Of a stretch of 64,000 bases of DNA, positions 1 through 64,000 are shown in pieces. Position numbers and translations under genes: made by a program. Numbering within the stretch: position 1 is the first letter of the stretch; each line of letters begins with the position of its first letter. The notes under the pieces were generated by a model that ran no database searches, was not told the DNA's origin, and worked only from the letters and a program-made list of their open reading frames with translations. Origin of the DNA: a virus (taxonomy: Duplodnaviria > Caudoviricetes). Location of the stretch: IMG/VR virus record IMGVR_UViG_3300028805_003982; one strand, written 5' to 3'.

Positions 1-183
1 AAGTCGGAAGAAACAACAAAGAACGATGCTAAACCGGCAAAGGCCGCAAGCGGTATCAGAAAGCTGGATGAGAAAGTCAACAAGCGTTTGATCAGACTTG
101 TGAACAGACTTGTAGCCGGCAAGACGGCAAAACCCGCCGTTTTAGAGAAGGGTGTCGCTTAATCTTATCTTGGGGGTTTTTTA

Positions 184-627
184 ATGGGCGCAGATCTTAA
201 TTTAAGATTTGAGTATAAGGGCAGGGACGGCAAATGGCTGCCCCTGTGCCTTTATACTAAAGAGGGAAGGTCGTATATTCCTGCATGGCCTGATGTTGGC
301 CGTGATTGTAACATGTGGGAAGCTTTAGATCCGTTTATATGCAACAGACTTCCTGACGACTGCAGCAAACAGATTTCTTCGGATCATCGGTCGTTTGGGT
401 GCGGGGCATATCATGAAGGGTGGGCCTCTTATGCAACCCTTTATTACATGAGCAAAGAAGCTCCACACGATGTTATTACAGATGACGAAGGCAAAGAGAT
501 AAAAGTTAAAAGCCCTTACACAGAGTTTTTGGAATACCTTGATATGTACATTAGTCTTTCAGGCTTATATTTCACGCCGGAAGAGAAGATAGTAAGCACC
601 CGTATGGTGTTCTGGTTTGATAACTGA
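184..627 (+). CDS. hypothetical protein
   Basis: 147-aa ORF with RBS-like GGGGG upstream. Confidence 0.7.
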   Translation: MGADLNLRFEYKGRDGKWLPLCLYTKEGRSYIPAWPDVGRDCNMWEALDPFICNRLPDDCSKQISSDHRSFGCGAYHEGWASYATLYYMSKEAPHDVITDDEGKEIKVKSPYTEFLEYLDMYISLSGLYFTPEEKIVSTRMVFWFDN

Positions 628-888
628 CCTGTATGAAGTTGCAACAAATGGGCTTATTGGAACTTATTGAAAAGTCTTTGTATGAAGATCCTGTTGAGAC
701 GGGTCAAAAACTTGTATTCGGTGATATAACAAGACCGGATGATTTGTCGCTGGCTTGTTTTGGCATACGCAGATTATCCGCTGAAGAAAATAACCGTTTG
801 GCTGCTCTTGTCCGGTTTAAGACAACTGAGGTCTGTGGTTCTTATAGATTTCAAGCCACTGTGGCTTAATAAATACAGGAGGGTAGGT

Positions 889-1362
889 ATGGGTAAAGAG
901 AAGGAAAAGCTCTATTTGGTTCAGATCTCGGATAATGAGGGGGCTGAATATGTGTGGGATACACATTTGATAAAATGCACCGAAAAGCAGGCTCTCAAAT
1001 ATTGCGAAGCCAAAGCTAATGAATATATGGCCGAAAACGGGGATGAACCGGATGAGCTTGTTGTAAATGAGTGCAGTGACATGTTCGGTGCAATAGGCTT
1101 TTTTGTTCAGTACCACGATCATCATGTGGCGGTATTTGCCACGGAGTTCTCTCTTGATATTGAACATCCGTTGTCCGGCAATGATTTGCAGCAGAAGATA
1201 AATGAAGGAAACTCTAAATATAGAGAGTTTATTGCTGATATGTGTGAAGATGACCCCGGTTTTAGATCACAGATCAAAAGAGAGTTTAAAGAGAAGATGC
1301 GGCCTTTTACCGAGTTTGAAGCCGTAATTACGCCCTTAAATTCAGACAGTTCCGATCTTTGA
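889..1362 (+). CDS. hypothetical protein
   Basis: ORF track 739..1362; start moved to ATG 889 after AGGAGG. Confidence 0.7.
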   Translation: MGKEKEKLYLVQISDNEGAEYVWDTHLIKCTEKQALKYCEAKANEYMAENGDEPDELVVNECSDMFGAIGFFVQYHDHHVAVFATEFSLDIEHPLSGNDLQQKINEGNSKYREFIADMCEDDPGFRSQIKREFKEKMRPFTEFEAVITPLNSDSSDL

Positions 1363-1383
1363 TCGTTATTAGGAGGAAGATAA

Positions 1384-1659
1384 ATGAGTGCGATAATTAC
1401 CAAATTTTCAAAAGAGGATATCGTTGAGATGAGTGGAGTTATGAGCGAAATGAACGCAGAAATGAATAACATTAAATCTGTAGATGGATTGATAGATGAA
1501 ATTAAAAAATTTGGTGGTGACGATATCATAAGAGTATCTGATGTTATAAAAATTATAAAAGAATATTGTGAGGAATGCCGCAAGACGTGTGAACATTCGT
1601 CATGCGACGACGAGCTGGATGATCTTGAAGACAATGATGAGGAACTCGGAGGCGATTGA
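1384..1659 (+). CDS. acidic hypothetical protein
   Basis: AGGAGG RBS, 91 aa. Confidence 0.7.
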   Translation: MSAIITKFSKEDIVEMSGVMSEMNAEMNNIKSVDGLIDEIKKFGGDDIIRVSDVIKIIKEYCEECRKTCEHSSCDDELDDLEDNDEELGGD

Positions 1660-1712
1660 TCACTCTGACCGCATTCTTGCTTTAGAGAGGGAAAAATTAG
1701 GAGGAAGATATT

Positions 1713-1991
1713 ATGAATGAGTATGATACCAAAAAGGCAGCCGAGATAAGCCGCGTGTTTAACTGCTCACCCATCGGACACAGCACCATTGAGGAACTTT
1801 CCAAAACGCACAGAACGATCCAGCAGAACATCACCCGTTTTGCTCTGGACTGGATCAGATATATCGGCACTGAGTATGATCCGTCCTTTGTTGACGGACG
1901 GAATGAAGACAGCGTGCAGAAGTGCCGTGACCTCATGGAGATTCATGAGGTTAAGGAAGTTTTGGACTGGGGCGGAATACCGTTTATTTAA
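1713..1991 (+). CDS. hypothetical protein
   Basis: GGAGG RBS, 92 aa. Confidence 0.7.
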   Translation: MNEYDTKKAAEISRVFNCSPIGHSTIEELSKTHRTIQQNITRFALDWIRYIGTEYDPSFVDGRNEDSVQKCRDLMEIHEVKEVLDWGGIPFI

Positions 1992-2230
1992 GGAGATGGC
2001 ATGTCAGATTCAGACTTAAACGAATATATTTTTATAATCTCCGGCGAAACATTGCCGGTACATGTTAAGGCTCGGGATGTAATTGCAGCCGAAAATGAAG
2101 TCCGGGCAGTCTATCCGGGCTGTAAGGTGTTCAAGATAACAGAAGAATACCCGTCACTCTAAGATAGGTCTATCATATCCTTTCGCTGTTATATTTAATT
2201 CAGATATTGCAGTGAAAGGATGTTGTTTAT

Positions 2231-2794
2231 ATGGTCGGAACGATCAGCAATGAAACCGAACTTATGAAGGCTGCCGAGCAGTTTGTTTTTTGTGCTGTTG
2301 ACAGGGCAATCGGTGCAAGGAAGGTCGTTTCCGCAGAAGAAGCACGGGATCTTTTAGGTGATTCCTTATTGATGTTCTTTATGAATACAACCAAGGATAG
2401 TTGGCGTAAAGAGACTAATAAGAACCCGGCTGTATTTGTCCCTCAAACATTCGAAAGATTTTCCGTTATGGCTTTTTCCGGGATAGAACCGGCCAAACGT
2501 TATGAAAACATTCAAAGCGACATCGTAAAAGAGATCATGGATTTTCGCAGCGTGCCTCATTTCAGGGCTGCTGAGATCGCCTGGGACCCTGAGTTTGATT
2601 TTGAAGCCAAATATCTGCCTGAGTACTATGAGCTGCCTAATGACAGAGCTTGGAACAGGGAAGAGGCTAAGAAATATATTTCCGGTCTGTTCGATGCGGA
2701 GGTGCTGTCTTTCAGACTGGAATGCACCTTCAGTAAAGATGCGATGCTGGCATTCTTTGAAAGGGCTAAAGAAAAAGATCTGCCGGGCCTATAA
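2231..2794 (+). CDS. hypothetical protein
   Basis: AAAGGA RBS, 187 aa. Confidence 0.7.
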   Translation: MVGTISNETELMKAAEQFVFCAVDRAIGARKVVSAEEARDLLGDSLLMFFMNTTKDSWRKETNKNPAVFVPQTFERFSVMAFSGIEPAKRYENIQSDIVKEIMDFRSVPHFRAAEIAWDPEFDFEAKYLPEYYELPNDRAWNREEAKKYISGLFDAEVLSFRLECTFSKDAMLAFFERAKEKDLPGL

Positions 2795-2804
2795 AAAGTC
2801 TGCC

Positions 2805-2867
2805 AAAGCTCGGTTTTATCGGGATTTTGCAGGGTGGTGCGTGCTATAATATGTGTAGGATAACAAC
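2805..2867 (+). promoter_or_regulatory. element-specific promoter (AAA-N4-GGT-N30-TATAAT, then GTAGGATAACAAC) upstream of nrdD
   Basis: Same motif and spacing recurs at 50210, 53294 and 55036. Confidence 0.75.
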
Positions 2868-2899
2868 AAGTAAATATCAGTGTTTCGGAGGTATTACAA

Positions 2900-5101
2900 A
2901 TGAAGATTTTGAAGAGAAATAAGGTTGAGGTGGAGTTTGATTCTTCCAAGATCGTTAACGCCATTACCAAGGCCAATAATTCCGTTCTTGAGGCGGAGAG
3001 GCTCGGCAGTGAGTGCATTAATAAGATAGCTTCTGAGGTCGTTTCTGACTGCGAGGCTCTTGACCGTGTCGTTTCCGTTGAGGAAGTACAGGACATGGTT
3101 GAGAAGAAGATCATGGAAGCCGGCGCTTATCAGGTTGCCAAGAACTATATCACATATCGTTACACAAGGCAGCTTCAGCGTCAGAAGAACACGACGGATG
3201 ATGCTATCCTTTCTCTCGTAGCTCATAAGAATGAAGAGGCGAAGGAAGAGAACGCCAATAAGAACCCCATCATCGCTTCTACGCAGCGTGATTACGTTGC
3301 CGGCGAGGTTTCCAAGGATCTTACCATGAGAGTCCTTCTTAACGATCCTGAGATCGCTGAGGCTCACGAGAACGGTATTATTCATTTCCACGATGCGGAC
3401 TACTTCCTGCAGACGATCCATAACTGTGATATCTGGAATCTTGATGATATGCTCCAGAACGGAACTGTCATTTCCGGTGTCATGATCGATAAGCCCAAGT
3501 CTTTTGCAACGGCCTGCAATATCGCAACCCAGATCGTTGCGCAGGTAGCTTCTTCTCAGTACGGGGGTCAGACTTTCTCTTTAGCTCATCTTGCTCCTTT
3601 TGTTGATGTATCGCGTCAGAAGTGGGCTAAGAAGATCAGGAAGGATATGGAAGAGGCAGGCGTGTCTTACACGGATGCTCAGTTTGACCAGCTGGTAGAG
3701 AACAGGGTCAGGGAAGAGATACAGAACGGCGTTCAGACCATTCAGTATCAGCTCGTAACTCTGATGACCACTAATGGTCAGACACCTTTCGTTTCCGTAT
3801 TCATGTATCTGGACGAGGTTCCTGAAGGCAGGACAAGGGATGACCTGGCAATGATCATTGAAGAGGTTCTTGTCCAGCGTAAGAAGGGTCTTAAGAACAA
3901 GGTCGGGCATTGGGTAGTAACAGCTTTCCCTAAGCTGCTCTATGTTCTTGACGAGGATAACATCTATCCCGATTCCAAGTATTACTATCTGACCAAGCTG
4001 GCTGCTGAATGCACCGCCAAGACAATGGTTCCTGATTACATCTCAGCTAAGAAGATGCGTGAGTTCAAGGGTGACGTATATGCCTGCATGGGCTGCCGTT
4101 CATTCCTTACTCCCGACAGGTTCACCGATGCCGGCGTGGGCAACATCGCCAAGGCTAAGAATTATGTTCCCGGCCAGCACAAGTATTACGGCAGATTCAA
4201 TCAGGGTGTTGTTACCATTAACCTTGTTGATGTAGCTTGTTCCTCATATAAGGACATGGATAAGTTCTGGCAGATCCTTAACGACCGCCTTGAGCTTTGT
4301 CACAGGGCTTTGCAGAAGAGGCATAAGAGACTTAAGGGAACTTTGTCTGATGTTGCTCCTATCCTCTGGCAGTACGGCGCTCTTGCAAGACTTGAACCCG
4401 GTGAGGTTATCGATCCGCTGCTCTATGACGGATATTCAACGATCTCCCTGGGCTACGCGGGTGTTTATGAGATGACACGTTATATGACCGGTGAATCTCA
4501 TACAGAGCCTAACGGACAGGCTTTCGCTCTTAAGGTCATGAACGCTCTCAATGACGCTTGCGCCAAGTGGAAGAAGGAAGAGAATATTGATTATTCTCTG
4601 TACGGCACTCCCATGGAGTCAACGACATACAAGTTTGCCAAGTGTCTGCAGAAGAGGTTCGGTATCATTCCCGAGGTTACAGACCACAGCTACATTACCA
4701 ACTCTTATCACATCTGCGTCCGTGAGCCTATCGACGCTTTTGAGAAGCTTTCCAAGGAAGCAGAGTTCCAGCGGCTGTCTCCCGGCGGTGCTATCTCTTA
4801 TGTAGAGGTGCCTAACATGCAGAACAACATCCCTGCAGTTCTTGCCGTCATGACTCACATCTACAATACGATCATGTATGCAGAGCTTAATACTAAGGCT
4901 GATTACTGTCAGGTTTGCGGATATGAAGGTGAGATCGATCTTGTAAATCAGGAAGGTAAGTGGATATGGAAGTGTCCTCAGTGCGGTTGTACCGATCATT
5001 CTAAGATGAACATCGCAAGGCGTGTCTGCGGCTATATCTCTACCAATGATATGAACAACGGCCGTAAGCATGAGATCGCAGAGAGGGTGCTGCATCTTTG
5101 A
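2900..5101 (+). CDS. nrdD: anaerobic (class III) ribonucleoside-triphosphate reductase
   Basis: N-terminal ATP cone, IHFHD, MGCRSFL, GRFNQGVVTINL, C-terminal CxxC/CxxC and RRVCGY glycyl-radical motif. Confidence 0.97.
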   Translation: MKILKRNKVEVEFDSSKIVNAITKANNSVLEAERLGSECINKIASEVVSDCEALDRVVSVEEVQDMVEKKIMEAGAYQVAKNYITYRYTRQLQRQKNTTDDAILSLVAHKNEEAKEENANKNPIIASTQRDYVAGEVSKDLTMRVLLNDPEIAEAHENGIIHFHDADYFLQTIHNCDIWNLDDMLQNGTVISGVMIDKPKSFATACNIATQIVAQVASSQYGGQTFSLAHLAPFVDVSRQKWAKKIRKDMEEAGVSYTDAQFDQLVENRVREEIQNGVQTIQYQLVTLMTTNGQTPFVSVFMYLDEVPEGRTRDDLAMIIEEVLVQRKKGLKNKVGHWVVTAFPKLLYVLDEDNIYPDSKYYYLTKLAAECTAKTMVPDYISAKKMREFKGDVYACMGCRSFLTPDRFTDAGVGNIAKAKNYVPGQHKYYGRFNQGVVTINLVDVACSSYKDMDKFWQILNDRLELCHRALQKRHKRLKGTLSDVAPILWQYGALARLEPGEVIDPLLYDGYSTISLGYAGVYEMTRYMTGESHTEPNGQAFALKVMNALNDACAKWKKEENIDYSLYGTPMESTTYKFAKCLQKRFGIIPEVTDHSYITNSYHICVREPIDAFEKLSKEAEFQRLSPGGAISYVEVPNMQNNIPAVLAVMTHIYNTIMYAELNTKADYCQVCGYEGEIDLVNQEGKWIWKCPQCGCTDHSKMNIARRVCGYISTNDMNNGRKHEIAERVLHL

Positions 5102-5173
5102 TCAGTAATCACACGATCGGAAGCGCGGGGGTAACCCCGTGCTGTCCCTTCGATAACACAGGAGGATCGGTTT

Positions 5174-5611
5174 ATGACGGAACAGGAAAGACTAATTGCA
5201 ACGGCAGCAAAATACAAGGAACTGAAGGAGATGGAGCTGCCTTCTCAGATCAGCGCATCAACGGTCGCTGCTTTTGTTAAGGATGCTTATAAAGCTGTCG
5301 GAGGAACGGTCAGCACAAGGCCCGGCGGCTACAGCTCGGTTTCAACAGACGGGTATATTCCGTGTCCGGACAATGAAAGAATGAAGCATCCCGGTAAGTG
5401 GAATGACGGGCTTTGGACTGCCGGTAATCTGATATGTTTTGACGAGCAGAAGATCTCTTCCGGAGATCTTAACAGGTTTTTGGAAGATCTTACCATGGGG
5501 TATTACTGTTCTCTTAACGGTACTGAGATCGGTTATACACCCAGCCTGATCGATAAAGTTACCGAATTGCTGAAGGGTCCGGAAATAACCGATAAAAGTG
5601 TTGATGTATAA
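5174..5611 (+). CDS. hypothetical protein between nrdD and nrdG
   Basis: GGAGGA RBS, 145 aa. Confidence 0.7.
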   Translation: MTEQERLIATAAKYKELKEMELPSQISASTVAAFVKDAYKAVGGTVSTRPGGYSSVSTDGYIPCPDNERMKHPGKWNDGLWTAGNLICFDEQKISSGDLNRFLEDLTMGYYCSLNGTEIGYTPSLIDKVTELLKGPEITDKSVDV

Positions 5612-5623
5612 AGAGGTCACAGA

Positions 5624-6166
5624 ATGTATTTTGGCGCGATCAAGAATAACGACATAGCCAACGGAACGGGAGTAAGAGTATCGCTCTTTGTTTCAGGATG
5701 CCGCAACCATTGCGAAGGGTGTTTTCAGCCGGAGACGTGGTCTTTCAAGTACGGCAAGGAGTTCACAAGAGAAACCGAAGACAGTATCATCGAAATGCTC
5801 AGGCCCGGCCACATTCAGGGTTTAACGATCCTTGGCGGCGACCCGTTTGAACCGGAGAATCAGAAGGTGCTTCTGCCTTTTCTTAACCGTGTCAGGGAAG
5901 AGTTCAAAGATTCCCGGGACATCTGGATGTATTCCGGATACACTTTTGAAGAACTGACCGGTAAAAATCCCCATTGTTCTACTGAGAATACTCTTGATAT
6001 ATTGAAAGACATCGATGTTTTGGTGGACGGACGTTTTGTAAAGGAGCTTAAGAACCTTTCCTTGGCGTTCAGGGGTTCGTCCAATCAGAGGATTTTAGAC
6101 GTTCAGGAGTCGCTTAGATTGTCAGAAGCTACAGAATATGATCTTAATAAACGGATAGATTTATAA
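5624..6166 (+). CDS. nrdG: anaerobic RNR activating enzyme (radical SAM)
   Basis: NGTGVRVSLFVSGC, CxxxCxxC, GGDP, DVLVDGRF, RGSSNQR. Confidence 0.96.
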   Translation: MYFGAIKNNDIANGTGVRVSLFVSGCRNHCEGCFQPETWSFKYGKEFTRETEDSIIEMLRPGHIQGLTILGGDPFEPENQKVLLPFLNRVREEFKDSRDIWMYSGYTFEELTGKNPHCSTENTLDILKDIDVLVDGRFVKELKNLSLAFRGSSNQRILDVQESLRLSEATEYDLNKRIDL

Positions 6167-6178
6167 GGAGAGTGTTTT

Positions 6179-7033
6179 ATGGCTTTAAGATTAGGTAAAG
6201 AAAGTAAGATAGCCTTGGATTCAAACAGGTGTGTTCATACGTTGCACCGTTTGTATGACGGTGATCGTCAGGGAGGATGGGTTGAAGATCTTGACAACAT
6301 CAAGAACGGTTCCTGGGTAGCGGATGAAGCAGAAGTGTACGGAGATGCCGTTATAGATAATGGGTCGATCGTTGCAGGACGTGCCAGAGTATTTGACGAG
6401 GCCATTGTTGCGGGAGACGCCTGGGGCAATGCGATAATTGAAGGCGAGGCGGTTGTTTGTGAAAAAGGCAGGGTTGTTTGCGGCCGCGTAGACGGCTATG
6501 CCAGGGTGTGCGGAAGCGCATTGACCTTTCACGGCCAGGTATCAGGTAATGCCTGCATAAAAGATAATGCTGTTGTATGCGGACATGGTTTTATCTTGAG
6601 TGACGGGGCGGTAGTATCCGGCAATGCGTACGTATGTGAAAGTATTGTTGCCGGGAACTGTCAGATAAGCGGTAACGCAAAAGTAGATCGTGCTTATATA
6701 TGCGGAGACGCCGTGATTACGGAAGAGGCCCAGGTTAGGGGCACGATTTTCTTTAAGTCTGATCTGCAGGTGGTCAACGTAGTTATTAAAGACGCTGCGG
6801 TAATCGATGGAGATGCCTGCGTAGGGGCTATCTCGAAAGAGGTGGTATTAAATAAGGGCGTTGTGGTCGGTGGCAATGCGCACATAAGTTCAGGGGACAT
6901 TATCCAAGACAGTATTATGGGGTTACCCGATACGGAGCGAGAATGGAATGTCGCATTTTCAGCCGCTGTTGATAGGATAAAGGATTTTTATGACTGTTCC
7001 GGCTCGATCTCAGATCCCGGATTGGAAACTTAA
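6179..7033 (+). CDS. left-handed beta-helix (hexapeptide-repeat) protein
   Basis: GGWVE start followed by repeated VxGNA/VYGDA hexapeptides. Confidence 0.8.
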   Translation: MALRLGKESKIALDSNRCVHTLHRLYDGDRQGGWVEDLDNIKNGSWVADEAEVYGDAVIDNGSIVAGRARVFDEAIVAGDAWGNAIIEGEAVVCEKGRVVCGRVDGYARVCGSALTFHGQVSGNACIKDNAVVCGHGFILSDGAVVSGNAYVCESIVAGNCQISGNAKVDRAYICGDAVITEEAQVRGTIFFKSDLQVVNVVIKDAAVIDGDACVGAISKEVVLNKGVVVGGNAHISSGDIIQDSIMGLPDTEREWNVAFSAAVDRIKDFYDCSGSISDPGLET

Positions 7034-7045
7034 GGAGGTGGTATC

Positions 7046-7480
7046 ATGAAAGAATACGAAAAGATCGAGTATTCCGAAGCGCTGAAAGAAGCAGTAAGTA
7101 AAGCCGGATGGTCCATCACTAATATATGTTTTACTGATGACGGATCTAAAAAGCCTTTTTACATTGAGTTCTCATCATACTCCCCTGCGGGAGAGGACTT
7201 AAGCGGTGAATGTGTCTGGTTTGACGGAACAGATGAAGGATTAAAGGCAGCTTTAACTGAACATGCCAACAATTTTGATGCGGATGAACTTGCAGAACTC
7301 TGGTTTAATTCCCTCAAATTAACCTGTGTGCCTTCCACGCTCAGAGAACTCATTAATGACGCTAGAGAAATCGTTAATGACGCCGATGCTGTCGGAGGGA
7401 TGCTGCAAGTTCTCGCTAAGGAAGTTAACAAGGTTAACGAACCCATGATCGCCTTAGGTAAAGATTTTAGAAACCTCTAA
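7046..7480 (+). CDS. hypothetical protein
   Basis: AGGAGG RBS; SPAGED motif. Confidence 0.7.
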   Translation: MKEYEKIEYSEALKEAVSKAGWSITNICFTDDGSKKPFYIEFSSYSPAGEDLSGECVWFDGTDEGLKAALTEHANNFDADELAELWFNSLKLTCVPSTLRELINDAREIVNDADAVGGMLQVLAKEVNKVNEPMIALGKDFRNL

Positions 7481-7522
7481 ACTTCTTCATTTTAAAGGTA
7501 TAACGAATGGAGGAATTATATT

Positions 7523-7876
7523 ATGTCCTATTGTGCAACAGGTTACGGATTTGTAAATCTTAAGAAATCAGAAGATTCTGGCCAGGTTTCAAACTGGGTA
7601 AAAGACGCGCTCGATGCTTCGATCTGCGTTGATATCGTGGATCACGATTCGTTCGAGTTCACTTTTGACGGCAGATATGATGAGGATGATCTGTTTGAGT
7701 TCTATAAAGAAATATCAGACAAAATTTCTTCCGCATCGGTCTCGTTTAAAGGTGAAGACGGCACCCTCTGGAGGCATGACTTTAAAGACGGGATCTGGTC
7801 CGAGTCAATAGGCGAGATTGTGTATTCAGATCCTAAAACGGTTGTTGATGTTAACAGCCCCGACAAGGCGTTGTAA
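7523..7876 (+). CDS. hypothetical protein
   Basis: GGAGG RBS, 117 aa. Confidence 0.7.
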   Translation: MSYCATGYGFVNLKKSEDSGQVSNWVKDALDASICVDIVDHDSFEFTFDGRYDEDDLFEFYKEISDKISSASVSFKGEDGTLWRHDFKDGIWSESIGEIVYSDPKTVVDVNSPDKAL

Positions 7877-7906
7877 TTTTAGTTGTTAAATGAAAACATA
7901 AAGATC

Positions 7907-9009
7907 CAACGTCATTAAGTTAAGGTTCGATGCTCAGATTACGGTTTGATTGTTACCTTAACCGAAATACGTACATGGGTAATTGGGGAAAACGGTGTGT
8001 CTAACACAATAAAAGAAATCGTTGAGGACGCGGAAGCAATCAAAGACACGTTAAAAAGTTTGGCCGACGAAGTTAATAACGTTGAAGAACCATTAATCGC
8101 TCTCGGGGAAGAGAAGGGAACTTAAATGGACAATCTAAATTTTACAGAAGCTATAAAGGAATGCCCGTCCAATATAAAAGGAAACTGCAAAGCACTACCG
8201 GGCAATAAAACTTGTGTACAACATGTTAATACCGGGCGTTGTCCTATAAAGCAATTGGAGAAAAAACAGAAACGCTTATTTGAAGGAAAGAAAGTATAAT
8301 ATGGGATTCTTTAAACCTTTCCGTCAAAAGAAACTTACTGATCCTGATTCAATTCCTGACAATGATATGGTTTGTCCGTATAAAGACCCACCAAGAATAA
8401 AACAGAAGGAAGATGGCTCTGTAATTATCATTCATTTCAATGAGGATAACTAACGTAAGATATTTGTTTACAGAGCTTTTTGGAGAAAAAGGTATGACTG
8501 AACGAAAAACAGAAATTCTAAAAATAGTTATAATGCTGTCGATTTACGAGATAGTAATGGCTATAACAATATGCGCAGTGTTTCACGGTACGTTAAAGGC
8601 ATATTTGTTCTTTATAGGTATGGCTGTTACACACTGCGTCATAAATATAATCTCAGTGAGGTATAGGTAGATTATGGAAAGATTTATAGCAATATTAAGA
8701 TATCTGCCCATGTTAGAAGCTGTTCCGTATCTTCTTTTTTATTACGGTGCTTCGGTTGTGAGAATGCTTAAAACAAAGTCATCTAACGATGTCTCCATAA
8801 TAGGATGGGGAGTAGCGACAACTGTACAGGTTTGTTACATTTTTTATGGTTTATTTATTGTAAAAGAATGGCAGTATATAGCATCGTGTGTATGCGCCAC
8901 AACGGGAACTGCTGCGGTACTCATAACGGCTTTATATTATAGATACAGACGAAATCAGGATGTCGAGATCCAAGAAAGATAATGATTTTCTCTTAACTTA
9001 ATGACATTG
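7907..9009. mobile_element. non-autonomous TIR cassette (IS4-like ends) carrying passenger ORFs
   Basis: 18-bp inverted repeats CAACGTCATTAAGTTAAG (7907-7924) / CTTAACTTAATGACATTG (8992-9009); exact 10-bp flanking duplication CATAAAGATC (7897-7906, 9010-9019); AT-rich interior; no transposase. Confidence 0.85.
8674..8982 (+). CDS. small membrane protein, SemiSWEET/PQ-loop-like
   Basis: Three hydrophobic segments, KTKSSNDVS and YG motifs; PQ itself absent. Confidence 0.55.
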   Translation: MERFIAILRYLPMLEAVPYLLFYYGASVVRMLKTKSSNDVSIIGWGVATTVQVCYIFYGLFIVKEWQYIASCVCATTGTAAVLITALYYRYRRNQDVEIQER

Positions 9010-9134
9010 CATAAAGATCGGAGTTTTTTCTCCGGTTTTTTTATTTTTATTTCGAAAAGAGGGTATAGTGCCGTCGAAAAGTATTATCTGCTGTTATACT
9101 AATGGTAATACACAATATATTCGAGGAGACTATT

Positions 9135-9458
9135 ATGGCAAAAATCATTACTAATTCTGAGGCCGGGATCAGCTACATGGATTATTTGATATCCAAGGAA
9201 TTCAAGGATTGGCCGCTTGGCGTGCCTTTGGCACTTTACCGCCCGTTCGGGTATGACAGCGTAGTAATCGTTACCAAGGATCAGGAAGAAAACGGTGACG
9301 GCGTCTTAAGCTCTTCAATGTTTGAGCTTGGTACTAATGACGGCATTGGGCAATTCGCACTGGTGCATTCCGATTTCTCTTTTGAGAATGAGTCAGACAT
9401 TGTCCTGTTCTGTTCCGGTTGCATGGTCTCCGGGTATTCGGTGGTGGAGGAGAGATAA
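9135..9458 (+). CDS. hypothetical protein
   Basis: GAGGAG RBS; downstream of motif promoter at 9055-9100. Confidence 0.65.
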   Translation: MAKIITNSEAGISYMDYLISKEFKDWPLGVPLALYRPFGYDSVVIVTKDQEENGDGVLSSSMFELGTNDGIGQFALVHSDFSFENESDIVLFCSGCMVSGYSVVEER

Positions 9459-9875
9459 ATGTTAAGTCAGATATATCTCAAGTTCAAGATAACAGGATCA
9501 GCAAACGATATCATATCCTTTAATCCCGAGTGTTTCTGTTTTAGTGACGGTGTCCCTTTCAGCTTCGGTTTCAACCATTGTGAGTTCGGCTATAATGCTG
9601 CCGATGATGTTTTGGATGTTCACATGTGGGGGCTTGATACAGCAACTTTCCCGTCTTCCGTAAACGATATAACGCCTATGAGGATCGTTAATACCGAGAG
9701 TATAGAGGCGATCAACGTTTCTGTTGTATCCGACAGCCCTCTTACGGAAGCCGTGCTTGATGCAGCCTTTTGCGTGTTTGATAACGGCGGTGTTTGGGCG
9801 GTTCCTTTTGATGTCTTTATGAATGATGACGTGAGGGCGGTCTTGATCGAGCCGTCGCAGGAGCTTGCGATCTAG
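9459..9875 (+). CDS. hypothetical protein
   Basis: Abuts upstream ORF, GGAGG RBS. Confidence 0.65.
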   Translation: MLSQIYLKFKITGSANDIISFNPECFCFSDGVPFSFGFNHCEFGYNAADDVLDVHMWGLDTATFPSSVNDITPMRIVNTESIEAINVSVVSDSPLTEAVLDAAFCVFDNGGVWAVPFDVFMNDDVRAVLIEPSQELAI

Positions 9876-10605
9876 GAGGTTTTCCTTGCGGAAATTAGAT
9901 AAGTATAAATATAAGAACAACGTCTTCGCGGCTTGCGGAGTATGTCTTATCTTTGTCAGCACGGTCATGACCGTGTCGCCTAACGCGGCAGCAGTTGACG
10001 GATTTGAATACTACGATTCTTTCAGCAAGAGCCTGAAGCGTAAGATTATTGAAGTTCCTTCCATCATTTTAAACCGGCCTATGCCGGGTCCCGTAACGGA
10101 AGATATGGGCCTGGTCTTTGATGATTCTGCAATGAAAAGGTCGGTATCAGCCGATAATGGCAGAGAACTGATCAAACTCGAAAATGCTGAAGAACATGAG
10201 CAGGAACTTAAAAGTGTTCTTACTTCGGTTAAGCAGCAGATGCACCGGGCTAACAATCCTTACTGGTATATGGAAGAACCGGTAGTATATCCGGGTTCCG
10301 GACATCTTACGCGTACCAGGGGCGTCTATAAGGGTCCTTCCGGCAGAGAAACGTATTACAACCTGGAAATGCGCGAGGTCGTTGCCAGGATGCGTCGTAT
10401 GGGGTTTTCCGAAAAGGAATACCCGTACTGGGTAAGATCGGACGGGGTTAAGATGCTGGGCAGGTATGTTATGGTTGCAGCCAACCTGAAGATAAGGCCG
10501 AGGGGTTCAACACTGATGTGTTCTCTCGGTGAGGCGCTTGTATGCGATACCGGCGGATTTGTTAAGCATTATCCAAAAGGTCTTGATATCGCGGTTGATT
10601 GGTAA
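9865..10605 (+). CDS. membrane-anchored 3D-domain-like cell-wall protein
   Basis: N-terminal hydrophobic segment; ETYYNL, VMVAA, DTGG, DIAVDW motifs; exact start uncertain. Confidence 0.6.
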   Translation: MRSRRFSLRKLDKYKYKNNVFAACGVCLIFVSTVMTVSPNAAAVDGFEYYDSFSKSLKRKIIEVPSIILNRPMPGPVTEDMGLVFDDSAMKRSVSADNGRELIKLENAEEHEQELKSVLTSVKQQMHRANNPYWYMEEPVVYPGSGHLTRTRGVYKGPSGRETYYNLEMREVVARMRRMGFSEKEYPYWVRSDGVKMLGRYVMVAANLKIRPRGSTLMCSLGEALVCDTGGFVKHYPKGLDIAVDW

Positions 10606-10684
10606 CCGTCTGCGGATCATCGGCAACAGTTGGCTGGATAAGTTAGAAGCGGAAAACAGCAATCGAATTCGGAGGTAAAAACGC

Positions 10685-11077
10685 ATGATTATTGACGAGT
10701 CTTTGTTAACACTCTTGGCAATCCTTGGTATCGCAATTATTCCCGCAATTATGGGAGTAGTTGGGTTGGTTAATCTATACGATAACCTCTCTATATATAA
10801 TGCCAAAGAAAATGTTGCTACTGTTTTGTGGGGGCTACTGATTGTCTGCGGGTTCTTTTTATGTGTTTTGTCATTCGCAAATTTCCATTGCGAAGAATTC
10901 CGTACAGATAAATATGATCTCGGTCGTATGGCTGTTGATTTTAAGATATCTCCGGAACCGACAAACGGAAGAGAACATATTACACATATGACCTTTTACA
11001 ATTTAGAATCTTGGTCATACTACGTCAAAGAGTACGATCCGGCTATGTCGGAATACCTTTTGGAGAACGAATCATGA
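10685..11077 (+). CDS. membrane protein
   Basis: GGAGG RBS; two hydrophobic helices. Confidence 0.65.
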   Translation: MIIDESLLTLLAILGIAIIPAIMGVVGLVNLYDNLSIYNAKENVATVLWGLLIVCGFFLCVLSFANFHCEEFRTDKYDLGRMAVDFKISPEPTNGREHITHMTFYNLESWSYYVKEYDPAMSEYLLENES

Positions 11078-11220
11078 AGGTTTTCCGCAAGACACGGGTA
11101 GTAGAGAAAACTGAGTTGATCCGAAAGATGGAAAGCAATCCATAAAATATTTTTCCTAAAACGACGGTTTTGGGGCCGCGTTTTCAAAATACCGATGTTA
11201 TACTAATGGTATACCAACGT

Positions 11221-11400
11221 CAACGACATTAAGTTAAGGGGTTGAGTAGCTCGACGAGGCGTAAGAGTTGCGGATAAGATGCTCCTAATAATAGCCGGAA
11301 TTGCTGTTTGAACCAGCCTTTGTAAGTTGCATCACTGATAAGCTCCGGCATCGCTGCAAGGTTCGAATCCTTGTCTTGACCCTTTAGCTTAATGACATTG
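11221..11400. mobile_element. 180-bp MITE with the same TIRs as 7907-9009, containing a tRNA-like RNA
   Basis: CAACGACATTAAGTTAAG / TTTAGCTTAATGACATTG ends; flanks ATACCAACGT vs ATACCCACAT (8/10 identical). Confidence 0.7.
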
Positions 11401-11428
11401 ATACCCACATAAAACAGGAGACAATCAG

Positions 11429-12733
11429 GTGAAGAAGAGCCGTTTAAAGAAGGGTTATACGAAAAAGGGTTATGTGTTCAGACTGTACCCTGACGATTCA
11501 CAAAAACATTTCATCAAGCGGTGCTGCAACGCAGCTGCCATTGTGTATAACATAGCTCTTCAAAACGATAAAGAAAAGCGAAAGAAGGCCCGCGAAGAAG
11601 GCGCAAAATACAGGTATAGCGCATTTGATGCGGCTAAAGAGATCAGGGTGCTGAAAGACACTCCTGATGAAAACGGGAACTTCCCTTATGGTTGGTTCAA
11701 CGAATTAGACAGCCGTTTGTTCGGTTTCGCGGCAGCTGATCTTGAATTTGCGTGGGATCGTTATTATGCGAATAAAAAAGAGCACGGATTTGATCGTAAG
11801 CATCCGAATAAATATAAACCCAAATTTAAAGATATTAAGTCTTGTGAAAAATCATACTCGACCAATAGTCATATTAAAATCATTGACGGTCAGTATATCC
11901 AGCTTCCCAAGATGAGTCCGATACGCATGATCATGCATCGTCCGTTGCCTGAGGGGGCTGCCATTACCAAGGTGACAGTATCCATTACTAAGTCCGGAGA
12001 GTATTATGCGTCGATCTCATTAACGCTGCCTGAACAGATCCTGCCTAATGACGGTGGAATGGTCGGTGTTGATGTGGGTATCAAGGAATACTATTGTGAC
12101 AGTAATGGAAACCAAGTCGATAATCCTAAGTTTTTAGCAAAAGCTGATAAGATAATGCGCCGCAGACAGAGAATGCTTTCCCGTAAAGAAAGGCTGCATA
12201 TTATCGGGTACACCTGTAAAAAGGGTGACTTGTCTGATATGGTGCCGAAGCAGGATAAGAAACATAAGTATCCGGTATATGATAGGCCTCTTGAAGAATG
12301 CAGGAACTATCAGAAGGATAAGCAGAAGGTTGCGAAGACACATGCAAAAGTGACCAGACAGCGTGCTTATTTCCAGGATATCGAAAGCCTTAAACTTGCA
12401 AAGGAAAACCAGTTGGTCTGTATGGAACATTTAAGAATACAGAATATGCAGAAGAATCATAAGCTGGCAGGAGCTATCTCAGACGCGGCATGGTACCAGT
12501 TTAAATCCAAGGTGGAATATAAGGTTAAAGAGCATGGCGGAGTACTTGTGTCGATCCCTACTTTTTATCCTTCTTCTCAAACCTGTTCTGAGTGCGGGTA
12601 CCGTAATCCGCTGGTTAAGAACCTGAGTGTTCGTAAATGGACATGTCCTACGTGCGGTACAAAGCACGATCGCGACATAAACGCCGGGAAGAATATCCTG
12701 GCAAAGGGTTTGGAAATGCTTGAGGGCGCGTAA
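11429..12733 (+). CDS. tnpB: TnpB/Cas12f-like RNA-guided nuclease, CRISPR-associated
   Basis: FRLYP start, RuvC-I GVDVG, RuvC-II CMEHL, Zn finger CSECG/CPTCG, RuvC-III HDRDINA; D-E-D triad intact; AGGAG RBS before GTG. Confidence 0.92.
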   Translation: MKKSRLKKGYTKKGYVFRLYPDDSQKHFIKRCCNAAAIVYNIALQNDKEKRKKAREEGAKYRYSAFDAAKEIRVLKDTPDENGNFPYGWFNELDSRLFGFAAADLEFAWDRYYANKKEHGFDRKHPNKYKPKFKDIKSCEKSYSTNSHIKIIDGQYIQLPKMSPIRMIMHRPLPEGAAITKVTVSITKSGEYYASISLTLPEQILPNDGGMVGVDVGIKEYYCDSNGNQVDNPKFLAKADKIMRRRQRMLSRKERLHIIGYTCKKGDLSDMVPKQDKKHKYPVYDRPLEECRNYQKDKQKVAKTHAKVTRQRAYFQDIESLKLAKENQLVCMEHLRIQNMQKNHKLAGAISDAAWYQFKSKVEYKVKEHGGVLVSIPTFYPSSQTCSECGYRNPLVKNLSVRKWTCPTCGTKHDRDINAGKNILAKGLEMLEGA

Positions 12734-12778
12734 CCCGGGCATTTATCACAAACCATTGAAACTTGAAAATCAAATAAC

Positions 12779-12937
12779 AGTGTAGGGAGGTTGGCCCCCG
12801 AACACTATAAAAGAACTCAAACCTTAACGGTTTGAAAAACGCTTGCGGAGACTCTAACATTGTAGCCGTACACCAAGGGCAGTGCCCGTACGGAGCGAGG
12901 TAGTCGATGAAACAAGAATCTATGTGTAAATAATTGA
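12779..12937 (+). ncRNA. omegaRNA/tracrRNA-like scaffold, copy 1
   Basis: Immediately 3' of tnpB; ACGCTTGCGGAG...TCGATGAAACAAGAATC resembles TnpB omegaRNA; paralogous to 13086-13226 with compensatory changes. Confidence 0.75.
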
Positions 12938-12938
12938 C

Positions 12939-13039
12939 GGTTCAGACCTATTTGGTTTTGCACAGTTGTCAAACAAACGCGAGGTAAATCTTAAGTTCTT
13001 TAGGGTTCAGACCTGTTTGGTTTTGTAAAGTTGTCGAAC
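12939..13039 (+). CRISPR. mini array A: 2 repeats (GGTTCAGACCTRTTTGGTTTTGYAMAGTTGTCRAAC), 1 spacer of 29 nt
   Basis: Repeats at 12939-12974 and 13004-13039; first repeat 26/36 identical to array B repeat with the same GTTGTCAAAC end. Confidence 0.7.
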
Positions 13040-13085
13040 AAACCACTGTTAATAAAATACGAAACTTGATAATTGAATAACGATC

Positions 13086-13226
13086 AGAGTAGGGAGGTTG
13101 GCCCCCGAACTCTTTAAAAGAAAACGCCTGCAGAGATTCTAACATTGCAGCTATACATCATGGACTTTGTCTGTATAGAGCGAGGTAGTCGATGAAGCAG
13201 GAATCAAGTGTAAACCAAACCGTTGA
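13086..13226 (+). ncRNA. omegaRNA/tracrRNA-like scaffold, copy 2
   Basis: Second copy; 3' AGTGTAAA is complementary to TTTACACT in the array B repeat. Confidence 0.75.
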
Positions 13227-13227
13227 G

Positions 13228-13461
13228 GTTTGAGAACATCATGTTTTTACACTGTTGTCAAACAGAGTGATTGCGTTCTTGATTTCTTCAGCAGTTTGAG
13301 AACATCATGTTTTTACACTGTTGTCAAACCTCTCCTGAACTTCGCGTGTCTCGGCCTGAGTTTGAGAACATCATGTTTTTACACTGTTGTCAAACCTGTG
13401 CCGCTTACCGCCCAGCCAGCAAGTTGTTTGAGAACATTATGTTTTTACACTGTTATCAAAC
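13228..13461 (+). CRISPR. array B: 4 x 36-nt repeats GTTTGAGAACATCATGTTTTTACACTGTTGTCAAAC, 3 x 30-nt spacers
   Basis: Repeats at 13228, 13294, 13360, 13426 (last has 2 mismatches); unique spacers 13264-13293, 13330-13359, 13396-13425. Confidence 0.95.
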
Positions 13462-13533
13462 AAACCGTGTTATAATAATTAAGTAGGTAACCAACAAGGA
13501 TACCTACAAAAGAACCTTGATAATTATCATATA

Positions 13534-13707
13534 TCCTCCGCGCTAGTGCATTGTTTATGCTTAAACTCAGTTTGTTAGACTGTATTATCCCCTTTCAATT
13601 CTATTGCAAAGCGTTTATTACTAATATCATAGTGGTTTACATTGTTTTGTATTTAATTGATCTATCTTGCGTAAACAAGCCCGGTGCGATTCCGGGGCGG
13701 AGGACCA
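13534..13707 (+). ncRNA. tRNA-like RNA with tmRNA-type topology
   Basis: CCTCCGC/GCGGAGG acceptor plus ACCA, T-arm CCCGG-TGCGATT-CCGGG, TTGTTTATGC/GCGTAAACAA helix enclosing about 110 AT-rich nt. Confidence 0.55.
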
Positions 13708-13894
13708 TTGGGGTTACAGCTCTTGCCATAAGTTGTAAGTCTCCAGTTTTATGTTGTTGTTGTGTAATTCTTTAGTTTCTTTTTACGATCCTCTTGCCAT
13801 GGGATTGTGCCTTCTAAATAATAGGGAATACCGCCTAAAGGATTATTACGTAACCAATCGTACCCTTTGCGCCGGGGATAGAGGCGTTTTGATA

Positions 13895-13969
13895 CGCAGG
13901 GATGTGCAGCGGATGCATAACGGGCCCATAACCCGAAGGCGGCAGGTTCGACTCCTGCTCCTGCAACCA
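13895..13969 (+). tRNA. tRNA-iMet(CAT)
   Basis: C1:A72 mismatch, GGG/CCC anticodon stem, CCA. Confidence 0.8.
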
Positions 13970-13976
13970 GATGCAT

Positions 13977-14052
13977 GGGTCAGAAGGCACAATGGGGTGC
14001 CGCGTGCCTTGCAAGCATGAAATGGCGGGTTCGATTCCCGTGTGATCCACCA
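13977..14052 (+). tRNA. tRNA-Ala(TGC)
   Basis: G3:U70, loop CTTGCAA, CCA. Confidence 0.8.
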
Positions 14053-14182
14053 AGGAAGTGAGGATCAAAGTGTGCAACAAACCGTAAGGGTTTATAGGAA
14101 GGTGGCTTGTCCTTATAGACGTGAGATCTTCCGACTTAGCAGTTCTGATGCCGTTCGCGGCGGTGCACACGCTGCCAAATCC

Positions 14183-14258
14183 ACCCGTATAGCTCAGCCG
14201 GGAGAGCGCCTGCCTTACAAGCAGGATGTCGGGGGTTCGAACCCCTCTGCGGGTACCA
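14183..14258 (+). tRNA. tRNA-Val(TAC)
   Basis: Cloverleaf, loop CTTACAA, CCA. Confidence 0.9.
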
Positions 14259-14448
14259 GATGCATCATACGGAAGGTTTCGTCACCCGTATGTAAAAACC
14301 TGAGGGTAAGGTCCTAAGTGAAACGAAACCGCTTAGGAATAGCGCAGGACAGTTAGCCCAGGTGTGGCCTATTCTCCGCGGAGATATAAAGCCCGTGCTT
14401 ATAGATTCCGCTGCGCATTTAATAATACAGAAATAAGGAGCATTCATT

Positions 14449-14757
14449 ATGTATTGCAAGCAATTCCAAGATATCATCGATTGCATAGGCATTGATGAAC
14501 CCTTTTATGTCATAAACGGAATGTATGAAGCACGTCTTATGGAAACCCGTGAAGGTGATATCCGCCTTGACATGTATGTCGTACTTGAGAAGCAACAAAA
14601 TGAAGTCATATCACGCGTAGTCAACCCATCTGATACATGTGATCTTGATATTGAACCTATGAAGAAAACGCAAAGACGGAGTTATTTCAATCAGTGGAAG
14701 CATCCGAATGAAAGACATGGCTTTTCTGAAGATACTTCTTCAAATATTTCTTTATAA
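14449..14757 (+). CDS. hypothetical protein
   Basis: AAGGAG RBS. Confidence 0.65.
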   Translation: MYCKQFQDIIDCIGIDEPFYVINGMYEARLMETREGDIRLDMYVVLEKQQNEVISRVVNPSDTCDLDIEPMKKTQRRSYFNQWKHPNERHGFSEDTSSNISL

Positions 14758-14812
14758 GTCTTATTCAAACGTCTTTAAGTATTTCCAAAACACATGATAG
14801 GAGAAGACTGAA

Positions 14813-15145
14813 ATGAATGAAGTTTTGAGTTATGATCAGTTAACCGACGAAGCGTTAGATCTGGATTCTTTTGATAACTTTCTGGTTAAGGACAAGAAGC
14901 GTATTGCCAGACGCCGGAAGAACATTACAAAGGCTCTCCGTAAGCGTTCGATCACTCGTCAATATGGTGTTTATGACGGCACTGACTGGTACAACAATCT
15001 GCACCAGTACAGCAAGAATAAGATACATTGTTCCTGCCAGATGTGTGCTTTCAATAACAAGAGGGCTCGTCGTAAGGAGTATACCTTGAGTGACCTCAAA
15101 AAGCTCGAATATGTAAGGTCACAGTTGGACGACTGGGCTTGTTAA
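14813..15145 (+). CDS. basic hypothetical protein with HCSCxxC motif
   Basis: AGGAG RBS; SKNKIHCSCQMC. Confidence 0.7.
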   Translation: MNEVLSYDQLTDEALDLDSFDNFLVKDKKRIARRRKNITKALRKRSITRQYGVYDGTDWYNNLHQYSKNKIHCSCQMCAFNNKRARRKEYTLSDLKKLEYVRSQLDDWAC

Positions 15146-15187
15146 CAAATAACGTTTGGAGAATGCCGCTGTCGGAGGGTTTTAAAC

Positions 15188-15685
15188 ATGAAGAACCGTA
15201 ATGTTAATAAGTACAATCGTGGCCTTCTTTCAGTAAGAAGATTAAAGCCGAATGATGATGCTGTTTGTATGCCGAATGCCAAAACAGATCATCTGAAGAT
15301 GTCCAAACGAAGAAGGGCGCAGCTTGAAAGCCAGAGAAGAAGATTCGGTTTTACTGATACCGAGACTTATGATCTGGATTATACGGCAAGTGTCTGGCTC
15401 TACATGCATCTTAAGATGTTCCTTGACGTCGGCGGGAAGATAGTTAATTTCGAATGGGAAGGGAACTGGTCTGATGAATTAAGAAAAGATCTTAAAGAAG
15501 TCGGTGTTGACGTTGAAAAATATCATAACGACAAACTCGTGTTTGAATACATCTGTACTCTGCTTGAGGAGGCGGACCGCATCTTTTGTAAAAGTTCTTC
15601 TCTTGAAGAAGACGACAAAGGACACAAGCTTCAGACCAAGGCTTTTAAGATCTTTGCGGTTATGATGCCGTACGCGTGGTGGTAA
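15188..15685 (+). CDS. hypothetical protein
   Basis: GGAGG RBS, 165 aa. Confidence 0.7.
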   Translation: MKNRNVNKYNRGLLSVRRLKPNDDAVCMPNAKTDHLKMSKRRRAQLESQRRRFGFTDTETYDLDYTASVWLYMHLKMFLDVGGKIVNFEWEGNWSDELRKDLKEVGVDVEKYHNDKLVFEYICTLLEEADRIFCKSSSLEEDDKGHKLQTKAFKIFAVMMPYAWW

Positions 15686-15686
15686 C

Positions 15687-16433
15687 ATGTCAAAATTATT
15701 TCCCAATTTCAGAAAGCCCCAAATTAAGATTCAAATGCCGGCTATTAACAGCCCTGAACTGAAACTGTTATCCAGGTTTGACCTTCATTTCATTTCGATA
15801 ACCGGGCTTAAGATCTTAGCGATCATCTCGATGCTGACAGACCATATCGGAGTAGCTCTTTTCCCGGATGTGCAGCTTTTAAGGATTATAGGCAGGATCG
15901 CGATGCCCTTATTTGCATTCTGCATTGCCGAAGGGTATATCCATACCCGGAACAAGCTGCATTATCTGGCCAGGCTCTGCATCTTTGCAGCCATAAGCGA
16001 GGTGCCTTATGATCTGATGAACTACGGACATATCGAGTTTGAAAACCAAAATATACTGTTTACTTTTGCCATTGCCGTATTAACCTTGGTAACGTTCGAG
16101 GCTCTTCGTAAAGAGAAGAGGGAAAACAGGATCATCTTTACCTTCCTGGTTTCGTTCCTCGCGTTCGGGATTGGGGGAGAATATCATGTGCTGGCAGTAG
16201 GACTTGTCTTTATATTCTACATGCTCCAAGCATATTCAACTGTCTTCAAAACCTTCGCGGGTATCTTTTATTCCTTTTTCTTTTTTGATTCAAGCATATA
16301 CGGATTTTCGCTGCTGGGCTTTGTGCCGATCCTGTTTTATAACGGTAAAAGAGGGAAGGGGCTGAAATGGTTGTTCTACATTTTTTATCCGGCTCACATG
16401 CTGATCTTATACCTTTTAAGTATCTTCTTTTGA
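15687..16433 (+). CDS. traX: TraX family membrane protein
   Basis: LKILAIISMLTDH, GRIAMPLF, EGYIHTRN, YNGKRG, FYIFYPAH. Confidence 0.85.
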   Translation: MSKLFPNFRKPQIKIQMPAINSPELKLLSRFDLHFISITGLKILAIISMLTDHIGVALFPDVQLLRIIGRIAMPLFAFCIAEGYIHTRNKLHYLARLCIFAAISEVPYDLMNYGHIEFENQNILFTFAIAVLTLVTFEALRKEKRENRIIFTFLVSFLAFGIGGEYHVLAVGLVFIFYMLQAYSTVFKTFAGIFYSFFFFDSSIYGFSLLGFVPILFYNGKRGKGLKWLFYIFYPAHMLILYLLSIFF

Positions 16434-16500
16434 AATTTAGGTAACAAATCTAAATTTTTATGTTATAATGCAATTGATGAAATAGAAAAGGAGAAGATGC

Positions 16501-16578
16501 ATGAGACACTTTGTATCGCAGTCAAGTTCATTGCAGCGCTGTCAAACCGGCAGTTCTGTATTGCCGCGGTCACGGTGA
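16501..16578 (+). CDS. putative attenuator leader peptide 1 (MRHFVSQSSSLQRCQTGSSVLPRSR)
   Basis: TGTTATAAT promoter at 16461, AAGGAG RBS at 16488, 25 codons including 7 Ser and 3 Gln. Confidence 0.8.
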   Translation: MRHFVSQSSSLQRCQTGSSVLPRSR

Positions 16579-16618
16579 TCTTCTCCTTGTCTTCATTACT
16601 GCTTTCTTTTAATGAGTG

Positions 16619-16651
16619 AGGGTCGTCATTGTGATGACCCTTTCAGTTTTT
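16619..16651 (+). terminator. intrinsic terminator of attenuator 1
   Basis: AGGGTCGTCA-ttg-TGATGACCCT followed by a T-rich tract, directly before the first tRNA. Confidence 0.8.
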
Positions 16652-16655
16652 ATAC

Positions 16656-16741
16656 GCCGTGTGTCCGGGATGGTGAGGAGGGCGCCTTGAAAGCGTTTGA
16701 CCGGGAACGGTTTGCAGGTTCGAATCCTGTGCACGGCGCCA
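16656..16741 (+). tRNA. tRNA-Ser(TGA)
   Basis: Loop CTTGAAA, long variable arm, GCCA. Confidence 0.9.
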
Positions 16742-16745
16742 AAAC

Positions 16746-16838
16746 GATCATGTAAGCCTAACTGGTAAGGCACCCGCTTGGAAAGCGGGGAGTAACCGGG
16801 CAACCGGCGTGAAGGTTCAAGTCCTTCCGTGATCGCCA
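16746..16838 (+). tRNA. tRNA-Ser(GGA)
   Basis: Loop TTGGAAA, long variable arm, GCCA. Confidence 0.9.
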
Positions 16839-16842
16839 AAAC

Positions 16843-16931
16843 GGCAGATAAATCCGGACGGCTCCGGACCCTGTTTCGAAAACAGGTGGTACTTAACAAA
16901 GTATGAGGATCGTCACCTCTGTCTGTCGCCA
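16843..16931 (+). tRNA. tRNA-Ser(CGA)
   Basis: Loop TTCGAAA, long variable arm, atypical T-loop, GCCA. Confidence 0.8.
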
Positions 16932-16936
16932 AATAT

Positions 16937-17012
16937 GCCTTCATAGCTCAGCAGGCAGAGCGCATCCATGGTAAGGATGAGGTCGCCGGTTCGATCCCGG
17001 CTGGAGGCTCCA
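16937..17012 (+). tRNA. tRNA-Thr(GGT)
   Basis: Loop ATGGTAA, CCA. Confidence 0.9.
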
Positions 17013-17016
17013 ACAC

Positions 17017-17091
17017 AGGCCGGTGGTATAATCGGTAACACGTCGGACTCTGACTCCGAAGTTCAAGGTTCAAGTCCTTGTCGGCCTGCCA
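17017..17091 (+). tRNA. tRNA-Gln(CTG)
   Basis: Loop CTCTGAC, GCCA. Confidence 0.9.
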
Positions 17092-17096
17092 ATCAT

Positions 17097-17171
17097 GCCG
17101 AGTTAGTCTATCGGATAGAATCCCCGGCTACGAACCGGGGGAGACAGGTTCGACTCCTGTACTCGGTGCCA
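17097..17171 (+). tRNA. tRNA-Arg(ACG)
   Basis: Loop CTACGAA, CCA. Confidence 0.9.
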
Positions 17172-17175
17172 ATAC

Positions 17176-17249
17176 TGTCGTGTGGTGAAGCGGTATCACA
17201 TCTGACTTTGACTCAGAGATCGCAGGTTCGACCCCTGCCACGACAACCA
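17176..17249 (+). tRNA. tRNA-Gln(TTG)
   Basis: Loop CTTTGAC, CCA. Confidence 0.9.
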
Positions 17250-17253
17250 ATAT

Positions 17254-17343
17254 GCGGATGTGGTGTAACAGGTATCACAACGGATTGCTAATCCGTCCTA
17301 CCCATTAAGGGTAGTGCACGTTCGAGTCGTGTCGTCCGCGCCA
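17254..17343 (+). tRNA. tRNA-Ser(GCT)
   Basis: Loop TTGCTAA, long variable arm, GCCA. Confidence 0.9.
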
Positions 17344-17430
17344 TACAGGTCAGAGGGTTCGGGAGCGCCGGGCAACACCTCTGTACAAGGTGCTTTGGGA
17401 AGATTGCCCTTATCTCTGGCCTGTTAATGT

Positions 17431-17504
17431 GCATCCGTGGCAGCGGTCTGCCGTGCGGTCTGCAAAACCGCATAAAGTGAGTTCGACTCTCACCGGATGC
17501 TCCA
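17431..17504 (+). tRNA. tRNA-Cys(GCA)
   Basis: Loop CTGCAAA, U73-CCA. Confidence 0.85.
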
Positions 17505-17575
17505 TTTGTTAATAGTGTTCTATATGTGTTTTTTGCGGTCATAATCTACCTAATCGTATGAATAGGAGGCTGGTT

Positions 17576-18601
17576 ATGAGCGAGTTCAAGAAGATAGATC
17601 TGTTTAAGACTTTTCCTTGGTTAAATCAGGAAGGTACCAGAGATCTGAAGTATAACGATGTTTACACTCTGGACGATAAGGCATACGTTGCTTTTGAAAA
17701 ACGCGGCGATTCAACTAATGCTTTTATGCTTCTCGCGGGGGATAAGAACATTCTCGATGAGATCAATCCCGTTGATGGTGTGGGCGGATGGATCAGAGAC
17801 TGCATTGATGTTCAGGACGAGTTCGAGGATTACGTTGATGAATATGTGGAAGCCAGTGAAATGGATGACCCCAGACCTTATTGGGCAGACCGGGGGGCAC
17901 GTATCGCTGATTTCCTTGGCGACGAGGATTATAAAGAAATTGAAAAGGAGTTCTTTGAGGAGTGGTGCAGAAACCCCGAAAATGCCAGAATGTTTACGAT
18001 CCTGACTTTGGCAGTCGATCCTGACAACGTTAACATGTTCGGTAAGAACGCCGACGGTGAAGTGTGTTTGCTGGACCCCGACAGAAGATTTTATTCCGAG
18101 AACTGGGAAGAAGAGAATCTGACTGAAGCTGATCTGCCCAAGATGCAGAAGATAGTTGAAGAGGTTTTGAAAAAGGGCGTTAAGCAGGTATATCGCGACA
18201 CGGATTCTGAAATTAAAGAGGTCGATTTTACCAAAGGTGAATTAACCGCCTACAACGATTTTGCGATCATCGTTAGCCGTTTGTGTTCTCACGGAAGCAT
18301 GATGGGTTCTGTTATAAGGCCTTTGGAAGACGGCAGGTTTGAAGTAACCGGTTGCCGCGTAGTTAAAATGATAACCAGACAGGATTTCGATACGGATCTT
18401 GAATACGACAAGGCAGTTGATGAAATGATGAAGACTGCCGACGGAGTAACGGGGGAGTTCGTTACCGACGATCTTATCGCTTACGTTGAAGTAAAAGAGT
18501 TCCCCGATTCTTCTTATACGATAGATAAAGTAACCTTTTTTGGTAAGCCTTTGACGTTCCCCGATAATGACGTTGACGGCAACGGCAGGAATATGGACTA
18601 A
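17576..18601 (+). CDS. acidic hypothetical protein
   Basis: AGGAGG RBS; about 341 aa. Confidence 0.75.
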   Translation: MSEFKKIDLFKTFPWLNQEGTRDLKYNDVYTLDDKAYVAFEKRGDSTNAFMLLAGDKNILDEINPVDGVGGWIRDCIDVQDEFEDYVDEYVEASEMDDPRPYWADRGARIADFLGDEDYKEIEKEFFEEWCRNPENARMFTILTLAVDPDNVNMFGKNADGEVCLLDPDRRFYSENWEEENLTEADLPKMQKIVEEVLKKGVKQVYRDTDSEIKEVDFTKGELTAYNDFAIIVSRLCSHGSMMGSVIRPLEDGRFEVTGCRVVKMITRQDFDTDLEYDKAVDEMMKTADGVTGEFVTDDLIAYVEVKEFPDSSYTIDKVTFFGKPLTFPDNDVDGNGRNMD

Positions 18602-18614
18602 AGGAGATCAGACC

Positions 18615-19334
18615 ATGGACGATAAATACTTATACACAGGTAATTGGTACAAAACAGAAGACGGCAAGATCCTTCACATTGCTCAGGATGACTGCCCTCA
18701 AAACCCCCGTGAATGGGACGGGTGGCTTGGTAAGATTTTTTCCGTTTCCCGTTACGTGACAGGTGAAACCGATAAGGAAGGCCTTAAGTGCTGGGACGAT
18801 CTGTTACAGAAATACGGGGTAGAACAGAGCGGTACTGATATGCAGAAGGATTTTCCCGTTGACTGCAGAAATCTCATAGAAGCAGCAAAAGAGAAGGGAG
18901 ACGTTCTCCTTCCTATGTCCATATATGACCACAGCGGAATAACCCTTTATGTCGGTCTTCCCAGCGACCATTTTGACGGGCGTTGGGATTGTTCGTTTGT
19001 AGGTTTCATGATCGCGGACGGCAAGGATCTTGCTGAGCGTAAGCTTTCTTACGATGACGCTGTACAGATTCTTGAAGGCGAAGTAGCCATCTTGGACTGC
19101 TATTATACCGGTTCCGTTTACGGATATATTCTTTATGACGCGGAGTCCTTAGATGAGATCGATTCCTGCTGGGGCTTTTTCGGCAGCGAGATCAAGTCTT
19201 TTGAAGAGAGTGTTGGTCTGAAGATAACAGAAAATCTCGGCAGCGGCTATTCCGACGTCAACGAGTGTTTCGAGAGCAACAGGGAGTCCTTTGAGGAAGA
19301 AGCGAATCTTCGTAATATCAGGGGGTTTGAGTAA
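18615..19334 (+). CDS. phage-type hypothetical protein
   Basis: NPREWD, YDHSG, WDCS, DSCWGFFG motifs; AAGGAG RBS. Confidence 0.75.
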   Translation: MDDKYLYTGNWYKTEDGKILHIAQDDCPQNPREWDGWLGKIFSVSRYVTGETDKEGLKCWDDLLQKYGVEQSGTDMQKDFPVDCRNLIEAAKEKGDVLLPMSIYDHSGITLYVGLPSDHFDGRWDCSFVGFMIADGKDLAERKLSYDDAVQILEGEVAILDCYYTGSVYGYILYDAESLDEIDSCWGFFGSEIKSFEESVGLKITENLGSGYSDVNECFESNRESFEEEANLRNIRGFE

Positions 19335-19963
19335 TGGACGTGATCGACGGCAGATTTGAACCAGTTAAGCGTACTGCCGTGGACGGAAAGACCTGGTGGG
19401 TAGTATATGACAATAAAAGGCATGGTTACAGCTCTTACATTTGCCATGGTAAGTACGAAACCAGGAAACAGTGCGAGCAGGCGATAAAAGCGTCGTATAA
19501 GTATTTTTGCGGTGTCTCCGGGGAAGCCGGCAGATCTGTAGAAAGGAGAGAAAAAATGACAAACTATAATGACCTGAGAGACGGTCAAGAGTTCTATGCT
19601 AATGGTTACAAGAAAGGCTACGAGGACGCAAAGAAAGAGTTTGAAAGTAAGATTATTACAAAGGCTATCAGCGAAGAATTAGAAGCATTACCCAAAGAAA
19701 TTGATGGTGATAAGTTATTGATGCTATCAACGTTTGGGGCAGGAGTTAGATTTAATATCCTTGGTAAATTAAAAGAAAGTAAGAAAGATGACATGTCTCC
19801 TGATGTGATAAGCAAGATCTTAGCAGATTTCATATTGGATGACATTGAGAACGCCGATGAGGATTTTGTTAAAGAAAAGTTTGAAACCTTAGGGGTTACA
19901 CAGGAATTGTTAGATACGTTAGGCGTCGATTACCGCCTGGAAGGGGAAAAACCTAGTCTTTAA
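19334..19963 (+). CDS. hypothetical protein (possibly a fusion)
   Basis: Internal RBS and ATG near 19556; N-terminal domain resembles the C-terminus of 19979..20761. Confidence 0.6.
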   Translation: MDVIDGRFEPVKRTAVDGKTWWVVYDNKRHGYSSYICHGKYETRKQCEQAIKASYKYFCGVSGEAGRSVERREKMTNYNDLRDGQEFYANGYKKGYEDAKKEFESKIITKAISEELEALPKEIDGDKLLMLSTFGAGVRFNILGKLKESKKDDMSPDVISKILADFILDDIENADEDFVKEKFETLGVTQELLDTLGVDYRLEGEKPSL

Positions 19964-19978
19964 GAAGATGGGTGCGAT

Positions 19979-20761
19979 ATGGGGGATAATATGAGCAATC
20001 AAAAATATGTTGCGATACTCTGTAAGAGCAGTGAAAACGACGAAAGCATTGTCCTTGTTTCTTCTGATGAGCTGTTGGAGGTCATTCAAAATCCCGGCAG
20101 CTACAGATACAGTCCATCTAACGGGATAATGTACGGGGATGAAGAGATCAATAAATGCTTTAATCTTAATAAGATCAAAGATTTTGTCCTCATTGATTCT
20201 AACAGTCTTCCGGGCAAGTCCTCCGGATGGCCTAACGTAGTCCCGTCCTGGGCTAAGGTTTCCACTAAGATCAACAATCCTCAGTATATTAAGCTGGATT
20301 CTTTGGCTCCTTACGTCGAGATAGTTGCCATGGACCCGATAGAATTTGACATCAAGTCAATGGAATCGGTTAAGAAGGCAGCCAAACAGGTTATCGATAA
20401 CATTGCTGCTTTAGAGGATACTTGTTCGGAGATTTGTTATAAGTACGATCCTTACGACAACATAGACCCGAATGAATTAAGACGGATCTTATTCGATGAT
20501 ATTGTTCTTGTATCAAACCCCAGATTTGTTCCCATGCAGATAACATCCGAAGACGGATCTTTCTGGTGGCAGATCTACGATGCCAAGAACAGGGAGTTTA
20601 ATCATCTCGGGGGCACCAAGCACTATCCAACAAAAGAAAAATGTCAGGCGGCTATTGATTATTCTCAGGCACACGGGCTCCTGGCAACTGTTGATAAAGA
20701 CATATTTACCTGGGCTCCGAAACAGCCGGAAGAAGTAGATGAACCGGGACACGATCTGTGA
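19979..20761 (+). CDS. hypothetical protein
   Basis: 260-aa ORF. Confidence 0.7.
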   Translation: MGDNMSNQKYVAILCKSSENDESIVLVSSDELLEVIQNPGSYRYSPSNGIMYGDEEINKCFNLNKIKDFVLIDSNSLPGKSSGWPNVVPSWAKVSTKINNPQYIKLDSLAPYVEIVAMDPIEFDIKSMESVKKAAKQVIDNIAALEDTCSEICYKYDPYDNIDPNELRRILFDDIVLVSNPRFVPMQITSEDGSFWWQIYDAKNREFNHLGGTKHYPTKEKCQAAIDYSQAHGLLATVDKDIFTWAPKQPEEVDEPGHDL

Positions 20762-20789
20762 TCATAATAAAAGTAAAGGAGATAATATT

Positions 20790-21485
20790 ATGTACGTTTC
20801 TCAGAATAATCAGAAGTTATACTTAAATCATTGGGGATTTAATGCCTGCAGGCTTATGAGTATGTTGGCTACAGTCATCGAAGCTGCCGGCGGAGTGGTT
20901 GATTACAGATATCAGAAGACAGCGCTTGTCTGCGACAGGACCGTTTATGATAAAGCTCGTGAAAAGCTGGATATGTTAGATCACTTTAAGCAGGTTCTTG
21001 ATAAGAATCCTGAAATGAAAGATCAGATCCAGCCTAAGCTCGAAGTGCTTGAAAAGGAAGCTGAAGAGCTTGCAGGAACACCTGAAGTGTTTGTTCCTTG
21101 TGAGTTCCAGACGCATCTTAAATTCATGATCAACGACACTTTATATTATTATCAGGTTGACGACAATCCTTTTATGGAGTTCTATTATCAGAAGACTCCG
21201 ATCGTTAATGGAAGATACAGTAAAGATGCTTGTCTTATGGAAGCTTCAAAGCTCTGGTACGATGATTCCTTCTTAAAGGGCGGAGTTTCAGATGCAGATA
21301 TCAAGAAGGCAGCTGAAACGCTTGCGGGCGCATTGTTCAATGCACCCGAGTCTGAGATCATCCGCAGCAAGAAAACGATCAGCGTGCCCAACGCACATAA
21401 TAACGGGCATCACAAGGAAGTTGTTTTTGAGCCTGAACGTTTTTCCACGGAGCTGCCGCAGGGAAGAGAGACGCCGTCTTTGTAA
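20790..21485 (+). CDS. hypothetical protein
   Basis: AAGGAG RBS. Confidence 0.7.
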   Translation: MYVSQNNQKLYLNHWGFNACRLMSMLATVIEAAGGVVDYRYQKTALVCDRTVYDKAREKLDMLDHFKQVLDKNPEMKDQIQPKLEVLEKEAEELAGTPEVFVPCEFQTHLKFMINDTLYYYQVDDNPFMEFYYQKTPIVNGRYSKDACLMEASKLWYDDSFLKGGVSDADIKKAAETLAGALFNAPESEIIRSKKTISVPNAHNNGHHKEVVFEPERFSTELPQGRETPSL

Positions 21486-21575
21486 GGCAAAAAACACCTG
21501 TTGAAAAATAAAATTTAGAAAATTACGATTTTTCTGTTGTATTTTTAAAATGTGGTGTTATAATAGTAAGTGATG

Positions 21576-21790
21576 AAGGAAGTGCCTGTCCGACATCTGA
21601 TTACAAAAGACCTAAGGGCTGAAACGGGTCAGGTCCAATCGCCCGGTTAGGTGTGTGAGGGAAGTGAGGTTGGTCGCCGCAAGGTGTAAAGTCCTCCGCA
21701 CTCAAAGTGATGATGAAACATGCATCCGCCTAATCTTTAACCTGAAGGGTCCCCAAGATTGTAATCAGTTGTGAGATAAGGGCTTCCTCT
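21576..21790 (+). ncRNA. rod-shaped structured RNA, 6S-like
   Basis: Promoter TTGTAT-N16-TATAAT at 21537-21564; nested helices GAGGAAG/CTTCCTC, CTGATTACAA/TTGTAATCAG, GGTTAGGTG/CGCCTAATC around a central bubble. Confidence 0.55.
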
Positions 21791-21820
21791 TTTTATACTT
21801 AAACGAAAGGATAAAAGACT

Positions 21821-21979
21821 ATGGTTACTGTTGTTATGAAGAGACATAACGATCTGATGCCCAAGGCGTATGAGAATGATACGCTCGGTTTCGCATGGTC
21901 TTTAGTTCCGGCTATATTCGTACGTACATTGGGTACAGGCAAAGAATATATCGGAAGCAAGGGGCGATTAAGATGTTAA
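21821..21979 (+). CDS. putative attenuator leader peptide 2 (52 aa, codon-diverse)
   Basis: GAAAGGA RBS; MVTVVMKRHNDLMPKAYENDTLGFAWSLVPAIFVRTLGTGKEYIGSKGRLRC; 38 distinct codons. Confidence 0.75.
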   Translation: MVTVVMKRHNDLMPKAYENDTLGFAWSLVPAIFVRTLGTGKEYIGSKGRLRC

Positions 21980-22020
21980 TCACAGCTTTTGTTTAAGCTC
22001 AAACAGAATAGAGAAGCATC

Positions 22021-22060
22021 AAGGATCGCCCGAAGAGAATAAAATCGGACGATCCTTTTT
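22021..22060 (+). terminator. intrinsic terminator of attenuator 2
   Basis: AAGGATCG..CCGA / TCGG..CGATCCTT hairpin plus T tract upstream of the tRNA array. Confidence 0.8.
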
Positions 22061-22103
22061 AATTCTCGTGAACATTGACAACTGAATATTTTCTTTTAAA
22101 CAT

Positions 22104-22177
22104 TCCCCTGTCATTTAAAGGTAGGATGGCTGACTGTTAATCAGTTTATGGAAGTTCGATTCTTCCCGGGGGAGCCA
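22104..22177 (+). tRNA. tRNA-Asn(GTT)
   Basis: Loop CTGTTAA, GCCA. Confidence 0.85.
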
Positions 22178-22181
22178 ATAT

Positions 22182-22256
22182 ATCCGCATGGTGTAATCGG
22201 TAGCACGGCAGTCTCCAAAACTGCTTGTCGGGGTTCGAGTCCTCGTGCGGGTGCCA
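22182..22256 (+). tRNA. tRNA-Trp(CCA)
   Basis: Loop CTCCAAA, GCCA. Confidence 0.9.
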
Positions 22257-22352
22257 TATGAAAAGTAAAAAGGAAAAAGTCAAGGATACATTGTTGACCA
22301 AGGTGAAGTCCGGAATGATCTGAGGAAGAGAATGTAACACCGATAAGTATTC

Positions 22353-22421
22353 TGAGCAATGGTGTAAGCGGAAGCACGCAGAGTGATGGCCGGAAGTGCA
22401 GGTTCAAGTCCCGCTTGCTCA
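22353..22421 (+). pseudogene. tRNA-like element lacking a proper anticodon stem and CCA
   Basis: TGAGCAA/TTGCTCA acceptor, D-arm and GTTCAAGTC T-loop present. Confidence 0.55.
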
Positions 22422-22435
22422 CTTTTCATTCTTAT

Positions 22436-22510
22436 GCCCCTGTGGTGTAACCGGTAACATGACTGACTCTGACTCAGTTATTCAAGGTTCAAATCCTTGC
22501 GGGGGTGCCA
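22436..22510 (+). tRNA. tRNA-Gln(CTG)
   Basis: Loop CTCTGAC, GCCA. Confidence 0.9.
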
Positions 22511-22596
22511 TTAGAAGGTTAGTAAAGAAAACAGGCACTCTTTACGGATCTTCTGCGGGGATGATGAAAAACAGGCACTTTCTTCATCCCTTACAT

Positions 22597-22683
22597 GGGT
22601 CGGTAAACCGTAACTGGTAGCGGGACGGACTGTAAATCCGTTGTCGAGAGACTCTGTAGGTTCAAGTCCTACCCGGCCCACCA
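22597..22683 (+). tRNA. tRNA-Tyr(GTA)
   Basis: Loop CTGTAAA, long variable arm. Confidence 0.9.
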
Positions 22684-22692
22684 TTTTAAAAC

Positions 22693-22768
22693 GGATCGGT
22701 AGCTCAGTCGGTAGAGCGAGGGACTGAAAATCCCTGCGTCACAGGTTCGATTCCTGTCCCTTCCACCA
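22693..22768 (+). tRNA. tRNA-Phe(GAA)
   Basis: Loop CTGAAAA, CCA. Confidence 0.9.
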
Positions 22769-22771
22769 GAT

Positions 22772-22846
22772 GTTCTCCTAGTTCAACGGCAGAACAACGG
22801 ACTCTTAATCCGTGAGATCGGGGTTCAAATCCCCGGGGGAGCACCA
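22772..22846 (+). tRNA. tRNA-Lys(CTT)
   Basis: Loop CTCTTAA, CCA. Confidence 0.9.
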
Positions 22847-22914
22847 TAACCATTAAAGAGAAAGGAGAAGACACATGTTGCACAAACAGAAGTTAAACGT
22901 AGGTGTATTGACAA

Positions 22915-22989
22915 GCGTCTATAGTTTAACGGTAGAACAGCGGACTTTTACTCCGTAAGATGAGGGTTCGAATCCCTCTGGGCGTACCA
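22915..22989 (+). tRNA. tRNA-Lys(TTT)
   Basis: Loop CTTTTAC, CCA. Confidence 0.85.
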
Positions 22990-23062
22990 TATATGGGTCT
23001 GTAGCTCAACCAGGAGAGTTATCTCTAAAGAGTTGCAAAACTCCCGCAGCGCCGTTTTATAA

Positions 23063-23140
23063 CACGCGTTGGAGAAGAGGTCTAACTCGCCGGCCTTTCA
23101 AGTCGGTATTCGCTGGGTTCAAATCCCGCACGCGTGGCCA
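23063..23140 (+). tRNA. tRNA-Glu(TTC)
   Basis: Loop CTTTCAA, GCCA. Confidence 0.85.
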
Positions 23141-23266
23141 AAGAAACTCTAAGTGAAACGAGTAGGTCGTGTCTTGACACTAAGGCGATAACGATGCATC
23201 TGACTAAACTGAAGTGACGAAAGAAGTAACTGAAAAGGAGTCGCTCTCCCTGAGTTTCTGATCTAT

Positions 23267-23340
23267 GGCCCTTTCTTCTATCGGCAGGAAAGCAGGTTCT
23301 CAGCCTGACAAGCAGGGTTCAACTCCCTGAAGGGTCACCA
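23267..23340 (+). tRNA. tRNA-Glu(CTC)
   Basis: Loop TTCTCAG, CCA. Confidence 0.85.
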
Positions 23341-23436
23341 ATGGGCAGCGGTTGTCCGGCGGCATAGAAAGGGTTCAAGTCCTGCACGCGCGGGTTCGAC
23401 TCCCGGCGTACATGGTGTCGAAATGCCGCATTTCAT

Positions 23437-23513
23437 ATCCTCGTGGCGGAACGGGCAGACGCAGACGGTTCAGAGCCGTAAAGTTACAGGTTCAAATCCT
23501 GTCGGGGATACCA
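23437..23513 (+). tRNA. tRNA-Leu(CAG), short variable arm
   Basis: Loop TTCAGAG, ACCA. Confidence 0.8.
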
Positions 23514-23517
23514 AAAT

Positions 23518-23595
23518 GGCCTCGTAGCAGAATCTGGCATATGCACTGCACTAAGGATGCAGGGTTTGCGGGTTCGAATCCCGCCGGGGCTACCA
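23518..23595 (+). tRNA. tRNA-Leu(AAG), short variable arm
   Basis: Loop CTAAGGA, ACCA. Confidence 0.8.
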
Positions 23596-23599
23596 ATAT

Positions 23600-23673
23600 C
23601 CGGGTGTAGCGTAATGGCAGCGTTCGTGCCTTGGGAGCATGAGGTGTGGGTTCAACTCCCGCCACTCGGACCA
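23600..23673 (+). tRNA. tRNA-Pro(TGG)
   Basis: Loop CTTGGGA, ACCA. Confidence 0.9.
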
Positions 23674-23678
23674 TTTAT

Positions 23679-23752
23679 CGTAGCTTCTTCTAATGGTAGG
23701 AAGACCGTCTGATACGCGGTTAATGTCTGTTCGATTCAGTCAGCTACGACCA
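23679..23752 (+). tRNA. tRNA-Ile(GAT)
   Basis: Loop CTGATAC, ACCA. Confidence 0.8.
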
Positions 23753-23829
23753 TGGGGCATAGCTCAACAGGTCAGAGCTCCGGCCTTATAAGCCGGCGGT
23801 TCAGGGTTCGAGTCCCTGTGCCCCTACCA
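23753..23829 (+). tRNA. tRNA-Ile(TAT)
   Basis: Loop CTTATAA, ACCA. Confidence 0.85.
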
Positions 23830-23832
23830 AAT

Positions 23833-23909
23833 GTCTGATTGGCGCAACTGGCAGACGCGGCTGACTCAAAATCAGTTTCTTCAGGGTTCGAGTCCCTGAT
23901 CAGACACCA
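23833..23909 (+). tRNA. tRNA-Leu(CAA), short variable arm
   Basis: Loop CTCAAAA, ACCA. Confidence 0.85.
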
Positions 23910-24074
23910 GTCGGGAGTACACGCGAGAATCACAAGCGGGCCGACGGTACATCGGCAGCCTGAACAGGATTAGGTGCACATGAGTCCTTAAGGGCAACGG
24001 CGGGGTAGTGTCCGTCCTCCCACACCAACGAGTTCTTTGCCTTTTTCTCTCCAAAAGAAATCGGTGACCGGTAT

Positions 24075-24151
24075 GCTTCCGTAGCTCCAATTGGCAGAGC
24101 GGGTGCCTTGTAATCACCAGGTTGTGAGTTCGAGTCTCACCGGAAGCTCCA
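24075..24151 (+). tRNA. tRNA-Thr(TGT)
   Basis: Loop CTTGTAA, CCA. Confidence 0.9.
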
Positions 24152-24155
24152 ACAT

Positions 24156-24230
24156 ACTCCTGTCGTTCAACTGAAAGGACAGCACTCTTCTAAAGTGTCG
24201 ATCAAGGTTTGAGTCCTTGCAGGAGTACCA
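24156..24230 (+). tRNA. tRNA-Arg(TCT)
   Basis: Loop CTTCTAA, CCA. Confidence 0.85.
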
Positions 24231-24355
24231 TTAAAAAACACGATAGCTTGGTAATTTGCTGAAGTTAGCTGCAAGGATAGGATATCGGGTAATCAGCAAA
24301 ACCTTAGTCCGAAAGTAGCAGAGAGGGTTTTTGAAGCCGTGTTTCCCTCATTTAT

Positions 24356-24432
24356 GGGGCCATAGCTCAGTTTGGGAGAGCGCCTGCCCTGCAAGCAGGA
24401 GGTCGCGGGTTCGATGCCCGCTGGTTCCACCA
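24356..24432 (+). tRNA. tRNA-Ala(TGC)
   Basis: GGGGCCA start with G3:U70, loop CCTGCAA. Confidence 0.9.
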
Positions 24433-24578
24433 TTGCAAATTAAGCTGCCGGAATGAACCATTCCTATATCAGCGGTCCTGCTGATGAAACTAAACGATTG
24501 AAAGAACAACCAGGCAGCAGGAATTTCTGCAAAGCCTTTATTTACAAGGCTTTAGCAAAAACCGGGAAGGGAGGGACT

Positions 24579-24668
24579 GTATATAAAAGTATTATTTTGT
24601 ATTGCTTTGTATTGTGATGTACCGATTAAATAATACGTATTTATTTGTATGTCTTTGTATTGCTGTAT
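24579..24668. repeat. 10-bp-phased GTAT repeats
   Basis: GTAY at 24579, 24589, 24599, 24609, 24619 and again at 24637, 24647, 24657. Confidence 0.65.
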
Positions 24669-24720
24669 AGTGTCAAACACAGTTATATATTTACAAAACA
24701 ATACGCGATCTTTGATAAAT

Positions 24721-24797
24721 GCCCGTATAGCTCAGCTGGGATGAGCATCTGCCTTACAAGCAGGAGGCCCAAGGTTCGAACCCTTGTGCGGGCACCA
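24721..24797 (+). tRNA. tRNA-Val(TAC)
   Basis: Loop CTTACAA, CCA. Confidence 0.9.
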
Positions 24798-24802
24798 AAT
24801 AT

Positions 24803-24877
24803 GCAGGTATTGTATAACGGCTATTACGCTACCTTGCCAAGGTAGAGATGAGGGTTCGATTCCCTCTACTTGCTCCA
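24803..24877 (+). tRNA. tRNA-Gly(GCC)
   Basis: Loop TTGCCAA, TCCA. Confidence 0.9.
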
Positions 24878-24882
24878 AATAT

Positions 24883-24969
24883 GGGTGAGTATCCCGTAAC
24901 AGGCAGCGGACCAGACTGTAAATCTGGTGTCATTCGACTCAGGGGGTTCGAGTCCCTCGTCACCCACCA
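24883..24969 (+). tRNA. tRNA-Tyr(GTA)
   Basis: Loop CTGTAAA, long variable arm. Confidence 0.9.
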
Positions 24970-24976
24970 ATCATAC

Positions 24977-25051
24977 GGCCCTATGGTATAACGGCTATTA
25001 TGCCGGACTGTCTATCCGGAGACCGGGGTTCAACTCCCCGTGGGGTCGCCA
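24977..25051 (+). tRNA. tRNA-Asp(GTC)
   Basis: Loop CTGTCTA, GCCA. Confidence 0.9.
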
Positions 25052-25056
25052 ATTAT

Positions 25057-25131
25057 GTGCCATTGGTGTAATCGGCAGCACCTTAGTCTTCCAAACTAAC
25101 GGTACGGGTTCAAGTCCCGTATGGCACTCCA
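25057..25131 (+). tRNA. tRNA-Gly(TCC)
   Basis: Loop CTTCCAA, TCCA. Confidence 0.9.
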
Positions 25132-25135
25132 GTAT

Positions 25136-25210
25136 CGCGGCGTATTTTAATGGTAGAATGCGATCCTCATAAGATCGTCGGTACGGGTTCAAGTCCCGTC
25201 GCCGCCACCA
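25136..25210 (+). tRNA. tRNA-Met(CAT) (Met or Ile2 identity unresolved)
   Basis: Loop CTCATAA, ACCA. Confidence 0.8.
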
Positions 25211-25214
25211 AAAT

Positions 25215-25289
25215 GTGGTTATTAGTGTAACGGCAGCACGGCAGATTGTGGCTCTGCAAGCATAGGTTCGACCCCTGTATTTCCACCCA
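25215..25289 (+). tRNA. tRNA-His(GTG)
   Basis: G-1:C73, loop TTGTGGC. Confidence 0.85.
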
Positions 25290-25292
25290 AAT

Positions 25293-25366
25293 GCTTCTAT
25301 CGTTCAAGGGAAGGACAGCACTCTTCGAAAGTGCTTATCGGGGTTCGAATCCCTGTGGAAGCACCA
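25293..25366 (+). tRNA. tRNA-Arg(TCG)
   Basis: Loop CTTCGAA, CCA. Confidence 0.85.
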
Positions 25367-25378
25367 ATTCCTTAACAT

Positions 25379-25454
25379 GCTTCCGTAGCTCAGCCGGCAG
25401 AGCGGCGGTATCGTAAACCGCAGGTCGTGAGTTCGATCCTCGCCGGAAGCTCCA
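25379..25454 (+). tRNA. tRNA-Thr(CGT)
   Basis: Loop ATCGTAA, CCA. Confidence 0.9.
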
Positions 25455-25634
25455 ATTATTTTTGCTTATACGGCGGTCTACGCGGCACCTTTTGGATTAT
25501 CCGCGGTTATAATTAAATCATAATGATGCCCTCCGAAGTCTTCGGACTGACGGTTAAAGACGAGCGTTTTCGAACGTGAGCAAAGTAGGTGATAAGTCAT
25601 CCAACTGCGAGTCGCAAAAGGCAGATTTATAAAT

Positions 25635-25710
25635 GCTCCTGTAGCTCAGTCGGTAGAGCACGTGACTTTTAATCACGGGGCCAAGAGTTCGAACCTCTTC
25701 AGGGGCACCA
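25635..25710 (+). tRNA. tRNA-Lys(TTT)
   Basis: Loop CTTTTAA, CCA. Confidence 0.9.
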
Positions 25711-25714
25711 TTAT

Positions 25715-25791
25715 CTCCCGGTACCAGAACTGGCATATGGACCGGACTTAAAATCCGGGGTTTGCGGGTTCGACCCCCGCGCGGGAGACCA
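25715..25791 (+). tRNA. tRNA-Leu(TAA), short variable arm
   Basis: Loop CTTAAAA, ACCA. Confidence 0.8.
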
Positions 25792-25971
25792 TAACCGCAG
25801 GAAGTGTATAGCGGTATAACAAGCGGTAAACATCTTCTGGCAGGGCGCAGACTCATGAGAAAAGAACAGCCACTGCCGTCGAATCCTATAGCCCTTGGTG
25901 TGACAGGACTATGCGTGAGAAAACACACCGATCATCGCTAGGTATTTTATTAATAAGAAAGGAGAGACATT

Positions 25972-26463
25972 ATGTTCAGATCGGCAAGCGGTCAGGAAAT
26001 GACTGTGGACGAGATAATCAATAAGATCGCCCGTTACATAGCATCTGACCCTGAAGCATCTTACGAGTTTACGGTGGGTACGGACAGCCAGAACCACGAC
26101 AGGACAAAGATGGTCGAGGTTATCGCGGTACACCGGAAGGGAAGGGGCGGAATATATTTCTATAACGTCGAGTATGTCCGCCGCATTAACAGTTTAAAGC
26201 AGAAGATCAATGAAGAAACGGCAAGAAGCCTTAACATCGCAAACGGGCTTATCGACAGGCTTGAATTAAGGCTTTATGAAGATAACATTGATCTGACGAC
26301 TTTAGATGTTTCTTTCCAGATCCACTGCGATATAGGGCCTTGCGGCAAGACGTCCATGCTCATCCAGGAGATCGTAGGATGGGTAACAAGCTGCGGCTAT
26401 ATCTGTCTTATCAAGCCTGACAGTTATGCAGCAAGCGGCATTGCCGATAAGCACAGTAAATGA
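25972..26463 (+). CDS. RNase H-like YkuK (DUF458) family protein
   Basis: VGTDSQ, IHCDIG, KPDSYAASGIADKHSK. Confidence 0.85.
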   Translation: MFRSASGQEMTVDEIINKIARYIASDPEASYEFTVGTDSQNHDRTKMVEVIAVHRKGRGGIYFYNVEYVRRINSLKQKINEETARSLNIANGLIDRLELRLYEDNIDLTTLDVSFQIHCDIGPCGKTSMLIQEIVGWVTSCGYICLIKPDSYAASGIADKHSK

Positions 26464-26502
26464 TACCAGTTCCTTAACTTTATTTGGTTAAGGAGCTTTT
26501 AT

Positions 26503-26577
26503 ACTTCCGTCGTTCAACAGGAAGGACAGCAGTTTCCTAAACTGCCGATCAAGGTTCGAGCCCTTGCGGGAGTGCCA
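26503..26577 (+). tRNA. tRNA-Arg(CCT)
   Basis: Loop TTCCTAA, GCCA. Confidence 0.85.
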
Positions 26578-26651
26578 TTTATATACAAAACGACCCTATA
26601 CAGGCGGTTAAAAGGGTCCAAATAAGGTATAATATAAAAAGGAGGAAGGTT

Positions 26652-27017
26652 ATGGACTTTGAGGTATACAAAAGTGCGGTTTGTCAACAAGTCAAAACTC
26701 TGGGCGCACAAGAGTTTATTAAACGCACGCTGATAACGGATGAAATAACTGGGCTCATGGAAGATCGGCAGTATTGCGAAGCGTTGTATTTGTTGGCCAT
26801 GGTGGACTATTTATCCAATAAATTGCAAATCCCTTTATATTCTAAATATGAGTCCTTTCGCAGTGCAAAGCTGGATCACAGAATATATCCTCGTGATATA
26901 GAGTTGTTGTCCCGCTTGTTTCATGACGATTCTCTTAAGCAACATGCATGGGATCAGGCTATTCCTGAATTTAAGAGACATAACATTGTCGAAAGTGAGG
27001 TGGAAGATGTCTGCTAA
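26652..27017 (+). CDS. putative antitoxin/partner of the downstream nucleotidyltransferase
   Basis: Own promoter and RBS; overlaps next gene; YLLAMVDYLS and IPEFKRHNIVE motifs. Confidence 0.6.
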   Translation: MDFEVYKSAVCQQVKTLGAQEFIKRTLITDEITGLMEDRQYCEALYLLAMVDYLSNKLQIPLYSKYESFRSAKLDHRIYPRDIELLSRLFHDDSLKQHAWDQAIPEFKRHNIVESEVEDVC

Positions 27018-27726
27018 AAAGATGTTAACAAAAGCTGAGTTTGACTTTTATCTCGCTAAGTTAGCTACCCTCCTTAAGAAAGAATACGGCAAAGGCTTTG
27101 AAGGCGAACTAATTGTTGTGGGCGGTGCGGCGATTTTGGCAAACTATCATTTTCGGACTATGTCCGCGGATATAGATGCCATTATTCGGGCAAATGCAAG
27201 AATAAAAGATGCCATAAACAAAATAAGCGATGTGTATGATTTGCCTAGCGATTGGCTTAACTCGGATTTTGTGAAAACAACATCGTTTTCGGGAAAATTG
27301 GCAGAAGTATCTCGATATTATCGTTCATTCTGTAATGGTGTGTTAACAGTCCGAACGGTTAATGCTGAATACTTAATCGCGATGAAATTAAGGTCTTTTC
27401 GACCCTATAAAAAGGATCTTTCTGACATCGTAGGCATTATTGGTGAACATGACAAAGAAGGTAACAGCATAACAATTGAGAGTATTATAAAAGCATACAA
27501 ATACTTATATGACGCCGAGTTGCCAGACAAAGCTCTCTTGTTTTTACAATCCGTGTTTGATAATAATGATATTTTGGGGTTATATCAAAACATAAGTGAA
27601 CAAGAACGAAAAGATAAAATAAAGTTAATCGATTTTGAGAATAAATATCCCGGAGTTCTATCAGAAGACAACTTAGAAGATATTTTGCAAAATCTTAATA
27701 ATCATAATTCGGGCATTGCCGATTAA
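27007..27726 (+). CDS. nucleotidyltransferase, DUF6036/AbiEii-like
   Basis: IVVGGAA...ADIDA Pol-beta-type motif, WLN, LIAMKL, KDLSD. Confidence 0.75.
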   Translation: MSAKKMLTKAEFDFYLAKLATLLKKEYGKGFEGELIVVGGAAILANYHFRTMSADIDAIIRANARIKDAINKISDVYDLPSDWLNSDFVKTTSFSGKLAEVSRYYRSFCNGVLTVRTVNAEYLIAMKLRSFRPYKKDLSDIVGIIGEHDKEGNSITIESIIKAYKYLYDAELPDKALLFLQSVFDNNDILGLYQNISEQERKDKIKLIDFENKYPGVLSEDNLEDILQNLNNHNSGIAD

Positions 27727-27748
27727 TACATTTTCTCTCTAATTATGT

Positions 27749-27824
27749 GCCCGATTGGCGCAATTGGCAGAGCAACGGTATCGTAAACCGTAGGTTGCGG
27801 GTTCAAATCCCACATCCGGCTCCA
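27749..27824 (+). tRNA. tRNA-Thr(CGT)
   Basis: Loop ATCGTAA, CCA. Confidence 0.8.
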
Positions 27825-27882
27825 CTACCTCAACGGGGCGTCGGTTTTCTTTTAGAGGTCTATACTATAACCGTTATAATAA

Positions 27883-27959
27883 CTCTCGGTGGCGGAATTG
27901 GCATACGCAGCGGACTTAAAATCTGTAAGTTACGGGTTTGACTCCCGTTCGAGAGACCA
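27883..27959 (+). tRNA. tRNA-Leu(TAA), short variable arm
   Basis: Loop CTTAAAA, ACCA. Confidence 0.8.
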
Positions 27960-27992
27960 AAAATATACAAAATGTCTATGAAAGGAGTTCTT

Positions 27993-28727
27993 ATGAAGGT
28001 TTTGGTAATTCCTGATGTACACTTAAAACCTGTCATGTTTGACAGAGCAGATCAGCTTTTTAAAAGTGAGAATATCGATCGCTGCGTCTGTCTGATGGAT
28101 ATCCCGGATGACTGGAATAAGCAGTTTAATATATCTTTGTATGAGGAAACTTTCAAAGCCGCCATAAAGTTCCAGAAAGACCATCCGGATACTCTCTGGT
28201 GCTGGGGAAATCATGATCTCAGTTATGTTTGGGGGATGTCCGAATCGGGCTATTCCAAGGTTGCAGAATACACTGTCCGTAAATATATCGACAAGCTTCT
28301 CGATATTGTACCCGATGATCAGATAGAGTACATCCATCGTATAGACGATGTTTTGTTCATGCACGGGGGTTTATCAGCGCTCTTTGTTAAGACTCATCTG
28401 GAAGATCTGGGTCTTTATGACGATGTAGATACCATCATAAGCTGGATCAACAGTCTCGGCCCCGAATACATGTGGACAAACGCTTCTCCTATCTGGTATC
28501 GGCCTCAGCTGGACTTTCGAGCTTTATATAAGCAGGATACTCTTTTACAGGTAGTAGGGCACACTCCTGTCAGGAAAGTAAATACCGACACCGTAAGAAA
28601 CTTTATTTCCTGCGATGTGTTTTCCACGGAAAGCAACGGAACCCGGTATGGGGAAGAGAAGTTCCCGGTAATAGACACCAAAAGGAAGAGTTTGTGCAAT
28701 CTGCACGAAATGGAAAGGAATTTATAA
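27993..28727 (+). CDS. calcineurin-like metallophosphoesterase
   Basis: PDVH, GNHD, HGG, GHT motifs. Confidence 0.85.
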   Translation: MKVLVIPDVHLKPVMFDRADQLFKSENIDRCVCLMDIPDDWNKQFNISLYEETFKAAIKFQKDHPDTLWCWGNHDLSYVWGMSESGYSKVAEYTVRKYIDKLLDIVPDDQIEYIHRIDDVLFMHGGLSALFVKTHLEDLGLYDDVDTIISWINSLGPEYMWTNASPIWYRPQLDFRALYKQDTLLQVVGHTPVRKVNTDTVRNFISCDVFSTESNGTRYGEEKFPVIDTKRKSLCNLHEMERNL

Positions 28728-28732
28728 ACAAC

Positions 28733-29581
28733 ATGAACAAACAAGAAAGAATCAGGGTGTTTGAAGATACCAAAAGCCTTTATAATTCAGATCCGTTTTT
28801 ACGGGCGTCCATAGCAGATTCCCGGGAAAAGACCCGGATCATACCGGAGACTGAAAAGATCTTATTTTCCGGAGTTCCTGAGTATTCCGGCCGTGCTGAC
28901 ATAGTAATATCCCGCAAAAGGTCTTTTGAGGCTGCAGAAGCGTACGCCAAGCAGGGTTTGCATGTTGCAGTGCATAATTTTGCATCTGCCACAAATCCCG
29001 GTGGGGGAGTGGTGAACGGCGCGACGGCTCAAGAGGAGTGTTTGTGTCGTTGCTCCACTTTGTATCCCTGTCTTAACGTCAATGATGCTTGGAACAATTT
29101 TTACGGTCCTCACAGAGAAGCGGGCGATCCTCTTCATAACGGCGACATCATTTACACGCCCGGGGTAACCGTCTTCAAAACAGATACCGACATTCCTGTA
29201 TTAATGAAAAGAAACGACTGGTTTAATGTGGACGTAATAACATGTGCAGCGCCCAATCTACGTAATAAGCCTTCCAATCAGTATAATCCTGCGGACGGCA
29301 ACTTTAAAGCTGACATCAGCGAAAGAGAACTTCGTACGATCCATGAGCAGCGGCTTGGCAGGATCTTGTCGGCAGCGCTTGCTGGCAGCTGCGACGTAGT
29401 AATCCTCGGCGCTTTTGGCTGCGGGGCTTTTTGCAATCCGCCGCAAGTCGTAGCCGAAGCTGCTAAAAATGTGATCTCCCGATATCTTGATCATTTTAAG
29501 GTTATCGAGTTTGCTGTTTATTGTCCTCCTGATGATGACAGCAACTTCAGGACTTTCTCAAAGATCCTGAAAACCCGTTAA
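28733..29581 (+). CDS. bacterial PARG / TIGR02452 macrodomain ADP-ribosyl hydrolase
   Basis: NFASATNPGGG...AQEE.LCR.STL and LGAFGCGAF.NPP. Confidence 0.9.
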   Translation: MNKQERIRVFEDTKSLYNSDPFLRASIADSREKTRIIPETEKILFSGVPEYSGRADIVISRKRSFEAAEAYAKQGLHVAVHNFASATNPGGGVVNGATAQEECLCRCSTLYPCLNVNDAWNNFYGPHREAGDPLHNGDIIYTPGVTVFKTDTDIPVLMKRNDWFNVDVITCAAPNLRNKPSNQYNPADGNFKADISERELRTIHEQRLGRILSAALAGSCDVVILGAFGCGAFCNPPQVVAEAAKNVISRYLDHFKVIEFAVYCPPDDDSNFRTFSKILKTR

Positions 29582-29707
29582 CGGATCTTTTCGGCTTTTT
29601 TGTAAACCTGGTTCTAAATCGGCAAAGGGAGGGAATACTATAAAAATACATCTTTGCGGAAAATACAGATTAAACGCAAAAATAGTGCAGATTACAGGAG
29701 ATTTAGC

Positions 29708-30724
29708 ATGAGCGGACACAAAATCACCGAAACCCGTTACATCGACAAAGCCAACAGCTTGATGGAAAAACTTCCCGGTTATGTGAAGAATTACATCAGG
29801 GCGATCCACAACAGGACTTCACCGAGAACTAATTACGAATATGTCAAAGACATCCAGATGTTTTTATCTTACGTCAAAGACAGATATGATCTCGAAGAAG
29901 TTTCTCTTGAGTTTCTTCAGGATCTTCCCAAAAACGTTTATGAAGATTACTTTGAATATCTTGAACATTACGAAAATGATCTCGGCGAAGTTACCAACGG
30001 CCGCAGATCCCTGTCCCGTAAGATGTCAGCCCTGAAGGCTTTCTTCAAGTATCTTTATACCAATGAGTTGATCAATACCTACGAGATCAGCAAGATTCCG
30101 CAGCCCAAGGTTCCCAAGAAAGAGATCATTAAGATGGACAAAGCGGAAACTTCTGATTTCCTTAACGCTGTTAAAGGAAACGCTCCCATGACCAAGAAGC
30201 AGCGCGAATACCACGATCTGCAGGAAAAGCGTGATCTGGCCATTGTTTACCTGATGCTCTCTTCCGGTATCCGCGTTTCCGAGTGCTCTGAGCTGGATCT
30301 GACCGACGTGGATCTTAACAAAGCCTGCGTCTACATCACCCGCAAGGGCGGCAACGAGGCCATCGTTTACTTTTCAGACGAGGCGTCTGCTTACCTGTCC
30401 GATTATATAGACTGGCGTAAATCTTATGAAAAGGTCGATAAAGACGAAAAAGCCCTGTTTTTATCGAGCAGAAACACCCGTTTATCGGTCAGGAGTATCG
30501 AAGTTATAATCAAAAAGTATGCTGCTTCTTCCCTGCCGGGCAAGCACATTACGCCCCATAAACTCCGTGCCACATACGCCACTCAGCTTTATGAGGAGAC
30601 CGGAGACATCTATCTTGTAGCCGAATCCTTGGGCCATAAAGACGTTTCTACTACTAAAAACCACTATGCAAACCTGTCTGATAAGCGTAAGGAGGCTAAC
30701 AGGAACAGGCTGAAATTTGATTAA
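29708..30724 (+). CDS. XerC/D-like tyrosine recombinase
   Basis: SGIRVSE, HKLR, LGH, catalytic Y; no arm-binding domain. Confidence 0.9.
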   Translation: MSGHKITETRYIDKANSLMEKLPGYVKNYIRAIHNRTSPRTNYEYVKDIQMFLSYVKDRYDLEEVSLEFLQDLPKNVYEDYFEYLEHYENDLGEVTNGRRSLSRKMSALKAFFKYLYTNELINTYEISKIPQPKVPKKEIIKMDKAETSDFLNAVKGNAPMTKKQREYHDLQEKRDLAIVYLMLSSGIRVSECSELDLTDVDLNKACVYITRKGGNEAIVYFSDEASAYLSDYIDWRKSYEKVDKDEKALFLSSRNTRLSVRSIEVIIKKYAASSLPGKHITPHKLRATYATQLYEETGDIYLVAESLGHKDVSTTKNHYANLSDKRKEANRNRLKFD

Positions 30725-30764
30725 TTCAGATCTGTTTTAATCAAATGCTGTTATACTATATAAT

Positions 30765-31045
30765 GTTACCGGATAGCGGGTGGTCTTTTCGGAGGCCACG
30801 AAGGATGAAAACCTACCTTCCGTCGGGCTGTCGGCAGTAGCAAAACTCCATTCGTGGAAGAAAGCAAACAGCATTTATTAAGTGGCCGGACCGGATTCCT
30901 GTGCCTTGGGGATTTTCCTCCGTGGAATACCTGGGTAGTGTAGGTCACCAACGATAATATCCGGAAGAGGTCCACCACCCGGTACGTTAAGCCGGGGAAC
31001 TCCAGGGATATTCCCTGCCGGCGGAGGTTGTGCTCCGCTTTTTTA
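30765..31045 (+). ncRNA. stand-alone structured ncRNA of unknown family
   Basis: Promoter TGTTATACT upstream, multiple GC-rich hairpins, terminator GGCGGAG/CTCCGCT plus T tract, no credible ORF. Confidence 0.55.
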
Positions 31046-31167
31046 TTGTTTTTTATATGAATCATGGGCAAAACAAGGTCTGAAAATCCGTGAAGATGAT
31101 ATAATTAAAAGTGTAGGTTATCTGTTAGAATAACTAACAGTATAATGTTTTTGTGAAAGGTTTTAGT

Positions 31168-31665
31168 ATGAGTGATCTGATAAACAAACTGAATTACAAG
31201 GAAACTTTTATCCTGCAGCTGTTCGGCATCGGTTCTGAACGGTTATTGTTTGCGGACTCTGTTAATGCCTTAAAGAAAGAAGTCGTCAATCAGATCGTTT
31301 TGAGATCCGGCAAAAACTGGGGCGTTACAAACATTTCTATTTTTGCATATCCGAAAGACGATGGTCTGGGAATAGTAAGGAGCATCTTCCTTGAGTGTTC
31401 TTTTGACATCTCCCGTTTAGACGTGTCTGCCAGTTCCGGTGAAGGGGATCTTAAATACTTTGCCGGGCATATTAAGGAGATCGTCGGTAAACGCATTCAT
31501 TCGGAGGTCGGAAGCTCCGTCTGGGCTGCGGCAAAGGTCTGTTCTTCTGAAGGCTCAAAAATGAGCTGTAAACTGGACAGCATCGGGCCGACCGTTGTGA
31601 TCAAAGGGGATTCCGGTATTGATGAAAACATCACCTCTCCCCTTCCCCACATTAATTTTAGTTAA
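31168..31665 (+). CDS. hypothetical protein
   Basis: GAAAGG RBS. Confidence 0.6.
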   Translation: MSDLINKLNYKETFILQLFGIGSERLLFADSVNALKKEVVNQIVLRSGKNWGVTNISIFAYPKDDGLGIVRSIFLECSFDISRLDVSASSGEGDLKYFAGHIKEIVGKRIHSEVGSSVWAAAKVCSSEGSKMSCKLDSIGPTVVIKGDSGIDENITSPLPHINFS

Positions 31666-31680
31666 CCAACGAGGAATACT

Positions 31681-32250
31681 ATGAAGTTTTATATATCTGA
31701 CACGCATTTTGGCCACAAGAATATCATGAGGTTTGACGGAAGACCTTGGATGGATGTTTCTGCAATGGAAGAAGACATGATCTGTCTTTGGAACAAGGCC
31801 GTCCGTAAATCCGACGAAGTCTATATTTTAGGAGACCTGTGCTGGGGCACTGCAGATGACTGGCGCAAGCTTGTTCCAAAGCTGCACGGTAAGAAGTTCC
31901 TTATTACAGGTAATCACGATCTTAAGCAGATCCCTGAAGATGTCCGTAAGATGTTTGTCGGTATTAGTGGGTATAAGGAGATCCGTGACGGCGATTATAA
32001 CATAATTATGAGTCATTACCCCATTTTGGCTTATAAGCATGACATAGATCCCAATACTTTGATGCTTCACGGCCACGTTCACAATACCGATGAGTTTCAG
32101 GCGGTTAAAGAGGCCGTAAAAACGATGAAGGAGTGCTGCGAGGTAAAGGGGTATCAGTATAGGGGCAGACTCTATAACTGCTGGTGCGGTTTTTACGGTT
32201 GGGCTCCGACAACCTTGAACGGGATATTAACCAATAAGCTTAACCACTAA
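31681..32250 (+). CDS. phage-type metallophosphoesterase
   Basis: SDTHFGH, LGD, GNHD, HYP, HGHVH. Confidence 0.9.
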   Translation: MKFYISDTHFGHKNIMRFDGRPWMDVSAMEEDMICLWNKAVRKSDEVYILGDLCWGTADDWRKLVPKLHGKKFLITGNHDLKQIPEDVRKMFVGISGYKEIRDGDYNIIMSHYPILAYKHDIDPNTLMLHGHVHNTDEFQAVKEAVKTMKECCEVKGYQYRGRLYNCWCGFYGWAPTTLNGILTNKLNH

Positions 32251-32583
32251 GGATAAGGAAGTGACTTCTATGAAAAACAGAGTATACATAGTTGTAAAAC
32301 ATTCCCCTGTTACATCGCGTGCCGGTGAAACTTTGTATGCTTCGGAAAACATAGGAGTCTTTGCCAAGAAAGCTGCTGCCGAGACATACCTAAACGAGGA
32401 GTCTAAAAAGATAAGAGAATCCAATTCTTCAGGTCGCAGGGGTTCCTTTTTAATGGTCGAAACTTGGGAAAATATAGGGTAAGTTTTGAAAAGAGTTTGC
32501 CAAACTAGGGTATTACTCCATGTTTACCAACGGTCATATGTTAGAATTAGGTCAGGATACGAATCGCAGAAAGGGAAAAAATA

Positions 32584-32856
32584 ATGACTAATAATGAAGA
32601 GGCTGTTGAGAGGCTAGAATATATCAAAACACATGATACAGACCCCGAGGATTACGAGGTGTTTGACCTTGCTATCAAAGCGCTTGAAACACAACTGACA
32701 TGCGAATGGATATACCACGAAGAGTGGGAAAACGAAGGCGGCTGTGGTTATGAGTGTCCCCGTTGTGGTCGCGCGTATGACTATGATATGAACTTTTGTG
32801 GCTACTGTGGTACAAGAATGACGGGTGTGAAGAATGAAAGCGAAGAAGCGTGTTAG
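32584..32856 (+). CDS. small Zn-ribbon protein
   Basis: CPRCG...FCGYCG. Confidence 0.7.
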   Translation: MTNNEEAVERLEYIKTHDTDPEDYEVFDLAIKALETQLTCEWIYHEEWENEGGCGYECPRCGRAYDYDMNFCGYCGTRMTGVKNESEEAC

Positions 32857-33014
32857 AGATGGAATGGTGCATATTCCTTTATGTGTGGTAAATTGTGGAA
32901 CGATTTGTGAAGAGATGATACCAGGCGGGCATTGTATTTATTCAGAGTTTTGCCCTATTGCAGAGAATAACACAACTTCAAGATTGATAGTTAAGATTAC
33001 AAAGGAGAATTGAT

Positions 33015-33314
33015 GTGCAGATAGTAATTGATATACCTGAAGATAGATACAGACAGATAAAAGACATGCCTAATGCTTTTGGTTCTGATATTTGTAAGGC
33101 AATTAGAAACGGCATACCTTTGCCCAAAGGACACGGAAAATTGGTCGACGAAAAGGAAGCAATGGGTCTTATTGCTGAAGGAAAAAACGGCAAAGCATAT
33201 TTTGGGACAGTAAATAAGGACTGGGAAGTTATAGACTTTCTCAAAACAATACCACCAATCATAGAGGCAGATGAGGAGACAGAGAATGAGCACAGTAGAT
33301 ATTCCGATATATGA
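33015..33314 (+). CDS. paralog family protein (IVIDIP...PLPKGHG...IIEAD)
   Basis: Shared motifs with 34079, 34603, 34952. Confidence 0.7.
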   Translation: MQIVIDIPEDRYRQIKDMPNAFGSDICKAIRNGIPLPKGHGKLVDEKEAMGLIAEGKNGKAYFGTVNKDWEVIDFLKTIPPIIEADEETENEHSRYSDI

Positions 33315-34078
33315 GAGACCTATAGATGAGTGGTTAATGGCAGTTATTGAGGAGCTTGAAAGTCGCAAGAGCTATGGCATAGAGTATGCACAAGCTATGG
33401 AAGATGTTATTGCTATCTTAACGGCAAGGTTAAATGCAGATAAGGAGGCAGAGAATGAGTAAGATAAGAGTTACTAATCCTTATTTTGAAAAAGAATATA
33501 AAGTTGTAGAGGGGTTTGGTGATATTGAATACAATCTTCACAACATCAAACAAGGCTTGGGAGAATTTCTTCTTCTCCATACAACAGATGGAGAAACGAT
33601 TACTATAAATCCTTCGAATTATGCAAGTGTCGAGATCGCAGCAGATAAGTGAGGTAGATTGATATGACATACACAAACGCACAGTACAAGAGAGCATTTG
33701 AAATTGCTTGTGATTTGCTTAATGGCAGTAATCTTTATGGCATAGATACCGATAATTTATTTGCTTTAATTATGCAGGAATACGGTATAGTTTCTACTCT
33801 TGAGTATCAGAAATTCATTTTGGAACATCTTGATAGGTTTAGTGATGATGACGAAATCAGATTAAAAGCCGTTGAGAGATTAGGCTGGTGAGGTAGATTG
33901 ATTTGAAGCATAAGAAACCTAAGTGGACAATCAAGCGTATTAAGAACCGCATTATTCATTTAATGCAGAAGCAATATGTTGCTAACCATATTTGGTGTTA
34001 TGGGTGCAAATATTTGCATAATCATACCTGTGAAGAGCTTGACCCCCTTAAAAGTAAATGTAAGTGAGGAGAATTGAT

Positions 34079-34366
34079 ATGCAGATAGTAATTGATATGC
34101 CAGATGACCTGAAAGATAAGATTTGTAATTCAACTGAAGAGTGGGCAGCTCGTTATGTAGCTGGATGGGATATGGAAATTGCAAGGATCGTTAGAAACGG
34201 TACACCACTTCCTAAAGGACATGGAAGATTAAAAGATGTTGATTGGATTGATGATAATTGCGAGGTCCATTATTCGGATAAAGACGGAAGTTGGTGTTAT
34301 GCGTGGAGAGACATTGATAATGCTCAAACAATCATAGAGGCAGATAAGGAGGCAGAGAGTGAGTAA
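34079..34366 (+). CDS. paralog family protein
   Basis: As for 33015. Confidence 0.7.
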   Translation: MQIVIDMPDDLKDKICNSTEEWAARYVAGWDMEIARIVRNGTPLPKGHGRLKDVDWIDDNCEVHYSDKDGSWCYAWRDIDNAQTIIEADKEAESE

Positions 34367-34602
34367 GTTACGCATAAAGGTCTCCAAAGACAATGCCCCT
34401 TTCATTATCTATAATCATTTATTTGTAAAAGAAGAACGATTCACAATTGATGAATTACAAGCCGAACTTTTAGAGCAATATGGTTTAGATGTGGATAAGA
34501 ATTTCATTAAATCTGAAATCGAGGAATATTTAAATTGGGGGTTAGTAGTGCATAGTTTGGATAAATATAAATCGCGTATGAAAGATTAAGAGGAGTATTG
34601 AT

Positions 34603-34938
34603 ATGAAGATATTAATTGATGTACCTGAAGAGTATCTTGATAGCGAAGTTATACACATTACTGCGGTCACGGGTGTGAATAACAAGATTACAGACGTTAA
34701 TGTTGAAAGTGCGTATGCAGAGTTTCAAGTTCTTCCTAAAGGGTACGGAGATTTGATTGATAAGTCAAAAATATACAAAGCCATTCCTGCGGAAGAAGAT
34801 AACAGTACCGGTATGGGAATGACGCGTGAAGAGATGGACGCTTATAACGAGGGTATTGATGCTATGTATTCACGCGTTCAAGACGCACAACCAATCATAG
34901 AAGCAGATAAGGAGCATCAATATCCTTACAATCTATAA
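34603..34938 (+). CDS. paralog family protein
   Basis: As for 33015; tail HQYPYNL. Confidence 0.7.
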   Translation: MKILIDVPEEYLDSEVIHITAVTGVNNKITDVNVESAYAEFQVLPKGYGDLIDKSKIYKAIPAEEDNSTGMGMTREEMDAYNEGIDAMYSRVQDAQPIIEADKEHQYPYNL

Positions 34939-34951
34939 GGAGGGACAAGAT

Positions 34952-35242
34952 ATGGAGATAGTAATTGATATACCAGAAGGAATGTATGAGGCATATAAAG
35001 GCAGACCGCCGATGTTTGGCGATGAGGGCTTGGATAGTATCTGCCAAGCAATAGCAAACGGCACACCGCTTCCGAAAGGACACGGAAAATTGATTGATGC
35101 TGATGATTTAGACATAACAACAATCACAACAGATGATTATAACGGAAATGAAGTGTTAGAAGTTGTGTTAAAAGAAGACATTGATAATGCACAACCTATC
35201 ATAGAAGCAGATAAGGAGCATCAATATCCTTACGATCTATAA
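34952..35242 (+). CDS. paralog family protein
   Basis: As for 33015; tail HQYPYDL. Confidence 0.7.
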   Translation: MEIVIDIPEGMYEAYKGRPPMFGDEGLDSICQAIANGTPLPKGHGKLIDADDLDITTITTDDYNGNEVLEVVLKEDIDNAQPIIEADKEHQYPYDL

Positions 35243-35916
35243 GAAGAGGCAAAATATGAAGGCAGTGGTTACCGTAGATGTAGATCTGAAACATGCCAGA
35301 ATTGCACTTGGCATTGCAGGATATGACGTGGAACATAAGACGGATCAGGAGATCTTAGAGATGGCCGTTCGTATGAATGACTGCTACGCGGTCAATACGT
35401 TAGAGATAAACACAGAACTTGAGCCTGTCTTCCCTAAAGTCGACAGCCATGCGGAGTATTGGGATAACATTGGTAGTGCTGATATTAGCGGAGCAAAAAT
35501 GGAGAATGGGGGAAAAGATAAACATGAACTCTAAGATCGGATATCTATCCCCTACCGGGGAATTACACGAATGTGCACCATACGATCATCTTTCCCTTGC
35601 AAGAGACATGATCGATGATATGGTTAATGCCGGAATCAACGTCCCTGCCCAAGCCAAGGTAAATACTGTCGAAGCAGAGGGATATCTACTATCTTTAGGG
35701 TATATCGCTATCAGGTCACACGACTGCTATGGTCATATCGGATACTTTGTAGAAGATAACAGCGGTCGAAGGATACATATGACAGACGAACAAAAGAAAT
35801 GGCTGTTGGATAATTACGGTAATTTTGGCGCTGAGAAGCAAAAATGTGTAGATCGATTATTTGATTGGGATATGTAATGTCATAAATCTATTTGATGACT
35901 GATAAGGAGAGAATGA

Positions 35917-36273
35917 ATGAACACGCATGAATTGAAGATATTACCGAGATGGTTTGAGGATGTATTGACCGGCAAGAAGAATTTTGAGATCCGCAGAAAT
36001 GACCGAGATTTTAGAGTGGGCGATTATCTCCTGCTTAAGGAATACGAGCCAGCAATTGCGAAGTTTAGTGGCAGAGAGATTATGAAGCGGATTCAGTATA
36101 TCTACGAAGGTGATGGGGCTTACGGTTTGTCGGAAGGGTTCTGTGTTCTCGGATTGGAGGCTTATAAATGTTGCCCAAAGAATTGCAGAGAATGTCCTTA
36201 TAAGACTTTTGATAGTGATAGCAGTCAGGAATTTATCTGTGATTTGTATGGTCATCCTATATATCCTGTATGA
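35917..36273 (+). CDS. ASCH/PUA-like (DUF3850) protein
   Basis: HELKI, GKKNFEIRRNDRDFRVGD.L.L.E. Confidence 0.85.
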   Translation: MNTHELKILPRWFEDVLTGKKNFEIRRNDRDFRVGDYLLLKEYEPAIAKFSGREIMKRIQYIYEGDGAYGLSEGFCVLGLEAYKCCPKNCRECPYKTFDSDSSQEFICDLYGHPIYPV

Positions 36274-37072
36274 AAGGCGGTGCGGAATGAATTTTATTGA
36301 TTTTCTTTCACAAAGATTTGAAACAGAGCTTGAAGGGCCGCTGCAATTTGGTGATGAAGTTATAGATGAATACGGTATCAAAGCCGTAGTGGTTCGAGAT
36401 CCCTATCCGCTCGGTTCTGATAAGGAGCTTTTTACCTTAATCTATTATGGAAGGATTTTGTCTTCGACATGCGTCAGAAATCTTAAAAAGACCGGGAAAA
36501 GTTATGCTAAAGAACTTAATACAATTTTTAACGGATTGAAGGAAGGCGGTGTGGAATGAAATGTCCTAAATGCGGTGCTGATATGGTTTGGATGGGTAAT
36601 GTCCAAATCTTGATTAAAGATACAGATAAATACCTTCATCGATTATCCAAGAAAGCATTTCGTAGTAAAGATATTCAATTGTTGGGAGTTGATTGGAGCA
36701 AAGGCGATTTATATTGTCCTAACTATTTACAGTGTGGAAATCATCCAATATTGAAAGGCGATGCGAAATGACTAACGCAGAAAAGTATGAAGAAGTTTTT
36801 GGATTTAAGCCAGCATATGTTTGTCCAACTTGTACTTGTTCAAATTGTCCTATCGGCTTAATTACTTGTCAGATGAATAAGTATGCGTTGATACCAATAG
36901 CGAAGTGGTGGAATGAAGAATATAAAGGTGGTGCAAAATGAAAGGCGGTGTGGTTGCAAATGCTACATGTTGGGAGTGCAGTTCACGCGGAATGGTTTCT
37001 TGTAAAACAAGTTTAGTCAAGAAAGTTGACTTTTAGTCAAGGAATTAGTCAAGGAAAAAGAGGCAGAGAGAT

Positions 37073-37657
37073 ATGAAACGGAAAGAAACAACGAAACCGT
37101 TGACGGAAATCCTGATACAAGACAGGCTTTCTGATCGCAAATACTATGCCAAAGAAGTTACACTGGATTATGGAACGAATCACGCAAAGCGGATAGATGT
37201 AATGCAATTTGTACCGGCCGGCGTGGTGCACACTTCTGATATTGAAAAGGGTATTTTCATCTGCTATGAAGTCAAGTCCTGCCGAGAGGATGTTTATTCC
37301 GGTAACGGACTTAATTTCTTCGGCGAGAAAAATTATATCGTGACCACGATGGAGACTTATAAAAGGCTCCAGGATGATTATCGAGAAGGAGTTCTTGACA
37401 GGTATATTGAGGAAAATTACCCCGAATCGTCTCCGTGCTATGGTTTCATGGTACCGGTGCCTGCACATCTTGATCTGCGCGACGCGAATGCCGTATATGA
37501 AGAATTCCAAAATCCTACTGCGTTTACGGGACCGGCAAAAGACTGGAAGCTTTGGATGGCAATCCCTTGCAGGGAGCATGGGCGGAGCAGGTCTACCGTG
37601 GAACTTCTGTTCTGTATGCTGCGGAGCAAACATTCTGATACAAATCAGAGCGCTTGA
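37073..37657 (+). CDS. PD-(D/E)XK nuclease-like protein
   Basis: KEV...RIDV...YEVKS...D. Confidence 0.65.
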   Translation: MKRKETTKPLTEILIQDRLSDRKYYAKEVTLDYGTNHAKRIDVMQFVPAGVVHTSDIEKGIFICYEVKSCREDVYSGNGLNFFGEKNYIVTTMETYKRLQDDYREGVLDRYIEENYPESSPCYGFMVPVPAHLDLRDANAVYEEFQNPTAFTGPAKDWKLWMAIPCREHGRSRSTVELLFCMLRSKHSDTNQSA

Positions 37658-38987
37658 TAGGAGGGCGATATGGATTGTCCTTATTATGAAAAGGAGAAGA
37701 AAAATGACACTTGAAGAAAAAATCAAGCTTTGTGAAGAAAAGGCTAAAGAACAAAGGTCTAAAGCGGTAGGCTATTTTAATGGCAGTTATAGTTCACAGA
37801 TAGAGGGTAAAGCTTGTCTTAAATGTGCAGACGAACACGAACAGCTGGCTGCGTGGCTTACGCAATTAAAAAGATTAAAGGAAGCCTATGAATCTGACTA
37901 TCAGATAGATGACTTGATACAGGTTTGTTTAGATATTTGGGGGTGAGGAAGAATGACCTTTTACTGCGAAGATTGCAAATTTATTGACGAGTGTAAACCT
38001 CATAAAGATAATCCACAATCCATTGGTTGTTGTGATTTTGGATTGTTTGATGATGAGGGTTTAATTGAGGATTGGGATATAGAAAGGAGCGATGAAAAAT
38101 GATGGACATCGAAGCTAAAGCAAGGTGGATATGCTGTCCTATGTGCGACAGAGATACTTGCAACAGGAATGCCAACGATTGCGATGTGAAGATATGGCTT
38201 GAAAAACATAAGGAAGAGAGTGATGAATAATGGCGATTACGGTTTTACAATGTTTTGAATATCAACTTGAATGCGATGTTTGTGGTGATTGGGAAGTTTT
38301 GCATACAGGTGATGGCGTAAGGTCGGGCGAATATGTTCACGACATTGAGAGTGCAAGAAGGTGTTGCAATTATCACACTAGTAAGGGTTTAGTTCTTTGT
38401 GACAAGTGTTTTAAGGAAAGAAAGGCGGTGCGGAATGAAGCTGATGATTGATGTAGATGAAAAAGTATATCGCTTTACTAAAGCAAACCCTTCCTGGAAT
38501 GATGGAGTTAATGCAAAGCATATTCTTGATGCGGTCAGAAAAGGCAAGCCGCTTCCGGATATAGACGCATTGAAAAAGGCAATAAATGACGCTTATGAAG
38601 AATATGACGGCTATGACCCACACGACTTGAGTAGATTTGCTGAGCGGGTTGAAGATTTAATCGACAACGCCCTGACAGTAAATGAAGATAGGGATATAGG
38701 AAGGAGTGAGGGAGGATTCAGGTAATGAAAATAACAGATGATGATTTTGGAGCCCTTGCTGTATGCGCAATAAGGTATTGTCAGGGTAGAAAAACTTATA
38801 TGCCCGAGTTAGTCCGAGGAATAGTTCGAAAGCATATATCAGAAGTAACCGATAAGGACTTGCAAGTAATGATAAATGATTGCGAGTCTCAAGTAACCAT
38901 GCAACTTTGGGGCGATGAGCTGATTGATAAGCAAGGTTGGCTGGAGTGGAAAGACTTCTTGATAAAAGAGCAGAAAAGGAGAAAAGA

Positions 38988-39818
38988 ATGAGTAAAGCAG
39001 ATGTTTATTTTCAGAAAGATATAGAACACATCTTAAATGACGGGTTTTATGATGTTGATCCGAGACCTAAGTATGCAGACGGTACGCCGGCACATACGAT
39101 CAGCGTTAATCACAACGTTCGTCAATATGACATGTCCAAGAACGAATTCCCAATCTGTACGTTAAGGAAGATGCCCTGGAAGACGGCGATTCGTGAGATG
39201 TTTACAGTGTATCTCCGTCCTACCAACAACATCGCCGAGATGAAGGAAGATGGTGTTACGTGGTGGGACAGCTGGGATATCGGCGACGGCACCATCGGTC
39301 AGCGTTACGGTGCTACCGTTGCCAGATATCATCTTCTCGATAAGCTTGTTGAGGATATTAAAAACGACCCATATGGCAGGAGAAAGATAATGTCATTGTG
39401 GCAGGAAGCAGACCTTGCTGAGACTGCAGGTCTTGCACCTTGCGCATTCTGCACCATCTGGAACGTCAGAGGAGAATATCTTGATATGATGCTCATCCAG
39501 AGGTCCGGTGATATGTGTGTTGCTTCGGGTGCGGGGCATTCCAACGAGATTCAGTATGCTGCACTTCTTATGATGGTCGCTAATTCCACCGGTTATAAGC
39601 CGGGTGTGTTCACACATGTTGTTGCAAATGAACAGATCTATGACAGACATATCGATAATGCCAAGGAGCTGCTTAGCAGAACACCCTCCGAGAAGAATCC
39701 CGTATTAAGGATCAAAAAGGAGCCCGGCTGCGACATCCATTTATACACCATAGCTGATTTTGAACTTATTGATTATGAACCCAATACTGATCAGCTTAAG
39801 TTCGATCTCGGCATTTGA
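38988..39818 (+). CDS. thyA: thymidylate synthase
   Basis: PYGRR, LAPCAF, QRSGD, QIYDRH. Confidence 0.93.
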   Translation: MSKADVYFQKDIEHILNDGFYDVDPRPKYADGTPAHTISVNHNVRQYDMSKNEFPICTLRKMPWKTAIREMFTVYLRPTNNIAEMKEDGVTWWDSWDIGDGTIGQRYGATVARYHLLDKLVEDIKNDPYGRRKIMSLWQEADLAETAGLAPCAFCTIWNVRGEYLDMMLIQRSGDMCVASGAGHSNEIQYAALLMMVANSTGYKPGVFTHVVANEQIYDRHIDNAKELLSRTPSEKNPVLRIKKEPGCDIHLYTIADFELIDYEPNTDQLKFDLGI

Positions 39819-39831
39819 TCAGGAGGTTCTT

Positions 39832-40218
39832 ATGGGCACTATGATATATGGTGGAACTACTCTAAACGGTATTATCATCCAGGATGAACTGGATGATTCC
39901 TATTGTTATGATTACATTAACGAGCATGTGGAAAATTTCTTTGTGCGACTTGTACAAAGTTACGAGAATGGTTCTATGCAGACTGCGCATCCTGCGCTGG
40001 CTCTTTTTGCCAACGATGAACCTTTAATCCCTCTTTATGCAGAGGTTATTGCAGAGGATTGGGGTGACATCAGATCAACAGATATTTCGTTTAATGGAAA
40101 GTTTTACGATGCGCTTGCAGCCTTCTGGAAGAAGGTCATTGCTGATTTTAACAGCATTTATGTAACTGCTAAGGCTGAAGGGTTATTGCAGGTTCCGGAA
40201 GACAACAAAGATTTATAA
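39832..40218 (+). CDS. hypothetical protein
   Basis: AGGAGG RBS. Confidence 0.65.
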   Translation: MGTMIYGGTTLNGIIIQDELDDSYCYDYINEHVENFFVRLVQSYENGSMQTAHPALALFANDEPLIPLYAEVIAEDWGDIRSTDISFNGKFYDALAAFWKKVIADFNSIYVTAKAEGLLQVPEDNKDL

Positions 40219-40233
40219 GAAAGGAAATCTGTT

Positions 40234-40728
40234 ATGGGTTTGGAAGGATTGTTTATAGGCATCATAGGTACGGCAGTATTAATCGCGGCTTCTTATTTTA
40301 TAGCAGTCCGCATTTCGCGTACATACCGGAATGCCAAGCTGAAAACGGTGATCTACGGTATAACCGTGCTCCTGGTAGCCGGCTGGTGGATCTGTCTTGC
40401 CTGGTGTCAGCAGGGTCTCTCATCCGGGGCGTCGGTCAAAAAGTTGCAAAACAGTGGCTTTACGCAGGGCGTTGAGAAAATAATTACCGTTTATGATACA
40501 GATGGAGACGTATTAGAACAGTACCGGGGTAAGTTTGATCTTGAATATGGTGACGAATGTATCACATTTAACGACATCGGAGGCAACAGGCACCTGATCA
40601 GCTATTCATCCGGAACAGTTACCGTACATGAGGTGTCCGGCAGCTCCGTGTTCCCTACTCCGACTCCGCAGCCGACGCCTGCTGCCGTTAACCCGAGCCC
40701 TACGATCGTCGCCGCCACGGATGAATAA
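40234..40728 (+). CDS. membrane protein with Pro/Thr tail
   Basis: Two hydrophobic helices. Confidence 0.65.
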   Translation: MGLEGLFIGIIGTAVLIAASYFIAVRISRTYRNAKLKTVIYGITVLLVAGWWICLAWCQQGLSSGASVKKLQNSGFTQGVEKIITVYDTDGDVLEQYRGKFDLEYGDECITFNDIGGNRHLISYSSGTVTVHEVSGSSVFPTPTPQPTPAAVNPSPTIVAATDE

Positions 40729-40790
40729 ATGATAAGGAGTTTTCTGCGGGGCTAAGTTCAGAATACCCTAAGTGAATAAAGGAGGCGTTT

Positions 40791-41147
40791 ATGGACGGAT
40801 TAGACATCATCAAAGCCGATTATATCTATACCGGAGGCAACATATACCTTTTCTGGGGACAGTTATCCGATAACACATTCTTTTTGGCAGACGGTGATCT
40901 GTTCGACGTAACGATTGTTAATGCCGATCCGGATCTGTTTGATACAGCTGATGAGATCTGGCAGCCCGAGTGGCAGAAAGAGCATCTCGTGCGCTATGCC
41001 GATACTGAATCCGAAGGGCCTGCGTTTGTTATCCGGGTGATCGATTTTATCAAAGAACACAATAAAGACAAGCAGTATATAGACCCTTATCTGGATAATA
41101 TCCGGGACGATGCCGAGAACTACGTCGGTCATATAGGCTGGAGATAA
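40791..41147 (+). CDS. hypothetical protein
   Basis: AGGAGG RBS; YTGGNIY motif. Confidence 0.7.
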   Translation: MDGLDIIKADYIYTGGNIYLFWGQLSDNTFFLADGDLFDVTIVNADPDLFDTADEIWQPEWQKEHLVRYADTESEGPAFVIRVIDFIKEHNKDKQYIDPYLDNIRDDAENYVGHIGWR

Positions 41148-41436
41148 ATAAGGAGGATCGTAATATGGCTGAGACCGGTTATTTATATATGGCGGAAGTA
41201 ACCAAGTTCGGACCCGGCGGGTTTGAAAAGAGCGGAGAGATCTCGCTTATACCCGACGACGGCTCCTTTAAACCCTTTCATACTGAATTCGGAAGGTTTG
41301 ATGGTAGCGATGACGGATCTGTTGACAGGGCTGCTTTTAAGACTAAGGAAGAGGCTTTGGAGTGGCTGGAAGCGCATCAGGTCTGGCCGTGTGAGATCAC
41401 AGACAATACTTTGGATCAAGAAGGACCTTCTATATA

Positions 41437-42195
41437 ATGATATATATTACAGGAGACACCCATGGCAAGATAGACCTTGAAAGGATAGCTGCGTTTTCTT
41501 CTTCTGCTAACGGCAAAAAGCTCACAAAAGAAGATTACCTTATCGTTTTGGGAGATTTTGGCTGCTGCTGGTTCGGCAAGCCGAGAAAAGGTACAAAGTG
41601 GTATTATGCCCTGGAGGCCGACGGTCTTCTGGATTACGATTCAGATGTCAAGGGTTTTTGGAGAACCAGAAACTGGACAACACTGTTTATTGACGGCAAC
41701 CATGAAAATCACGATCTTCTGGATAAATATCCGATATCTGAATGGCATGGTGGCAAGGTGCATTTCATTGCAGATAACGTGATACATCTCATGCGCGGGC
41801 AGGTTTTTGACATTGAAGGAAAGACTTTCTTTACCATGGGTGGAGCGCAATCTACTGATAAGGAATACCGTAAGCCGGGTAAATCCTGGTGGGCCAGAGA
41901 GATGCCTTCTGATGCAGAATATAAAGAGGCTTTGGCAAACCTCGAAAAGCATGATATGAAGGTAGACTATGTTCTTACGCACTGCTGCCCCGAAAGATAT
42001 ATCAGCACGATGATGAGAGCGGTCTATAACCGGTCTAACAATCAGCTCACCGGATTTTTCGAGCATTTATTGATCGATCTAAACCTGGATTTCGGGCACT
42101 GGTATTTCGGGCATTACCACTGGAATGAGGATAAGGGCCGGTTTCACTTAATGTACCGTAACATCCGACAGATCGATGAAATTAATGAAAAATAA
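41437..42195 (+). CDS. metallophosphoesterase
   Basis: GDTHG, GDFG, GNHE, GHYH. Confidence 0.9.
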   Translation: MIYITGDTHGKIDLERIAAFSSSANGKKLTKEDYLIVLGDFGCCWFGKPRKGTKWYYALEADGLLDYDSDVKGFWRTRNWTTLFIDGNHENHDLLDKYPISEWHGGKVHFIADNVIHLMRGQVFDIEGKTFFTMGGAQSTDKEYRKPGKSWWAREMPSDAEYKEALANLEKHDMKVDYVLTHCCPERYISTMMRAVYNRSNNQLTGFFEHLLIDLNLDFGHWYFGHYHWNEDKGRFHLMYRNIRQIDEINEK

Positions 42196-42293
42196 ACAAA
42201 TGATAACCCCAAAACGCGGGATATCTGCCTATTTACGGTTTATGCTGTAATAATAAAACCAGAATGATCCAAGAGTTTTTCGGAGGAGTATTC

Positions 42294-42722
42294 ATGAATC
42301 ATAATGTAAAAGCTTTCTTTACGGACAACGGTCGCTGCGTTGGTGTTGCAGACCCTGCCGACACAGAAAAATACGTGAATATGCATCAAATCCTGCGCAA
42401 TTGCTTCGGTAATGTTACAGTCCGGAGTATCGAAGATGTGATAACGGAACCGTCTGATTTTGCAAAACAGCTTGAACAGTTGTGTGAGAGCACCGGCGTA
42501 GGATACGTAGATGACATCGCAGCCCGTGCCGTCGGCGTGTATATTGAAGGCGACTGGAAACATGATCACAGATTCTTTGATGATTGTGTTAAAACGGTTT
42601 TTGGTGTTAATCCCGTAGCTGAAGATATTGTCGGTCACTCGGATTCCGACTGGTACGAATCCGTTCATTATTATCCGGTAGGTCTGGAGCTTACTCTGGA
42701 AATAGATCGTCCCCTGATCTGA
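42294..42722 (+). CDS. hypothetical protein
   Basis: GGAGG RBS. Confidence 0.65.
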   Translation: MNHNVKAFFTDNGRCVGVADPADTEKYVNMHQILRNCFGNVTVRSIEDVITEPSDFAKQLEQLCESTGVGYVDDIAARAVGVYIEGDWKHDHRFFDDCVKTVFGVNPVAEDIVGHSDSDWYESVHYYPVGLELTLEIDRPLI

Positions 42723-42816
42723 TCTTCTATATTCCGCAAAATGGAAACCCGGACAAAAATTAACAGGTGACAAATTATTTATATTTGTTAAAATTATACA
42801 AACACAAGGCGTGATT

Positions 42817-43108
42817 TTGGTGTCATTTCAACAAATGAAATTGGTGTCAAATTGGTGTCAAACACCCCGCAAAGGCCCGTATTTAAAGGGCTTTACAAAT
42901 GTTTGAACAAAGTCAACAAATTTGTTCAAAAAATACTTTACAAAATCTTGTGACCCTTATAACTACTGGGTCTGTCGCTACCTAAAAAGACACCATATTT
43001 TTGGTCCGTTTTTTCCTAATGTATCAAATATGCGTTGTTTTTATCAAATTAAGGTGTCTGCCTTGCCCGTTTTGGTGTCAGCAATTTGACACCAATTTGG
43101 TGTCAAAT
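42817..43108. repeat. TTGGTGTCA(A) repeat clusters; candidate attP arm sites
   Basis: Copies at 42817, 42841, 42852, 43072, 43097 and inverted at 43086. Confidence 0.65.
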
Positions 43109-43413
43109 CAAAGAGATTTTTCTGATTTTCGGCTGTCCTATTATAGGTACTGTCTTTTTAGGGGCTTTTGGAAACTCCGCCGAAAACCGAAAACAACTAT
43201 ATGCGTTTCCGGGGATCTTGCCTCAGGTATCGGAGCTTATTATTTAAAATAATATCCTTAACTTTATCGTCGACGGATCAGCTGCTAAAAAAAAATATTT
43301 TTCACAGATTTTGAAAAAAGTTTGCCAAACGAGGGTATTACTCCCTGTTTACCAACGGGCATGTGTTAGACTTAGGTCAGGATACAAATACAGAAAGGAC
43401 GGAGAAAATCCAT

Positions 43414-44403
43414 ATGTCGAACTTTAACATTTCGCGTAGGGAGATAACAGAGTATCTGAAGCTGTCTTCTCCCGTATTCGATCTCGCATTTGCTCTTAAC
43501 AAGGGTAATCTCGAAGGCGAATACAAGCAGGATTCAAAGGGTTATTACCACTTTAACCCGAAGGCGATCGACCTGATGGAAGAGTTTTTGGAGGGCTTTG
43601 ATGAGAGAAAGATCACTCTTGATGAAGTATCTTCCGTAATAGGCGCTCCCGCAGATCAGATCTACTACGCATTGTCCGGAGCGGCGCTTGAAAGCCAGTG
43701 TCTTATCACAAACCTGGTTCCTTCATTTAAGAAGTCAGGCAGCTCTTTCGGAACATTCACATTTAAGGGGTGCGATTCAGACGCTCTCTTGAATATCATC
43801 AAGGATCTCCAGAAGAATGAGGATCAGACCTCCGAGGCACCGGAGACATCTGAGACATCAGATCTTCCCGAAGAGATCGGAGATGAAGCACCCGACACAG
43901 CAGAATCCACAAATACTACAGACACTAAAGGAGACAACAACATGAGCGACAACACAGTATTTAACCCCGGCGAACTTTTCGGACTTTCAGAAGTAGCAGC
44001 ACCCGAGCCTGCACCCGCTCCCGTAGAGCAGGCAGCAATGCCCGTAGAAGTAGCGGCACCCGAGCCCACACCTGCACCCGCGCCTACACCCGCGCCTGCT
44101 GAGGCTAAGACGCCCGCAGCTCCCAAGAAGGTCAGGAAGAACAAGTACTCGCTGGATAAGAAGTTCTACACGGAAGCGGCAGATCCCGAGAAGATCGACG
44201 TCAAGGCGGTTCGTAACTTCTTCATCGAAGGCAAGGTGGTCAAGCTCGAAGAGATCGCCGTTATGAGCGACAACGAGATCATCAACCGCTTCGCTAACGA
44301 ATACTACCTCCTCACGACAGAGAAGGGATACGTATTCATCAACAAGGAATGGATCAAGGACAACATCGCCGGAATTACGGACAATGTGTTCCTTGTAAAC
44401 TAA
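43414..44403 (+). CDS. hypothetical protein with Pro/Ala-rich linker
   Basis: Motif promoter upstream, terminator at 44431-44460. Confidence 0.75.
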   Translation: MSNFNISRREITEYLKLSSPVFDLAFALNKGNLEGEYKQDSKGYYHFNPKAIDLMEEFLEGFDERKITLDEVSSVIGAPADQIYYALSGAALESQCLITNLVPSFKKSGSSFGTFTFKGCDSDALLNIIKDLQKNEDQTSEAPETSETSDLPEEIGDEAPDTAESTNTTDTKGDNNMSDNTVFNPGELFGLSEVAAPEPAPAPVEQAAMPVEVAAPEPTPAPAPTPAPAEAKTPAAPKKVRKNKYSLDKKFYTEAADPEKIDVKAVRNFFIEGKVVKLEEIAVMSDNEIINRFANEYYLLTTEKGYVFINKEWIKDNIAGITDNVFLVN

Positions 44404-44532
44404 GCCATTTTCTCCTCCCTATCCTACGCAAGGCCGCGGATCTAACAAATCCGCGGTTTTGTTATGTTGTCCGATAGCACAAGAAAACGCTATATGTCCG
44501 TACGGATGGTATAATATAAGCAGTAATTATTT

Positions 44533-45966
44533 GTGGAGGATATGTTTGTGAATTCTGACGTTGCCGGCGTTAAAAGTCTGTTTATCTCCCCGAACAAAAT
44601 GAATGCCTTTGTGAAACAAGAGATCCAGGGCATTGCTGAGGAGCGTGATTTTGTTTCTAAAGTGAAAGAATATATTCGAGGGGACTATCATCAGGGCCTT
44701 TTAATAACTGGTATCCGCAGTACAGGAAAGACCGTAGGGGTGCTGCAGGCAATCCCTTCTGATGTCAGTGCATTTTATTTTTCTCCCGTTTACCGTGGGG
44801 TTAATTTGGATTTGGATGCTTTGTGCGACATGTTTTCATCTGCAAAGGCCGATGTATGGGTGTTAGATGAGTATTCTTGGATAAATGATCCGGATCTGAA
44901 ACTGGCCAATTATTTAGCCGGACAGGCAAAGTTAGGTAAAAAGATAATCATAACCGGTACCGATTCCGCAAAAATTCACAGTTTGGTAAACAGTGAATTT
45001 GTTCACAGGGCTATAGAGTTACACACAACGGTATTTACTTATGATGAGTTCAAAAGACTGTATCATTTACCCAATAATCAGGAGACGATGAAAAGATATC
45101 TTTCTGTCGGAGGAATCTTTGAAACTTCTGTGCATGAGAATTTCGGCTCTTTACAGGACTTCATTAAAAATGCAGTCTTAGATAATCTATCCTCTTATTA
45201 TACCGGGTTTGATCCGGTTATGATCAAAGCCTGCGTTTACACCATTTTTTATGATTGTGTATGCAACCTGTTTGGTCGTGAAGGTTCAGAAGTGCCCGTA
45301 TACGGGTATGATACGGAGATATTGTCTTTAAATGAGTATCTGGAGCGAATAGGTATTGATCCGGCCATCACCATAGACAATAGCGTATTAAGTGAAATCG
45401 CGCATAAATTGTCCGAGATAGATATCGTGTTTACAATAAATGACTATAAAAGAAGAGATAACTACCGGTCTTACATAACAAATCCCTGCTTAAGCTACCA
45501 GTTGACTAAAGCCGTTTTCAACCAGGAAGATTTAAGCACCGGATATTTAGGGCGTCTTTATGAAGCCGCCGTTGTTTGCAGTACTTATGTAAAGTATGTT
45601 AAGAGTCCTGCAAATGGGTTTTATGAAACTCATTTTTTGTTCGGGCGTAAGAACCGTGAAAACTATGAGATCGATCTTATTCTTTGTGATCCCTCTTATG
45701 CATATATCATAGAAACTAAAATGAGCCATAATGATGATTTTACCCTGTCAGATAACGCCTCTATTGTCAAAGATATAATTCCCTCAATCTTAGGGGATCT
45801 GGAAATTGGCGGGCGATACGTGATTTATCAGGGCAAAGAAAAAGCCGGCATGGTTAACGGAAAAAACATAATATATACCAATAATTGGGGGATTGATTTT
45901 AAGAAAACAGAAGAGCATCTGGAGCGGTTGAAATCTTTGCCGGAGAATGATGACGGCATCAAATAA
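44533..45966 (+). CDS. P-loop ATPase with C-terminal PD-(D/E)XK-like domain
   Basis: GIRSTGKT, LDE, ITG, EIDL...IETK. Confidence 0.8.
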   Translation: MEDMFVNSDVAGVKSLFISPNKMNAFVKQEIQGIAEERDFVSKVKEYIRGDYHQGLLITGIRSTGKTVGVLQAIPSDVSAFYFSPVYRGVNLDLDALCDMFSSAKADVWVLDEYSWINDPDLKLANYLAGQAKLGKKIIITGTDSAKIHSLVNSEFVHRAIELHTTVFTYDEFKRLYHLPNNQETMKRYLSVGGIFETSVHENFGSLQDFIKNAVLDNLSSYYTGFDPVMIKACVYTIFYDCVCNLFGREGSEVPVYGYDTEILSLNEYLERIGIDPAITIDNSVLSEIAHKLSEIDIVFTINDYKRRDNYRSYITNPCLSYQLTKAVFNQEDLSTGYLGRLYEAAVVCSTYVKYVKSPANGFYETHFLFGRKNRENYEIDLILCDPSYAYIIETKMSHNDDFTLSDNASIVKDIIPSILGDLEIGGRYVIYQGKEKAGMVNGKNIIYTNNWGIDFKKTEEHLERLKSLPENDDGIK

Positions 45967-46014
45967 AACGCTTGCATATAGTACAAAAAGGTTTTGCCTT
46001 TTTGTGAGTGTTGC

Positions 46015-48159
46015 TCAAAGACTAAAAGGTATGTTACCATTTTTTGAACCGCCAAACCTGTTATGGCTGTTCCAACCGTAGTTCCCCTGCCTGCCGTACC
46101 CGTAAGAATCGCTGCTGTACTGCATGTTATGAACATCAAACAGTTCCTTTATCTCCGGCTTGTTCAAATGACAAGACAGTTCGCCTTCTACAAACTGACC
46201 GTTTATCTGCACTGACGTCGCATATGACACCACCAGGTTCTTTTTGGCTCTTGTTAAAGCAACATACATACACCTTAAATCTTCTCTTGTATCCGGGCAG
46301 TCCTCTTCGCTATACGGGAAAATGCCCATTAAGGGGTCTAAAAGAAATACTGAATGAAATTCCAGCCCCTTAACCGAGTGGATCGTTGAAATGGTCACGA
46401 TATTATCCCCGTCTGTCGTTGCAGGCGTATTAAGGATGAAATCATCCAGCATTTCCACTTTGGATGTATAAGACGCTGCCATTTCTTCCAAAGCGTCCAA
46501 TGACTTGGCTTCTCTTTGCAGCGTGTCTAATGATTCCATTCTCTTTTCATCAGATGTATTTCTCTCGTCTATGACGTTTTTCATTGTTGTAACGTAATAA
46601 CGGCCGAGATAGTTTATCAGATCCTTCGGCTGCATTGTTTCTGATCTTGACAGGGTCTCATACAGTTTAGTCAGGCCGTCAGCGTAAGGCTTTCCCCAAT
46701 AAAACGGCGATACCAATTCTCCGCGGCCTGCGGACATGACTTTCTTATATATCTTCTCAGCGTTGACCGGACCTATACCCGGTACTATATTCAGTATCCT
46801 CATCCAAGCAAGCTCATCGGCCTCCGACAGCTGCGCCCTTACAAGAGACAATACATTTACCACTGCATCGAGTTCAAAGAATCCTTTGCCGCCATACTTG
46901 GCAAACGGTATGTCTGCCTTTCTAAGCTCATTCTCCAAAAAGAATGTCTGACTGCCTCTGCGGGCGACGACAGCCGTTTCTTTATACGGGATACCCGCAT
47001 TTTTCAGGCTCTTTATCTGCCTTACAATGTCCATACTCTCGTCCGACGTCGTTCTGTATATGTTAAGCTTAGGTTTATCGCCGTTTGTAAAGCCCTGCAA
47101 GTCTTTGCGGATGCCTTCTTGCGCATAGCTCATTACGGCGTTGGACACATCAAGTATCTCTTGAGTAGATCTGTAGTTTCTTATGAGCTTGACCGTTTTA
47201 CAGTCAGGGTGTCTCTTATCAAAATCTATGATATTCCTTATCTTCGCGCCTCTGAACATGTAAATGGACTGATTGTCGTCACCTACGATGCACACATTTC
47301 TTACGTCCTTGGACAGGAGTTCCGTGATCGCGTCCTGGATCACGTTCGTATCCTGGTATTCATCGACCATGATATATCTGAACAGCTGATCCAAACCGCT
47401 CCTTACCCCTTCATCTGTTGACAGGAGATGATAAAAAGCGCCCAACAGGTCATCATAATCCATCATCTTATGCTCATACTTATAAGTGCTATACTGCTTG
47501 ATGATATTTATGGCATCCGGTATGAACTTGGGGTCAAGCGGTTTGTTTGTGTCCTGAGTTGCGTCAAAATAAGCCTCTACGACGTCGTCTAAGGGCTGGA
47601 GGTCGTTTATCATGATACTGTTCATTTCGAGAAGCTGGCTTGCCGTAGGGAACGTTTTTAACGATATTTCTTTTAACTTTTTCTTTATCTCTTTATCCGT
47701 CAGACCTCTGTTCATATATCTCTGCATAGCCTCATCTTTGAGAGCCTTCACATAATCTTCTCTGACCGGGTTTCTCTTTAAGGTCATAGCCTGTTCGGAG
47801 TCAGATGAGTTAAGGATCTGGAAATCTGCCGGAAAGCCGATCTTTGCAGCATACGTTCTCAGCAGTGTGGCACACAAAGAATGGAATGTTGTTGCCGTTA
47901 TCTTTGTTCCTTCGGGACCTATAAATGCACAGACCCTATCCCGCATTTCCTTTGCGGCCTTCTTGGTGAAAGTTATCAGAAGGATGTTCTCAGGCCTGAT
48001 CCCGCAGCCCATAAGATATGCTGTCCTTGAGACGAGCGTCTTTGTTTTGCCGGTACCGGCGCCGGCGATTATCCTGACAAAACCGTCAACCGTTGTTGCA
48101 GCGTCTCTTTGCTCAGGATTAAGGTCGTTGATATAATCAGCTGTCATTTCAGTCTCCAT
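46015..48159 (-). CDS. pcrA: UvrD/PcrA superfamily 1 helicase
   Basis: AGAGTGKT, TFHS, VDEYQD, GDDNQSIY.FRGA, NYRS, STIHSVKGLEF, YVALTRA. Confidence 0.93.
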   Translation of the reverse strand: METEMTADYINDLNPEQRDAATTVDGFVRIIAGAGTGKTKTLVSRTAYLMGCGIRPENILLITFTKKAAKEMRDRVCAFIGPEGTKITATTFHSLCATLLRTYAAKIGFPADFQILNSSDSEQAMTLKRNPVREDYVKALKDEAMQRYMNRGLTDKEIKKKLKEISLKTFPTASQLLEMNSIMINDLQPLDDVVEAYFDATQDTNKPLDPKFIPDAINIIKQYSTYKYEHKMMDYDDLLGAFYHLLSTDEGVRSGLDQLFRYIMVDEYQDTNVIQDAITELLSKDVRNVCIVGDDNQSIYMFRGAKIRNIIDFDKRHPDCKTVKLIRNYRSTQEILDVSNAVMSYAQEGIRKDLQGFTNGDKPKLNIYRTTSDESMDIVRQIKSLKNAGIPYKETAVVARRGSQTFFLENELRKADIPFAKYGGKGFFELDAVVNVLSLVRAQLSEADELAWMRILNIVPGIGPVNAEKIYKKVMSAGRGELVSPFYWGKPYADGLTKLYETLSRSETMQPKDLINYLGRYYVTTMKNVIDERNTSDEKRMESLDTLQREAKSLDALEEMAASYTSKVEMLDDFILNTPATTDGDNIVTISTIHSVKGLEFHSVFLLDPLMGIFPYSEEDCPDTREDLRCMYVALTRAKKNLVVSYATSVQINGQFVEGELSCHLNKPEIKELFDVHNMQYSSDSYGYGRQGNYGWNSHNRFGGSKNGNIPFSL

Positions 48160-48220
48160 AAATAAGAAATTACCTTTTAAGTATGACGTGGGGCTTTTGT
48201 TTTAGATCAGTGTTTACGGT

Positions 48221-48273
48221 GACCAAATAAGACCGAATAAAGACCAAATAATGACTAAATAAGACCAAAATAA
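48221..48273. repeat. five tandem GACCAAATAA-like repeats (iteron-like)
   Basis: Units at 48221, 48231, 48242, 48253, 48263 in an AT-rich divergent intergenic region. Confidence 0.7.
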
Positions 48274-48627
48274 TCAGAGGATAAAAGGCATATTGTGATC
48301 ACGGCAAAAACGTAAAAATGTATTTGTTAAAATGCTGAAAATAATAGTGATCTTTGGCGCGTTTTTATACACAGTTTTTTAAGTAAAAAATACAATTTCT
48401 CAAAAGCGATGTCATATTAATAGTAGAGATGGTAATCCCACAGGTTTTACACTAACAAGGGTTCTTTCAAACAGGTTGAAAAGCCTAATGTTTAATACGC
48501 TTTCGGGACTTGGAAAGGGGCTGAAAAAATTAATTAAAAAAGTTCCCGAAACTGCGGTATAACACACGGTTTAACATGTGGCGTATGCTATACTTCAATT
48601 ACATTAAAAGAAAGGATTTTTCCAAAC

Positions 48628-48984
48628 ATGAAGACTTTTACTTTAACACTTTTGGCGCTTGTTTCGATCGCGTCTTCCGTTCTCATCGGAGCTGATCTCG
48701 GAACCCAGGACAACACTGCTTCCAAGCCCGTTGTTTGTCAGGTAACTGACACGGCGTGTCTCACCTCATGCGGGGACATTCTCGTTCAGGATGGAAGTGC
48801 AAATTACAGACATAAGATCTTGTCTGTAGAGAAGGTGAATATCGGTGCCGCAGCAGACTACGTTAAGTTTGAGTGCGCTGATGATTTCGTCCTTTTCGTA
48901 GGTGAGGAGACTACCGTTTCACTTGACGGATCAAATGTCTGCGTTGACCTTGCAGAGGTAGACCGCGGAATAATCAGTAAGTGA
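48628..48984 (+). CDS. putative secreted protein
   Basis: N-terminal signal-like hydrophobic stretch. Confidence 0.6.
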   Translation: MKTFTLTLLALVSIASSVLIGADLGTQDNTASKPVVCQVTDTACLTSCGDILVQDGSANYRHKILSVEKVNIGAAADYVKFECADDFVLFVGEETTVSLDGSNVCVDLAEVDRGIISK

Positions 48985-49048
48985 TTTTGATCTTTAGTAA
49001 GTAACAACAAAGCTGTACTATCGGCTATACGGGTAGAAAGGATAAAAG

Positions 49049-49456
49049 ATGAAAGAGAACGCCAACTCTGATCCGGGGCAGATGAAAATGACGAAGAAAG
49101 AGATTATTGAACAATTAGAGTGGGTAAAGAAAAGAATAAGTACTATTACTTATTCACCCGAATCCTTTGAAGCTCTTAACCTTGCCGAGAAAGCAGTGTC
49201 TGCATTGGAAAATCAAGCTTCAGTCGACACCTTCATCAATGAGTTCAGAGAGCGTTTGAAGAGGTACGGACAAAGTCACGGTAACAATCGAACTTTAGAA
49301 GACGTGTTCCAGATACTAAATGCGACCAAACAGTCTTACGAAAAAGGTGAGCTGTCTCCTAAGCCTCAGCACAATCCCTGCAACGATATGGCAGATATCA
49401 TGGCAGATCCTGAACTCTACAAGCATTGGTTGGAAATTACCGGGAGGTCATTATAA
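49049..49456 (+). CDS. hypothetical protein
   Basis: GAAAGGA RBS. Confidence 0.6.
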   Translation: MKENANSDPGQMKMTKKEIIEQLEWVKKRISTITYSPESFEALNLAEKAVSALENQASVDTFINEFRERLKRYGQSHGNNRTLEDVFQILNATKQSYEKGELSPKPQHNPCNDMADIMADPELYKHWLEITGRSL

Positions 49457-50306
49457 GTAACTCCGGAAGTGGTAACGAAATTGCTCGAATGCGAGCAACC
49501 TGATTTGTGAAAGAGAGGTATTTGATGTGGCAGTTTACGTTTTAAGAGACAGAGACAGCAAGGCATGTGACATCACGGCTATCCTTTTCACCGGGAAGAG
49601 CGCTGATGACATAGACAAGGTTGTTTGTGACGTTAAGAACATGCATCCGGATGATTACACTTTTGACGATGTTAAGAGTGAACTCCAGAAGATGGACCCG
49701 ACCATCCGCATCCTGGAGGCATCATCGGATTACAAGGAGATCTACTGGTAGCCCCTGACACCAGGGCTATATCGGGCTCATTAACAGCAGGAGGGAAATA
49801 TGGATAACGAAGTAATGACAGCAGACATCGAGATCGTTTCTCGTTCGGTAATATCAGACAAGGACGCTATGGCTTTTCTTTTGTCAGAGAGCCTTTGCGG
49901 AGATATGGAAGCAGAGCCTTTTGGCTGATCGGAGGTTTAGATATGGGGGATATTAAGGTATATTACATTGACTTTTACAGGATGATCTGCGACCTGATCC
50001 CCTTGAGGTCTGTTAAGATCACCGCGTCTTCGAAGGAGGACGCTCACCGGAAGGCTGAAAAGCTTGCTTTAGCCTGGGGTTATAACCCCGAGAAAATGGT
50101 GATACAAAGCACCGATACCCCGGTAAGTTATTATGATTCCAGACCCCGCATTCGTGAAGGAGACATAGAGTTTATATCCGGCAGTTAAATGTGAAATAAA
50201 AAAAGCCTGAAACGGCGGTATAACGGGACTTAGCGGAAGCCCCGTGTGTTATAATATACTCGTAGGATAACAACATAAAACTACTGTTTTTGAGAGGAGC
50301 TTTCTT

Positions 50307-50951
50307 ATGAGTAATGTCAAGGTCATCGAGAAGATCAAGAAACTGTTTGAACTGTCCAAGAACAACCCGTCTGAGGAAGAGGCTCGCAGTGCTGCGTTGA
50401 AAGCCCAGGAGCTTCTTGTTCAGCATAATATAGACATCGCTGAGGTTGAAGATTGCAGCCTGGATAAGATCGAGAAGATCGGAGGGGTCGAGGTTGATCT
50501 GGAAGCAAAGAAGTGGAAGTATGAACTGGCTATCATCGTTTCAAAGAATTCCCGCTGCAAGCATTTCTATCACGGCAAGGATCAGCTCGTTTTCTACGGA
50601 CACGAGACAGATGCGACCGTAGCAGCAGAGACCTTTAAGTACCTCTTTAATGCCGGTAACAGGCTCGGCAACAAACTTGCCCGCGAAGCCCGTAAGGAAT
50701 ACGGATATGCAGATAATGTATATAACTCCTGCGTTGTCGGATTCTGTCAGGGCATAAGACAGGCTCTTGCAGAACAGAGCAGCGCTCTTATGGTAGTTGT
50801 ACCTGAAGATGTTAAGGATGGATTTGAGGATCTTTCCAAGAATTTCAAGAATATGCGTCTGAGCTGTGTTAAGGCTTATCACAGGGGTGCTTTTGAGGCA
50901 GGTAAGCAGCAGGGTTATGACGCTATGAGACGTAACCGGATATGCGCATAA
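50307..50951 (+). CDS. DUF2786-domain protein
   Basis: IEKIKKLFELS..NPSEEEA..A..KAQEL. Confidence 0.85.
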   Translation: MSNVKVIEKIKKLFELSKNNPSEEEARSAALKAQELLVQHNIDIAEVEDCSLDKIEKIGGVEVDLEAKKWKYELAIIVSKNSRCKHFYHGKDQLVFYGHETDATVAAETFKYLFNAGNRLGNKLAREARKEYGYADNVYNSCVVGFCQGIRQALAEQSSALMVVVPEDVKDGFEDLSKNFKNMRLSCVKAYHRGAFEAGKQQGYDAMRRNRICA

Positions 50952-50966
50952 AGGAGACTAAATAAT

Positions 50967-51545
50967 ATGGCTAACATCTGCGAATTTGAACTTACTGTCA
51001 ACGGTCTTGAAGAAGATGTTCTTCGCGTTGTAAATATACTTGAAGGCGAAGATCCCGAATACCGCGTATCTCGTGCCTCTGTTATCGACAGTTTTGAATC
51101 GGATGACGGGTTTATTGTGTACGGCGAGTGTGATTGGTCTGTACACAGCAGTATGATGACGGAGAACAACCATATCTGTGATGACGGAAAGAGGTTTATC
51201 ACGCTGGATAAGATGGCTGTTATGTTTAATGTCTCGTTTTTGGTCGACTCCAGAGAGCCCGGTTTGTGCTTTTCCGAATGCGGTGTCATTAATAAAGATG
51301 ACACAAGGATCGAATGTCTTTGTTACAGAGACTATGTTAGGGACTTCGAAGATGATTATGATCCTTCCCGGGGAAGTTTTTATGATTATGTCATCGGAGA
51401 GTTTCTGAAGTTTTTCAAGAAGCATTCGGAGGATTACGATACAAAGCAGTGTTTGACAAAAGAAGACATCGAGGTGTTGTGCGATGACGATGATCACATA
51501 ACCCTTCGTGTTAAGCCTTCTATCACGCCGGAGGTGGGTTTATGA
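50967..51545 (+). CDS. hypothetical protein
   Basis: AAGGAG RBS; MANIC, GECDWS, EPG. Confidence 0.7.
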   Translation: MANICEFELTVNGLEEDVLRVVNILEGEDPEYRVSRASVIDSFESDDGFIVYGECDWSVHSSMMTENNHICDDGKRFITLDKMAVMFNVSFLVDSREPGLCFSECGVINKDDTRIECLCYRDYVRDFEDDYDPSRGSFYDYVIGEFLKFFKKHSEDYDTKQCLTKEDIEVLCDDDDHITLRVKPSITPEVGL

Positions 51546-51655
51546 AAGCAGCTCCCCCGTGACATGTCCAAAGTAACAACTAAAGCAACAACAATTGTCA
51601 ACGCCTTGAGTTGTTGTCTAAACTCAAAATATACATCAAAGAAAGGAAACACATT

Positions 51656-51961
51656 ATGACAAACATCAAATTACTCACATTTTCATGGCCTGATTCAGAT
51701 TATGACGGTGAATCATTAGTTTATTCCGTCGCTATCCAGACACAGCTCGATGACGAAGCCATCAGTAAATTACTCGATGCTGTCGAAGATGCTATGGCAA
51801 ATAATGAGATCGACGAAGAAGACGGCTGCACGACTTGGGACGAACAGATCTATTCCGTTCTCGTAGGCCTGCAGGATGAATATCCGTTCAAGATCATCGA
51901 AACAAGAGACTTCTACAGAGAAGTTCCCGGAACAAACATCTCGCCGGATGTGGGTTTATGA
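51656..51961 (+). CDS. acidic hypothetical protein
   Basis: GAAAGGA RBS. Confidence 0.65.
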   Translation: MTNIKLLTFSWPDSDYDGESLVYSVAIQTQLDDEAISKLLDAVEDAMANNEIDEEDGCTTWDEQIYSVLVGLQDEYPFKIIETRDFYREVPGTNISPDVGL

Positions 51962-52380
51962 AAGCTGCATTAAAGCTGCTGCCTGTTTACAAGGATTACG
52001 GCAGGAAGAACCGCAGATCAATACAGAAATGCAGATACAGCGATGAGGTTGTTAATCTCATCGCTAAACATCTTGCCAAGGAGCCTTCCCTTCAGGATTG
52101 TACCATTGAGTGCTACGGTCCTTTCGGGCTGGATGCCGAGTGCTCTGTTTCCGTTCGGAGGAACAGCATTAATGAAGAGCCTGATATTGTAGGTTTTTTA
52201 ACGGTTACGGACAGAAGAGATGCTCAAGATAATCTTGTCTGGGTTTACAAGGATTATAGTAAACCTTCGACCGGGGCGTATCCGAAGGGTTTCATAGGTG
52301 ATCTGAACGGGTTTAACCGTCCTGTCTGTAATCTCCCCCGCGACATGTCCGAAGTAATGAGGCTCGTTTTAAGCGTGTAG
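51958..52380 (+). CDS. hypothetical protein
   Basis: ATGA overlap with upstream gene. Confidence 0.65.
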   Translation: MKAALKLLPVYKDYGRKNRRSIQKCRYSDEVVNLIAKHLAKEPSLQDCTIECYGPFGLDAECSVSVRRNSINEEPDIVGFLTVTDRRDAQDNLVWVYKDYSKPSTGAYPKGFIGDLNGFNRPVCNLPRDMSEVMRLVLSV

Positions 52381-52484
52381 GAGTCTTTTATTTGCTGTCT
52401 GTTCTATCTTGATGATCGGAGGTTATCTTATATGAATAACATCTTAAATAGAATAACATCTTAAATAGAATAAGAGGTTTTATT

Positions 52485-52871
52485 ATGTTTAATTCTGATC
52501 CTATGAACAGTGCTGCGGCAACCAAGCCCGACGGCAGGGACAATCCTTCTTATCCTGCCCTGATCCAGTGTATCGAGTCAGCAGCTAAGGAAGGGTTTCT
52601 ACAAAGAGATCCGGAGTCTTACGGCAGGATCTTGGTCTACAGAGAAAATATGGATCAGTCCCGATACGGTATTTCGGAGGGGTGGTTCTCCCAGAGCATC
52701 CTGGATGTAGCCGGAGAGATCAAGACTGATCTTCTTTTCGGCAGCGGTGAGCAGTTTCAGGCTTTTATAAAGGCTCTGGAGGATAAAGACATCAGCGCTT
52801 GTTTTAATGATAACGGTAATTTTGAAGGGTTTGAAAGAATGAGATCCCTTGATTTGGAAAGAGAACTTTGA
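52485..52871 (+). CDS. hypothetical protein
   Basis: GAGG RBS. Confidence 0.65.
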   Translation: MFNSDPMNSAAATKPDGRDNPSYPALIQCIESAAKEGFLQRDPESYGRILVYRENMDQSRYGISEGWFSQSILDVAGEIKTDLLFGSGEQFQAFIKALEDKDISACFNDNGNFEGFERMRSLDLEREL

Positions 52872-52883
52872 GGTGCGTTATAT

Positions 52884-53195
52884 ATGAGCAGATCAGAATA
52901 TAACCTTAAGGGACTGAGAAACACATTAATAAAGTACGGCACAACCGGAGACCTTTGTGTTGAAGGTACACATTGGAAGATCGCAGCAGGCGGTTACGAT
53001 CTTCTCTGGGAACTTTATTATAGAGACAGACAGAAAGGCGAGATCCCGGTCATAGGATGCTTTAGGAGTGATGACCCTATGTGTTCCGGCGAGCTGGAGA
53101 ACTATTGTCTTTCTCAGGACGACTTTAACAGGATAGCAGACATTATAATCGACGAATACCCGGTAAAGATACAGGAAAGAAGTCTGGATCTTTAA
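52884..53195 (+). CDS. hypothetical protein
   Basis: GAGGTG RBS. Confidence 0.65.
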   Translation: MSRSEYNLKGLRNTLIKYGTTGDLCVEGTHWKIAAGGYDLLWELYYRDRQKGEIPVIGCFRSDDPMCSGELENYCLSQDDFNRIADIIIDEYPVKIQERSLDL

Positions 53196-53391
53196 GTCGT
53201 AAGCCGGGTCGTAAGTTTAGTCGTAAGAAGGATCGTTCGGGGCGCATTCTTAGTGTGTTCCGAACATTATTTTTTTTGTAAAAACAATCCCTGAAACATC
53301 GGTAAAACAAGGCTTTGCGGGTATCCCGTTTGGTATAATAACCTTGTAGGATAACAACAAAGAATGCGTTTTGTTTTAGGAGATTTTTTTT

Positions 53392-53814
53392 ATGAGTATG
53401 AAGTCTTGGACAGAGGAAGGTTTCGGTTTCCCGCTTTTCGTTAATAACAATTTTGATAAGGTAAAGGCATTTGTTGCCGAGCGTCTCAGCCCCAGTGAGA
53501 GGACAGACGTTATGGCTTGTGAAGACGATTTTGAATTAAGCGAATATATTGCAGATAATACCGGCAGCACTTGTACCGCAGAGTTTATTGCAGAGTGCTT
53601 TCGTGAAACCTTGAAGGTCAACTCGCTCTACGGTTTTACGTTTGACGGCGACACTGACCAGGACGAGATGATCGGGTTTAGGCCTACTTATTCTTGGAGC
53701 GATGACGCTGACAAGCTTTCCTATGAAGAAGCTCTTAAGATATTAAAGGACCTGGCTGACAAGCTGGGCATCAACGCCACTCCTGATTACTTTACGGCTG
53801 AGTATTGGGGGTGA
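53392..53814 (+). CDS. hypothetical protein
   Basis: Motif promoter and AGGAG RBS. Confidence 0.7.
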   Translation: MSMKSWTEEGFGFPLFVNNNFDKVKAFVAERLSPSERTDVMACEDDFELSEYIADNTGSTCTAEFIAECFRETLKVNSLYGFTFDGDTDQDEMIGFRPTYSWSDDADKLSYEEALKILKDLADKLGINATPDYFTAEYWG

Positions 53815-54037
53815 TGATATGGCACAGGTCTATGTAGGTTGTTTTAACGAAGCTGATCTGAACGAAGGGCGCGACAAAAGCCTTGTCGCCCGGAAGATGG
53901 CTGAGACAGGTCTTAACTACACTAACACCAAGATAGTCTACAAGAACGGCGTTCCGGCAGGACTTAAGATCTGGGTGTGTGACAAGGACACTTTTACAAT
54001 CTGATGCATTAAGAATAATTATCAAGGAGGTTTTTAT

Positions 54038-54388
54038 ATGGTAGTTTCAAGTTATTATTACGGTAACCCGGGTAAGCTTTCAGGGATCGTTATAGATACC
54101 AATAAGAGAGTTTATGCCACCTTTAACGGGATTGATAAGAGTATCTGGTGTGACAGGCTGAGGACGGTTCCGGGAAGTGAGCCTCTGGCTTCGTTTAAGG
54201 ATGATTTCCACATTCCCGGAGATATGCTGTTCAGGACTAGGAAAAAATCAGATCTCCACGATATTTTGAGAGTCGTGGATGAGATCGGGTATGAAAGAGA
54301 GCCTGATAAGATTCTTGATTTCGGGTGCTATCAGGCTCCTGAGACAGACCTACAGTATATCAATCAGCATCCCGGAAGAGATCTTTGA
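54038..54388 (+). CDS. hypothetical protein
   Basis: AGGAGG RBS. Confidence 0.65.
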   Translation: MVVSSYYYGNPGKLSGIVIDTNKRVYATFNGIDKSIWCDRLRTVPGSEPLASFKDDFHIPGDMLFRTRKKSDLHDILRVVDEIGYEREPDKILDFGCYQAPETDLQYINQHPGRDL

Positions 54389-54519
54389 TCCTCCGGGCCG
54401 CTTTGGCGGTGCTATCCTATGCAAACGCGGTAATAATAAGAGAACAGTTTGATATGTCTTAAAGAACATAAAGAGCATACTGATATGTCATAAAGAGCAT
54501 ATTTATCGGAGGTATTGTT

Positions 54520-54957
54520 ATGAAAAAGAATTATCCCGGAGAGAGCGCAGCGGATTTCTTTGACGCTGTCAAACAGATAATGGCTGAAGCCAGGGCAAAG
54601 TATCCCGAATACAAAGATTCCAACCTGGATACGAACGGTGAGATATTCTATATGAACGGCAATGACTCAACCAAGTTTGACTGGGAGGTGAACGACCGCC
54701 TCTGTGAGTTTATGATCTTCCACAAGGACGAAATGGGCTTTATCAAGGTTTGCGCCGATACCAACGGAAACATTGACGGCTATATCTATAAGGCCGGCAG
54801 CATGTCTCCTGATGAGCGTTTTACCTGCAGCATTTCAAAAGATGCAGTCTACGATGCCTATGAATGGATATCAGAGCACGCGGATGGCCTCGATCTCTGG
54901 GATAAGTCATTGGACGAACTTAAGGTTCCGTCCAACTCCAGGGGTCTTAGCATCTGA
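54520..54957 (+). CDS. hypothetical protein
   Basis: GGAGGT RBS. Confidence 0.7.
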   Translation: MKKNYPGESAADFFDAVKQIMAEARAKYPEYKDSNLDTNGEIFYMNGNDSTKFDWEVNDRLCEFMIFHKDEMGFIKVCADTNGNIDGYIYKAGSMSPDERFTCSISKDAVYDAYEWISEHADGLDLWDKSLDELKVPSNSRGLSI

Positions 54958-55130
54958 CGATCCGGCAGTTAATGGAATAAAGGCTTCCCGGGATACTTAA
55001 TTCCCGGGTTTTCTTTTGAACGTAAAAAGTCCCTGAAACATCGGTAAAACAAGGCTTTGCGAGGTGCCAGTCTGGTATAATAACATTGTAGGATAACAAC
55101 ATGAAATACTGTTTTGAGGGGGACTTTATT

Positions 55131-56528
55131 ATGGCATCTAACATCAGTTTGTTTGATATGGACTATCAGGGTATCCTGGACAAGCTTGCAAGCGGAGTTG
55201 ACAACAGGCGCTTTCTCCGCATCTGTCACTACATGCTGAGCTATTCAAGCTATGGTTCCTATTGCTCGTATCACAAGTATAACACCATTAACCTTATCTT
55301 CTTTAATCCTATGGACAAGTCTTTGAAATATGCTGAGGCAAGTCTTACTCTGCCCGACAGATACGACCGCTACGATAACAAAGAAGAGCTCGGGCTTAAG
55401 GATGAACCCGTTTCTCTGCGCTTCCGTTCTAATCCGGTTGTTGTTAAGCCCGTTACCAAGATGCTCATTAATCCTGTCATCGCAAATATCGGCGATTATA
55501 CTTCGTATCTTAAAGAGACTAACCCCTACGCTTATCAGTTCTGCAGAGAAGCTTTGTTTCATATGCTGATGTTTAACATGTACGCCTGCTGTCCGGCGAT
55601 CGAGATACTCTGGAAAGCCGGTTATGCTTTCGCGCAGCACTTTAGAGCGTGGGGTTACTCGGTACCCGTTGATGAGTTTAACCGCCTGGTCAAGGCAGAC
55701 GGTACCGATCCCAAGAGCATCTTTAAGTGCAGTAAGGTTGTCTATTCGGTTTTAAAGAATGAAAATCGCCTCAGCACCTGGGACATTTTCAGGAAGATGG
55801 ACAAGTTCGGCATTCTTTCCAAGGACGACATGGCTCTGCTCATCGATATGCATCTGGCACCCAAGCACATTGACAGGATGCGCTATATCCTGAACTATGA
55901 GCATCACGGCCGCAAGGTATTTACCCTGAGTTCTCTCGTGAACTACCTTAACCGCATCGATCAGTATGAAGCTATTGAAAGGCTTGAGGGCATTGAGATA
56001 CTCTTTGATTATCTTCATATGTGCAAGGTTCTTGATATGGAACCCAAGGTTGACGGAGACTCCCTGAAGCGCGAACACGACATTTCCGCAAGGCTCTGCC
56101 GTGAAGTCCGCAACGAGAGATTGGCGCTTGCCATGGAAGCTGCATCGAACAACAACGCTGACTACAACTTCGAGTCCGGTTCATATCTCATTAGAGCCAT
56201 CAAAGACTATAACGACCTCTTGGACGAAGCTAAGCAGCAGCATAATTGCGTTGCTTCCTACGCCGACCGCATCGCCAAGGGCACAAGCCGCATCTTCGTT
56301 ATGAGAAGAGTTGACGATCCCGACAAGTCTCTTGTAACTGTCGAGTTGGACCCTACGGCTTCCATCATCCGTCAGAAGTATCTGGCTTACAACAGACCAA
56401 TACACGACAAGTCAATGTCAGACTTCTTATCTCTCTGGCTTAAGCACTGCAAGGAGATCAATGCGGCCAATATGGAGATCATCCTGGCAAATAACGATTC
56501 TTCTGATGCATCTGTCTGTATCGCTTAA
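55131..56528 (+). CDS. PcfJ-domain protein
   Basis: DYLHM, LKREHD, L.DEA.QQHNCVASY, IFVMR, SLVTVE. Confidence 0.85.
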   Translation: MASNISLFDMDYQGILDKLASGVDNRRFLRICHYMLSYSSYGSYCSYHKYNTINLIFFNPMDKSLKYAEASLTLPDRYDRYDNKEELGLKDEPVSLRFRSNPVVVKPVTKMLINPVIANIGDYTSYLKETNPYAYQFCREALFHMLMFNMYACCPAIEILWKAGYAFAQHFRAWGYSVPVDEFNRLVKADGTDPKSIFKCSKVVYSVLKNENRLSTWDIFRKMDKFGILSKDDMALLIDMHLAPKHIDRMRYILNYEHHGRKVFTLSSLVNYLNRIDQYEAIERLEGIEILFDYLHMCKVLDMEPKVDGDSLKREHDISARLCREVRNERLALAMEAASNNNADYNFESGSYLIRAIKDYNDLLDEAKQQHNCVASYADRIAKGTSRIFVMRRVDDPDKSLVTVELDPTASIIRQKYLAYNRPIHDKSMSDFLSLWLKHCKEINAANMEIILANNDSSDASVCIA

Positions 56529-56616
56529 CATTAAGAGCATTATCAGCTTCAGACAATATAAAGAGGACGGCTTTTGAAAGGAACCGTCCTCTGTCATTTC
56601 TTTTTTAACCCCGGGC

Positions 56617-58548
56617 TCAGACCTTGAAACCTATCTTGTGTCTTTCCGCTTCGATCTCCTCTCTTACAATGGCTTCTTCGATCGCTTTATCGAAATGGTC
56701 CGGGCTTACCGTGATAAAGTCACGCACCCCGCTCTTATCTTCCAGATATTCCCGGTACGCCGCAAGAGCTCCTGACCTTACTGCTTTGTTGTACTGTCTT
56801 AAGCTCCTGACACCTCTGTCGTACATTCTTTCAGTCACTTCGGATATAACCTTGCCCGGTACTTTGAGTCTGCCCTCATACACGGGCGACTTCATTTCCT
56901 TTAACATCATCTTGGACATGATGGACAGGCATCTGTCCCTGGTAGGCTCGGGGAACTCCACTATGTCACACCTGTCTTTGAGCCACGGCGCCATCCTGTC
57001 TTCTTCGTTCGCTGTTAAGATAAAAATGACGCCCTTGACATCAAAGTTCCTGTTGAGAAAATTGTCCGTTATCTGATGCGAGCCGTCCATCGCGCTCAAC
57101 AGTTCGTCCTGGATATTATGTACTGAGTCGCGCCTTGCGGATGCTTTGTCGATCTCATCTATGAGGATCACCGGGTTTAACGAGTCGGTCACAAGGCACG
57201 CCTGGGCGATCTCGCCGAACCTTGACTGCTTATATGTCGCCGAGTCACCCGTAAGTCCTCTGCCGGTCGCTGCGCTCTGGGCATCGATCTTATAGAAACC
57301 CAGGCCCAGAATCTCGGCAAGGAGTTTTCCAAAATACGTCTTTCCGATCCCGGCTCTCCCGCAGAGAAGTATAGGGGAGGTGCTGCCGCATCTGACATAC
57401 TCAAGAGAAATCTTTAAAAGAGGGAACACGATCTCTTCTGGCAGGTCGTGCGCTTCACAGAGCTCCTTTATTTTAACGTACAGGTCCCGGTTGTTGTTCT
57501 TCCCGGGATCGAACCCGGTTATCACCGGCGCTCTTTCTTCCAGATAGTCCAGCCTTACAAGTTCGTCTGTCGTGACATTATTGTTCTTGGCAACCTGCTC
57601 GTATTCTCTTTCCTTTCTGTTCCTCTCTCTTCTGGCATTAACTTCTTCTGTCAGGCTCTTATATTTAGCTGACGTTTTGTCTTCCGGATGTCTGGACTCA
57701 TAATAAGTAAGGAGCTGCTCGACTTCTTCATCGGTGGCCAGATCGCCTTCGGCTTCTTTCGGGAAGCCTCCGCTTGTTCCGGACTCATTGCTCTCCGGAG
57801 CATTTATATTAACTGCCGCCGGACACTTATCAGTCACTACCCGCCTTATAGGATCGTAATAAAGCTGCTGCACTTCAGGTGCACTATTCAGGTCTTCTGC
57901 CGGGGTGTCCGGATCATCTCCGGGGCGGGGAGTAAGGCCCTCGGTCTCATCCCAGTCGTCGTCTTCCGGATCGGGCTCACCGTCTTCATAGTAAGCGGTC
58001 AAGGCACCATAAATATCCTCCGGCGTATCCGTTATATCATCTATCTCATCTTTCCCGTCATCGTTGTCCTTAAAGAGAGGCAGCCTTAAGAAATAATAAA
58101 GCTCACCATACTCCTTGTTCATATATGTCTCGATCTTATTGAGGCTGAGATTTACAGAGCCTGCCAGAACGGAATACTTAACACCCGTGACGGCTGCGTA
58201 AAGCTCCAGGTAACCTGTCATCTGCACGCCGTCTTCTATCAGATAGTCCTCGTCAAACAATGTCTTCTCCGCGGGTGACAGACTCTTCTGGATCGCGTCC
58301 TTGAACTTCTCTGATCTTTCTTCGTACGATCTTAATACGACCTTTTCAAGTTCGGCGAGTTTGATCCTGGGGCCTTGCGGCATCTCGTCGCCAGCTGCCA
58401 TCTCCATCTCTCTTTTATCCCGGACCTGCTTTATTGCCCTGCGGACGATCTGATATTCCCTCTGGGTTATCGTCTCCTTTTCTTTCTTTAACTTGTTCTT
58501 CTCCTCCTCGCGGCGAAGCTCTTCCAGTCTTTCTTCTCTTCCTGCCAT
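56617..58548 (-). CDS. Lon-like AAA+ ATPase without protease domain
   Basis: ILLCGRAGIGKT, NPVILIDEIDKA, FILTAN, LKDRC; long acidic N-terminus. Confidence 0.8.
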   Translation of the reverse strand: MAGREERLEELRREEEKNKLKKEKETITQREYQIVRRAIKQVRDKREMEMAAGDEMPQGPRIKLAELEKVVLRSYEERSEKFKDAIQKSLSPAEKTLFDEDYLIEDGVQMTGYLELYAAVTGVKYSVLAGSVNLSLNKIETYMNKEYGELYYFLRLPLFKDNDDGKDEIDDITDTPEDIYGALTAYYEDGEPDPEDDDWDETEGLTPRPGDDPDTPAEDLNSAPEVQQLYYDPIRRVVTDKCPAAVNINAPESNESGTSGGFPKEAEGDLATDEEVEQLLTYYESRHPEDKTSAKYKSLTEEVNARRERNRKEREYEQVAKNNNVTTDELVRLDYLEERAPVITGFDPGKNNNRDLYVKIKELCEAHDLPEEIVFPLLKISLEYVRCGSTSPILLCGRAGIGKTYFGKLLAEILGLGFYKIDAQSAATGRGLTGDSATYKQSRFGEIAQACLVTDSLNPVILIDEIDKASARRDSVHNIQDELLSAMDGSHQITDNFLNRNFDVKGVIFILTANEEDRMAPWLKDRCDIVEFPEPTRDRCLSIMSKMMLKEMKSPVYEGRLKVPGKVISEVTERMYDRGVRSLRQYNKAVRSGALAAYREYLEDKSGVRDFITVSPDHFDKAIEEAIVREEIEAERHKIGFKV

Positions 58549-58921
58549 AACGGATTCTCCTCTCCCGAATCTCTTTGAGACACCGATACTTAAGAGAAGC
58601 TTCTTGCCTTAAGCTGCTCTCATTTTAGTGTCTCATATGTTGCTGCGTTTACTATTGAACCCGTGCTTTGCCTGTCACTTATTCAACTTCAACTATCTAT
58701 GTTATAACAGCAAAATCAGCAAAGTGCAGCGGAACTTAAGTTACAAAATAAAGAAACCCAAAGCTGCCTGGTGGGACAAATCTTCGGGTTTCGGGAGAAA
58801 GATAGTGCGTGGTCGGGGCTCTTTGGGAAAGCCCGCCAGCTTCCATTTAATCAATAACGATCACATAATTCAATCTTGTTTTAACTTCCTTTTTATGTTA
58901 TTGTCCGGCAACTTTTTCACA

Positions 58922-60274
58922 TCACTCGGAGTCCAATTTATGAATATCTTTTTTCAGCTGGCTGTCAGTCGAATGCATATACACATCCAGTGTGATCCCG
59001 CTGGTCTCGTGACCCATAACGGTCTGCGTGCTCTTGACTGCGGCACCGCTGTTAGCCAGTCTCGTTGCAAACGTATGCCTTAATGAATGCATACTGACAT
59101 GAGGTATCTCTGCCATCTGCGCTCTTTTCTTTAACGTCTGGTCGAACGTATGAGTCGTCTTGATGCCGCCGGTCTGCTTACTCCTGTAGACCAGATCGTT
59201 CCCGGTAAACGTAACCCAACGATCCGTCACTTCGTCCTTATACGAATACACCTGAGACTCGCCCTTGGACCAGATATCCTTCACTTCGCTGTGGGCTGAT
59301 CCGTCCTTCAGCATCTCTTTTTCAACTTCTTTTTTGATCCACATGATCTCCAGAAGTTCACTGCCTTTTCTGGTCAACGGTATCACGCGGTACCCTGCTT
59401 CAGTCTTCGGAGGGTTTATTTTTGTCTTGCCGTTCTCGTCCGCGCTTGCTGCGTGAGTTACCCTGATGAAGCCTTCTTTAAGATTCACATCCTGCCAGGT
59501 CAACGCTCTCAATTCTCCTATCCGAAGGCCCGTTTCGAGGACCAGCAGCACGGCGTTATCGTTCGGGTCTTTAACATTGAGAACTCTATTGAGCTTCTCT
59601 ATCTCGGTCTTATCCAGCACCTTGACTCTCTTGGTCTCCGTTCTGGAAGCTCTCTTATCAGGCAGTCTGGTCTTGAAATCCGACAGGTCTTCCGTCATAA
59701 GTCCTTTCTTCTTGGCGTCCCTTAACACTCTTCGCAGCATGACAAACAGATCGCTGACGCTGCATCTTGCGTAACCTTTTTCGAGCAGCTTATCGTTAAG
59801 CTCGTCGAGGTCTTTTTCCCTTATCATGAACAGCCACTTATCTCCTATAAAGGGTGCTGCCATCCTCTCGTATTTACTGACATAGTTTCTATAAGTGCTC
59901 TCTCTGATCCTGCTTTTTTCCTTTTCCGACCACTCCTCGAACCACTCGTTCAGCGTAAGCGGCCGGTTGTCCCATTTGGTACTGAACGGGTTGGTCCTGC
60001 TCAGTTTCTTCCCCCGTGAGACTCTGAATGGCTCTTCTCTTTTAGCTCTACTGCCAAGAAGACTTGCGGAGGGAGTGGTGCTCTCAGATGCTGCCCCGAC
60101 GGTTGCTTGGGGGTGGGCTTTTGCATGGTTAAGCCATGTTCTGGCGTCTCTTAATCTGACAAATATCTTCTCTCTTCTGACTCCGGTTTTGTCGGTGAAC
60201 CTTGCTGAGAACCTTCCGTCTTTTCTCTGCGTTAAGCCCATGCCGAGGTTTTTACCGTCAAGTGATCTGCCCAT
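58922..60274 (-). CDS. int: tyrosine integrase with N-terminal arm-binding domain (Tn916/ICE-like)
   Basis: QRKDGRF N-terminus, TGLRIGE, HSLRHTFATR, MGH, TLDVY. Confidence 0.92.
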   Translation of the reverse strand: MGRSLDGKNLGMGLTQRKDGRFSARFTDKTGVRREKIFVRLRDARTWLNHAKAHPQATVGAASESTTPSASLLGSRAKREEPFRVSRGKKLSRTNPFSTKWDNRPLTLNEWFEEWSEKEKSRIRESTYRNYVSKYERMAAPFIGDKWLFMIREKDLDELNDKLLEKGYARCSVSDLFVMLRRVLRDAKKKGLMTEDLSDFKTRLPDKRASRTETKRVKVLDKTEIEKLNRVLNVKDPNDNAVLLVLETGLRIGELRALTWQDVNLKEGFIRVTHAASADENGKTKINPPKTEAGYRVIPLTRKGSELLEIMWIKKEVEKEMLKDGSAHSEVKDIWSKGESQVYSYKDEVTDRWVTFTGNDLVYRSKQTGGIKTTHTFDQTLKKRAQMAEIPHVSMHSLRHTFATRLANSGAAVKSTQTVMGHETSGITLDVYMHSTDSQLKKDIHKLDSE

Positions 60275-60349
60275 ATATCCCTTATCTCCTTTCTTTAGAA
60301 TCTTCCCATAGAGGTCTCGCCGTCATAACTTCGTCGGCGTTTTGTTCAG

Positions 60350-60565
60350 TCATTCAATACTGTCGGTGTTGCGGAGAAACTCCTCAAAGGCTTCTCTTTT
60401 GACAAGTCTCTTGGTGGGGCCGACATATATGACAAAGGGACAACCAGGCTCCGAAAGAAGTCTCTTGATGGAGTCTTTTCCGATGTTTGTATACGCGGAA
60501 GCCTCTTCGATCGTTAACAAGAATTTTTGCGGGATGGGTATTCCCGGTTCGGATAAGACGCTCAT
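60350..60565 (-). CDS. xis: excisionase (Tn916 Xis-like)
   Basis: LLTIEEASAYTNIG...FVIYVG..KRLVKREAFEEFL, directly upstream of int. Confidence 0.88.
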   Translation of the reverse strand: MSVLSEPGIPIPQKFLLTIEEASAYTNIGKDSIKRLLSEPGCPFVIYVGPTKRLVKREAFEEFLRNTDSIE

Positions 60566-60568
60566 TTG

Positions 60569-61120
60569 TCAGCCTCCTACTTGATCATTATGCTCGTCAA
60601 GCAACTCCTGAAAGTCTGCGTCGAGACGTTCACGGCGGGTTGCCGCGGATTCTTCCTTGACCTGTTCTTTTGTTGTCGGCGATGCTAATAAAGAATCTAT
60701 CTTAAGACTTAATATCTTTAAATCGATAGGGGCAAGACGGGGAAGATACATGATGATCTCAGACAACAAACGGGTACTGTCAACTGTCGTTACGCCTGAC
60801 GCAACATAGTCAGAACTGCCTTTGTGAAACTCCACTTCGGTTGGGTTGTAGAACTCGTCATCATCCGGCCCGACGCTCTCTCCGAAGATAAGATAACTGG
60901 GATTTACGTTGATGCGGTTAGCCAACTCAACATACTTCGGATACTTCAACTCAGCCGCCCCACGTTCTATTGTATTGTAATAACTGGGGGTGTACTGACA
61001 AGCTGTTGCAAAGTCTTTCTGCTTTATCTTTCTTGATTTTCTTATTTCTTTCAAGCGCTCTCCGATCGCTTTCCGATCAAGATTTTCTTTGTCAAATAAT
61101 GGTTCTGAAAAGTATGCCAT
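60569..61120 (-). CDS. XRE-family HTH regulator
   Basis: IGERLKEIRK...KQKDFA...IERG...SYLIFG. Confidence 0.85.
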   Translation of the reverse strand: MAYFSEPLFDKENLDRKAIGERLKEIRKSRKIKQKDFATACQYTPSYYNTIERGAAELKYPKYVELANRINVNPSYLIFGESVGPDDDEFYNPTEVEFHKGSSDYVASGVTTVDSTRLLSEIIMYLPRLAPIDLKILSLKIDSLLASPTTKEQVKEESAATRRERLDADFQELLDEHNDQVGG

Positions 61121-61645
61121 ATTGTGTTTCTCCTTCGTTTCCTTCGTCGTCGTTGGGGCTGAACAGTTGCGCAGAGCGCTCCTTCGGAGCCTGCTTCAGC
61201 TGCGCTTATCTTCTCGCATCTCGCCCTCGTTGTCAAGCTAAAATTTCGATTCGGATTGTGAAAATTGCGGTAAAAAATCAAAAGAACGCAAAAATAGCAG
61301 ATTCGACGCCGATCAACGTTTGATTCACCTCTGATTCTCCCGTGATTGCCCAATAAGGTATCAATTTACACCCACAACGGACTCCAAATGCCTCTTCTTC
61401 TTCTAAAATGGGGTGATATTGAGGCTAGCATACTGTCGGGTTTTTTTTGAGCCGGCGGTCTTTGAGAAGCTGTTTAAAGCAATCTTGTTGCGTTTTAAAG
61501 CGGACGTATTCGAAAACTTCGATAATTGTTTAGAAAATTTCAAAAAGTTATTGAAATATCGAAATTTTGAGATATAATGCAAACAAGAGATAGTGAGTGG
61601 CCGCATAAGAGTCACATTAAGAACGATTATTCAGGAGGTGCTGCA

Positions 61646-62662
61646 ATGAATAATTCAGGAAACAACAAGGAGCAGAAAAAGGATCTTGATCTGGCCGTTT
61701 CTGAGAGCTGGGTTGAAGAAGATATTCTGCTTGACGGCGTAGACGCCGATCAGATTGAGGAAAAGGCTAACGAGGATATCCGTAAGCTTCAGACTGAAAT
61801 GCGCGGTTCGGAAAGCTTCTACACTGAGGATGGTCTTAAGATGTTTTTGTATGAAGCGTCTGAGTATCGCATTCTCACTAAGGAAGAAACCACTGCCCTG
61901 CTCCGCAGGTTTGCAGACACTGGTGATCCGGAAGCGTTTCAGGAGCTCGTTAACCATAACCTCAGATTGGTATACGGTATTGCTATCAAGTACACCAACC
62001 GTGGCGTGGATATTCTGGATCTTATCCAGGAGGGTAACCTTGGTCTGATGAAGGCCATATCCAAGTTTGACGTTGAAAGAGAGACAATGCTTTCTACTTA
62101 TGCGGTTTACTGGATCAAGACTTCTATTACCAGAGCGATCAACAAGTACGGCAGAATGATACACATCCCCGAGTCAGAGGAACAGACGTTGTTTAAGATC
62201 AAGAGGTTCATCAAGAACTTTGAACAGGACAACGGTTATACTCCCGAACCGGAAGAGATCTCCGAGTTCCTTAACATTGACGTTAGCAGAGTTAAGAATC
62301 TGATCACCGCAGGTCAGCCTGTAGAATCTCTTGACTTTACAGAAGATGATGACCCCGAGCGCGGCAATAAGTATCGTGCGGTCGTAGCCGACGACGTATC
62401 TTGCCCTGTTTCCGAGTTCGAGAGGGCTTGCCTCGACGAGCTGCTCAAGAAGACAGCATCTATTCTGAGTCCTGAAGAAGCTTTCGTATTCAGTCACTTC
62501 TACACAGTCAATGCGCACGATAAGATGTCCATCCCGGAATTGGCTGACGCGTTGGGTTTGAAGTCTAACCAGATCAGGACTTTGAAGGCTAAGGCTATCA
62601 AAAAGATCAGAGGCAGCAGCCTTGCTCCTGCATTGGCAGAATTTCTCGCAGACAGAACTTAA
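61646..62662 (+). CDS. sigma-70 family RNA polymerase sigma factor
   Basis: NLRLV, DLIQEGNLGLMKAISKFD, STYAVYWIK, MIHIP; divergent region 4. Confidence 0.9.
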   Translation: MNNSGNNKEQKKDLDLAVSESWVEEDILLDGVDADQIEEKANEDIRKLQTEMRGSESFYTEDGLKMFLYEASEYRILTKEETTALLRRFADTGDPEAFQELVNHNLRLVYGIAIKYTNRGVDILDLIQEGNLGLMKAISKFDVERETMLSTYAVYWIKTSITRAINKYGRMIHIPESEEQTLFKIKRFIKNFEQDNGYTPEPEEISEFLNIDVSRVKNLITAGQPVESLDFTEDDDPERGNKYRAVVADDVSCPVSEFERACLDELLKKTASILSPEEAFVFSHFYTVNAHDKMSIPELADALGLKSNQIRTLKAKAIKKIRGSSLAPALAEFLADRT

Positions 62663-62679
62663 TTATTGGGGGTATATAA

Positions 62680-63525
62680 ATGTATTCAAGAGCTGAATTA
62701 ATGAATCCGGTTGAGTACGCCAGACTGGAATCGCTGCAGGAACGTCTTTATAAGAAGTGTAAGAACTTAAAGGCGGATGTAAAGGTTCCTGTCATGGCTT
62801 GCTTCCGTTATAGAATGAAACCTTCGCACATGGTTGAGGAGTATCTGGATTATACATTCGTAGCTCCTAACGGTACCCTTAACATGGCGGACCCCAGTGA
62901 ATCTTTAGAAGATATCAGAGAAGCTATGGCCAACAGCAATCGCGGTAAAGAAGTTGTCTTATCCCGTTATTACCACAATAACAAGTTTATGCGTAAAGAC
63001 GGCAAGCTCAATGTAAGTTCCAGGCAGATCCGTTCTTATGCTTTGGGCGTATTAAGAAACTCCGGAGAGCTAAATAACATGGATTACTACCGGATGTCCG
63101 CCCTCATGAGGTTGCAGTATGGCCGTCAGGCTATCTCACCCGACAGCTTGGGTGAGTATGTTGAATGCCAGGATGCCGAAACACTGGCTGAGATGGTCGC
63201 CAATAAGGTCAGGGAATGCGTCAAGCTGACTAAGATCGAAAATGTGATGCTCGACTATTTTATCAGGCCCGGTTCGATGGATTACGAGCTGATGCAGCAG
63301 GTTTGGGGCGTCGGCATTCTTGATGATGACAAGTTGATAAAGCAGGCAAAGAACAAGATGCAGATAGCCATTAAAAGGTTTGTGCGGAAGGTTAATGAAT
63401 GCCGCGATATCACAGACGATACCTTTTATGCTTTCCTCGCAGCGTCTAATTTTGATTTTTACCGCAGGGGTCTTTTTGTACCGGAGCGTGTTTATGACGG
63501 AGCTAAAGGAGGGCTTGGAGTATGA
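62680..63525 (+). CDS. hypothetical protein
   Basis: 281-aa ORF following the sigma gene. Confidence 0.7.
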   Translation: MYSRAELMNPVEYARLESLQERLYKKCKNLKADVKVPVMACFRYRMKPSHMVEEYLDYTFVAPNGTLNMADPSESLEDIREAMANSNRGKEVVLSRYYHNNKFMRKDGKLNVSSRQIRSYALGVLRNSGELNNMDYYRMSALMRLQYGRQAISPDSLGEYVECQDAETLAEMVANKVRECVKLTKIENVMLDYFIRPGSMDYELMQQVWGVGILDDDKLIKQAKNKMQIAIKRFVRKVNECRDITDDTFYAFLAASNFDFYRRGLFVPERVYDGAKGGLGV

Positions 63526-64000
63526 GCAGCAATAAGGGCTACGATGGAGACTTTGAATTCCAGAGACTTTTACCAAAAGATAAGGATGACTTACTATCTG
63601 ATCTCAAAGAGATAAGATCTTTGCAAGATAATCCGAACGCGGTTACTGCAGGGCTCAATCCTTGGTTTTACAACGAACAGGATGAACAGAAGATAACCGA
63701 CGACATCGATGCCGGTATCAACGAGTTCCTAACCGATCACGGTTTGCAAGCCCGCTTTTCCCCGAAAGAGTATGAGGAAAACCTTAAAATATTTCAAAAC
63801 ATATTGAATCACAAGTCTAAGAGGTTCAACAGAATGGTAGACCTGAACTTTGAACTGCTTCTTGATCACATCTTCAGCGATTCAGAAAAAGGGCTGCCTT
63901 TACCGGATAGCAGGATCTCCAACGGCGAGTTTATGGATAGGGTTTATGATGAGGTGTATAAGGTTACGTTCAATAAGCTGGTTGCTGCCCGGGGTAAAAC
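63522..64000 (+). CDS. hypothetical protein (truncated by window end)
   Basis: ATGA overlap with upstream gene; reads toward the window edge. Confidence 0.5.
   Translation, partial: MSSNKGYDGDFEFQRLLPKDKDDLLSDLKEIRSLQDNPNAVTAGLNPWFYNEQDEQKITDDIDAGINEFLTDHGLQARFSPKEYEENLKIFQNILNHKSKRFNRMVDLNFELLLDHIFSDSEKGLPLPDSRISNGEFMDRVYDEVYKVTFNKLVAARGK

Follow-up and report, generated by a model that had tools for sequence, protein, structure and literature searches.

The window analysed here is a 64,000-nucleotide stretch of DNA (IMGVR_UViG_3300028805_003982) from a mobile element of a rumen-type Clostridium that carries 43 tRNAs within 14 kb, in a region adjoining genes for integrases, a TnpB-like transposase (PHROG transposase family), TraX and PcfJ. 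The element falls within the L-array definition of PMC8421152, some 20 to 43 clustered supernumerary tRNA genes on mobile or patchy DNA. Two of its tRNA blocks, operon 1 and array 2, each lie behind a short ORF (leader 1 and leader 2, respectively), and the features are as follows.

16441–16469, plus strand: operon 1 promoter (GTAACA, 17 nt, TATAAT, extended TG; 10 of 12 matches, with the TG, in a consensus scan)
16488–16493, plus strand: leader 1 RBS, AAGGAG, 7 nt 5' of the ATG at 16501
16497–16619, plus strand: 40-codon hydrophobic ORF overlapping leader 1, with its stop exactly at the terminator stem
16501–16578, plus strand: leader 1, a 25-codon ORF with 7 Ser, 3 Gln, 4 Arg, 1 Cys and 1 Thr
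16573–16590, plus strand: leader 1 switch segment, pyrimidine-rich and overlapping the stop codon, with two alternative pairings
16618–16651, plus strand: intrinsic terminator 1 (11-bp stem, 3-nt loop, U-rich tail)
16656–17504, plus strand: operon 1 (Ser-TGA, Ser-GGA, Ser-CGA, Thr-GGT, Gln-CTG, Arg-ACG, Gln-TTG, Ser-GCT, an 87-nt cloverleaf-like element, Cys-GCA)
21537–21564, plus strand: promoter of the array-2 leader (TTGTAT, 16 nt, TATAAT, extended TG), its position conserved in relatives
21572–21797, plus strand: 5' element T0, with a 26-nt box at the transcript start, a closing stem and then a U run
21806–21811, plus strand: leader 2 RBS, AAAGGA (GAAAGGA is conserved among relatives)
21821–21979, plus strand: leader 2, a 52-codon ORF of a conserved sORF family ending (G)RLRC-stop
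21962–21969, plus strand: antiterminator 5' strand (GGGCGATT), within the last six codons of leader 2, pairing with 22024–22031
22023–22060, plus strand: intrinsic terminator 2 (arms 22023–22032 and 22046–22055, then a U run)
22075–22080, plus strand: CTTGACAAC box between terminator 2 and the first tRNA, nearly invariant in the relatives' alignment
22104–25791, plus strand: array 2, with 29 tRNAs and 27 anticodons; its internal gaps carry promoter-like sequences
25972–26463, plus strand: RNaseH-like gene (PF04308, DUF458), which closes array 2

A preliminary description had assigned all four Ser tRNAs, two Gln tRNAs and the Cys tRNA to operon 1, and ARAGORN bears this out, with the fourth Ser tRNA (Ser-CGA, 16847–16931) called only at the relaxed threshold. 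Its statement that the big array has no Ser or Cys tRNA holds on the plus strand at standard and relaxed thresholds alike; array 2 does contain a third Gln tRNA (CTG, 22436). A recount also reproduced the codon numbers given there for the leaders: 7 Ser and 3 Gln in the 25 codons of leader 1, and 2 Ser, no Gln and one terminal Cys in the 52 codons of leader 2.

Each unit has a single good promoter, and it precedes the terminator, which in turn lies ahead of the first tRNA, by 5 nt for terminator 1 and by about 45 nt for terminator 2. A consensus scan found no second good promoter between the operon 1 promoter and its tRNAs. The CTTGACAAC motif was considered as a sigma-70 -35 box for the first array-2 tRNA and rejected, because its spacing to the tRNA is too short. 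The 26-nt box of T0 is invariant across all relatives, the window's copy of the element contains an insert of ~150 nt, and T0 has no Rfam match. Searches for a T-box returned nothing between positions 13000 and 29000 at E values up to 1 or, at the gathering score, across the window, and no other Rfam family matched here.

The antiterminator pairing of leader 2 (21962–21969 with 22024–22031) has an energy of -21 kcal/mol, placing it in the top 1.5–4% of random segments. The full-length, ribosome-free leader 2 RNA is predicted to adopt the antiterminator fold, and a ribosome positioned at the stop codon is predicted to give the terminator fold. No anti-antiterminator is seen in the fold of leader 2, where untranslated RNA adopts the antiterminator; absent translation thus predicts read-through. 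The codons of leader 2 sample 26 of the 27 array-2 anticodons (null 19.3, sd 2.1, P about 1e-4), a coverage reached by 0 of 449 null windows matched for codon diversity. The amino acid content is not unusual, with 19 of 20 amino acids in 51 codons (P 0.18).

Relatives were located with the RNaseH-like gene as an anchor. Homologous arrays in rumen Clostridia hold 4–35 tRNAs of variable content, and all 18 further loci having enough sequence show a leader ORF of 49–58 codons with the RLRC-stop end; the distance from this ORF to the first tRNA is 109–124 nt in 17 of them and 227 nt in one. RBS, ATG and ORF length are kept in 19/19 loci although the sequences diverge. The antiterminator helix is 95% paired over 17 distinct sequences; two of its positions show double changes from G-C to A-U, and the equivalent of terminator 2 is likewise 95% paired among relatives. 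Amino-acid changes at the conserved C-terminal codons are accompanied by compensating substitutions in the terminator arm, which indicates selection on RNA pairing.

The codons of these leaders also vary with the tRNA cargo. Over 33 distinct pairings of leader and array in rumen Clostridia, the leaders cover 401 of 423 anticodons of their own arrays (95%), compared with a permuted mean of 354 (84%) and a maximum of 377 in 20,000 permutations. Pro codons occur in 14/15 leaders whose array has tRNA-Pro and in 0/18 without it; the corresponding values are 4/4 vs 3/29 for Trp and 15/16 vs 6/17 for His. Synonymous codons are biased to the anticodons of the leader's own array (z 3.9), and in short arrays the leaders are rebuilt around their small amino-acid set. 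Ser codons follow Ser tRNAs across the family, of which the window's leader 2 carries the minimum of Ser codons. The P values for the family overstate independence, since the counts include related sequences.

In leader 1, the operon-1 tRNAs decode 13 of the 24 codons, where the background rate is 14.9% (P 9e-6), and 9/9 of these tRNAs are sampled (P 3e-4). The joint event has P 1e-6 vs coding sequence and a frequency of ~1e-4 among all stop-free six-frame windows, and leader 1 is the sole upstream sORF showing such a match to operon 1. Its RBS spacing of 7 nt lies within the 6–11 nt spanned by the window's own GGAG genes. No homologue of leader 1 was found in any relative examined, and a relative 97–98% identical has the Ser-GCT and Cys tRNAs without it. 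The switch segment pairs with the RBS in a helix of 11–12 bp (-18.4 kcal/mol, far above chance); its pairing with the 5' arm of terminator 1 comprises 10 contiguous bp, including 4 G-U, at about -11 kcal/mol, a value matched on energy by 37–63% of random segments (P 0.03 as a contiguous helix). The equilibrium probability of terminator 1 is 0.99 whatever the ribosome position. The RBS:anti-RBS helix could serve as an anti-antiterminator (1:2 pairing), and it might also re-form behind a ribosome stalled at codons 6–10, which counts against the switch. The shared architecture of the preliminary description therefore stands for promoter, RBS, ORF, terminator and tRNAs in both units and for the antiterminator of leader 2, but the antiterminator energy of leader 1 is at chance level.

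From these sequence features, we propose that each sORF encodes the leader peptide of a ribosome-mediated attenuator controlling transcription of the tRNA operon behind it, a reading to which we give a probability of about 0.7. Polymerase would start at the strong promoter, and a ribosome would load onto the leader ORF. A ribosome arriving promptly at the stop codon would mask the segment complementary to the 5' arm of the terminator, so that the terminator forms and the tRNAs are not transcribed. Were the tRNA for a leader codon scarce or uncharged, the ribosome would lag, the segment would pair with the terminator arm, and polymerase would read into the tRNA genes. Because the leader codons are those decoded by the downstream tRNAs, each operon would be tuned to the shortage of its own cargo, with leader 1 as a narrow sensor of Ser/Gln/Arg/Cys/Thr and leader 2 as a broad sensor of nearly every array-2 anticodon. 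The data show the layout of both units, the codon statistics, the conserved ORF, RBS and terminator of the leader 2 family with their covarying antiterminator, and the way leader codons vary with cargo among relatives; stall-driven read-through, the leader 1 switch as a whole and any tie to tRNA-cleaving defence are what we infer. Weighing against the proposal are the absence of leader 1 homologues, its chance-level antiterminator energy and unvarying terminator probability, the 40-codon ORF that overlaps it, the missing anti-antiterminator of leader 2 and the promoter-like gaps inside array 2.

The preliminary description held further that the two leaders divide the genetic code as the two operons do. 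Each leader does match its own operon, and codons of the operon-1 type make up 13/24 in leader 1 vs 6/51 in leader 2 (Fisher P 1.7e-4). However, leader 2 is not significantly depleted of them (6 observed vs 7.7 expected, P 0.32), so its low Ser, Gln and Cys content does not qualify as a signal; it has Ser (TCT, AGC), Cys, Thr (ACT) and Arg (CGT, CGA) codons at ordinary frequency. Leader 1, for its part, has 11 codons decoded only by array-2 tRNAs. A Ser shortage should therefore act on leader 2 as well, giving cross-induction that is graded rather than separate. The idea of two separately inducible modules thus survives as two distinct transcription units, each with its own promoter, leader and terminator, but the codon overlap leads us to expect graded induction. 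Simple control of supply, for a tRNA set that was acquired, accounts for the data as well as rescue from different classes of translational attack does.

The proposed circuit resembles the enterobacterial attenuators (thrL and ilvL, also trpL, hisL, leuL and pheL) in its promoter, short codon-rich ORF, terminator and ribosome-masked alternative pairing, and, as in the thrL/ilvL type, several amino acids are represented per leader. It differs in that the regulated genes are tRNAs instead of biosynthetic enzymes, so the loop would act on the sensed molecule itself; that leader 2 uses mostly single codons over about 26 anticodons, not runs; that leader 2 is without a clear anti-antiterminator and the 1:2 element of leader 1 is an RBS:anti-RBS helix; and that the host is a Gram-positive-type Clostridium. 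The E. coli pheST attenuator, with its pheM leader, is a case of leader-peptide attenuation of a translation-apparatus gene. There, as proposed here, sensing of charged tRNA by a leader peptide controls a component of the decoding machinery, although the gene controlled is a synthetase, a single amino acid is sensed and there is no tRNA cargo. T-box riboswitches share the choice between terminator and antiterminator set by tRNA status, and occur in Firmicutes; unlike the present leaders, they bind uncharged tRNA directly without translation, and their targets are synthetase and amino-acid genes. The trn L-array of Anabaena sp. PCC 7120 is, like ours, a long, horizontally spread, supernumerary tRNA array; it is silent until translation is impaired and is induced by translational stress via the repressor TrcR (PMC8421152, PMC10272220). 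That repressor binds DNA at direct repeats in the promoter, over the -10 box, whereas here the promoters precede a leader and terminator. No leader peptide or terminator is described for the Anabaena array, and 'attenuat', 'terminator' and 'leader' have 0 occurrences in the text.

The survey proposed in the preliminary description, of regions upstream of tRNA arrays for a codon-matched sORF plus terminator, was positive in two unrelated lineages, the rumen Clostridia and phiCbK-like phages. The phiCbK-like phages of Caulobacter and Brevundimonas likewise have two arrays, each behind a promoter, sORF and terminator. Each of these leaders is built from the amino acids of its own array, and an ORF segment that mimics the 3' arm of the terminator changes in step with the terminator arm. 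In CcrSC the leader is annotated merely as hypothetical gp144. These leaders differ from ours in their unrelated sequence, the GC-rich proteobacterial host and an antiterminator segment that lies mid-ORF instead of at the end, and the two-leader design arose independently of the Clostridium element. In four other phage arrays, a codon-matched leader was absent at P<0.01. We found no published account of codon-matched leader attenuation for tRNA genes.

One rival explanation is that only leader 2 senses and that the leader 1 frame is a by-product: 16476–16651 would hold a small gene or RNA complete in itself, such as the 40-codon hydrophobic peptide (16497–16619) with a sequestered RBS in type I toxin style, and leakage through the terminator would supply operon 1. 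The absence of relatives and the weak antiterminator of leader 1 agree with this, as do the RBS locked within the 11–12 bp helix and the 40-codon frame, which is open, hydrophobic and ends exactly at the terminator stem; given the 25-codon peptide, the longer frame is open and equally hydrophobic in 0.7% of recodings. Against it, when the 40-codon peptide is held fixed, only 4e-4 of recodings leave the +1 frame open with a match to all nine tRNAs, and much of the hydrophobic stretch comes from the pyrimidine-rich anti-RBS/pre-terminator region. A well-supported codon-matched leader also lies 5 kb off in the same element. As a type I toxin the frame was rejected, despite its hydrophobicity and sequestered RBS, since its ATG is 3 nt from the GGAG (6–11 nt in real genes), a consensus scan found no antisense promoter, and the peptide has no homologue among 1.8 billion representatives and no family match. 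We consider the by-product explanation unlikely.

Quite improbable, in our judgment, is a reading in which the sORFs make ordinary small proteins, or their translation serves only to stabilize the mRNA, with the terminators acting as constitutive partial stops, tRNA levels set by T0, an Anabaena-like repressor or internal promoters, and the codon-cargo correlation reflecting shared descent. In its favour, the invariant box and terminator-like stem of T0 are more strongly conserved than the leader, the leader-2 peptide is partly conserved, array 2 contains promoter-like sequences, and the loci are related, with non-independent counts. Against these stand the compensating changes between C-terminal codons and terminator arm, the sharp Pro, Trp and His contrasts, the short-array leaders rebuilt around few amino acids, the synonymous-codon bias and the same design in unrelated Caulobacter phages. 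The least probable proposal, at very long odds, is that the leaders monitor translation as a whole (ribosome availability or stalling antibiotics), like erm/cat leaders, and not individual tRNAs, with the codon match secondary. It would accommodate the 19 amino acids of leader 2, the predicted read-through of ribosome-free RNA and the induction of the Anabaena L-array by any translational stress (PMC8421152), but 19 amino acids in 51 codons is ordinary where the own-anticodon coverage is not, leader 1 is strongly skewed to five amino acids, and leader codons track cargo among relatives.

Returning to codon-matched attenuation, we suggest tentatively, at slightly below even odds, that tRNA arrays of mobile elements and large phages may commonly be self-adjusting supply circuits, in which the leader spells out the cargo one codon at a time and is rewritten with each gain, loss or relocation of a tRNA. 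In the present element, an ancestral single array would have split, the Ser, Gln, Arg, Thr and Cys tRNAs would have gained a new leader of their own, and the original one would have lost most of its Ser and all of its Gln codons. This may have yielded two differently tuned channels of tRNA supply, with T0 as a possible second RNA-level input.

The window belongs to a large mobile element. Among its genes are those for NrdD, a TnpB-type transposase, TraX, PcfJ, two integrases, thymidylate synthase and a sigma factor; no phage structural genes were seen within it, and its TraX protein is also present on a 234,910-bp contig. On the + strand are 43 tRNA genes, and two blocks of them, operon 1 and array 2, each lie behind a short leader ORF and a terminator.

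Features of the two tRNA units (window coordinates, + strand)
16501-16578, +, leader 1 ORF, 25 codons
16618-16651, +, terminator 1
16656-17504, +, operon 1 tRNAs: Ser-TGA, Ser-GGA, Thr-GGT, Gln-CTG, Arg-ACG, Gln-TTG, Ser-GCT, Cys-GCA
16847-16931, +, atypical Ser-CGA in operon 1, found by ARAGORN at relaxed threshold only and unscored by Rfam
21572-21797, +, T0, the 5' element of the leader-2 transcript
21821-21979, +, leader 2 ORF, 52 codons
22023-22060, +, terminator 2
22104-25791, +, array 2: 29 tRNAs with 27 anticodons, no Ser or Cys tRNA, a third Gln-CTG included
25972-26463, +, DUF458 gene (PF04308, RNaseH-like) closing the array; also at ~10001-10489 in the rumen Clostridia genome loci L012-L030

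Judged from sequence, leader 2 is very likely (probability roughly 0.85-0.9) a ribosome-mediated attenuator that senses the decoding speed of its cargo's own codons, and leader 1 is probably another. We infer, as we do the kinetics and the biological trigger, that ribosome stalling on leader codons would drive read-through into the tRNAs; the proposal draws on the observed anatomy, codon statistics, conservation and covariation of the leaders. Leader 2 samples 26 of the 27 array-2 anticodons, against a null of 19.3 (SD 2.1; P ~1e-4), a coverage not attained in any of the 449 null windows that had ≥37 distinct codons; its high amino-acid diversity was rejected as a signal (P = 0.18). The last leader-2 codons (21962-21969) pair with 22024-22031 in the 5' arm of terminator 2 at -21 kcal/mol, an energy that ranks within the top 1.5-4% for random segments. 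When untranslated, the full-length RNA adopts the antiterminator fold, and the terminator forms once a ribosome is placed at the stop codon. A second candidate antiterminator helix (GATGTT with AGCATC) was dropped because it is not conserved in relatives.

Relatives were gathered with the DUF458 gene as anchor, which yielded 19 rumen Clostridia loci (from rumen Ruminococcaceae, Saccharofermentans and other Clostridia). A tRNA array lies directly upstream of DUF458 in 18 of the 19, the nineteenth being a 2-kb contig without tRNAs, so that this gene closes the array in the window and in 18 relatives, an association that may reflect a functional link to tRNA processing. In IMG/VR the same anchor returned one unrelated low-GC locus with two tRNAs, and TraX homologues, all <50% identical, were uninformative for finding relatives. 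All 18 arrays are preceded by a 49-58-codon ORF that ends in RLRC-stop and stands behind a conserved GAAAGGA; the first tRNA is Asn-GTT, as in array 2, in 17 (Phe-GAA in L021), and the distance from ORF to first tRNA is 109-124 nt in 17 and 227 nt in L021. The attenuator alignment (A3) is 95% paired for the terminator and likewise 95% paired for the antiterminator helix, in which one position is occupied by nine G-C, seven A-U and one G-U pair, and another by 11 G-C and two A-U pairs. The terminator helix is often mismatched at the former position. The antiterminator changes alter the encoded amino acid, and therefore selection acts on the RNA pairing.

Conservation extends to the 5' end of the leader transcript, where a 26-nt box (21572-21597) is identical in 19 of 19 genome loci; used as a query, it returned 66 metagenome loci and none from IMG/VR, and an RBS and sORF follow 81 of 86 boxes. 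An 8-bp closing stem (GGAAGTGC with GCACTTC), whose 5' strand is provided by the box, precedes a U run; the element also has an inner hairpin that covaries and an unpaired, invariant CUGUCCGAC. T0, which has no Rfam match and carries a ~150-nt insert in the window and in the metagenome-set locus L047, has the look of a factor-binding site or a regulated terminator. Between terminator 2 and tRNA-Asn (22075-22080; A3 columns ~141-150) stands a nearly invariant CTTGACAAC box, 16-23 nt from the tRNA 5' end, which for that reason cannot be a standard -35 box for tRNA-Asn; spacing likewise ruled out the TTGACA found there as part of a standard array promoter. This conserved box and the invariant T0 may add further control. 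Within array 2, a 288-nt gap (24433-24720) with several hairpins and, within an AT-rich stretch, four TTTGTATTG-like repeats may be an internal promoter or operator, and extended -10 boxes of the (T)GTTATAAT type occur at 25505-25513 (before Lys-TTT and Leu-TAA) and, outside the array, at 13467-13478, ~415 nt before a Met-Ala-Val cluster; neither box was accompanied by a matched leader ORF. Given the promoter-like sequences in the two array-2 gaps, not all 29 tRNAs need depend on leader 2. No convincing internal leaders were found at the window tRNA clusters at 13895, 26503 and 27749, in the gaps of array 2 or in those of the relatives' arrays. A conserved ORF-like stretch beginning M(C/F)PK(K/E)IYK recurs in the latter (L012 8180-8263, L014 9641-9724, L022 9714-9839).

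Across the family, leader codons follow the tRNA cargo. The 18 distinct leaders cover 245 of 257 anticodons of their own arrays, compared with 225 when leaders are permuted; for 33 distinct complete leader/array pairs, 401 of 423 own-array anticodons are covered, whereas 20,000 permutations averaged 354 and never exceeded 377, although P values for such codon-cargo matches overstate independence because the sequences are related. The cognate codon is present with versus without the tRNA in 14/15 versus 0/18 pairs for Pro-TGG, 4/4 versus 3/29 for Trp, 15/16 versus 6/17 for His, 17/17 versus 9/16 for Ile-GAT and 10/10 versus 13/23 for Ser-GCT, and leaders of arrays with four to six tRNAs are visibly rebuilt around those amino acids. 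Synonymous choice also favours array-readable codons (268/400 versus 233 expected, z = 3.9). The direction and sharpness of these contrasts are hard to explain by descent alone. A tRNA-Ile with the anticodon TAT, unusual in bacteria, lies at 23753-23829 in the window and occurs in 26 of the 33 distinct complete arrays; 25 of these 26 have an ATA codon in the leader.

Leader 1, with seven Ser and three Gln codons, also matches its own cargo. Thirteen of its 24 post-initiator codons are cognate to the nine operon-1 tRNAs, compared with 14.9% in the long ORFs of the window (P = 9e-6), and each of the nine finds a cognate codon (P = 3e-4; joint probability ~1e-6). Under a harsher null of all 49,723 stop-free 24-codon windows in six frames, there were 13 joint matches, seven of them leader 1 itself (frequency ~1e-4). 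Among 959 sORFs compared, it is the sole one of <30 codons that covers all nine tRNAs, and the remaining sORFs upstream of operon 1 show no match to them. Leader-1 DNA has no match among the 19 genome loci or 66 metagenome loci, IMG/VR searches with the neighbouring proteins and a leader-1 25-mer found no relatives, and BLAST of the region against phage and plasmid records returned single tRNAs only.

The true product could instead be a 40-codon ORF (16497-16619) that overlaps leader 1 in the -1 frame, is hydrophobic and has its stop at the foot of terminator 1. When the 25-codon peptide was held fixed in recoding simulations, a -1 frame that was open and equally hydrophobic arose in only 0.7%; the hydrophobicity of one frame and the Ser content of the other are linked, since Ser TCN codons read as hydrophobic NTC codons in the -1 frame. 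The converse simulation, with the 40-codon peptide fixed, gave an open +1 frame matching all nine tRNAs at the lower frequency of 4e-4. Moreover, the ATG of the longer ORF lies 3 nt from GGAG, whereas spacing in the window's genes is 6-11 nt and that of the ATG at 16501 is 7 nt, and the longer product matches nothing in Pfam or NCBIfam and lacks a credible HMMER hit. We favour the 25-codon frame as the more likely translated one.

The strongest structural feature of this 25-codon leader is a perfect 11-12-bp helix (-18.4 kcal/mol) between its RBS (16487-16498) and a segment just past the stop (16577-16588); no equally good RBS pairing for leader 1 was found elsewhere in the window. A pyrimidine-rich segment spanning the stop codon (16573-16582) forms 10 contiguous pairs, four of them G-U, with the 5' arm of terminator 1, a pairing that is rare as a contiguous helix (P = 0.03), yet whose energy of about -11 kcal/mol is equalled by 37-63% of random segments. 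The modelled energies (-18, -11 to -12 and -20 kcal/mol) resemble a 1:2, 2:3, 3:4 attenuator scheme, except that the RBS takes the place of element 1 and would stay uncovered while a ribosome stalls at codons 6-10. Terminator 1 had an equilibrium probability of 0.99 at every ribosome position modelled, and antitermination may require that a second ribosome occupy the RBS, for which there would be room after the first reaches about codon 11. Because terminator 1 ends 5 nt 5' of the first tRNA with no intervening promoter, operon 1 can be expressed only by read-through.

The preliminary description had the two leaders dividing the code as the two tRNA units do. Its tRNA and codon counts are right, including two Ser, no Gln and one terminal Cys codon in leader 2 (21821-21979), and those two Ser codons are the lowest count in the family; the division itself is partial. 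The scarcity of operon-1-type codons in leader 2 is not significant (6 versus 7.7 expected, P = 0.32), leader 2 covers 5 of 9 operon-1 tRNAs against 5.4 expected, and 11 array-2 codons are also present in leader 1. In relatives, Ser-TGA, Ser-GCT, Arg-ACG, Gln-TTG and Cys-GCA stand at the 3' end of a single array, or just past DUF458 in L012. L047, the closest relative of the window's 5' leader RNA (97% over the window-specific insert), keeps its 35 tRNAs, four of them for Ser, in one undivided array whose leader has five Ser and two Gln codons, and leaders average 6.5 Ser codons where the array has Ser tRNAs versus 4.2 where it lacks them (one-sided P = 0.014). These undivided arrays and the family Ser pattern imply that the split arrangement is derived, with leader 2 apparently having lost part of its Ser and Gln codons. 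As this loss is incomplete and leader 1 holds array-2 codons, the responses of the two units should overlap.

The module boundary is also fluid. The Logan contig L001, found via homologues of a 347-aa neighbour (the other match was a 1.8-kb contig without tRNAs), is 97-98% identical to window 17250-22058, with L001 1-415 aligned against window 17250. In it, Ser-GCT, a cloverleaf-like element and Cys directly follow an unrelated nucleotidyltransferase gene, and neither leader 1 nor any of the first seven tRNAs is present, which places a recombination joint at the start of Ser-GCT. That 87-nt element (17344-17430, between Ser-GCT and Cys), with a 12-bp closing stem and the loop CUGUACA, is identical in L001 and missing from other relatives, and it was not called a tRNA by ARAGORN or Rfam.

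The same codon-cargo statistic was run on public phage records. In Caulobacter phage CcrSC (L003), the annotated gp144 (39 codons, 3897-4016) precedes tRNAs for Pro, Thr, Lys, Leu (three), His, Ala, Ser (three) and Trp. Of its codons, 22 of 38 belong to the cargo set, and coverage of the anticodons is complete (12 of 12; null 6.2, P < 3e-4). Another sORF (11322-11420), with a perfect terminator, stands before the tRNAs for Val, Ile, Val, Gln, Asn, Arg and Phe, and 16 of its 31 codons belong to their set (P = 0.003). CcrColossus, CcrPW and Brevundimonas phage Kikimora have homologous leaders; that of Kikimora has gained Tyr codons, its array being headed by a Tyr tRNA. In each phage an ORF segment repeats the 3' arm of the terminator, both changing in step. 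Two leaders that split the code like their arrays are therefore a recurrent design. The codon-anticodon correlation expected upstream of other arrays thus holds in the rumen Clostridia family and in phiCbK-like phages, but phages DSS3P8, Aeromonas ST4, a Microbacterium phage and RcXuper had no leader at P < 0.01, so the design is not universal. Roseobacter phage DSS3P8 carries a DUF458 gene amid its tRNA genes (L004 13781-14278). A second mini-ORF, 4 to 23 codons long and provided with a good RBS, lies between leader terminator and tRNAs in the phiCbK-like phages (L003 11500-11575; L008 and L009 past the leader-B terminator; L010 ~19345-19380).

Leader-peptide attenuation is well established for genes of amino-acid biosynthesis and for synthetase genes, and the device proposed here would be multivalent like the thr and ilv leaders; a T-box identity was ruled out by the lack of an Rfam T-box match. 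No paper connecting leader peptides with tRNA operons or arrays emerged from full-text literature searches. Here attenuation apparently acts on tRNA genes themselves, with the leader tracking its tRNA cargo through evolution. Candidate triggers are a tRNA-cleaving host defence, general translational stress and the demands of the element's own genes. The Anabaena L-array offers a functional parallel in its stress induction, although it is controlled by the repressor TrcR (PMC8421152, PMC10272220) rather than by leader-peptide attenuation. Homologous arrays occur in genome assemblies labelled as named rumen strains, not MAGs, such as Ruminococcaceae bacterium YRB3002, AB4001 and YAD3003 (loci L012, L014 and L017), and the same design occurs in Caulobacter phages, so the idea is directly testable. 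If true, it would explain how horizontally acquired tRNA arrays stay silent yet useful, a question raised for L-arrays in PMC8421152, and how phages and mobile elements could replace just the failing tRNAs, and these leaders would constitute a natural programmable sensor of the decoding speed of many codons simultaneously.

Follow-up and report, generated by a model that had tools for sequence, protein, structure and literature searches.

In Bacillus subtilis, the bmrB-bmrCD system has a leader ORF of 53 residues without an amino acid-specific codon run, and its terminator and antiterminator are tied to the 3′ part of this ORF (PMC4191407). Slowed translation of the leader promotes formation of the antiterminator, and the ribosome thereby serves as a general monitor of translational impairment; the system responds to ribosome-targeting antibiotics and controls a multidrug ABC transporter (PMC4191407). 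The tlrB (yxjB) leader of B. subtilis consists of 9 codons; tylosin stalls the ribosome on this leader, and the stalled ribosome prevents termination (PMC6851288). These two systems appear to be the closest published analogues of the locus described here, which lies in a 64,000-nt stretch of DNA (the window). We consider it likely that this locus is a ribosome-dependent leader-peptide transcription attenuator that gates a putative operon of 29 tRNA genes; the large element carrying them is mobile, probably conjugative, and belongs to rumen Firmicutes.

The architecture of the locus fits that of bmrB-bmrCD: both belong to Firmicutes, the leaders are of similar length (53 residues versus 52 codons), and neither contains an amino acid-specific codon run. 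The two systems differ in cargo, a transporter in B. subtilis and a tRNA array here, and share no sequence similarity. With tlrB, the locus shares a leader peptide, an intrinsic terminator, a TTNTTT motif between leader and cargo, and a C-terminal R-X-R sequence. However, the stalled ribosome blocks termination in tlrB, whereas here termination should be promoted once a ribosome has arrived at the end of the ORF. In this latter respect, the proposed device would behave like the attenuators of the trpL/hisL class. In trpL, hisL, pheL, thrL and ilvL, the lead ribosome selects, by its position on a short translated ORF, one of two mutually exclusive downstream helices, antiterminator or terminator, and its arrival at the stop codon favours termination; the same is proposed for this locus. 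Unlike that class, neither a regulatory codon run nor codon matching was found in the ten leaders compared here, the leader, at 52 codons, is long, the layout comprises three parts (arms A, B and C), and the cargo consists of tRNA genes on a Firmicute mobile element rather than biosynthetic enzymes. In addition, a conserved 1:2 anti-antiterminator, as present in amino acid attenuators, was not found in this leader. T-box riboswitches are likewise terminator/antiterminator devices of Firmicutes that report on the tRNA pool, but they bind one uncharged tRNA directly, need no ORF, and control aminoacyl-tRNA synthetase or amino acid genes. The antiterminator of this locus lacks a T-box bulge, and no T-box or other Rfam model matched at the gathering threshold or at E values up to 10. 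In the literature, we found no published leader-peptide attenuator that gates tRNA genes.

The leader ORF and its surroundings

All of the features described below are on the plus strand. The proposed regulated cargo is an array of 29 tRNA genes with 27 distinct anticodons (22104-25791; ARAGORN), the first of which is tRNA-Asn(GTT). The relatives used for comparison were ten diverged homologous leaders located upstream of tRNA arrays on rumen metagenome contigs. Homologous leaders stand before arrays of 5, 12, 15, 19, 20, 23 and 35 tRNAs; the arrays of the relatives begin with tRNA-Asn, or with tRNA-Tyr followed by tRNA-Asn, and end at an RNaseH-like gene.

A promoter is predicted at 21537-21564, comprising a -35-like TTGTAT (21537-21542) and an extended -10 element, TGTTATAAT (21556-21564), and the relatives keep a promoter at the same place upstream of the leader. 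The sequence TGNTATAAT occurs 12 times in the window (2.75 expected), and the copies at 13468, 16461 and 21556 precede the three largest tRNA clusters. No TGNTATAAT promoter was found within the array (22104-25791) or in the stretch that separates it from the leader. The promoter is followed by a structured 5′ transcript domain of ~226 nt (21572-21797; predicted fold), the closing helix of which is followed by T5 at 21790-21794. This domain differs from that of L001 by one indel in 231 nt, with the flanking genes differing by 3.0-3.6%, and shows 94% identity to that of L129. At the corresponding site, most relatives contain a ~60-nt hairpin (-29 to -33 kcal/mol) followed by U6-7, of which the predicted domain is an expanded version. 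No Rfam family matched the 5′ domain.

The leader ORF (21821-21979) comprises 52 sense codons and a TAA stop codon, encodes a peptide ending in GRLRC, and has an intermediate coding score. Its Shine-Dalgarno region, GAAAGGA (21805-21811), is located 9 nt upstream of the ATG, a spacing typical of the genes of this element, and is identical in all 11 aligned sequences, in which the spacer to the start codon is 8-13 nt. The frame is open in all 12 sequences, at lengths of 49-58 codons; across these sequences it contains no stops, compared with 37 and 51 in the two other frames. A short ORF that has been kept open behind a GAAAGGA site and upstream of tRNA genes is the arrangement expected of an attenuator. 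The stop codon (TAA or TGA) is at the same site inside arm A of the switch in 11 of the 12 sequences. The exception is L129, which has a 1-nt deletion and whose frame runs on for 5 codons to a TAG in the apical loop. Functions of the RNA or of the nascent peptide may account for the conserved C-terminal RLRC and for an internal hairpin (AACGC..GCGTT).

The sequence of the leader peptide appears to drift almost neutrally, with pN/pS values of 0.6-0.95 and changes evenly distributed across codon positions. Both features argue against the possibility that the ORF is a small protein gene that has a terminator of its own, encodes a functional 52-residue peptide (e.g. a small membrane peptide or one mediating drug-dependent arrest) and is followed by an array transcribed through leaky read-through. 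The conservation of the ORF, its prediction by gene finders on public contigs, and the mildly hydrophobic centre and conserved AFGSV..AP-like motif of the peptide would fit such a gene, as would its C-terminal RLR/RFR, which conforms to the R/K-X-R/K macrolide arrest motif (PMC6851288). However, the conserved stretches correspond to RNA helices (the A arm and the internal hairpin), a search for protein homologues of the leader peptide found only near-identical copies, and no Pfam family matched it. Furthermore, arrest at RLR would place the ribosome over arm A and favour termination, which is odd for an inducible system. We therefore regard a small protein gene as very improbable.

Two alternative helices that share one strand

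The initial annotation had proposed that the end of the ORF pairs with a downstream segment overlapping the 5′ arm of a terminator, and this pairing proved to be real. Arm A (21962-21977) is composed of the 5′ strand of helix H1, GGGCGATT (21962-21969), and that of helix H2, GATGTT (21972-21977), the latter overlapped by the stop codon (21977-21979). Arm B (22015-22033) is the shared strand, in which AGCATC (22015-22020) pairs with H2, and GATCGCCC (22024-22031) pairs with either H1 or arm C. Arm C, TCGGACGATCC, lies together with the T-run at 22045-22065. The hairpin at 22021-22057 (-15.5 to -16 kcal/mol), followed by T5 at 22056-22060, is a predicted intrinsic terminator positioned between the leader ORF and the tRNA array. 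Between this terminator and the first tRNA, there is also a conserved CTTGACAAC-type box (22074-22083), with a core, TTGA.AA, that is invariant in the A2 alignment; this box was ruled out as the promoter of the first tRNA because it is too near the tRNA.

The A:B antiterminator (21962-21977 paired with 22015-22031) is the minimum-energy fold of 21805-22075. Compared with dinucleotide shuffles, the antiterminator duplex yielded P = 0.02 and the strict arm P = 0.047, and the long hairpin has a z-score of -4.9. The antiterminator is present in the relatives and displays compensatory change: in the nine pairs of H1, pair 7-74 is AU in 6 sequences, GC in 4 and broken in none (RNAalifold). Of the cells in H1, 94% are paired, compared with 35-53% when the partner is slid, and 5-6 of the 6 pairs of H2 are formed in 8 of the 10 sequences. 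The terminator helix (11-12 pairs) is kept in all 10 relatives, with compensatory pairs at 11-46, 13-44 and 24-37 and 97.5% of cells paired, compared with 26-56% when slid; an A-to-G change in L001 retains its pair as G.U. The covariation score of the antiterminator was attained by just 2 of 500 shuffles, although covariation at this locus is modest because there are few independent lineages, L112, L120 and L122 being near-duplicates.

The terminator and antiterminator conformations are ~0-10 kcal/mol apart, and in several relatives the terminator conformation is equal or favoured at equilibrium. A default of read-through without a ribosome would depend on the co-transcriptional order of folding. 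The ORF overlaps the switch, and the effect of ribosome position was examined by constrained folding, as the initial annotation had suggested: the terminator forms when arm A is masked, as by a ribosome at the stop codon, and the antiterminator remains when the middle of the ORF is masked. The folds thus change with ribosome position as expected, as far as geometry is concerned.

The apical hairpin, TTTTGTTT-AAGCTC-AAACAGAA (21987-22008), has a helix that is 96% paired, and TTTGTTTA (21988-21995), located 3′ of the stop codon, consists of invariant columns in the A2 alignment. It contains TTGTTT (21989-21994), which begins 10 nt past the stop codon and fits TTNTTT, a NusG-dependent pause motif that occupies positions -11 to -6 relative to the pause site and acts in leader regions (PMC9963633, PMC6851288). 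In the tlrB and trpE leaders, pausing at TTNTTT keeps the polymerase in step with the ribosome (PMC6851288, PMC9963633), and we infer that RNA polymerase may pause at the TTGTTT of this leader.

The sequence of the apical hairpin is kept far beyond the needs of a mere spacer, which raises another possibility, that the ribosome is not the effector and that a protein, a tRNA or the conserved 5′ domain selects antiterminator or terminator by binding either the long hairpin or the nearly invariant apical one (TTTGTTTAGGCACAAACAA). The strong constraint on the 5′ domain is in line with this idea, as is the presence on the element of a sigma factor gene of its own and of genes for many proteins without known function. 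Nevertheless, we consider a trans-acting switch unlikely. It would give no reason why every lineage maintains an open frame of ~53 codons, in which the ribosome-binding site, the start and the stop are fixed, despite the drift of the peptide, and would leave the position of the stop codon inside arm A unexplained. In addition, the T-box and all other Rfam families were unmatched, and the TTNTTT pause motif provides a simpler account of the invariant TTTGTTTA.

Codon content of the leader and anticodons of the array

The initial annotation had further regarded the leader as a sampler of codons that monitors nearly the whole tRNA pool. Our recount confirmed the numbers behind this view: the leader uses 38 distinct codons in 52 and contains the exact codon for 21 of the 27 anticodons. 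Of the six absent exact codons (CAC, CAG, CCA, CTT, GAC and TAC), five are represented by a synonymous or wobble codon, and only Gln has none. The proposed permutation test gave a nominally unusual but weak and post hoc result: coverage of at least 21 of the 27 exact codons has P = 0.014 when codons are drawn from the codon usage of the element, 0.006 for real 52-codon windows and 0.018 for random-composition ORFs (0.006-0.023 overall). The result weakens to P = 0.06 given the amino acid sequence and P = 0.11 given 38 distinct codons, and the 38 distinct codons themselves have P = 0.05 when the bases of this ORF are shuffled with stops avoided. We thus agree with the earlier view that the geometry, which is solid, is stronger evidence than the coverage.

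In addition to this coverage, two observations would be consistent with a leader whose codons were selected to list the anticodons of the array, such that a shortage of any of these tRNAs induces it. In all ten leaders, codon diversity equals or exceeds the mean of the gene-based null, and another leader in the window (16501-16578) is clearly matched to its tRNAs, with 16 of its 24 residues being the five amino acids of the downstream tRNAs (P = 2.5e-6), an observation that also speaks for the attenuator reading. However, the comparison of the ten leaders largely refutes such a selected design. None of them is enriched in codons cognate to its own array (P = 0.10, 0.53, 0.08, 0.16, 0.30, 0.75, 0.69, 0.70, 0.70 and 0.25), including the leaders that precede arrays of 5-23 tRNAs (P = 0.08-0.75), and exact-cognate codons make up the same share as in the background (e.g. 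0.34 versus 0.42 and 0.23 versus 0.24). Many leader codons specify amino acids missing from the array, up to ~40-60% of the codons in some relatives. The near neutrality of the peptide also speaks against such a design, and the last ~9 codons would be unable to signal, leaving 18 of the 27 exact codons without them. Relative to a stop-free shuffle of each ORF, codon diversity has a mean z of 1.0 (P = 0.04-0.79), and a neutral open frame alone yields ~34-35 distinct codons; the diversity of the leader is thus about that expected of a neutrally drifting open frame. Taken together, we judge that codons chosen to match the array are quite improbable. The attenuator part of the earlier proposal is strongly supported by the open frame, the stop codon in arm A and the covariation of both helices, whereas its idea of a sampler fitted to the 27 anticodons finds no support. 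An OR gate-like response to slow decoding in approximately the first 43 codons is plausible as a by-product rather than a selected design.

Proposed operation of the attenuator

In the model that we favour, transcription would start at the TGTTATAAT promoter and proceed through the structured 5′ domain into the 52-codon leader ORF, which we infer to be translated. The final six codons, together with the stop codon, would serve as arm A of the long hairpin, arm B of which doubles as the 5′ arm of the terminator (B:C plus T5, 22021-22060). When the lead ribosome has completed the ORF and the polymerase is just downstream, probably held by a NusG-type pause at TTGTTT, ~20 nt past the stop codon, arm A would be covered, B:C would pair, and transcription would stop before tRNA-Asn. 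If the ribosome is late, owing to slow decoding in roughly the first 43 codons or to failed initiation, A:B would form once arm B emerges, arm C would remain single-stranded, and the polymerase would enter the array.

Some considerations count against this model. RNA polymerase of B. subtilis tends to run ahead of the ribosome, and leader-peptide attenuation of the classical kind is uncommon among Firmicutes. The equilibrium preference of several relatives for the terminator, the modest covariation and the conserved RLRC and internal hairpin also weigh on the negative side. The model also leaves unexplained the hairpin and U-tract ahead of the leader, which should end most transcripts there.

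Neither the peptide nor the codon choice of the leader is tuned to the array, and the device would therefore sense the overall progress of translation rather than particular tRNAs. We thus read the leader as a general translation-progress sensor, through which the element probably makes more of its own tRNAs at times of slow translation.

Leader homologues and their tRNA arrays

The window contains 43 tRNA genes, of which 29, with 27 distinct anticodons, form a large array at 22104–25791. Upstream of this array lie an extended −10 promoter, TGTTATAAT (21556–21564), a structured RNA domain of ∼226 nt recognized by folding, in which a closing helix is followed by T5 (21572–21797), the Shine–Dalgarno sequence GAAAGGA (21805–21811) and a leader ORF of 52 codons (21821–21979). 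Folding of the region 3′ of the ORF yielded a long hairpin and then a hairpin with a T-run that ends at 22060. The TGTTATAAT class of promoter is over-represented in the window (12 copies versus 2.75 expected) and is found ahead of the three largest tRNA clusters, and no copy is present inside the large array. The element also carries nrdD, TraX, PcfJ, integrases, a sigma-70 factor and TnpB. The nearest PLSDB match of its nrdD is Butyrivibrio proteoclasticus pCY360, an identical leader peptide is present on a record from a 235-kb contig, and the relatives described below derive from rumen metagenomes. The element is probably a large, conjugative mobile element of rumen Firmicutes.

Used directly as queries, the leader DNA, its peptide and the adjacent proteins retrieved only near-identical copies (locus L001, 97–98%) or nothing. 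The leader region and its neighbours matched nothing but tRNA or nrdD sequences among GenBank phages and PLSDB plasmids at the DNA and protein levels, and the sole match of the leader peptide among 5.8 billion proteins was a 96%-identical copy. Viral, metagenome and genome collections contained no exact match to DNA patterns taken from the 5′ RNA and tRNA-Asn, and a BLAST search of 21560–22103 against 401 genomes from the family to which the Lachnospiraceae-labelled MAG G004 belongs produced chance-level matches only. The 248-aa protein encoded upstream of the leader had no relative among viral contigs, and its homologues at 30–40% identity are located in loci without tRNA arrays.

The productive bait was an RNaseH-like gene (PF04308; 25972–26463) at the 3′ end of the array, which, when searched in metagenome contigs, identified 52 loci at 54–85% identity. 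Most of the scanned loci carry tRNA genes, many of them as long arrays ending at the RNaseH-like gene, and the gene occupies the same place in many rumen contigs (loci L099–L150), suggesting that it is functionally tied to tRNA arrays. A leader homologue was found ahead of the array in ten loci (L129, L116, L115, L127, L133, L121, L122, L120, L112 and L106), where the arrays start with tRNA-Asn, or with tRNA-Tyr followed by tRNA-Asn, and the switch region is 70–82% identical to that of the window. The leader is absent from the remoter array-bearing loci L104, L110, L136 and L140.

Several other features of the array region were observed. A CTTGA(C/A)AAC box (22074–22083 and the aligned columns of alignment A2) is kept in all relatives, ∼20 nt 5′ of the first tRNA gene, and is too near to it to serve as the tRNA promoter. 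A promoter between the terminator and tRNA-Asn (TTGACA, 22075–22080) was rejected, as its −10 element would abut the tRNA 5′ end and place the start site within the tRNA. Two gaps in the array (22340–22425 and 23930–24030) contain tRNA-like pieces (a T-arm-like GGTTCAAGTCC and an end in ..CCACACCA) that were not called by ARAGORN and may be degenerate or unusual tRNAs. TTGTATTGC motifs recur in an AT-rich stretch of 160 nt (24560–24720). This stretch could act as a promoter within the array or as a cluster of binding sites, which bears on the array being a single transcript. A terminator-like hairpin with a T-run (26468–26502) ends 5 nt ahead of tRNA-Arg(CCT). The tail TTTTTATAC follows the hairpins at 16642 and 21789, and its short form, TTTATAC, is found at 26468–26502.

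The proposed antiterminator–terminator switch

The initial annotation proposed that the end of the leader ORF (arm A, 21962–21977) pairs with 22015–22031 and thereby sequesters the 5′ strand of the terminator at 22021–22060. This pairing was reproduced exactly and represents the minimum-energy fold. Of the dinucleotide shuffles, 98% have a poorer energy than the antiterminator duplex. The z of the long hairpin is −4.9, whereas the body of the ORF is not unusually structured (z = −1.0). In constrained folding, masking of arm A, as by a ribosome at the stop codon, led to the terminator, and masking of the middle of the ORF left the antiterminator in place.

The antiterminator helix was also recovered, with covariation, across the ten diverged leaders. 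RNAalifold was run separately on the segment from arm A to arm B (22015–22033, the strand shared by the two helices) and on that from arm B to arm C (the 3′ strand of the terminator), and both helices were recovered. The first part of the antiterminator, H1 (5′ strand 21962–21969), consists of nine pairs; the pair 7–74 is broken in no sequence, six having A-U and four G-C, and pairs 6–75, 10–71 and 12–69 also show compatible variation. The second part, H2 (5′ strand 21972–21977), in which GATGTT pairs with AGCATC, GATATC or AATATC, retains five or six of its six pairs in eight of the ten sequences. The terminator consists of 11–12 pairs, three of which (11–46, 13–44 and 24–37) are altered on both sides. 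Paired cells amount to 94% in the antiterminator and 97.5% in the terminator compared with 26–56% when the partners are slid, and 2 and 31 of 500 shuffles, respectively, reached the observed covariation scores, although neither set of figures represents probabilities because the sequences are related.

At the position of arm B that covaries perfectly with arm A (columns 7 and 74 of alignment A3; columns 16 and 41 of alignment A4), arms B and C mostly meet in a C-A mismatch or U·G wobble (7 of 10 sequences), so that the terminator is somewhat weaker there and looks as if it were kept weaker than the antiterminator. In full-length leaders, the two conformations are ∼0–10 kcal/mol apart; such near-balanced predicted energies would suit a kinetic, co-transcriptional switch. 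Because the terminator is often slightly favoured in these full-length folds, we infer, rather than read from them, that the default in the absence of a ribosome would be read-through.

The sequence of the apical hairpin TTTGTTTAGGCACAAACAA is almost invariant, beyond what pairing needs, and contains TTGTTT at 21989–21994. In Gram-positive bacteria, the signal for NusG-dependent pausing of RNA polymerase is TTNTTT on the non-template strand, located at −11 to −6 relative to the pause site (PMC9963633), and pausing of this type within the leaders of trpE and tlrB controls the downstream gene (PMC6851288, PMC9963633); the tlrB pause brings the polymerase into step with the ribosome on the leader peptide (PMC6851288). 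By analogy, TTGTTT is likely a pause site, and pausing there, which we infer, fits the attenuator model well: a pause at ∼22000 would hold the polymerase ∼20 nt beyond the stop codon, with arm B unmade, until the ribosome arrives. Structure and comparison together lend good support to a leader-peptide attenuator, whose function is predicted.

Another leader in the window, MRHFVSQSSSLQRCQTGSSVLPRSR (16501–16578; region 16461–16655), precedes tRNAs for Ser, Thr, Gln, Arg and Cys, and these five amino acids account for 16 of its 24 residues (P=2.5e-6). The Shine–Dalgarno region of this leader pairs with GATCTTCTCC directly after the stop codon, and its terminator (16618–16642) is stable in the fold. 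We considered this leader as a structural replicate of the switch at 21821–21979, but it shows a stable terminator and anti-Shine–Dalgarno pairing with no clear antiterminator. No homologue of it was found among the fetched loci.

The leader ORF and its codon content

In all sequences, GAAAGGA precedes the ATG by 8–13 nt, and the open frame is 49–58 codons long. Over 12 sequences, there are no stops in frame 0, compared with 37 and 51 in frames +1 and +2, respectively. The pairwise pN/pS of the leader, where computable, is 0.57–0.95, and differences are about evenly distributed across the three codon positions. The stop codon, TAA or TGA, is at one shared position within arm A (..CGATTACGATGTTAA); a 1-nt deletion in L129 moves it to a TAG five codons on, in the apical loop. 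To judge from this sequence comparison, the ORF bears the signature of a regulatory leader, in which translation would be under selection and the product would not. In the window, the coding score of the leader is between those of genes and spurious ORFs, and the spacing of its ribosome-binding site is typical. A hairpin within the ORF (21865–21885; A2 columns 63–85), GCGTAT..ATACGC in the window and AACGC-N9-11-GCGTT in relatives, keeps its position with compensatory changes, such as GCAC..GTGT in L133.

It had been proposed that the codons of this ORF list the anticodons of the downstream array, such that stalling at almost any of them would be sensed. The counts behind this proposal are right: the leader has 38 distinct codons in 52 and includes the exact cognate codons of 21 of the 27 anticodons, with only a synonymous codon for five others (His, Pro, Leu-AAG, Asp and Tyr) and none for Gln. 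The permutation test suggested with it, for at least 21 exact codons, gave P=0.014 with draws from the codon usage of the element, P=0.006 with real 52-codon windows and P=0.018 with random-composition ORFs, but the excess was weaker when the amino-acid sequence (P=0.06) or the 38 distinct codons (P=0.11) were fixed. When the bases of the ORF were shuffled without introducing stops, the number of distinct codons itself had P=0.05.

Tuning of the leader to its own array was contradicted by the homologous leaders, which precede arrays of 5 to 35 tRNAs and whose codons do not track array content. Exact-codon coverage of the own array has P=0.023 in the window and 0.10, 0.53, 0.08, 0.16, 0.30, 0.75, 0.69, 0.70, 0.70 and 0.25 in the relatives. 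The share of exact-cognate codons in the leaders equals background, and leaders ahead of arrays of 12–19 tRNAs devote ∼26–40% of their codons to amino acids without a tRNA in the array. Codon diversity is above a gene-based null in all leaders but only mildly raised (mean z 1.0) against a drifting open frame, which is the proper null. Therefore, the high coverage in the window arises from the combination of a near-complete array and an unconstrained 52-codon frame. Furthermore, a ribosome on any of the last ∼9 codons already masks arm A, so that these codons cannot signal; the remaining, effective part of the leader holds 18 of the 27 exact codons, as counted from its sequence. The device would react to slow decoding of any codon present in the leader, which by analogy would make it a general translation-progress sensor, as has been demonstrated for bmrB, a leader of 53 residues in B. 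subtilis (PMC4191407).

The 5′ domain and relation to known attenuators

In most relatives, the interval between promoter and leader contains a strong 60-nt hairpin (−29 to −33 kcal/mol) followed by U6–7, with compensatory changes in its apical part; L106 has no such hairpin. In the window and L129, the hairpin tip is replaced by ∼170 nt, giving the 226-nt domain, which is 94% identical between the two (21572–21797 and L129:5391–5612) although their leader ORFs have diverged. Compared with L001, the domain differs by one indel, whereas the flanking genes differ by 3.0–3.6%. The domain, which constitutes the 5′ terminus of the leader transcript, matches no Rfam family. The 5′ RNA (∼230 nt) was also considered as a minimal RNase P RNA, on account of P4-like strands seen by eye, GUAAAGUCC (∼21693–21701) and GGGCUU (21780–21785). 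There was no model hit, and only AAAGUCC and GGGCUU are P4-like in comparison with real class A RNase P; this reading is a weak lead.

The 5′ arm of the hairpin, GATGAAGGAAGTGCCTGTCCGACATC, is near-invariant. Because an ATG is located only 7–9 nt 3′ of the −10 box in every sequence (window 21573–21650, L116, L115, L127, L133, L121, L122, L112 and L129), a leaderless mini-ORF is possible, and the leader transcript may be leaderless. The putative mini-ORF, MKEVPVRH.. (10–27 codons), covers the invariant 5′ arm, and its translation could melt the first terminator. Together with the 5′ hairpin and U-tract, it could form a second checkpoint that depends on translation and precedes the main leader; this checkpoint is the chief reservation about a simple model with a single switch.

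Genes for tRNAs are usually described as promoter-controlled, and discussions of the tRNA arrays of phages and plasmids mostly treat them as aids to codon usage or as a reserve against defences that cleave tRNAs, with regulation rarely addressed. Ribosome-mediated attenuation is rare in Firmicutes. The structural features of such attenuation are present here, but its regulatory cognate codons are not, and the usual systems control biosynthetic or resistance genes, whereas the cargo here consists of tRNA genes. The switch matched neither T-box nor any other Rfam family, and no account of tRNA genes or arrays being controlled by leader-peptide attenuation was found in full-text literature searches. 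The closest published mechanisms are those of bmrB–bmrCD (PMC4191407) and tlrB (PMC6851288).

A possible, still tentative interpretation is that this family of large mobile elements of rumen Firmicutes reads the decoding capacity of the host via a throw-away ORF of ∼50 codons and turns on the near-complete tRNA set that it carries only if this capacity falls, for example, upon anticodon-nuclease cleavage, starvation or exposure to ribosome-targeting drugs. This would be on-demand tRNA replacement, with a second checkpoint upstream composed of the 5′ hairpin-terminator and the possible leaderless mini-ORF. At ∼260 nt from ribosome-binding site to terminator, and with ten natural variants, the switch is a compact part for testing. 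The tRNA-array leader would extend ribosome-mediated attenuation to non-coding cargo. A conserved leader-peptide attenuator ahead of tRNA arrays would show that mobile elements match their supply of tRNAs to translation performance as they measure it.
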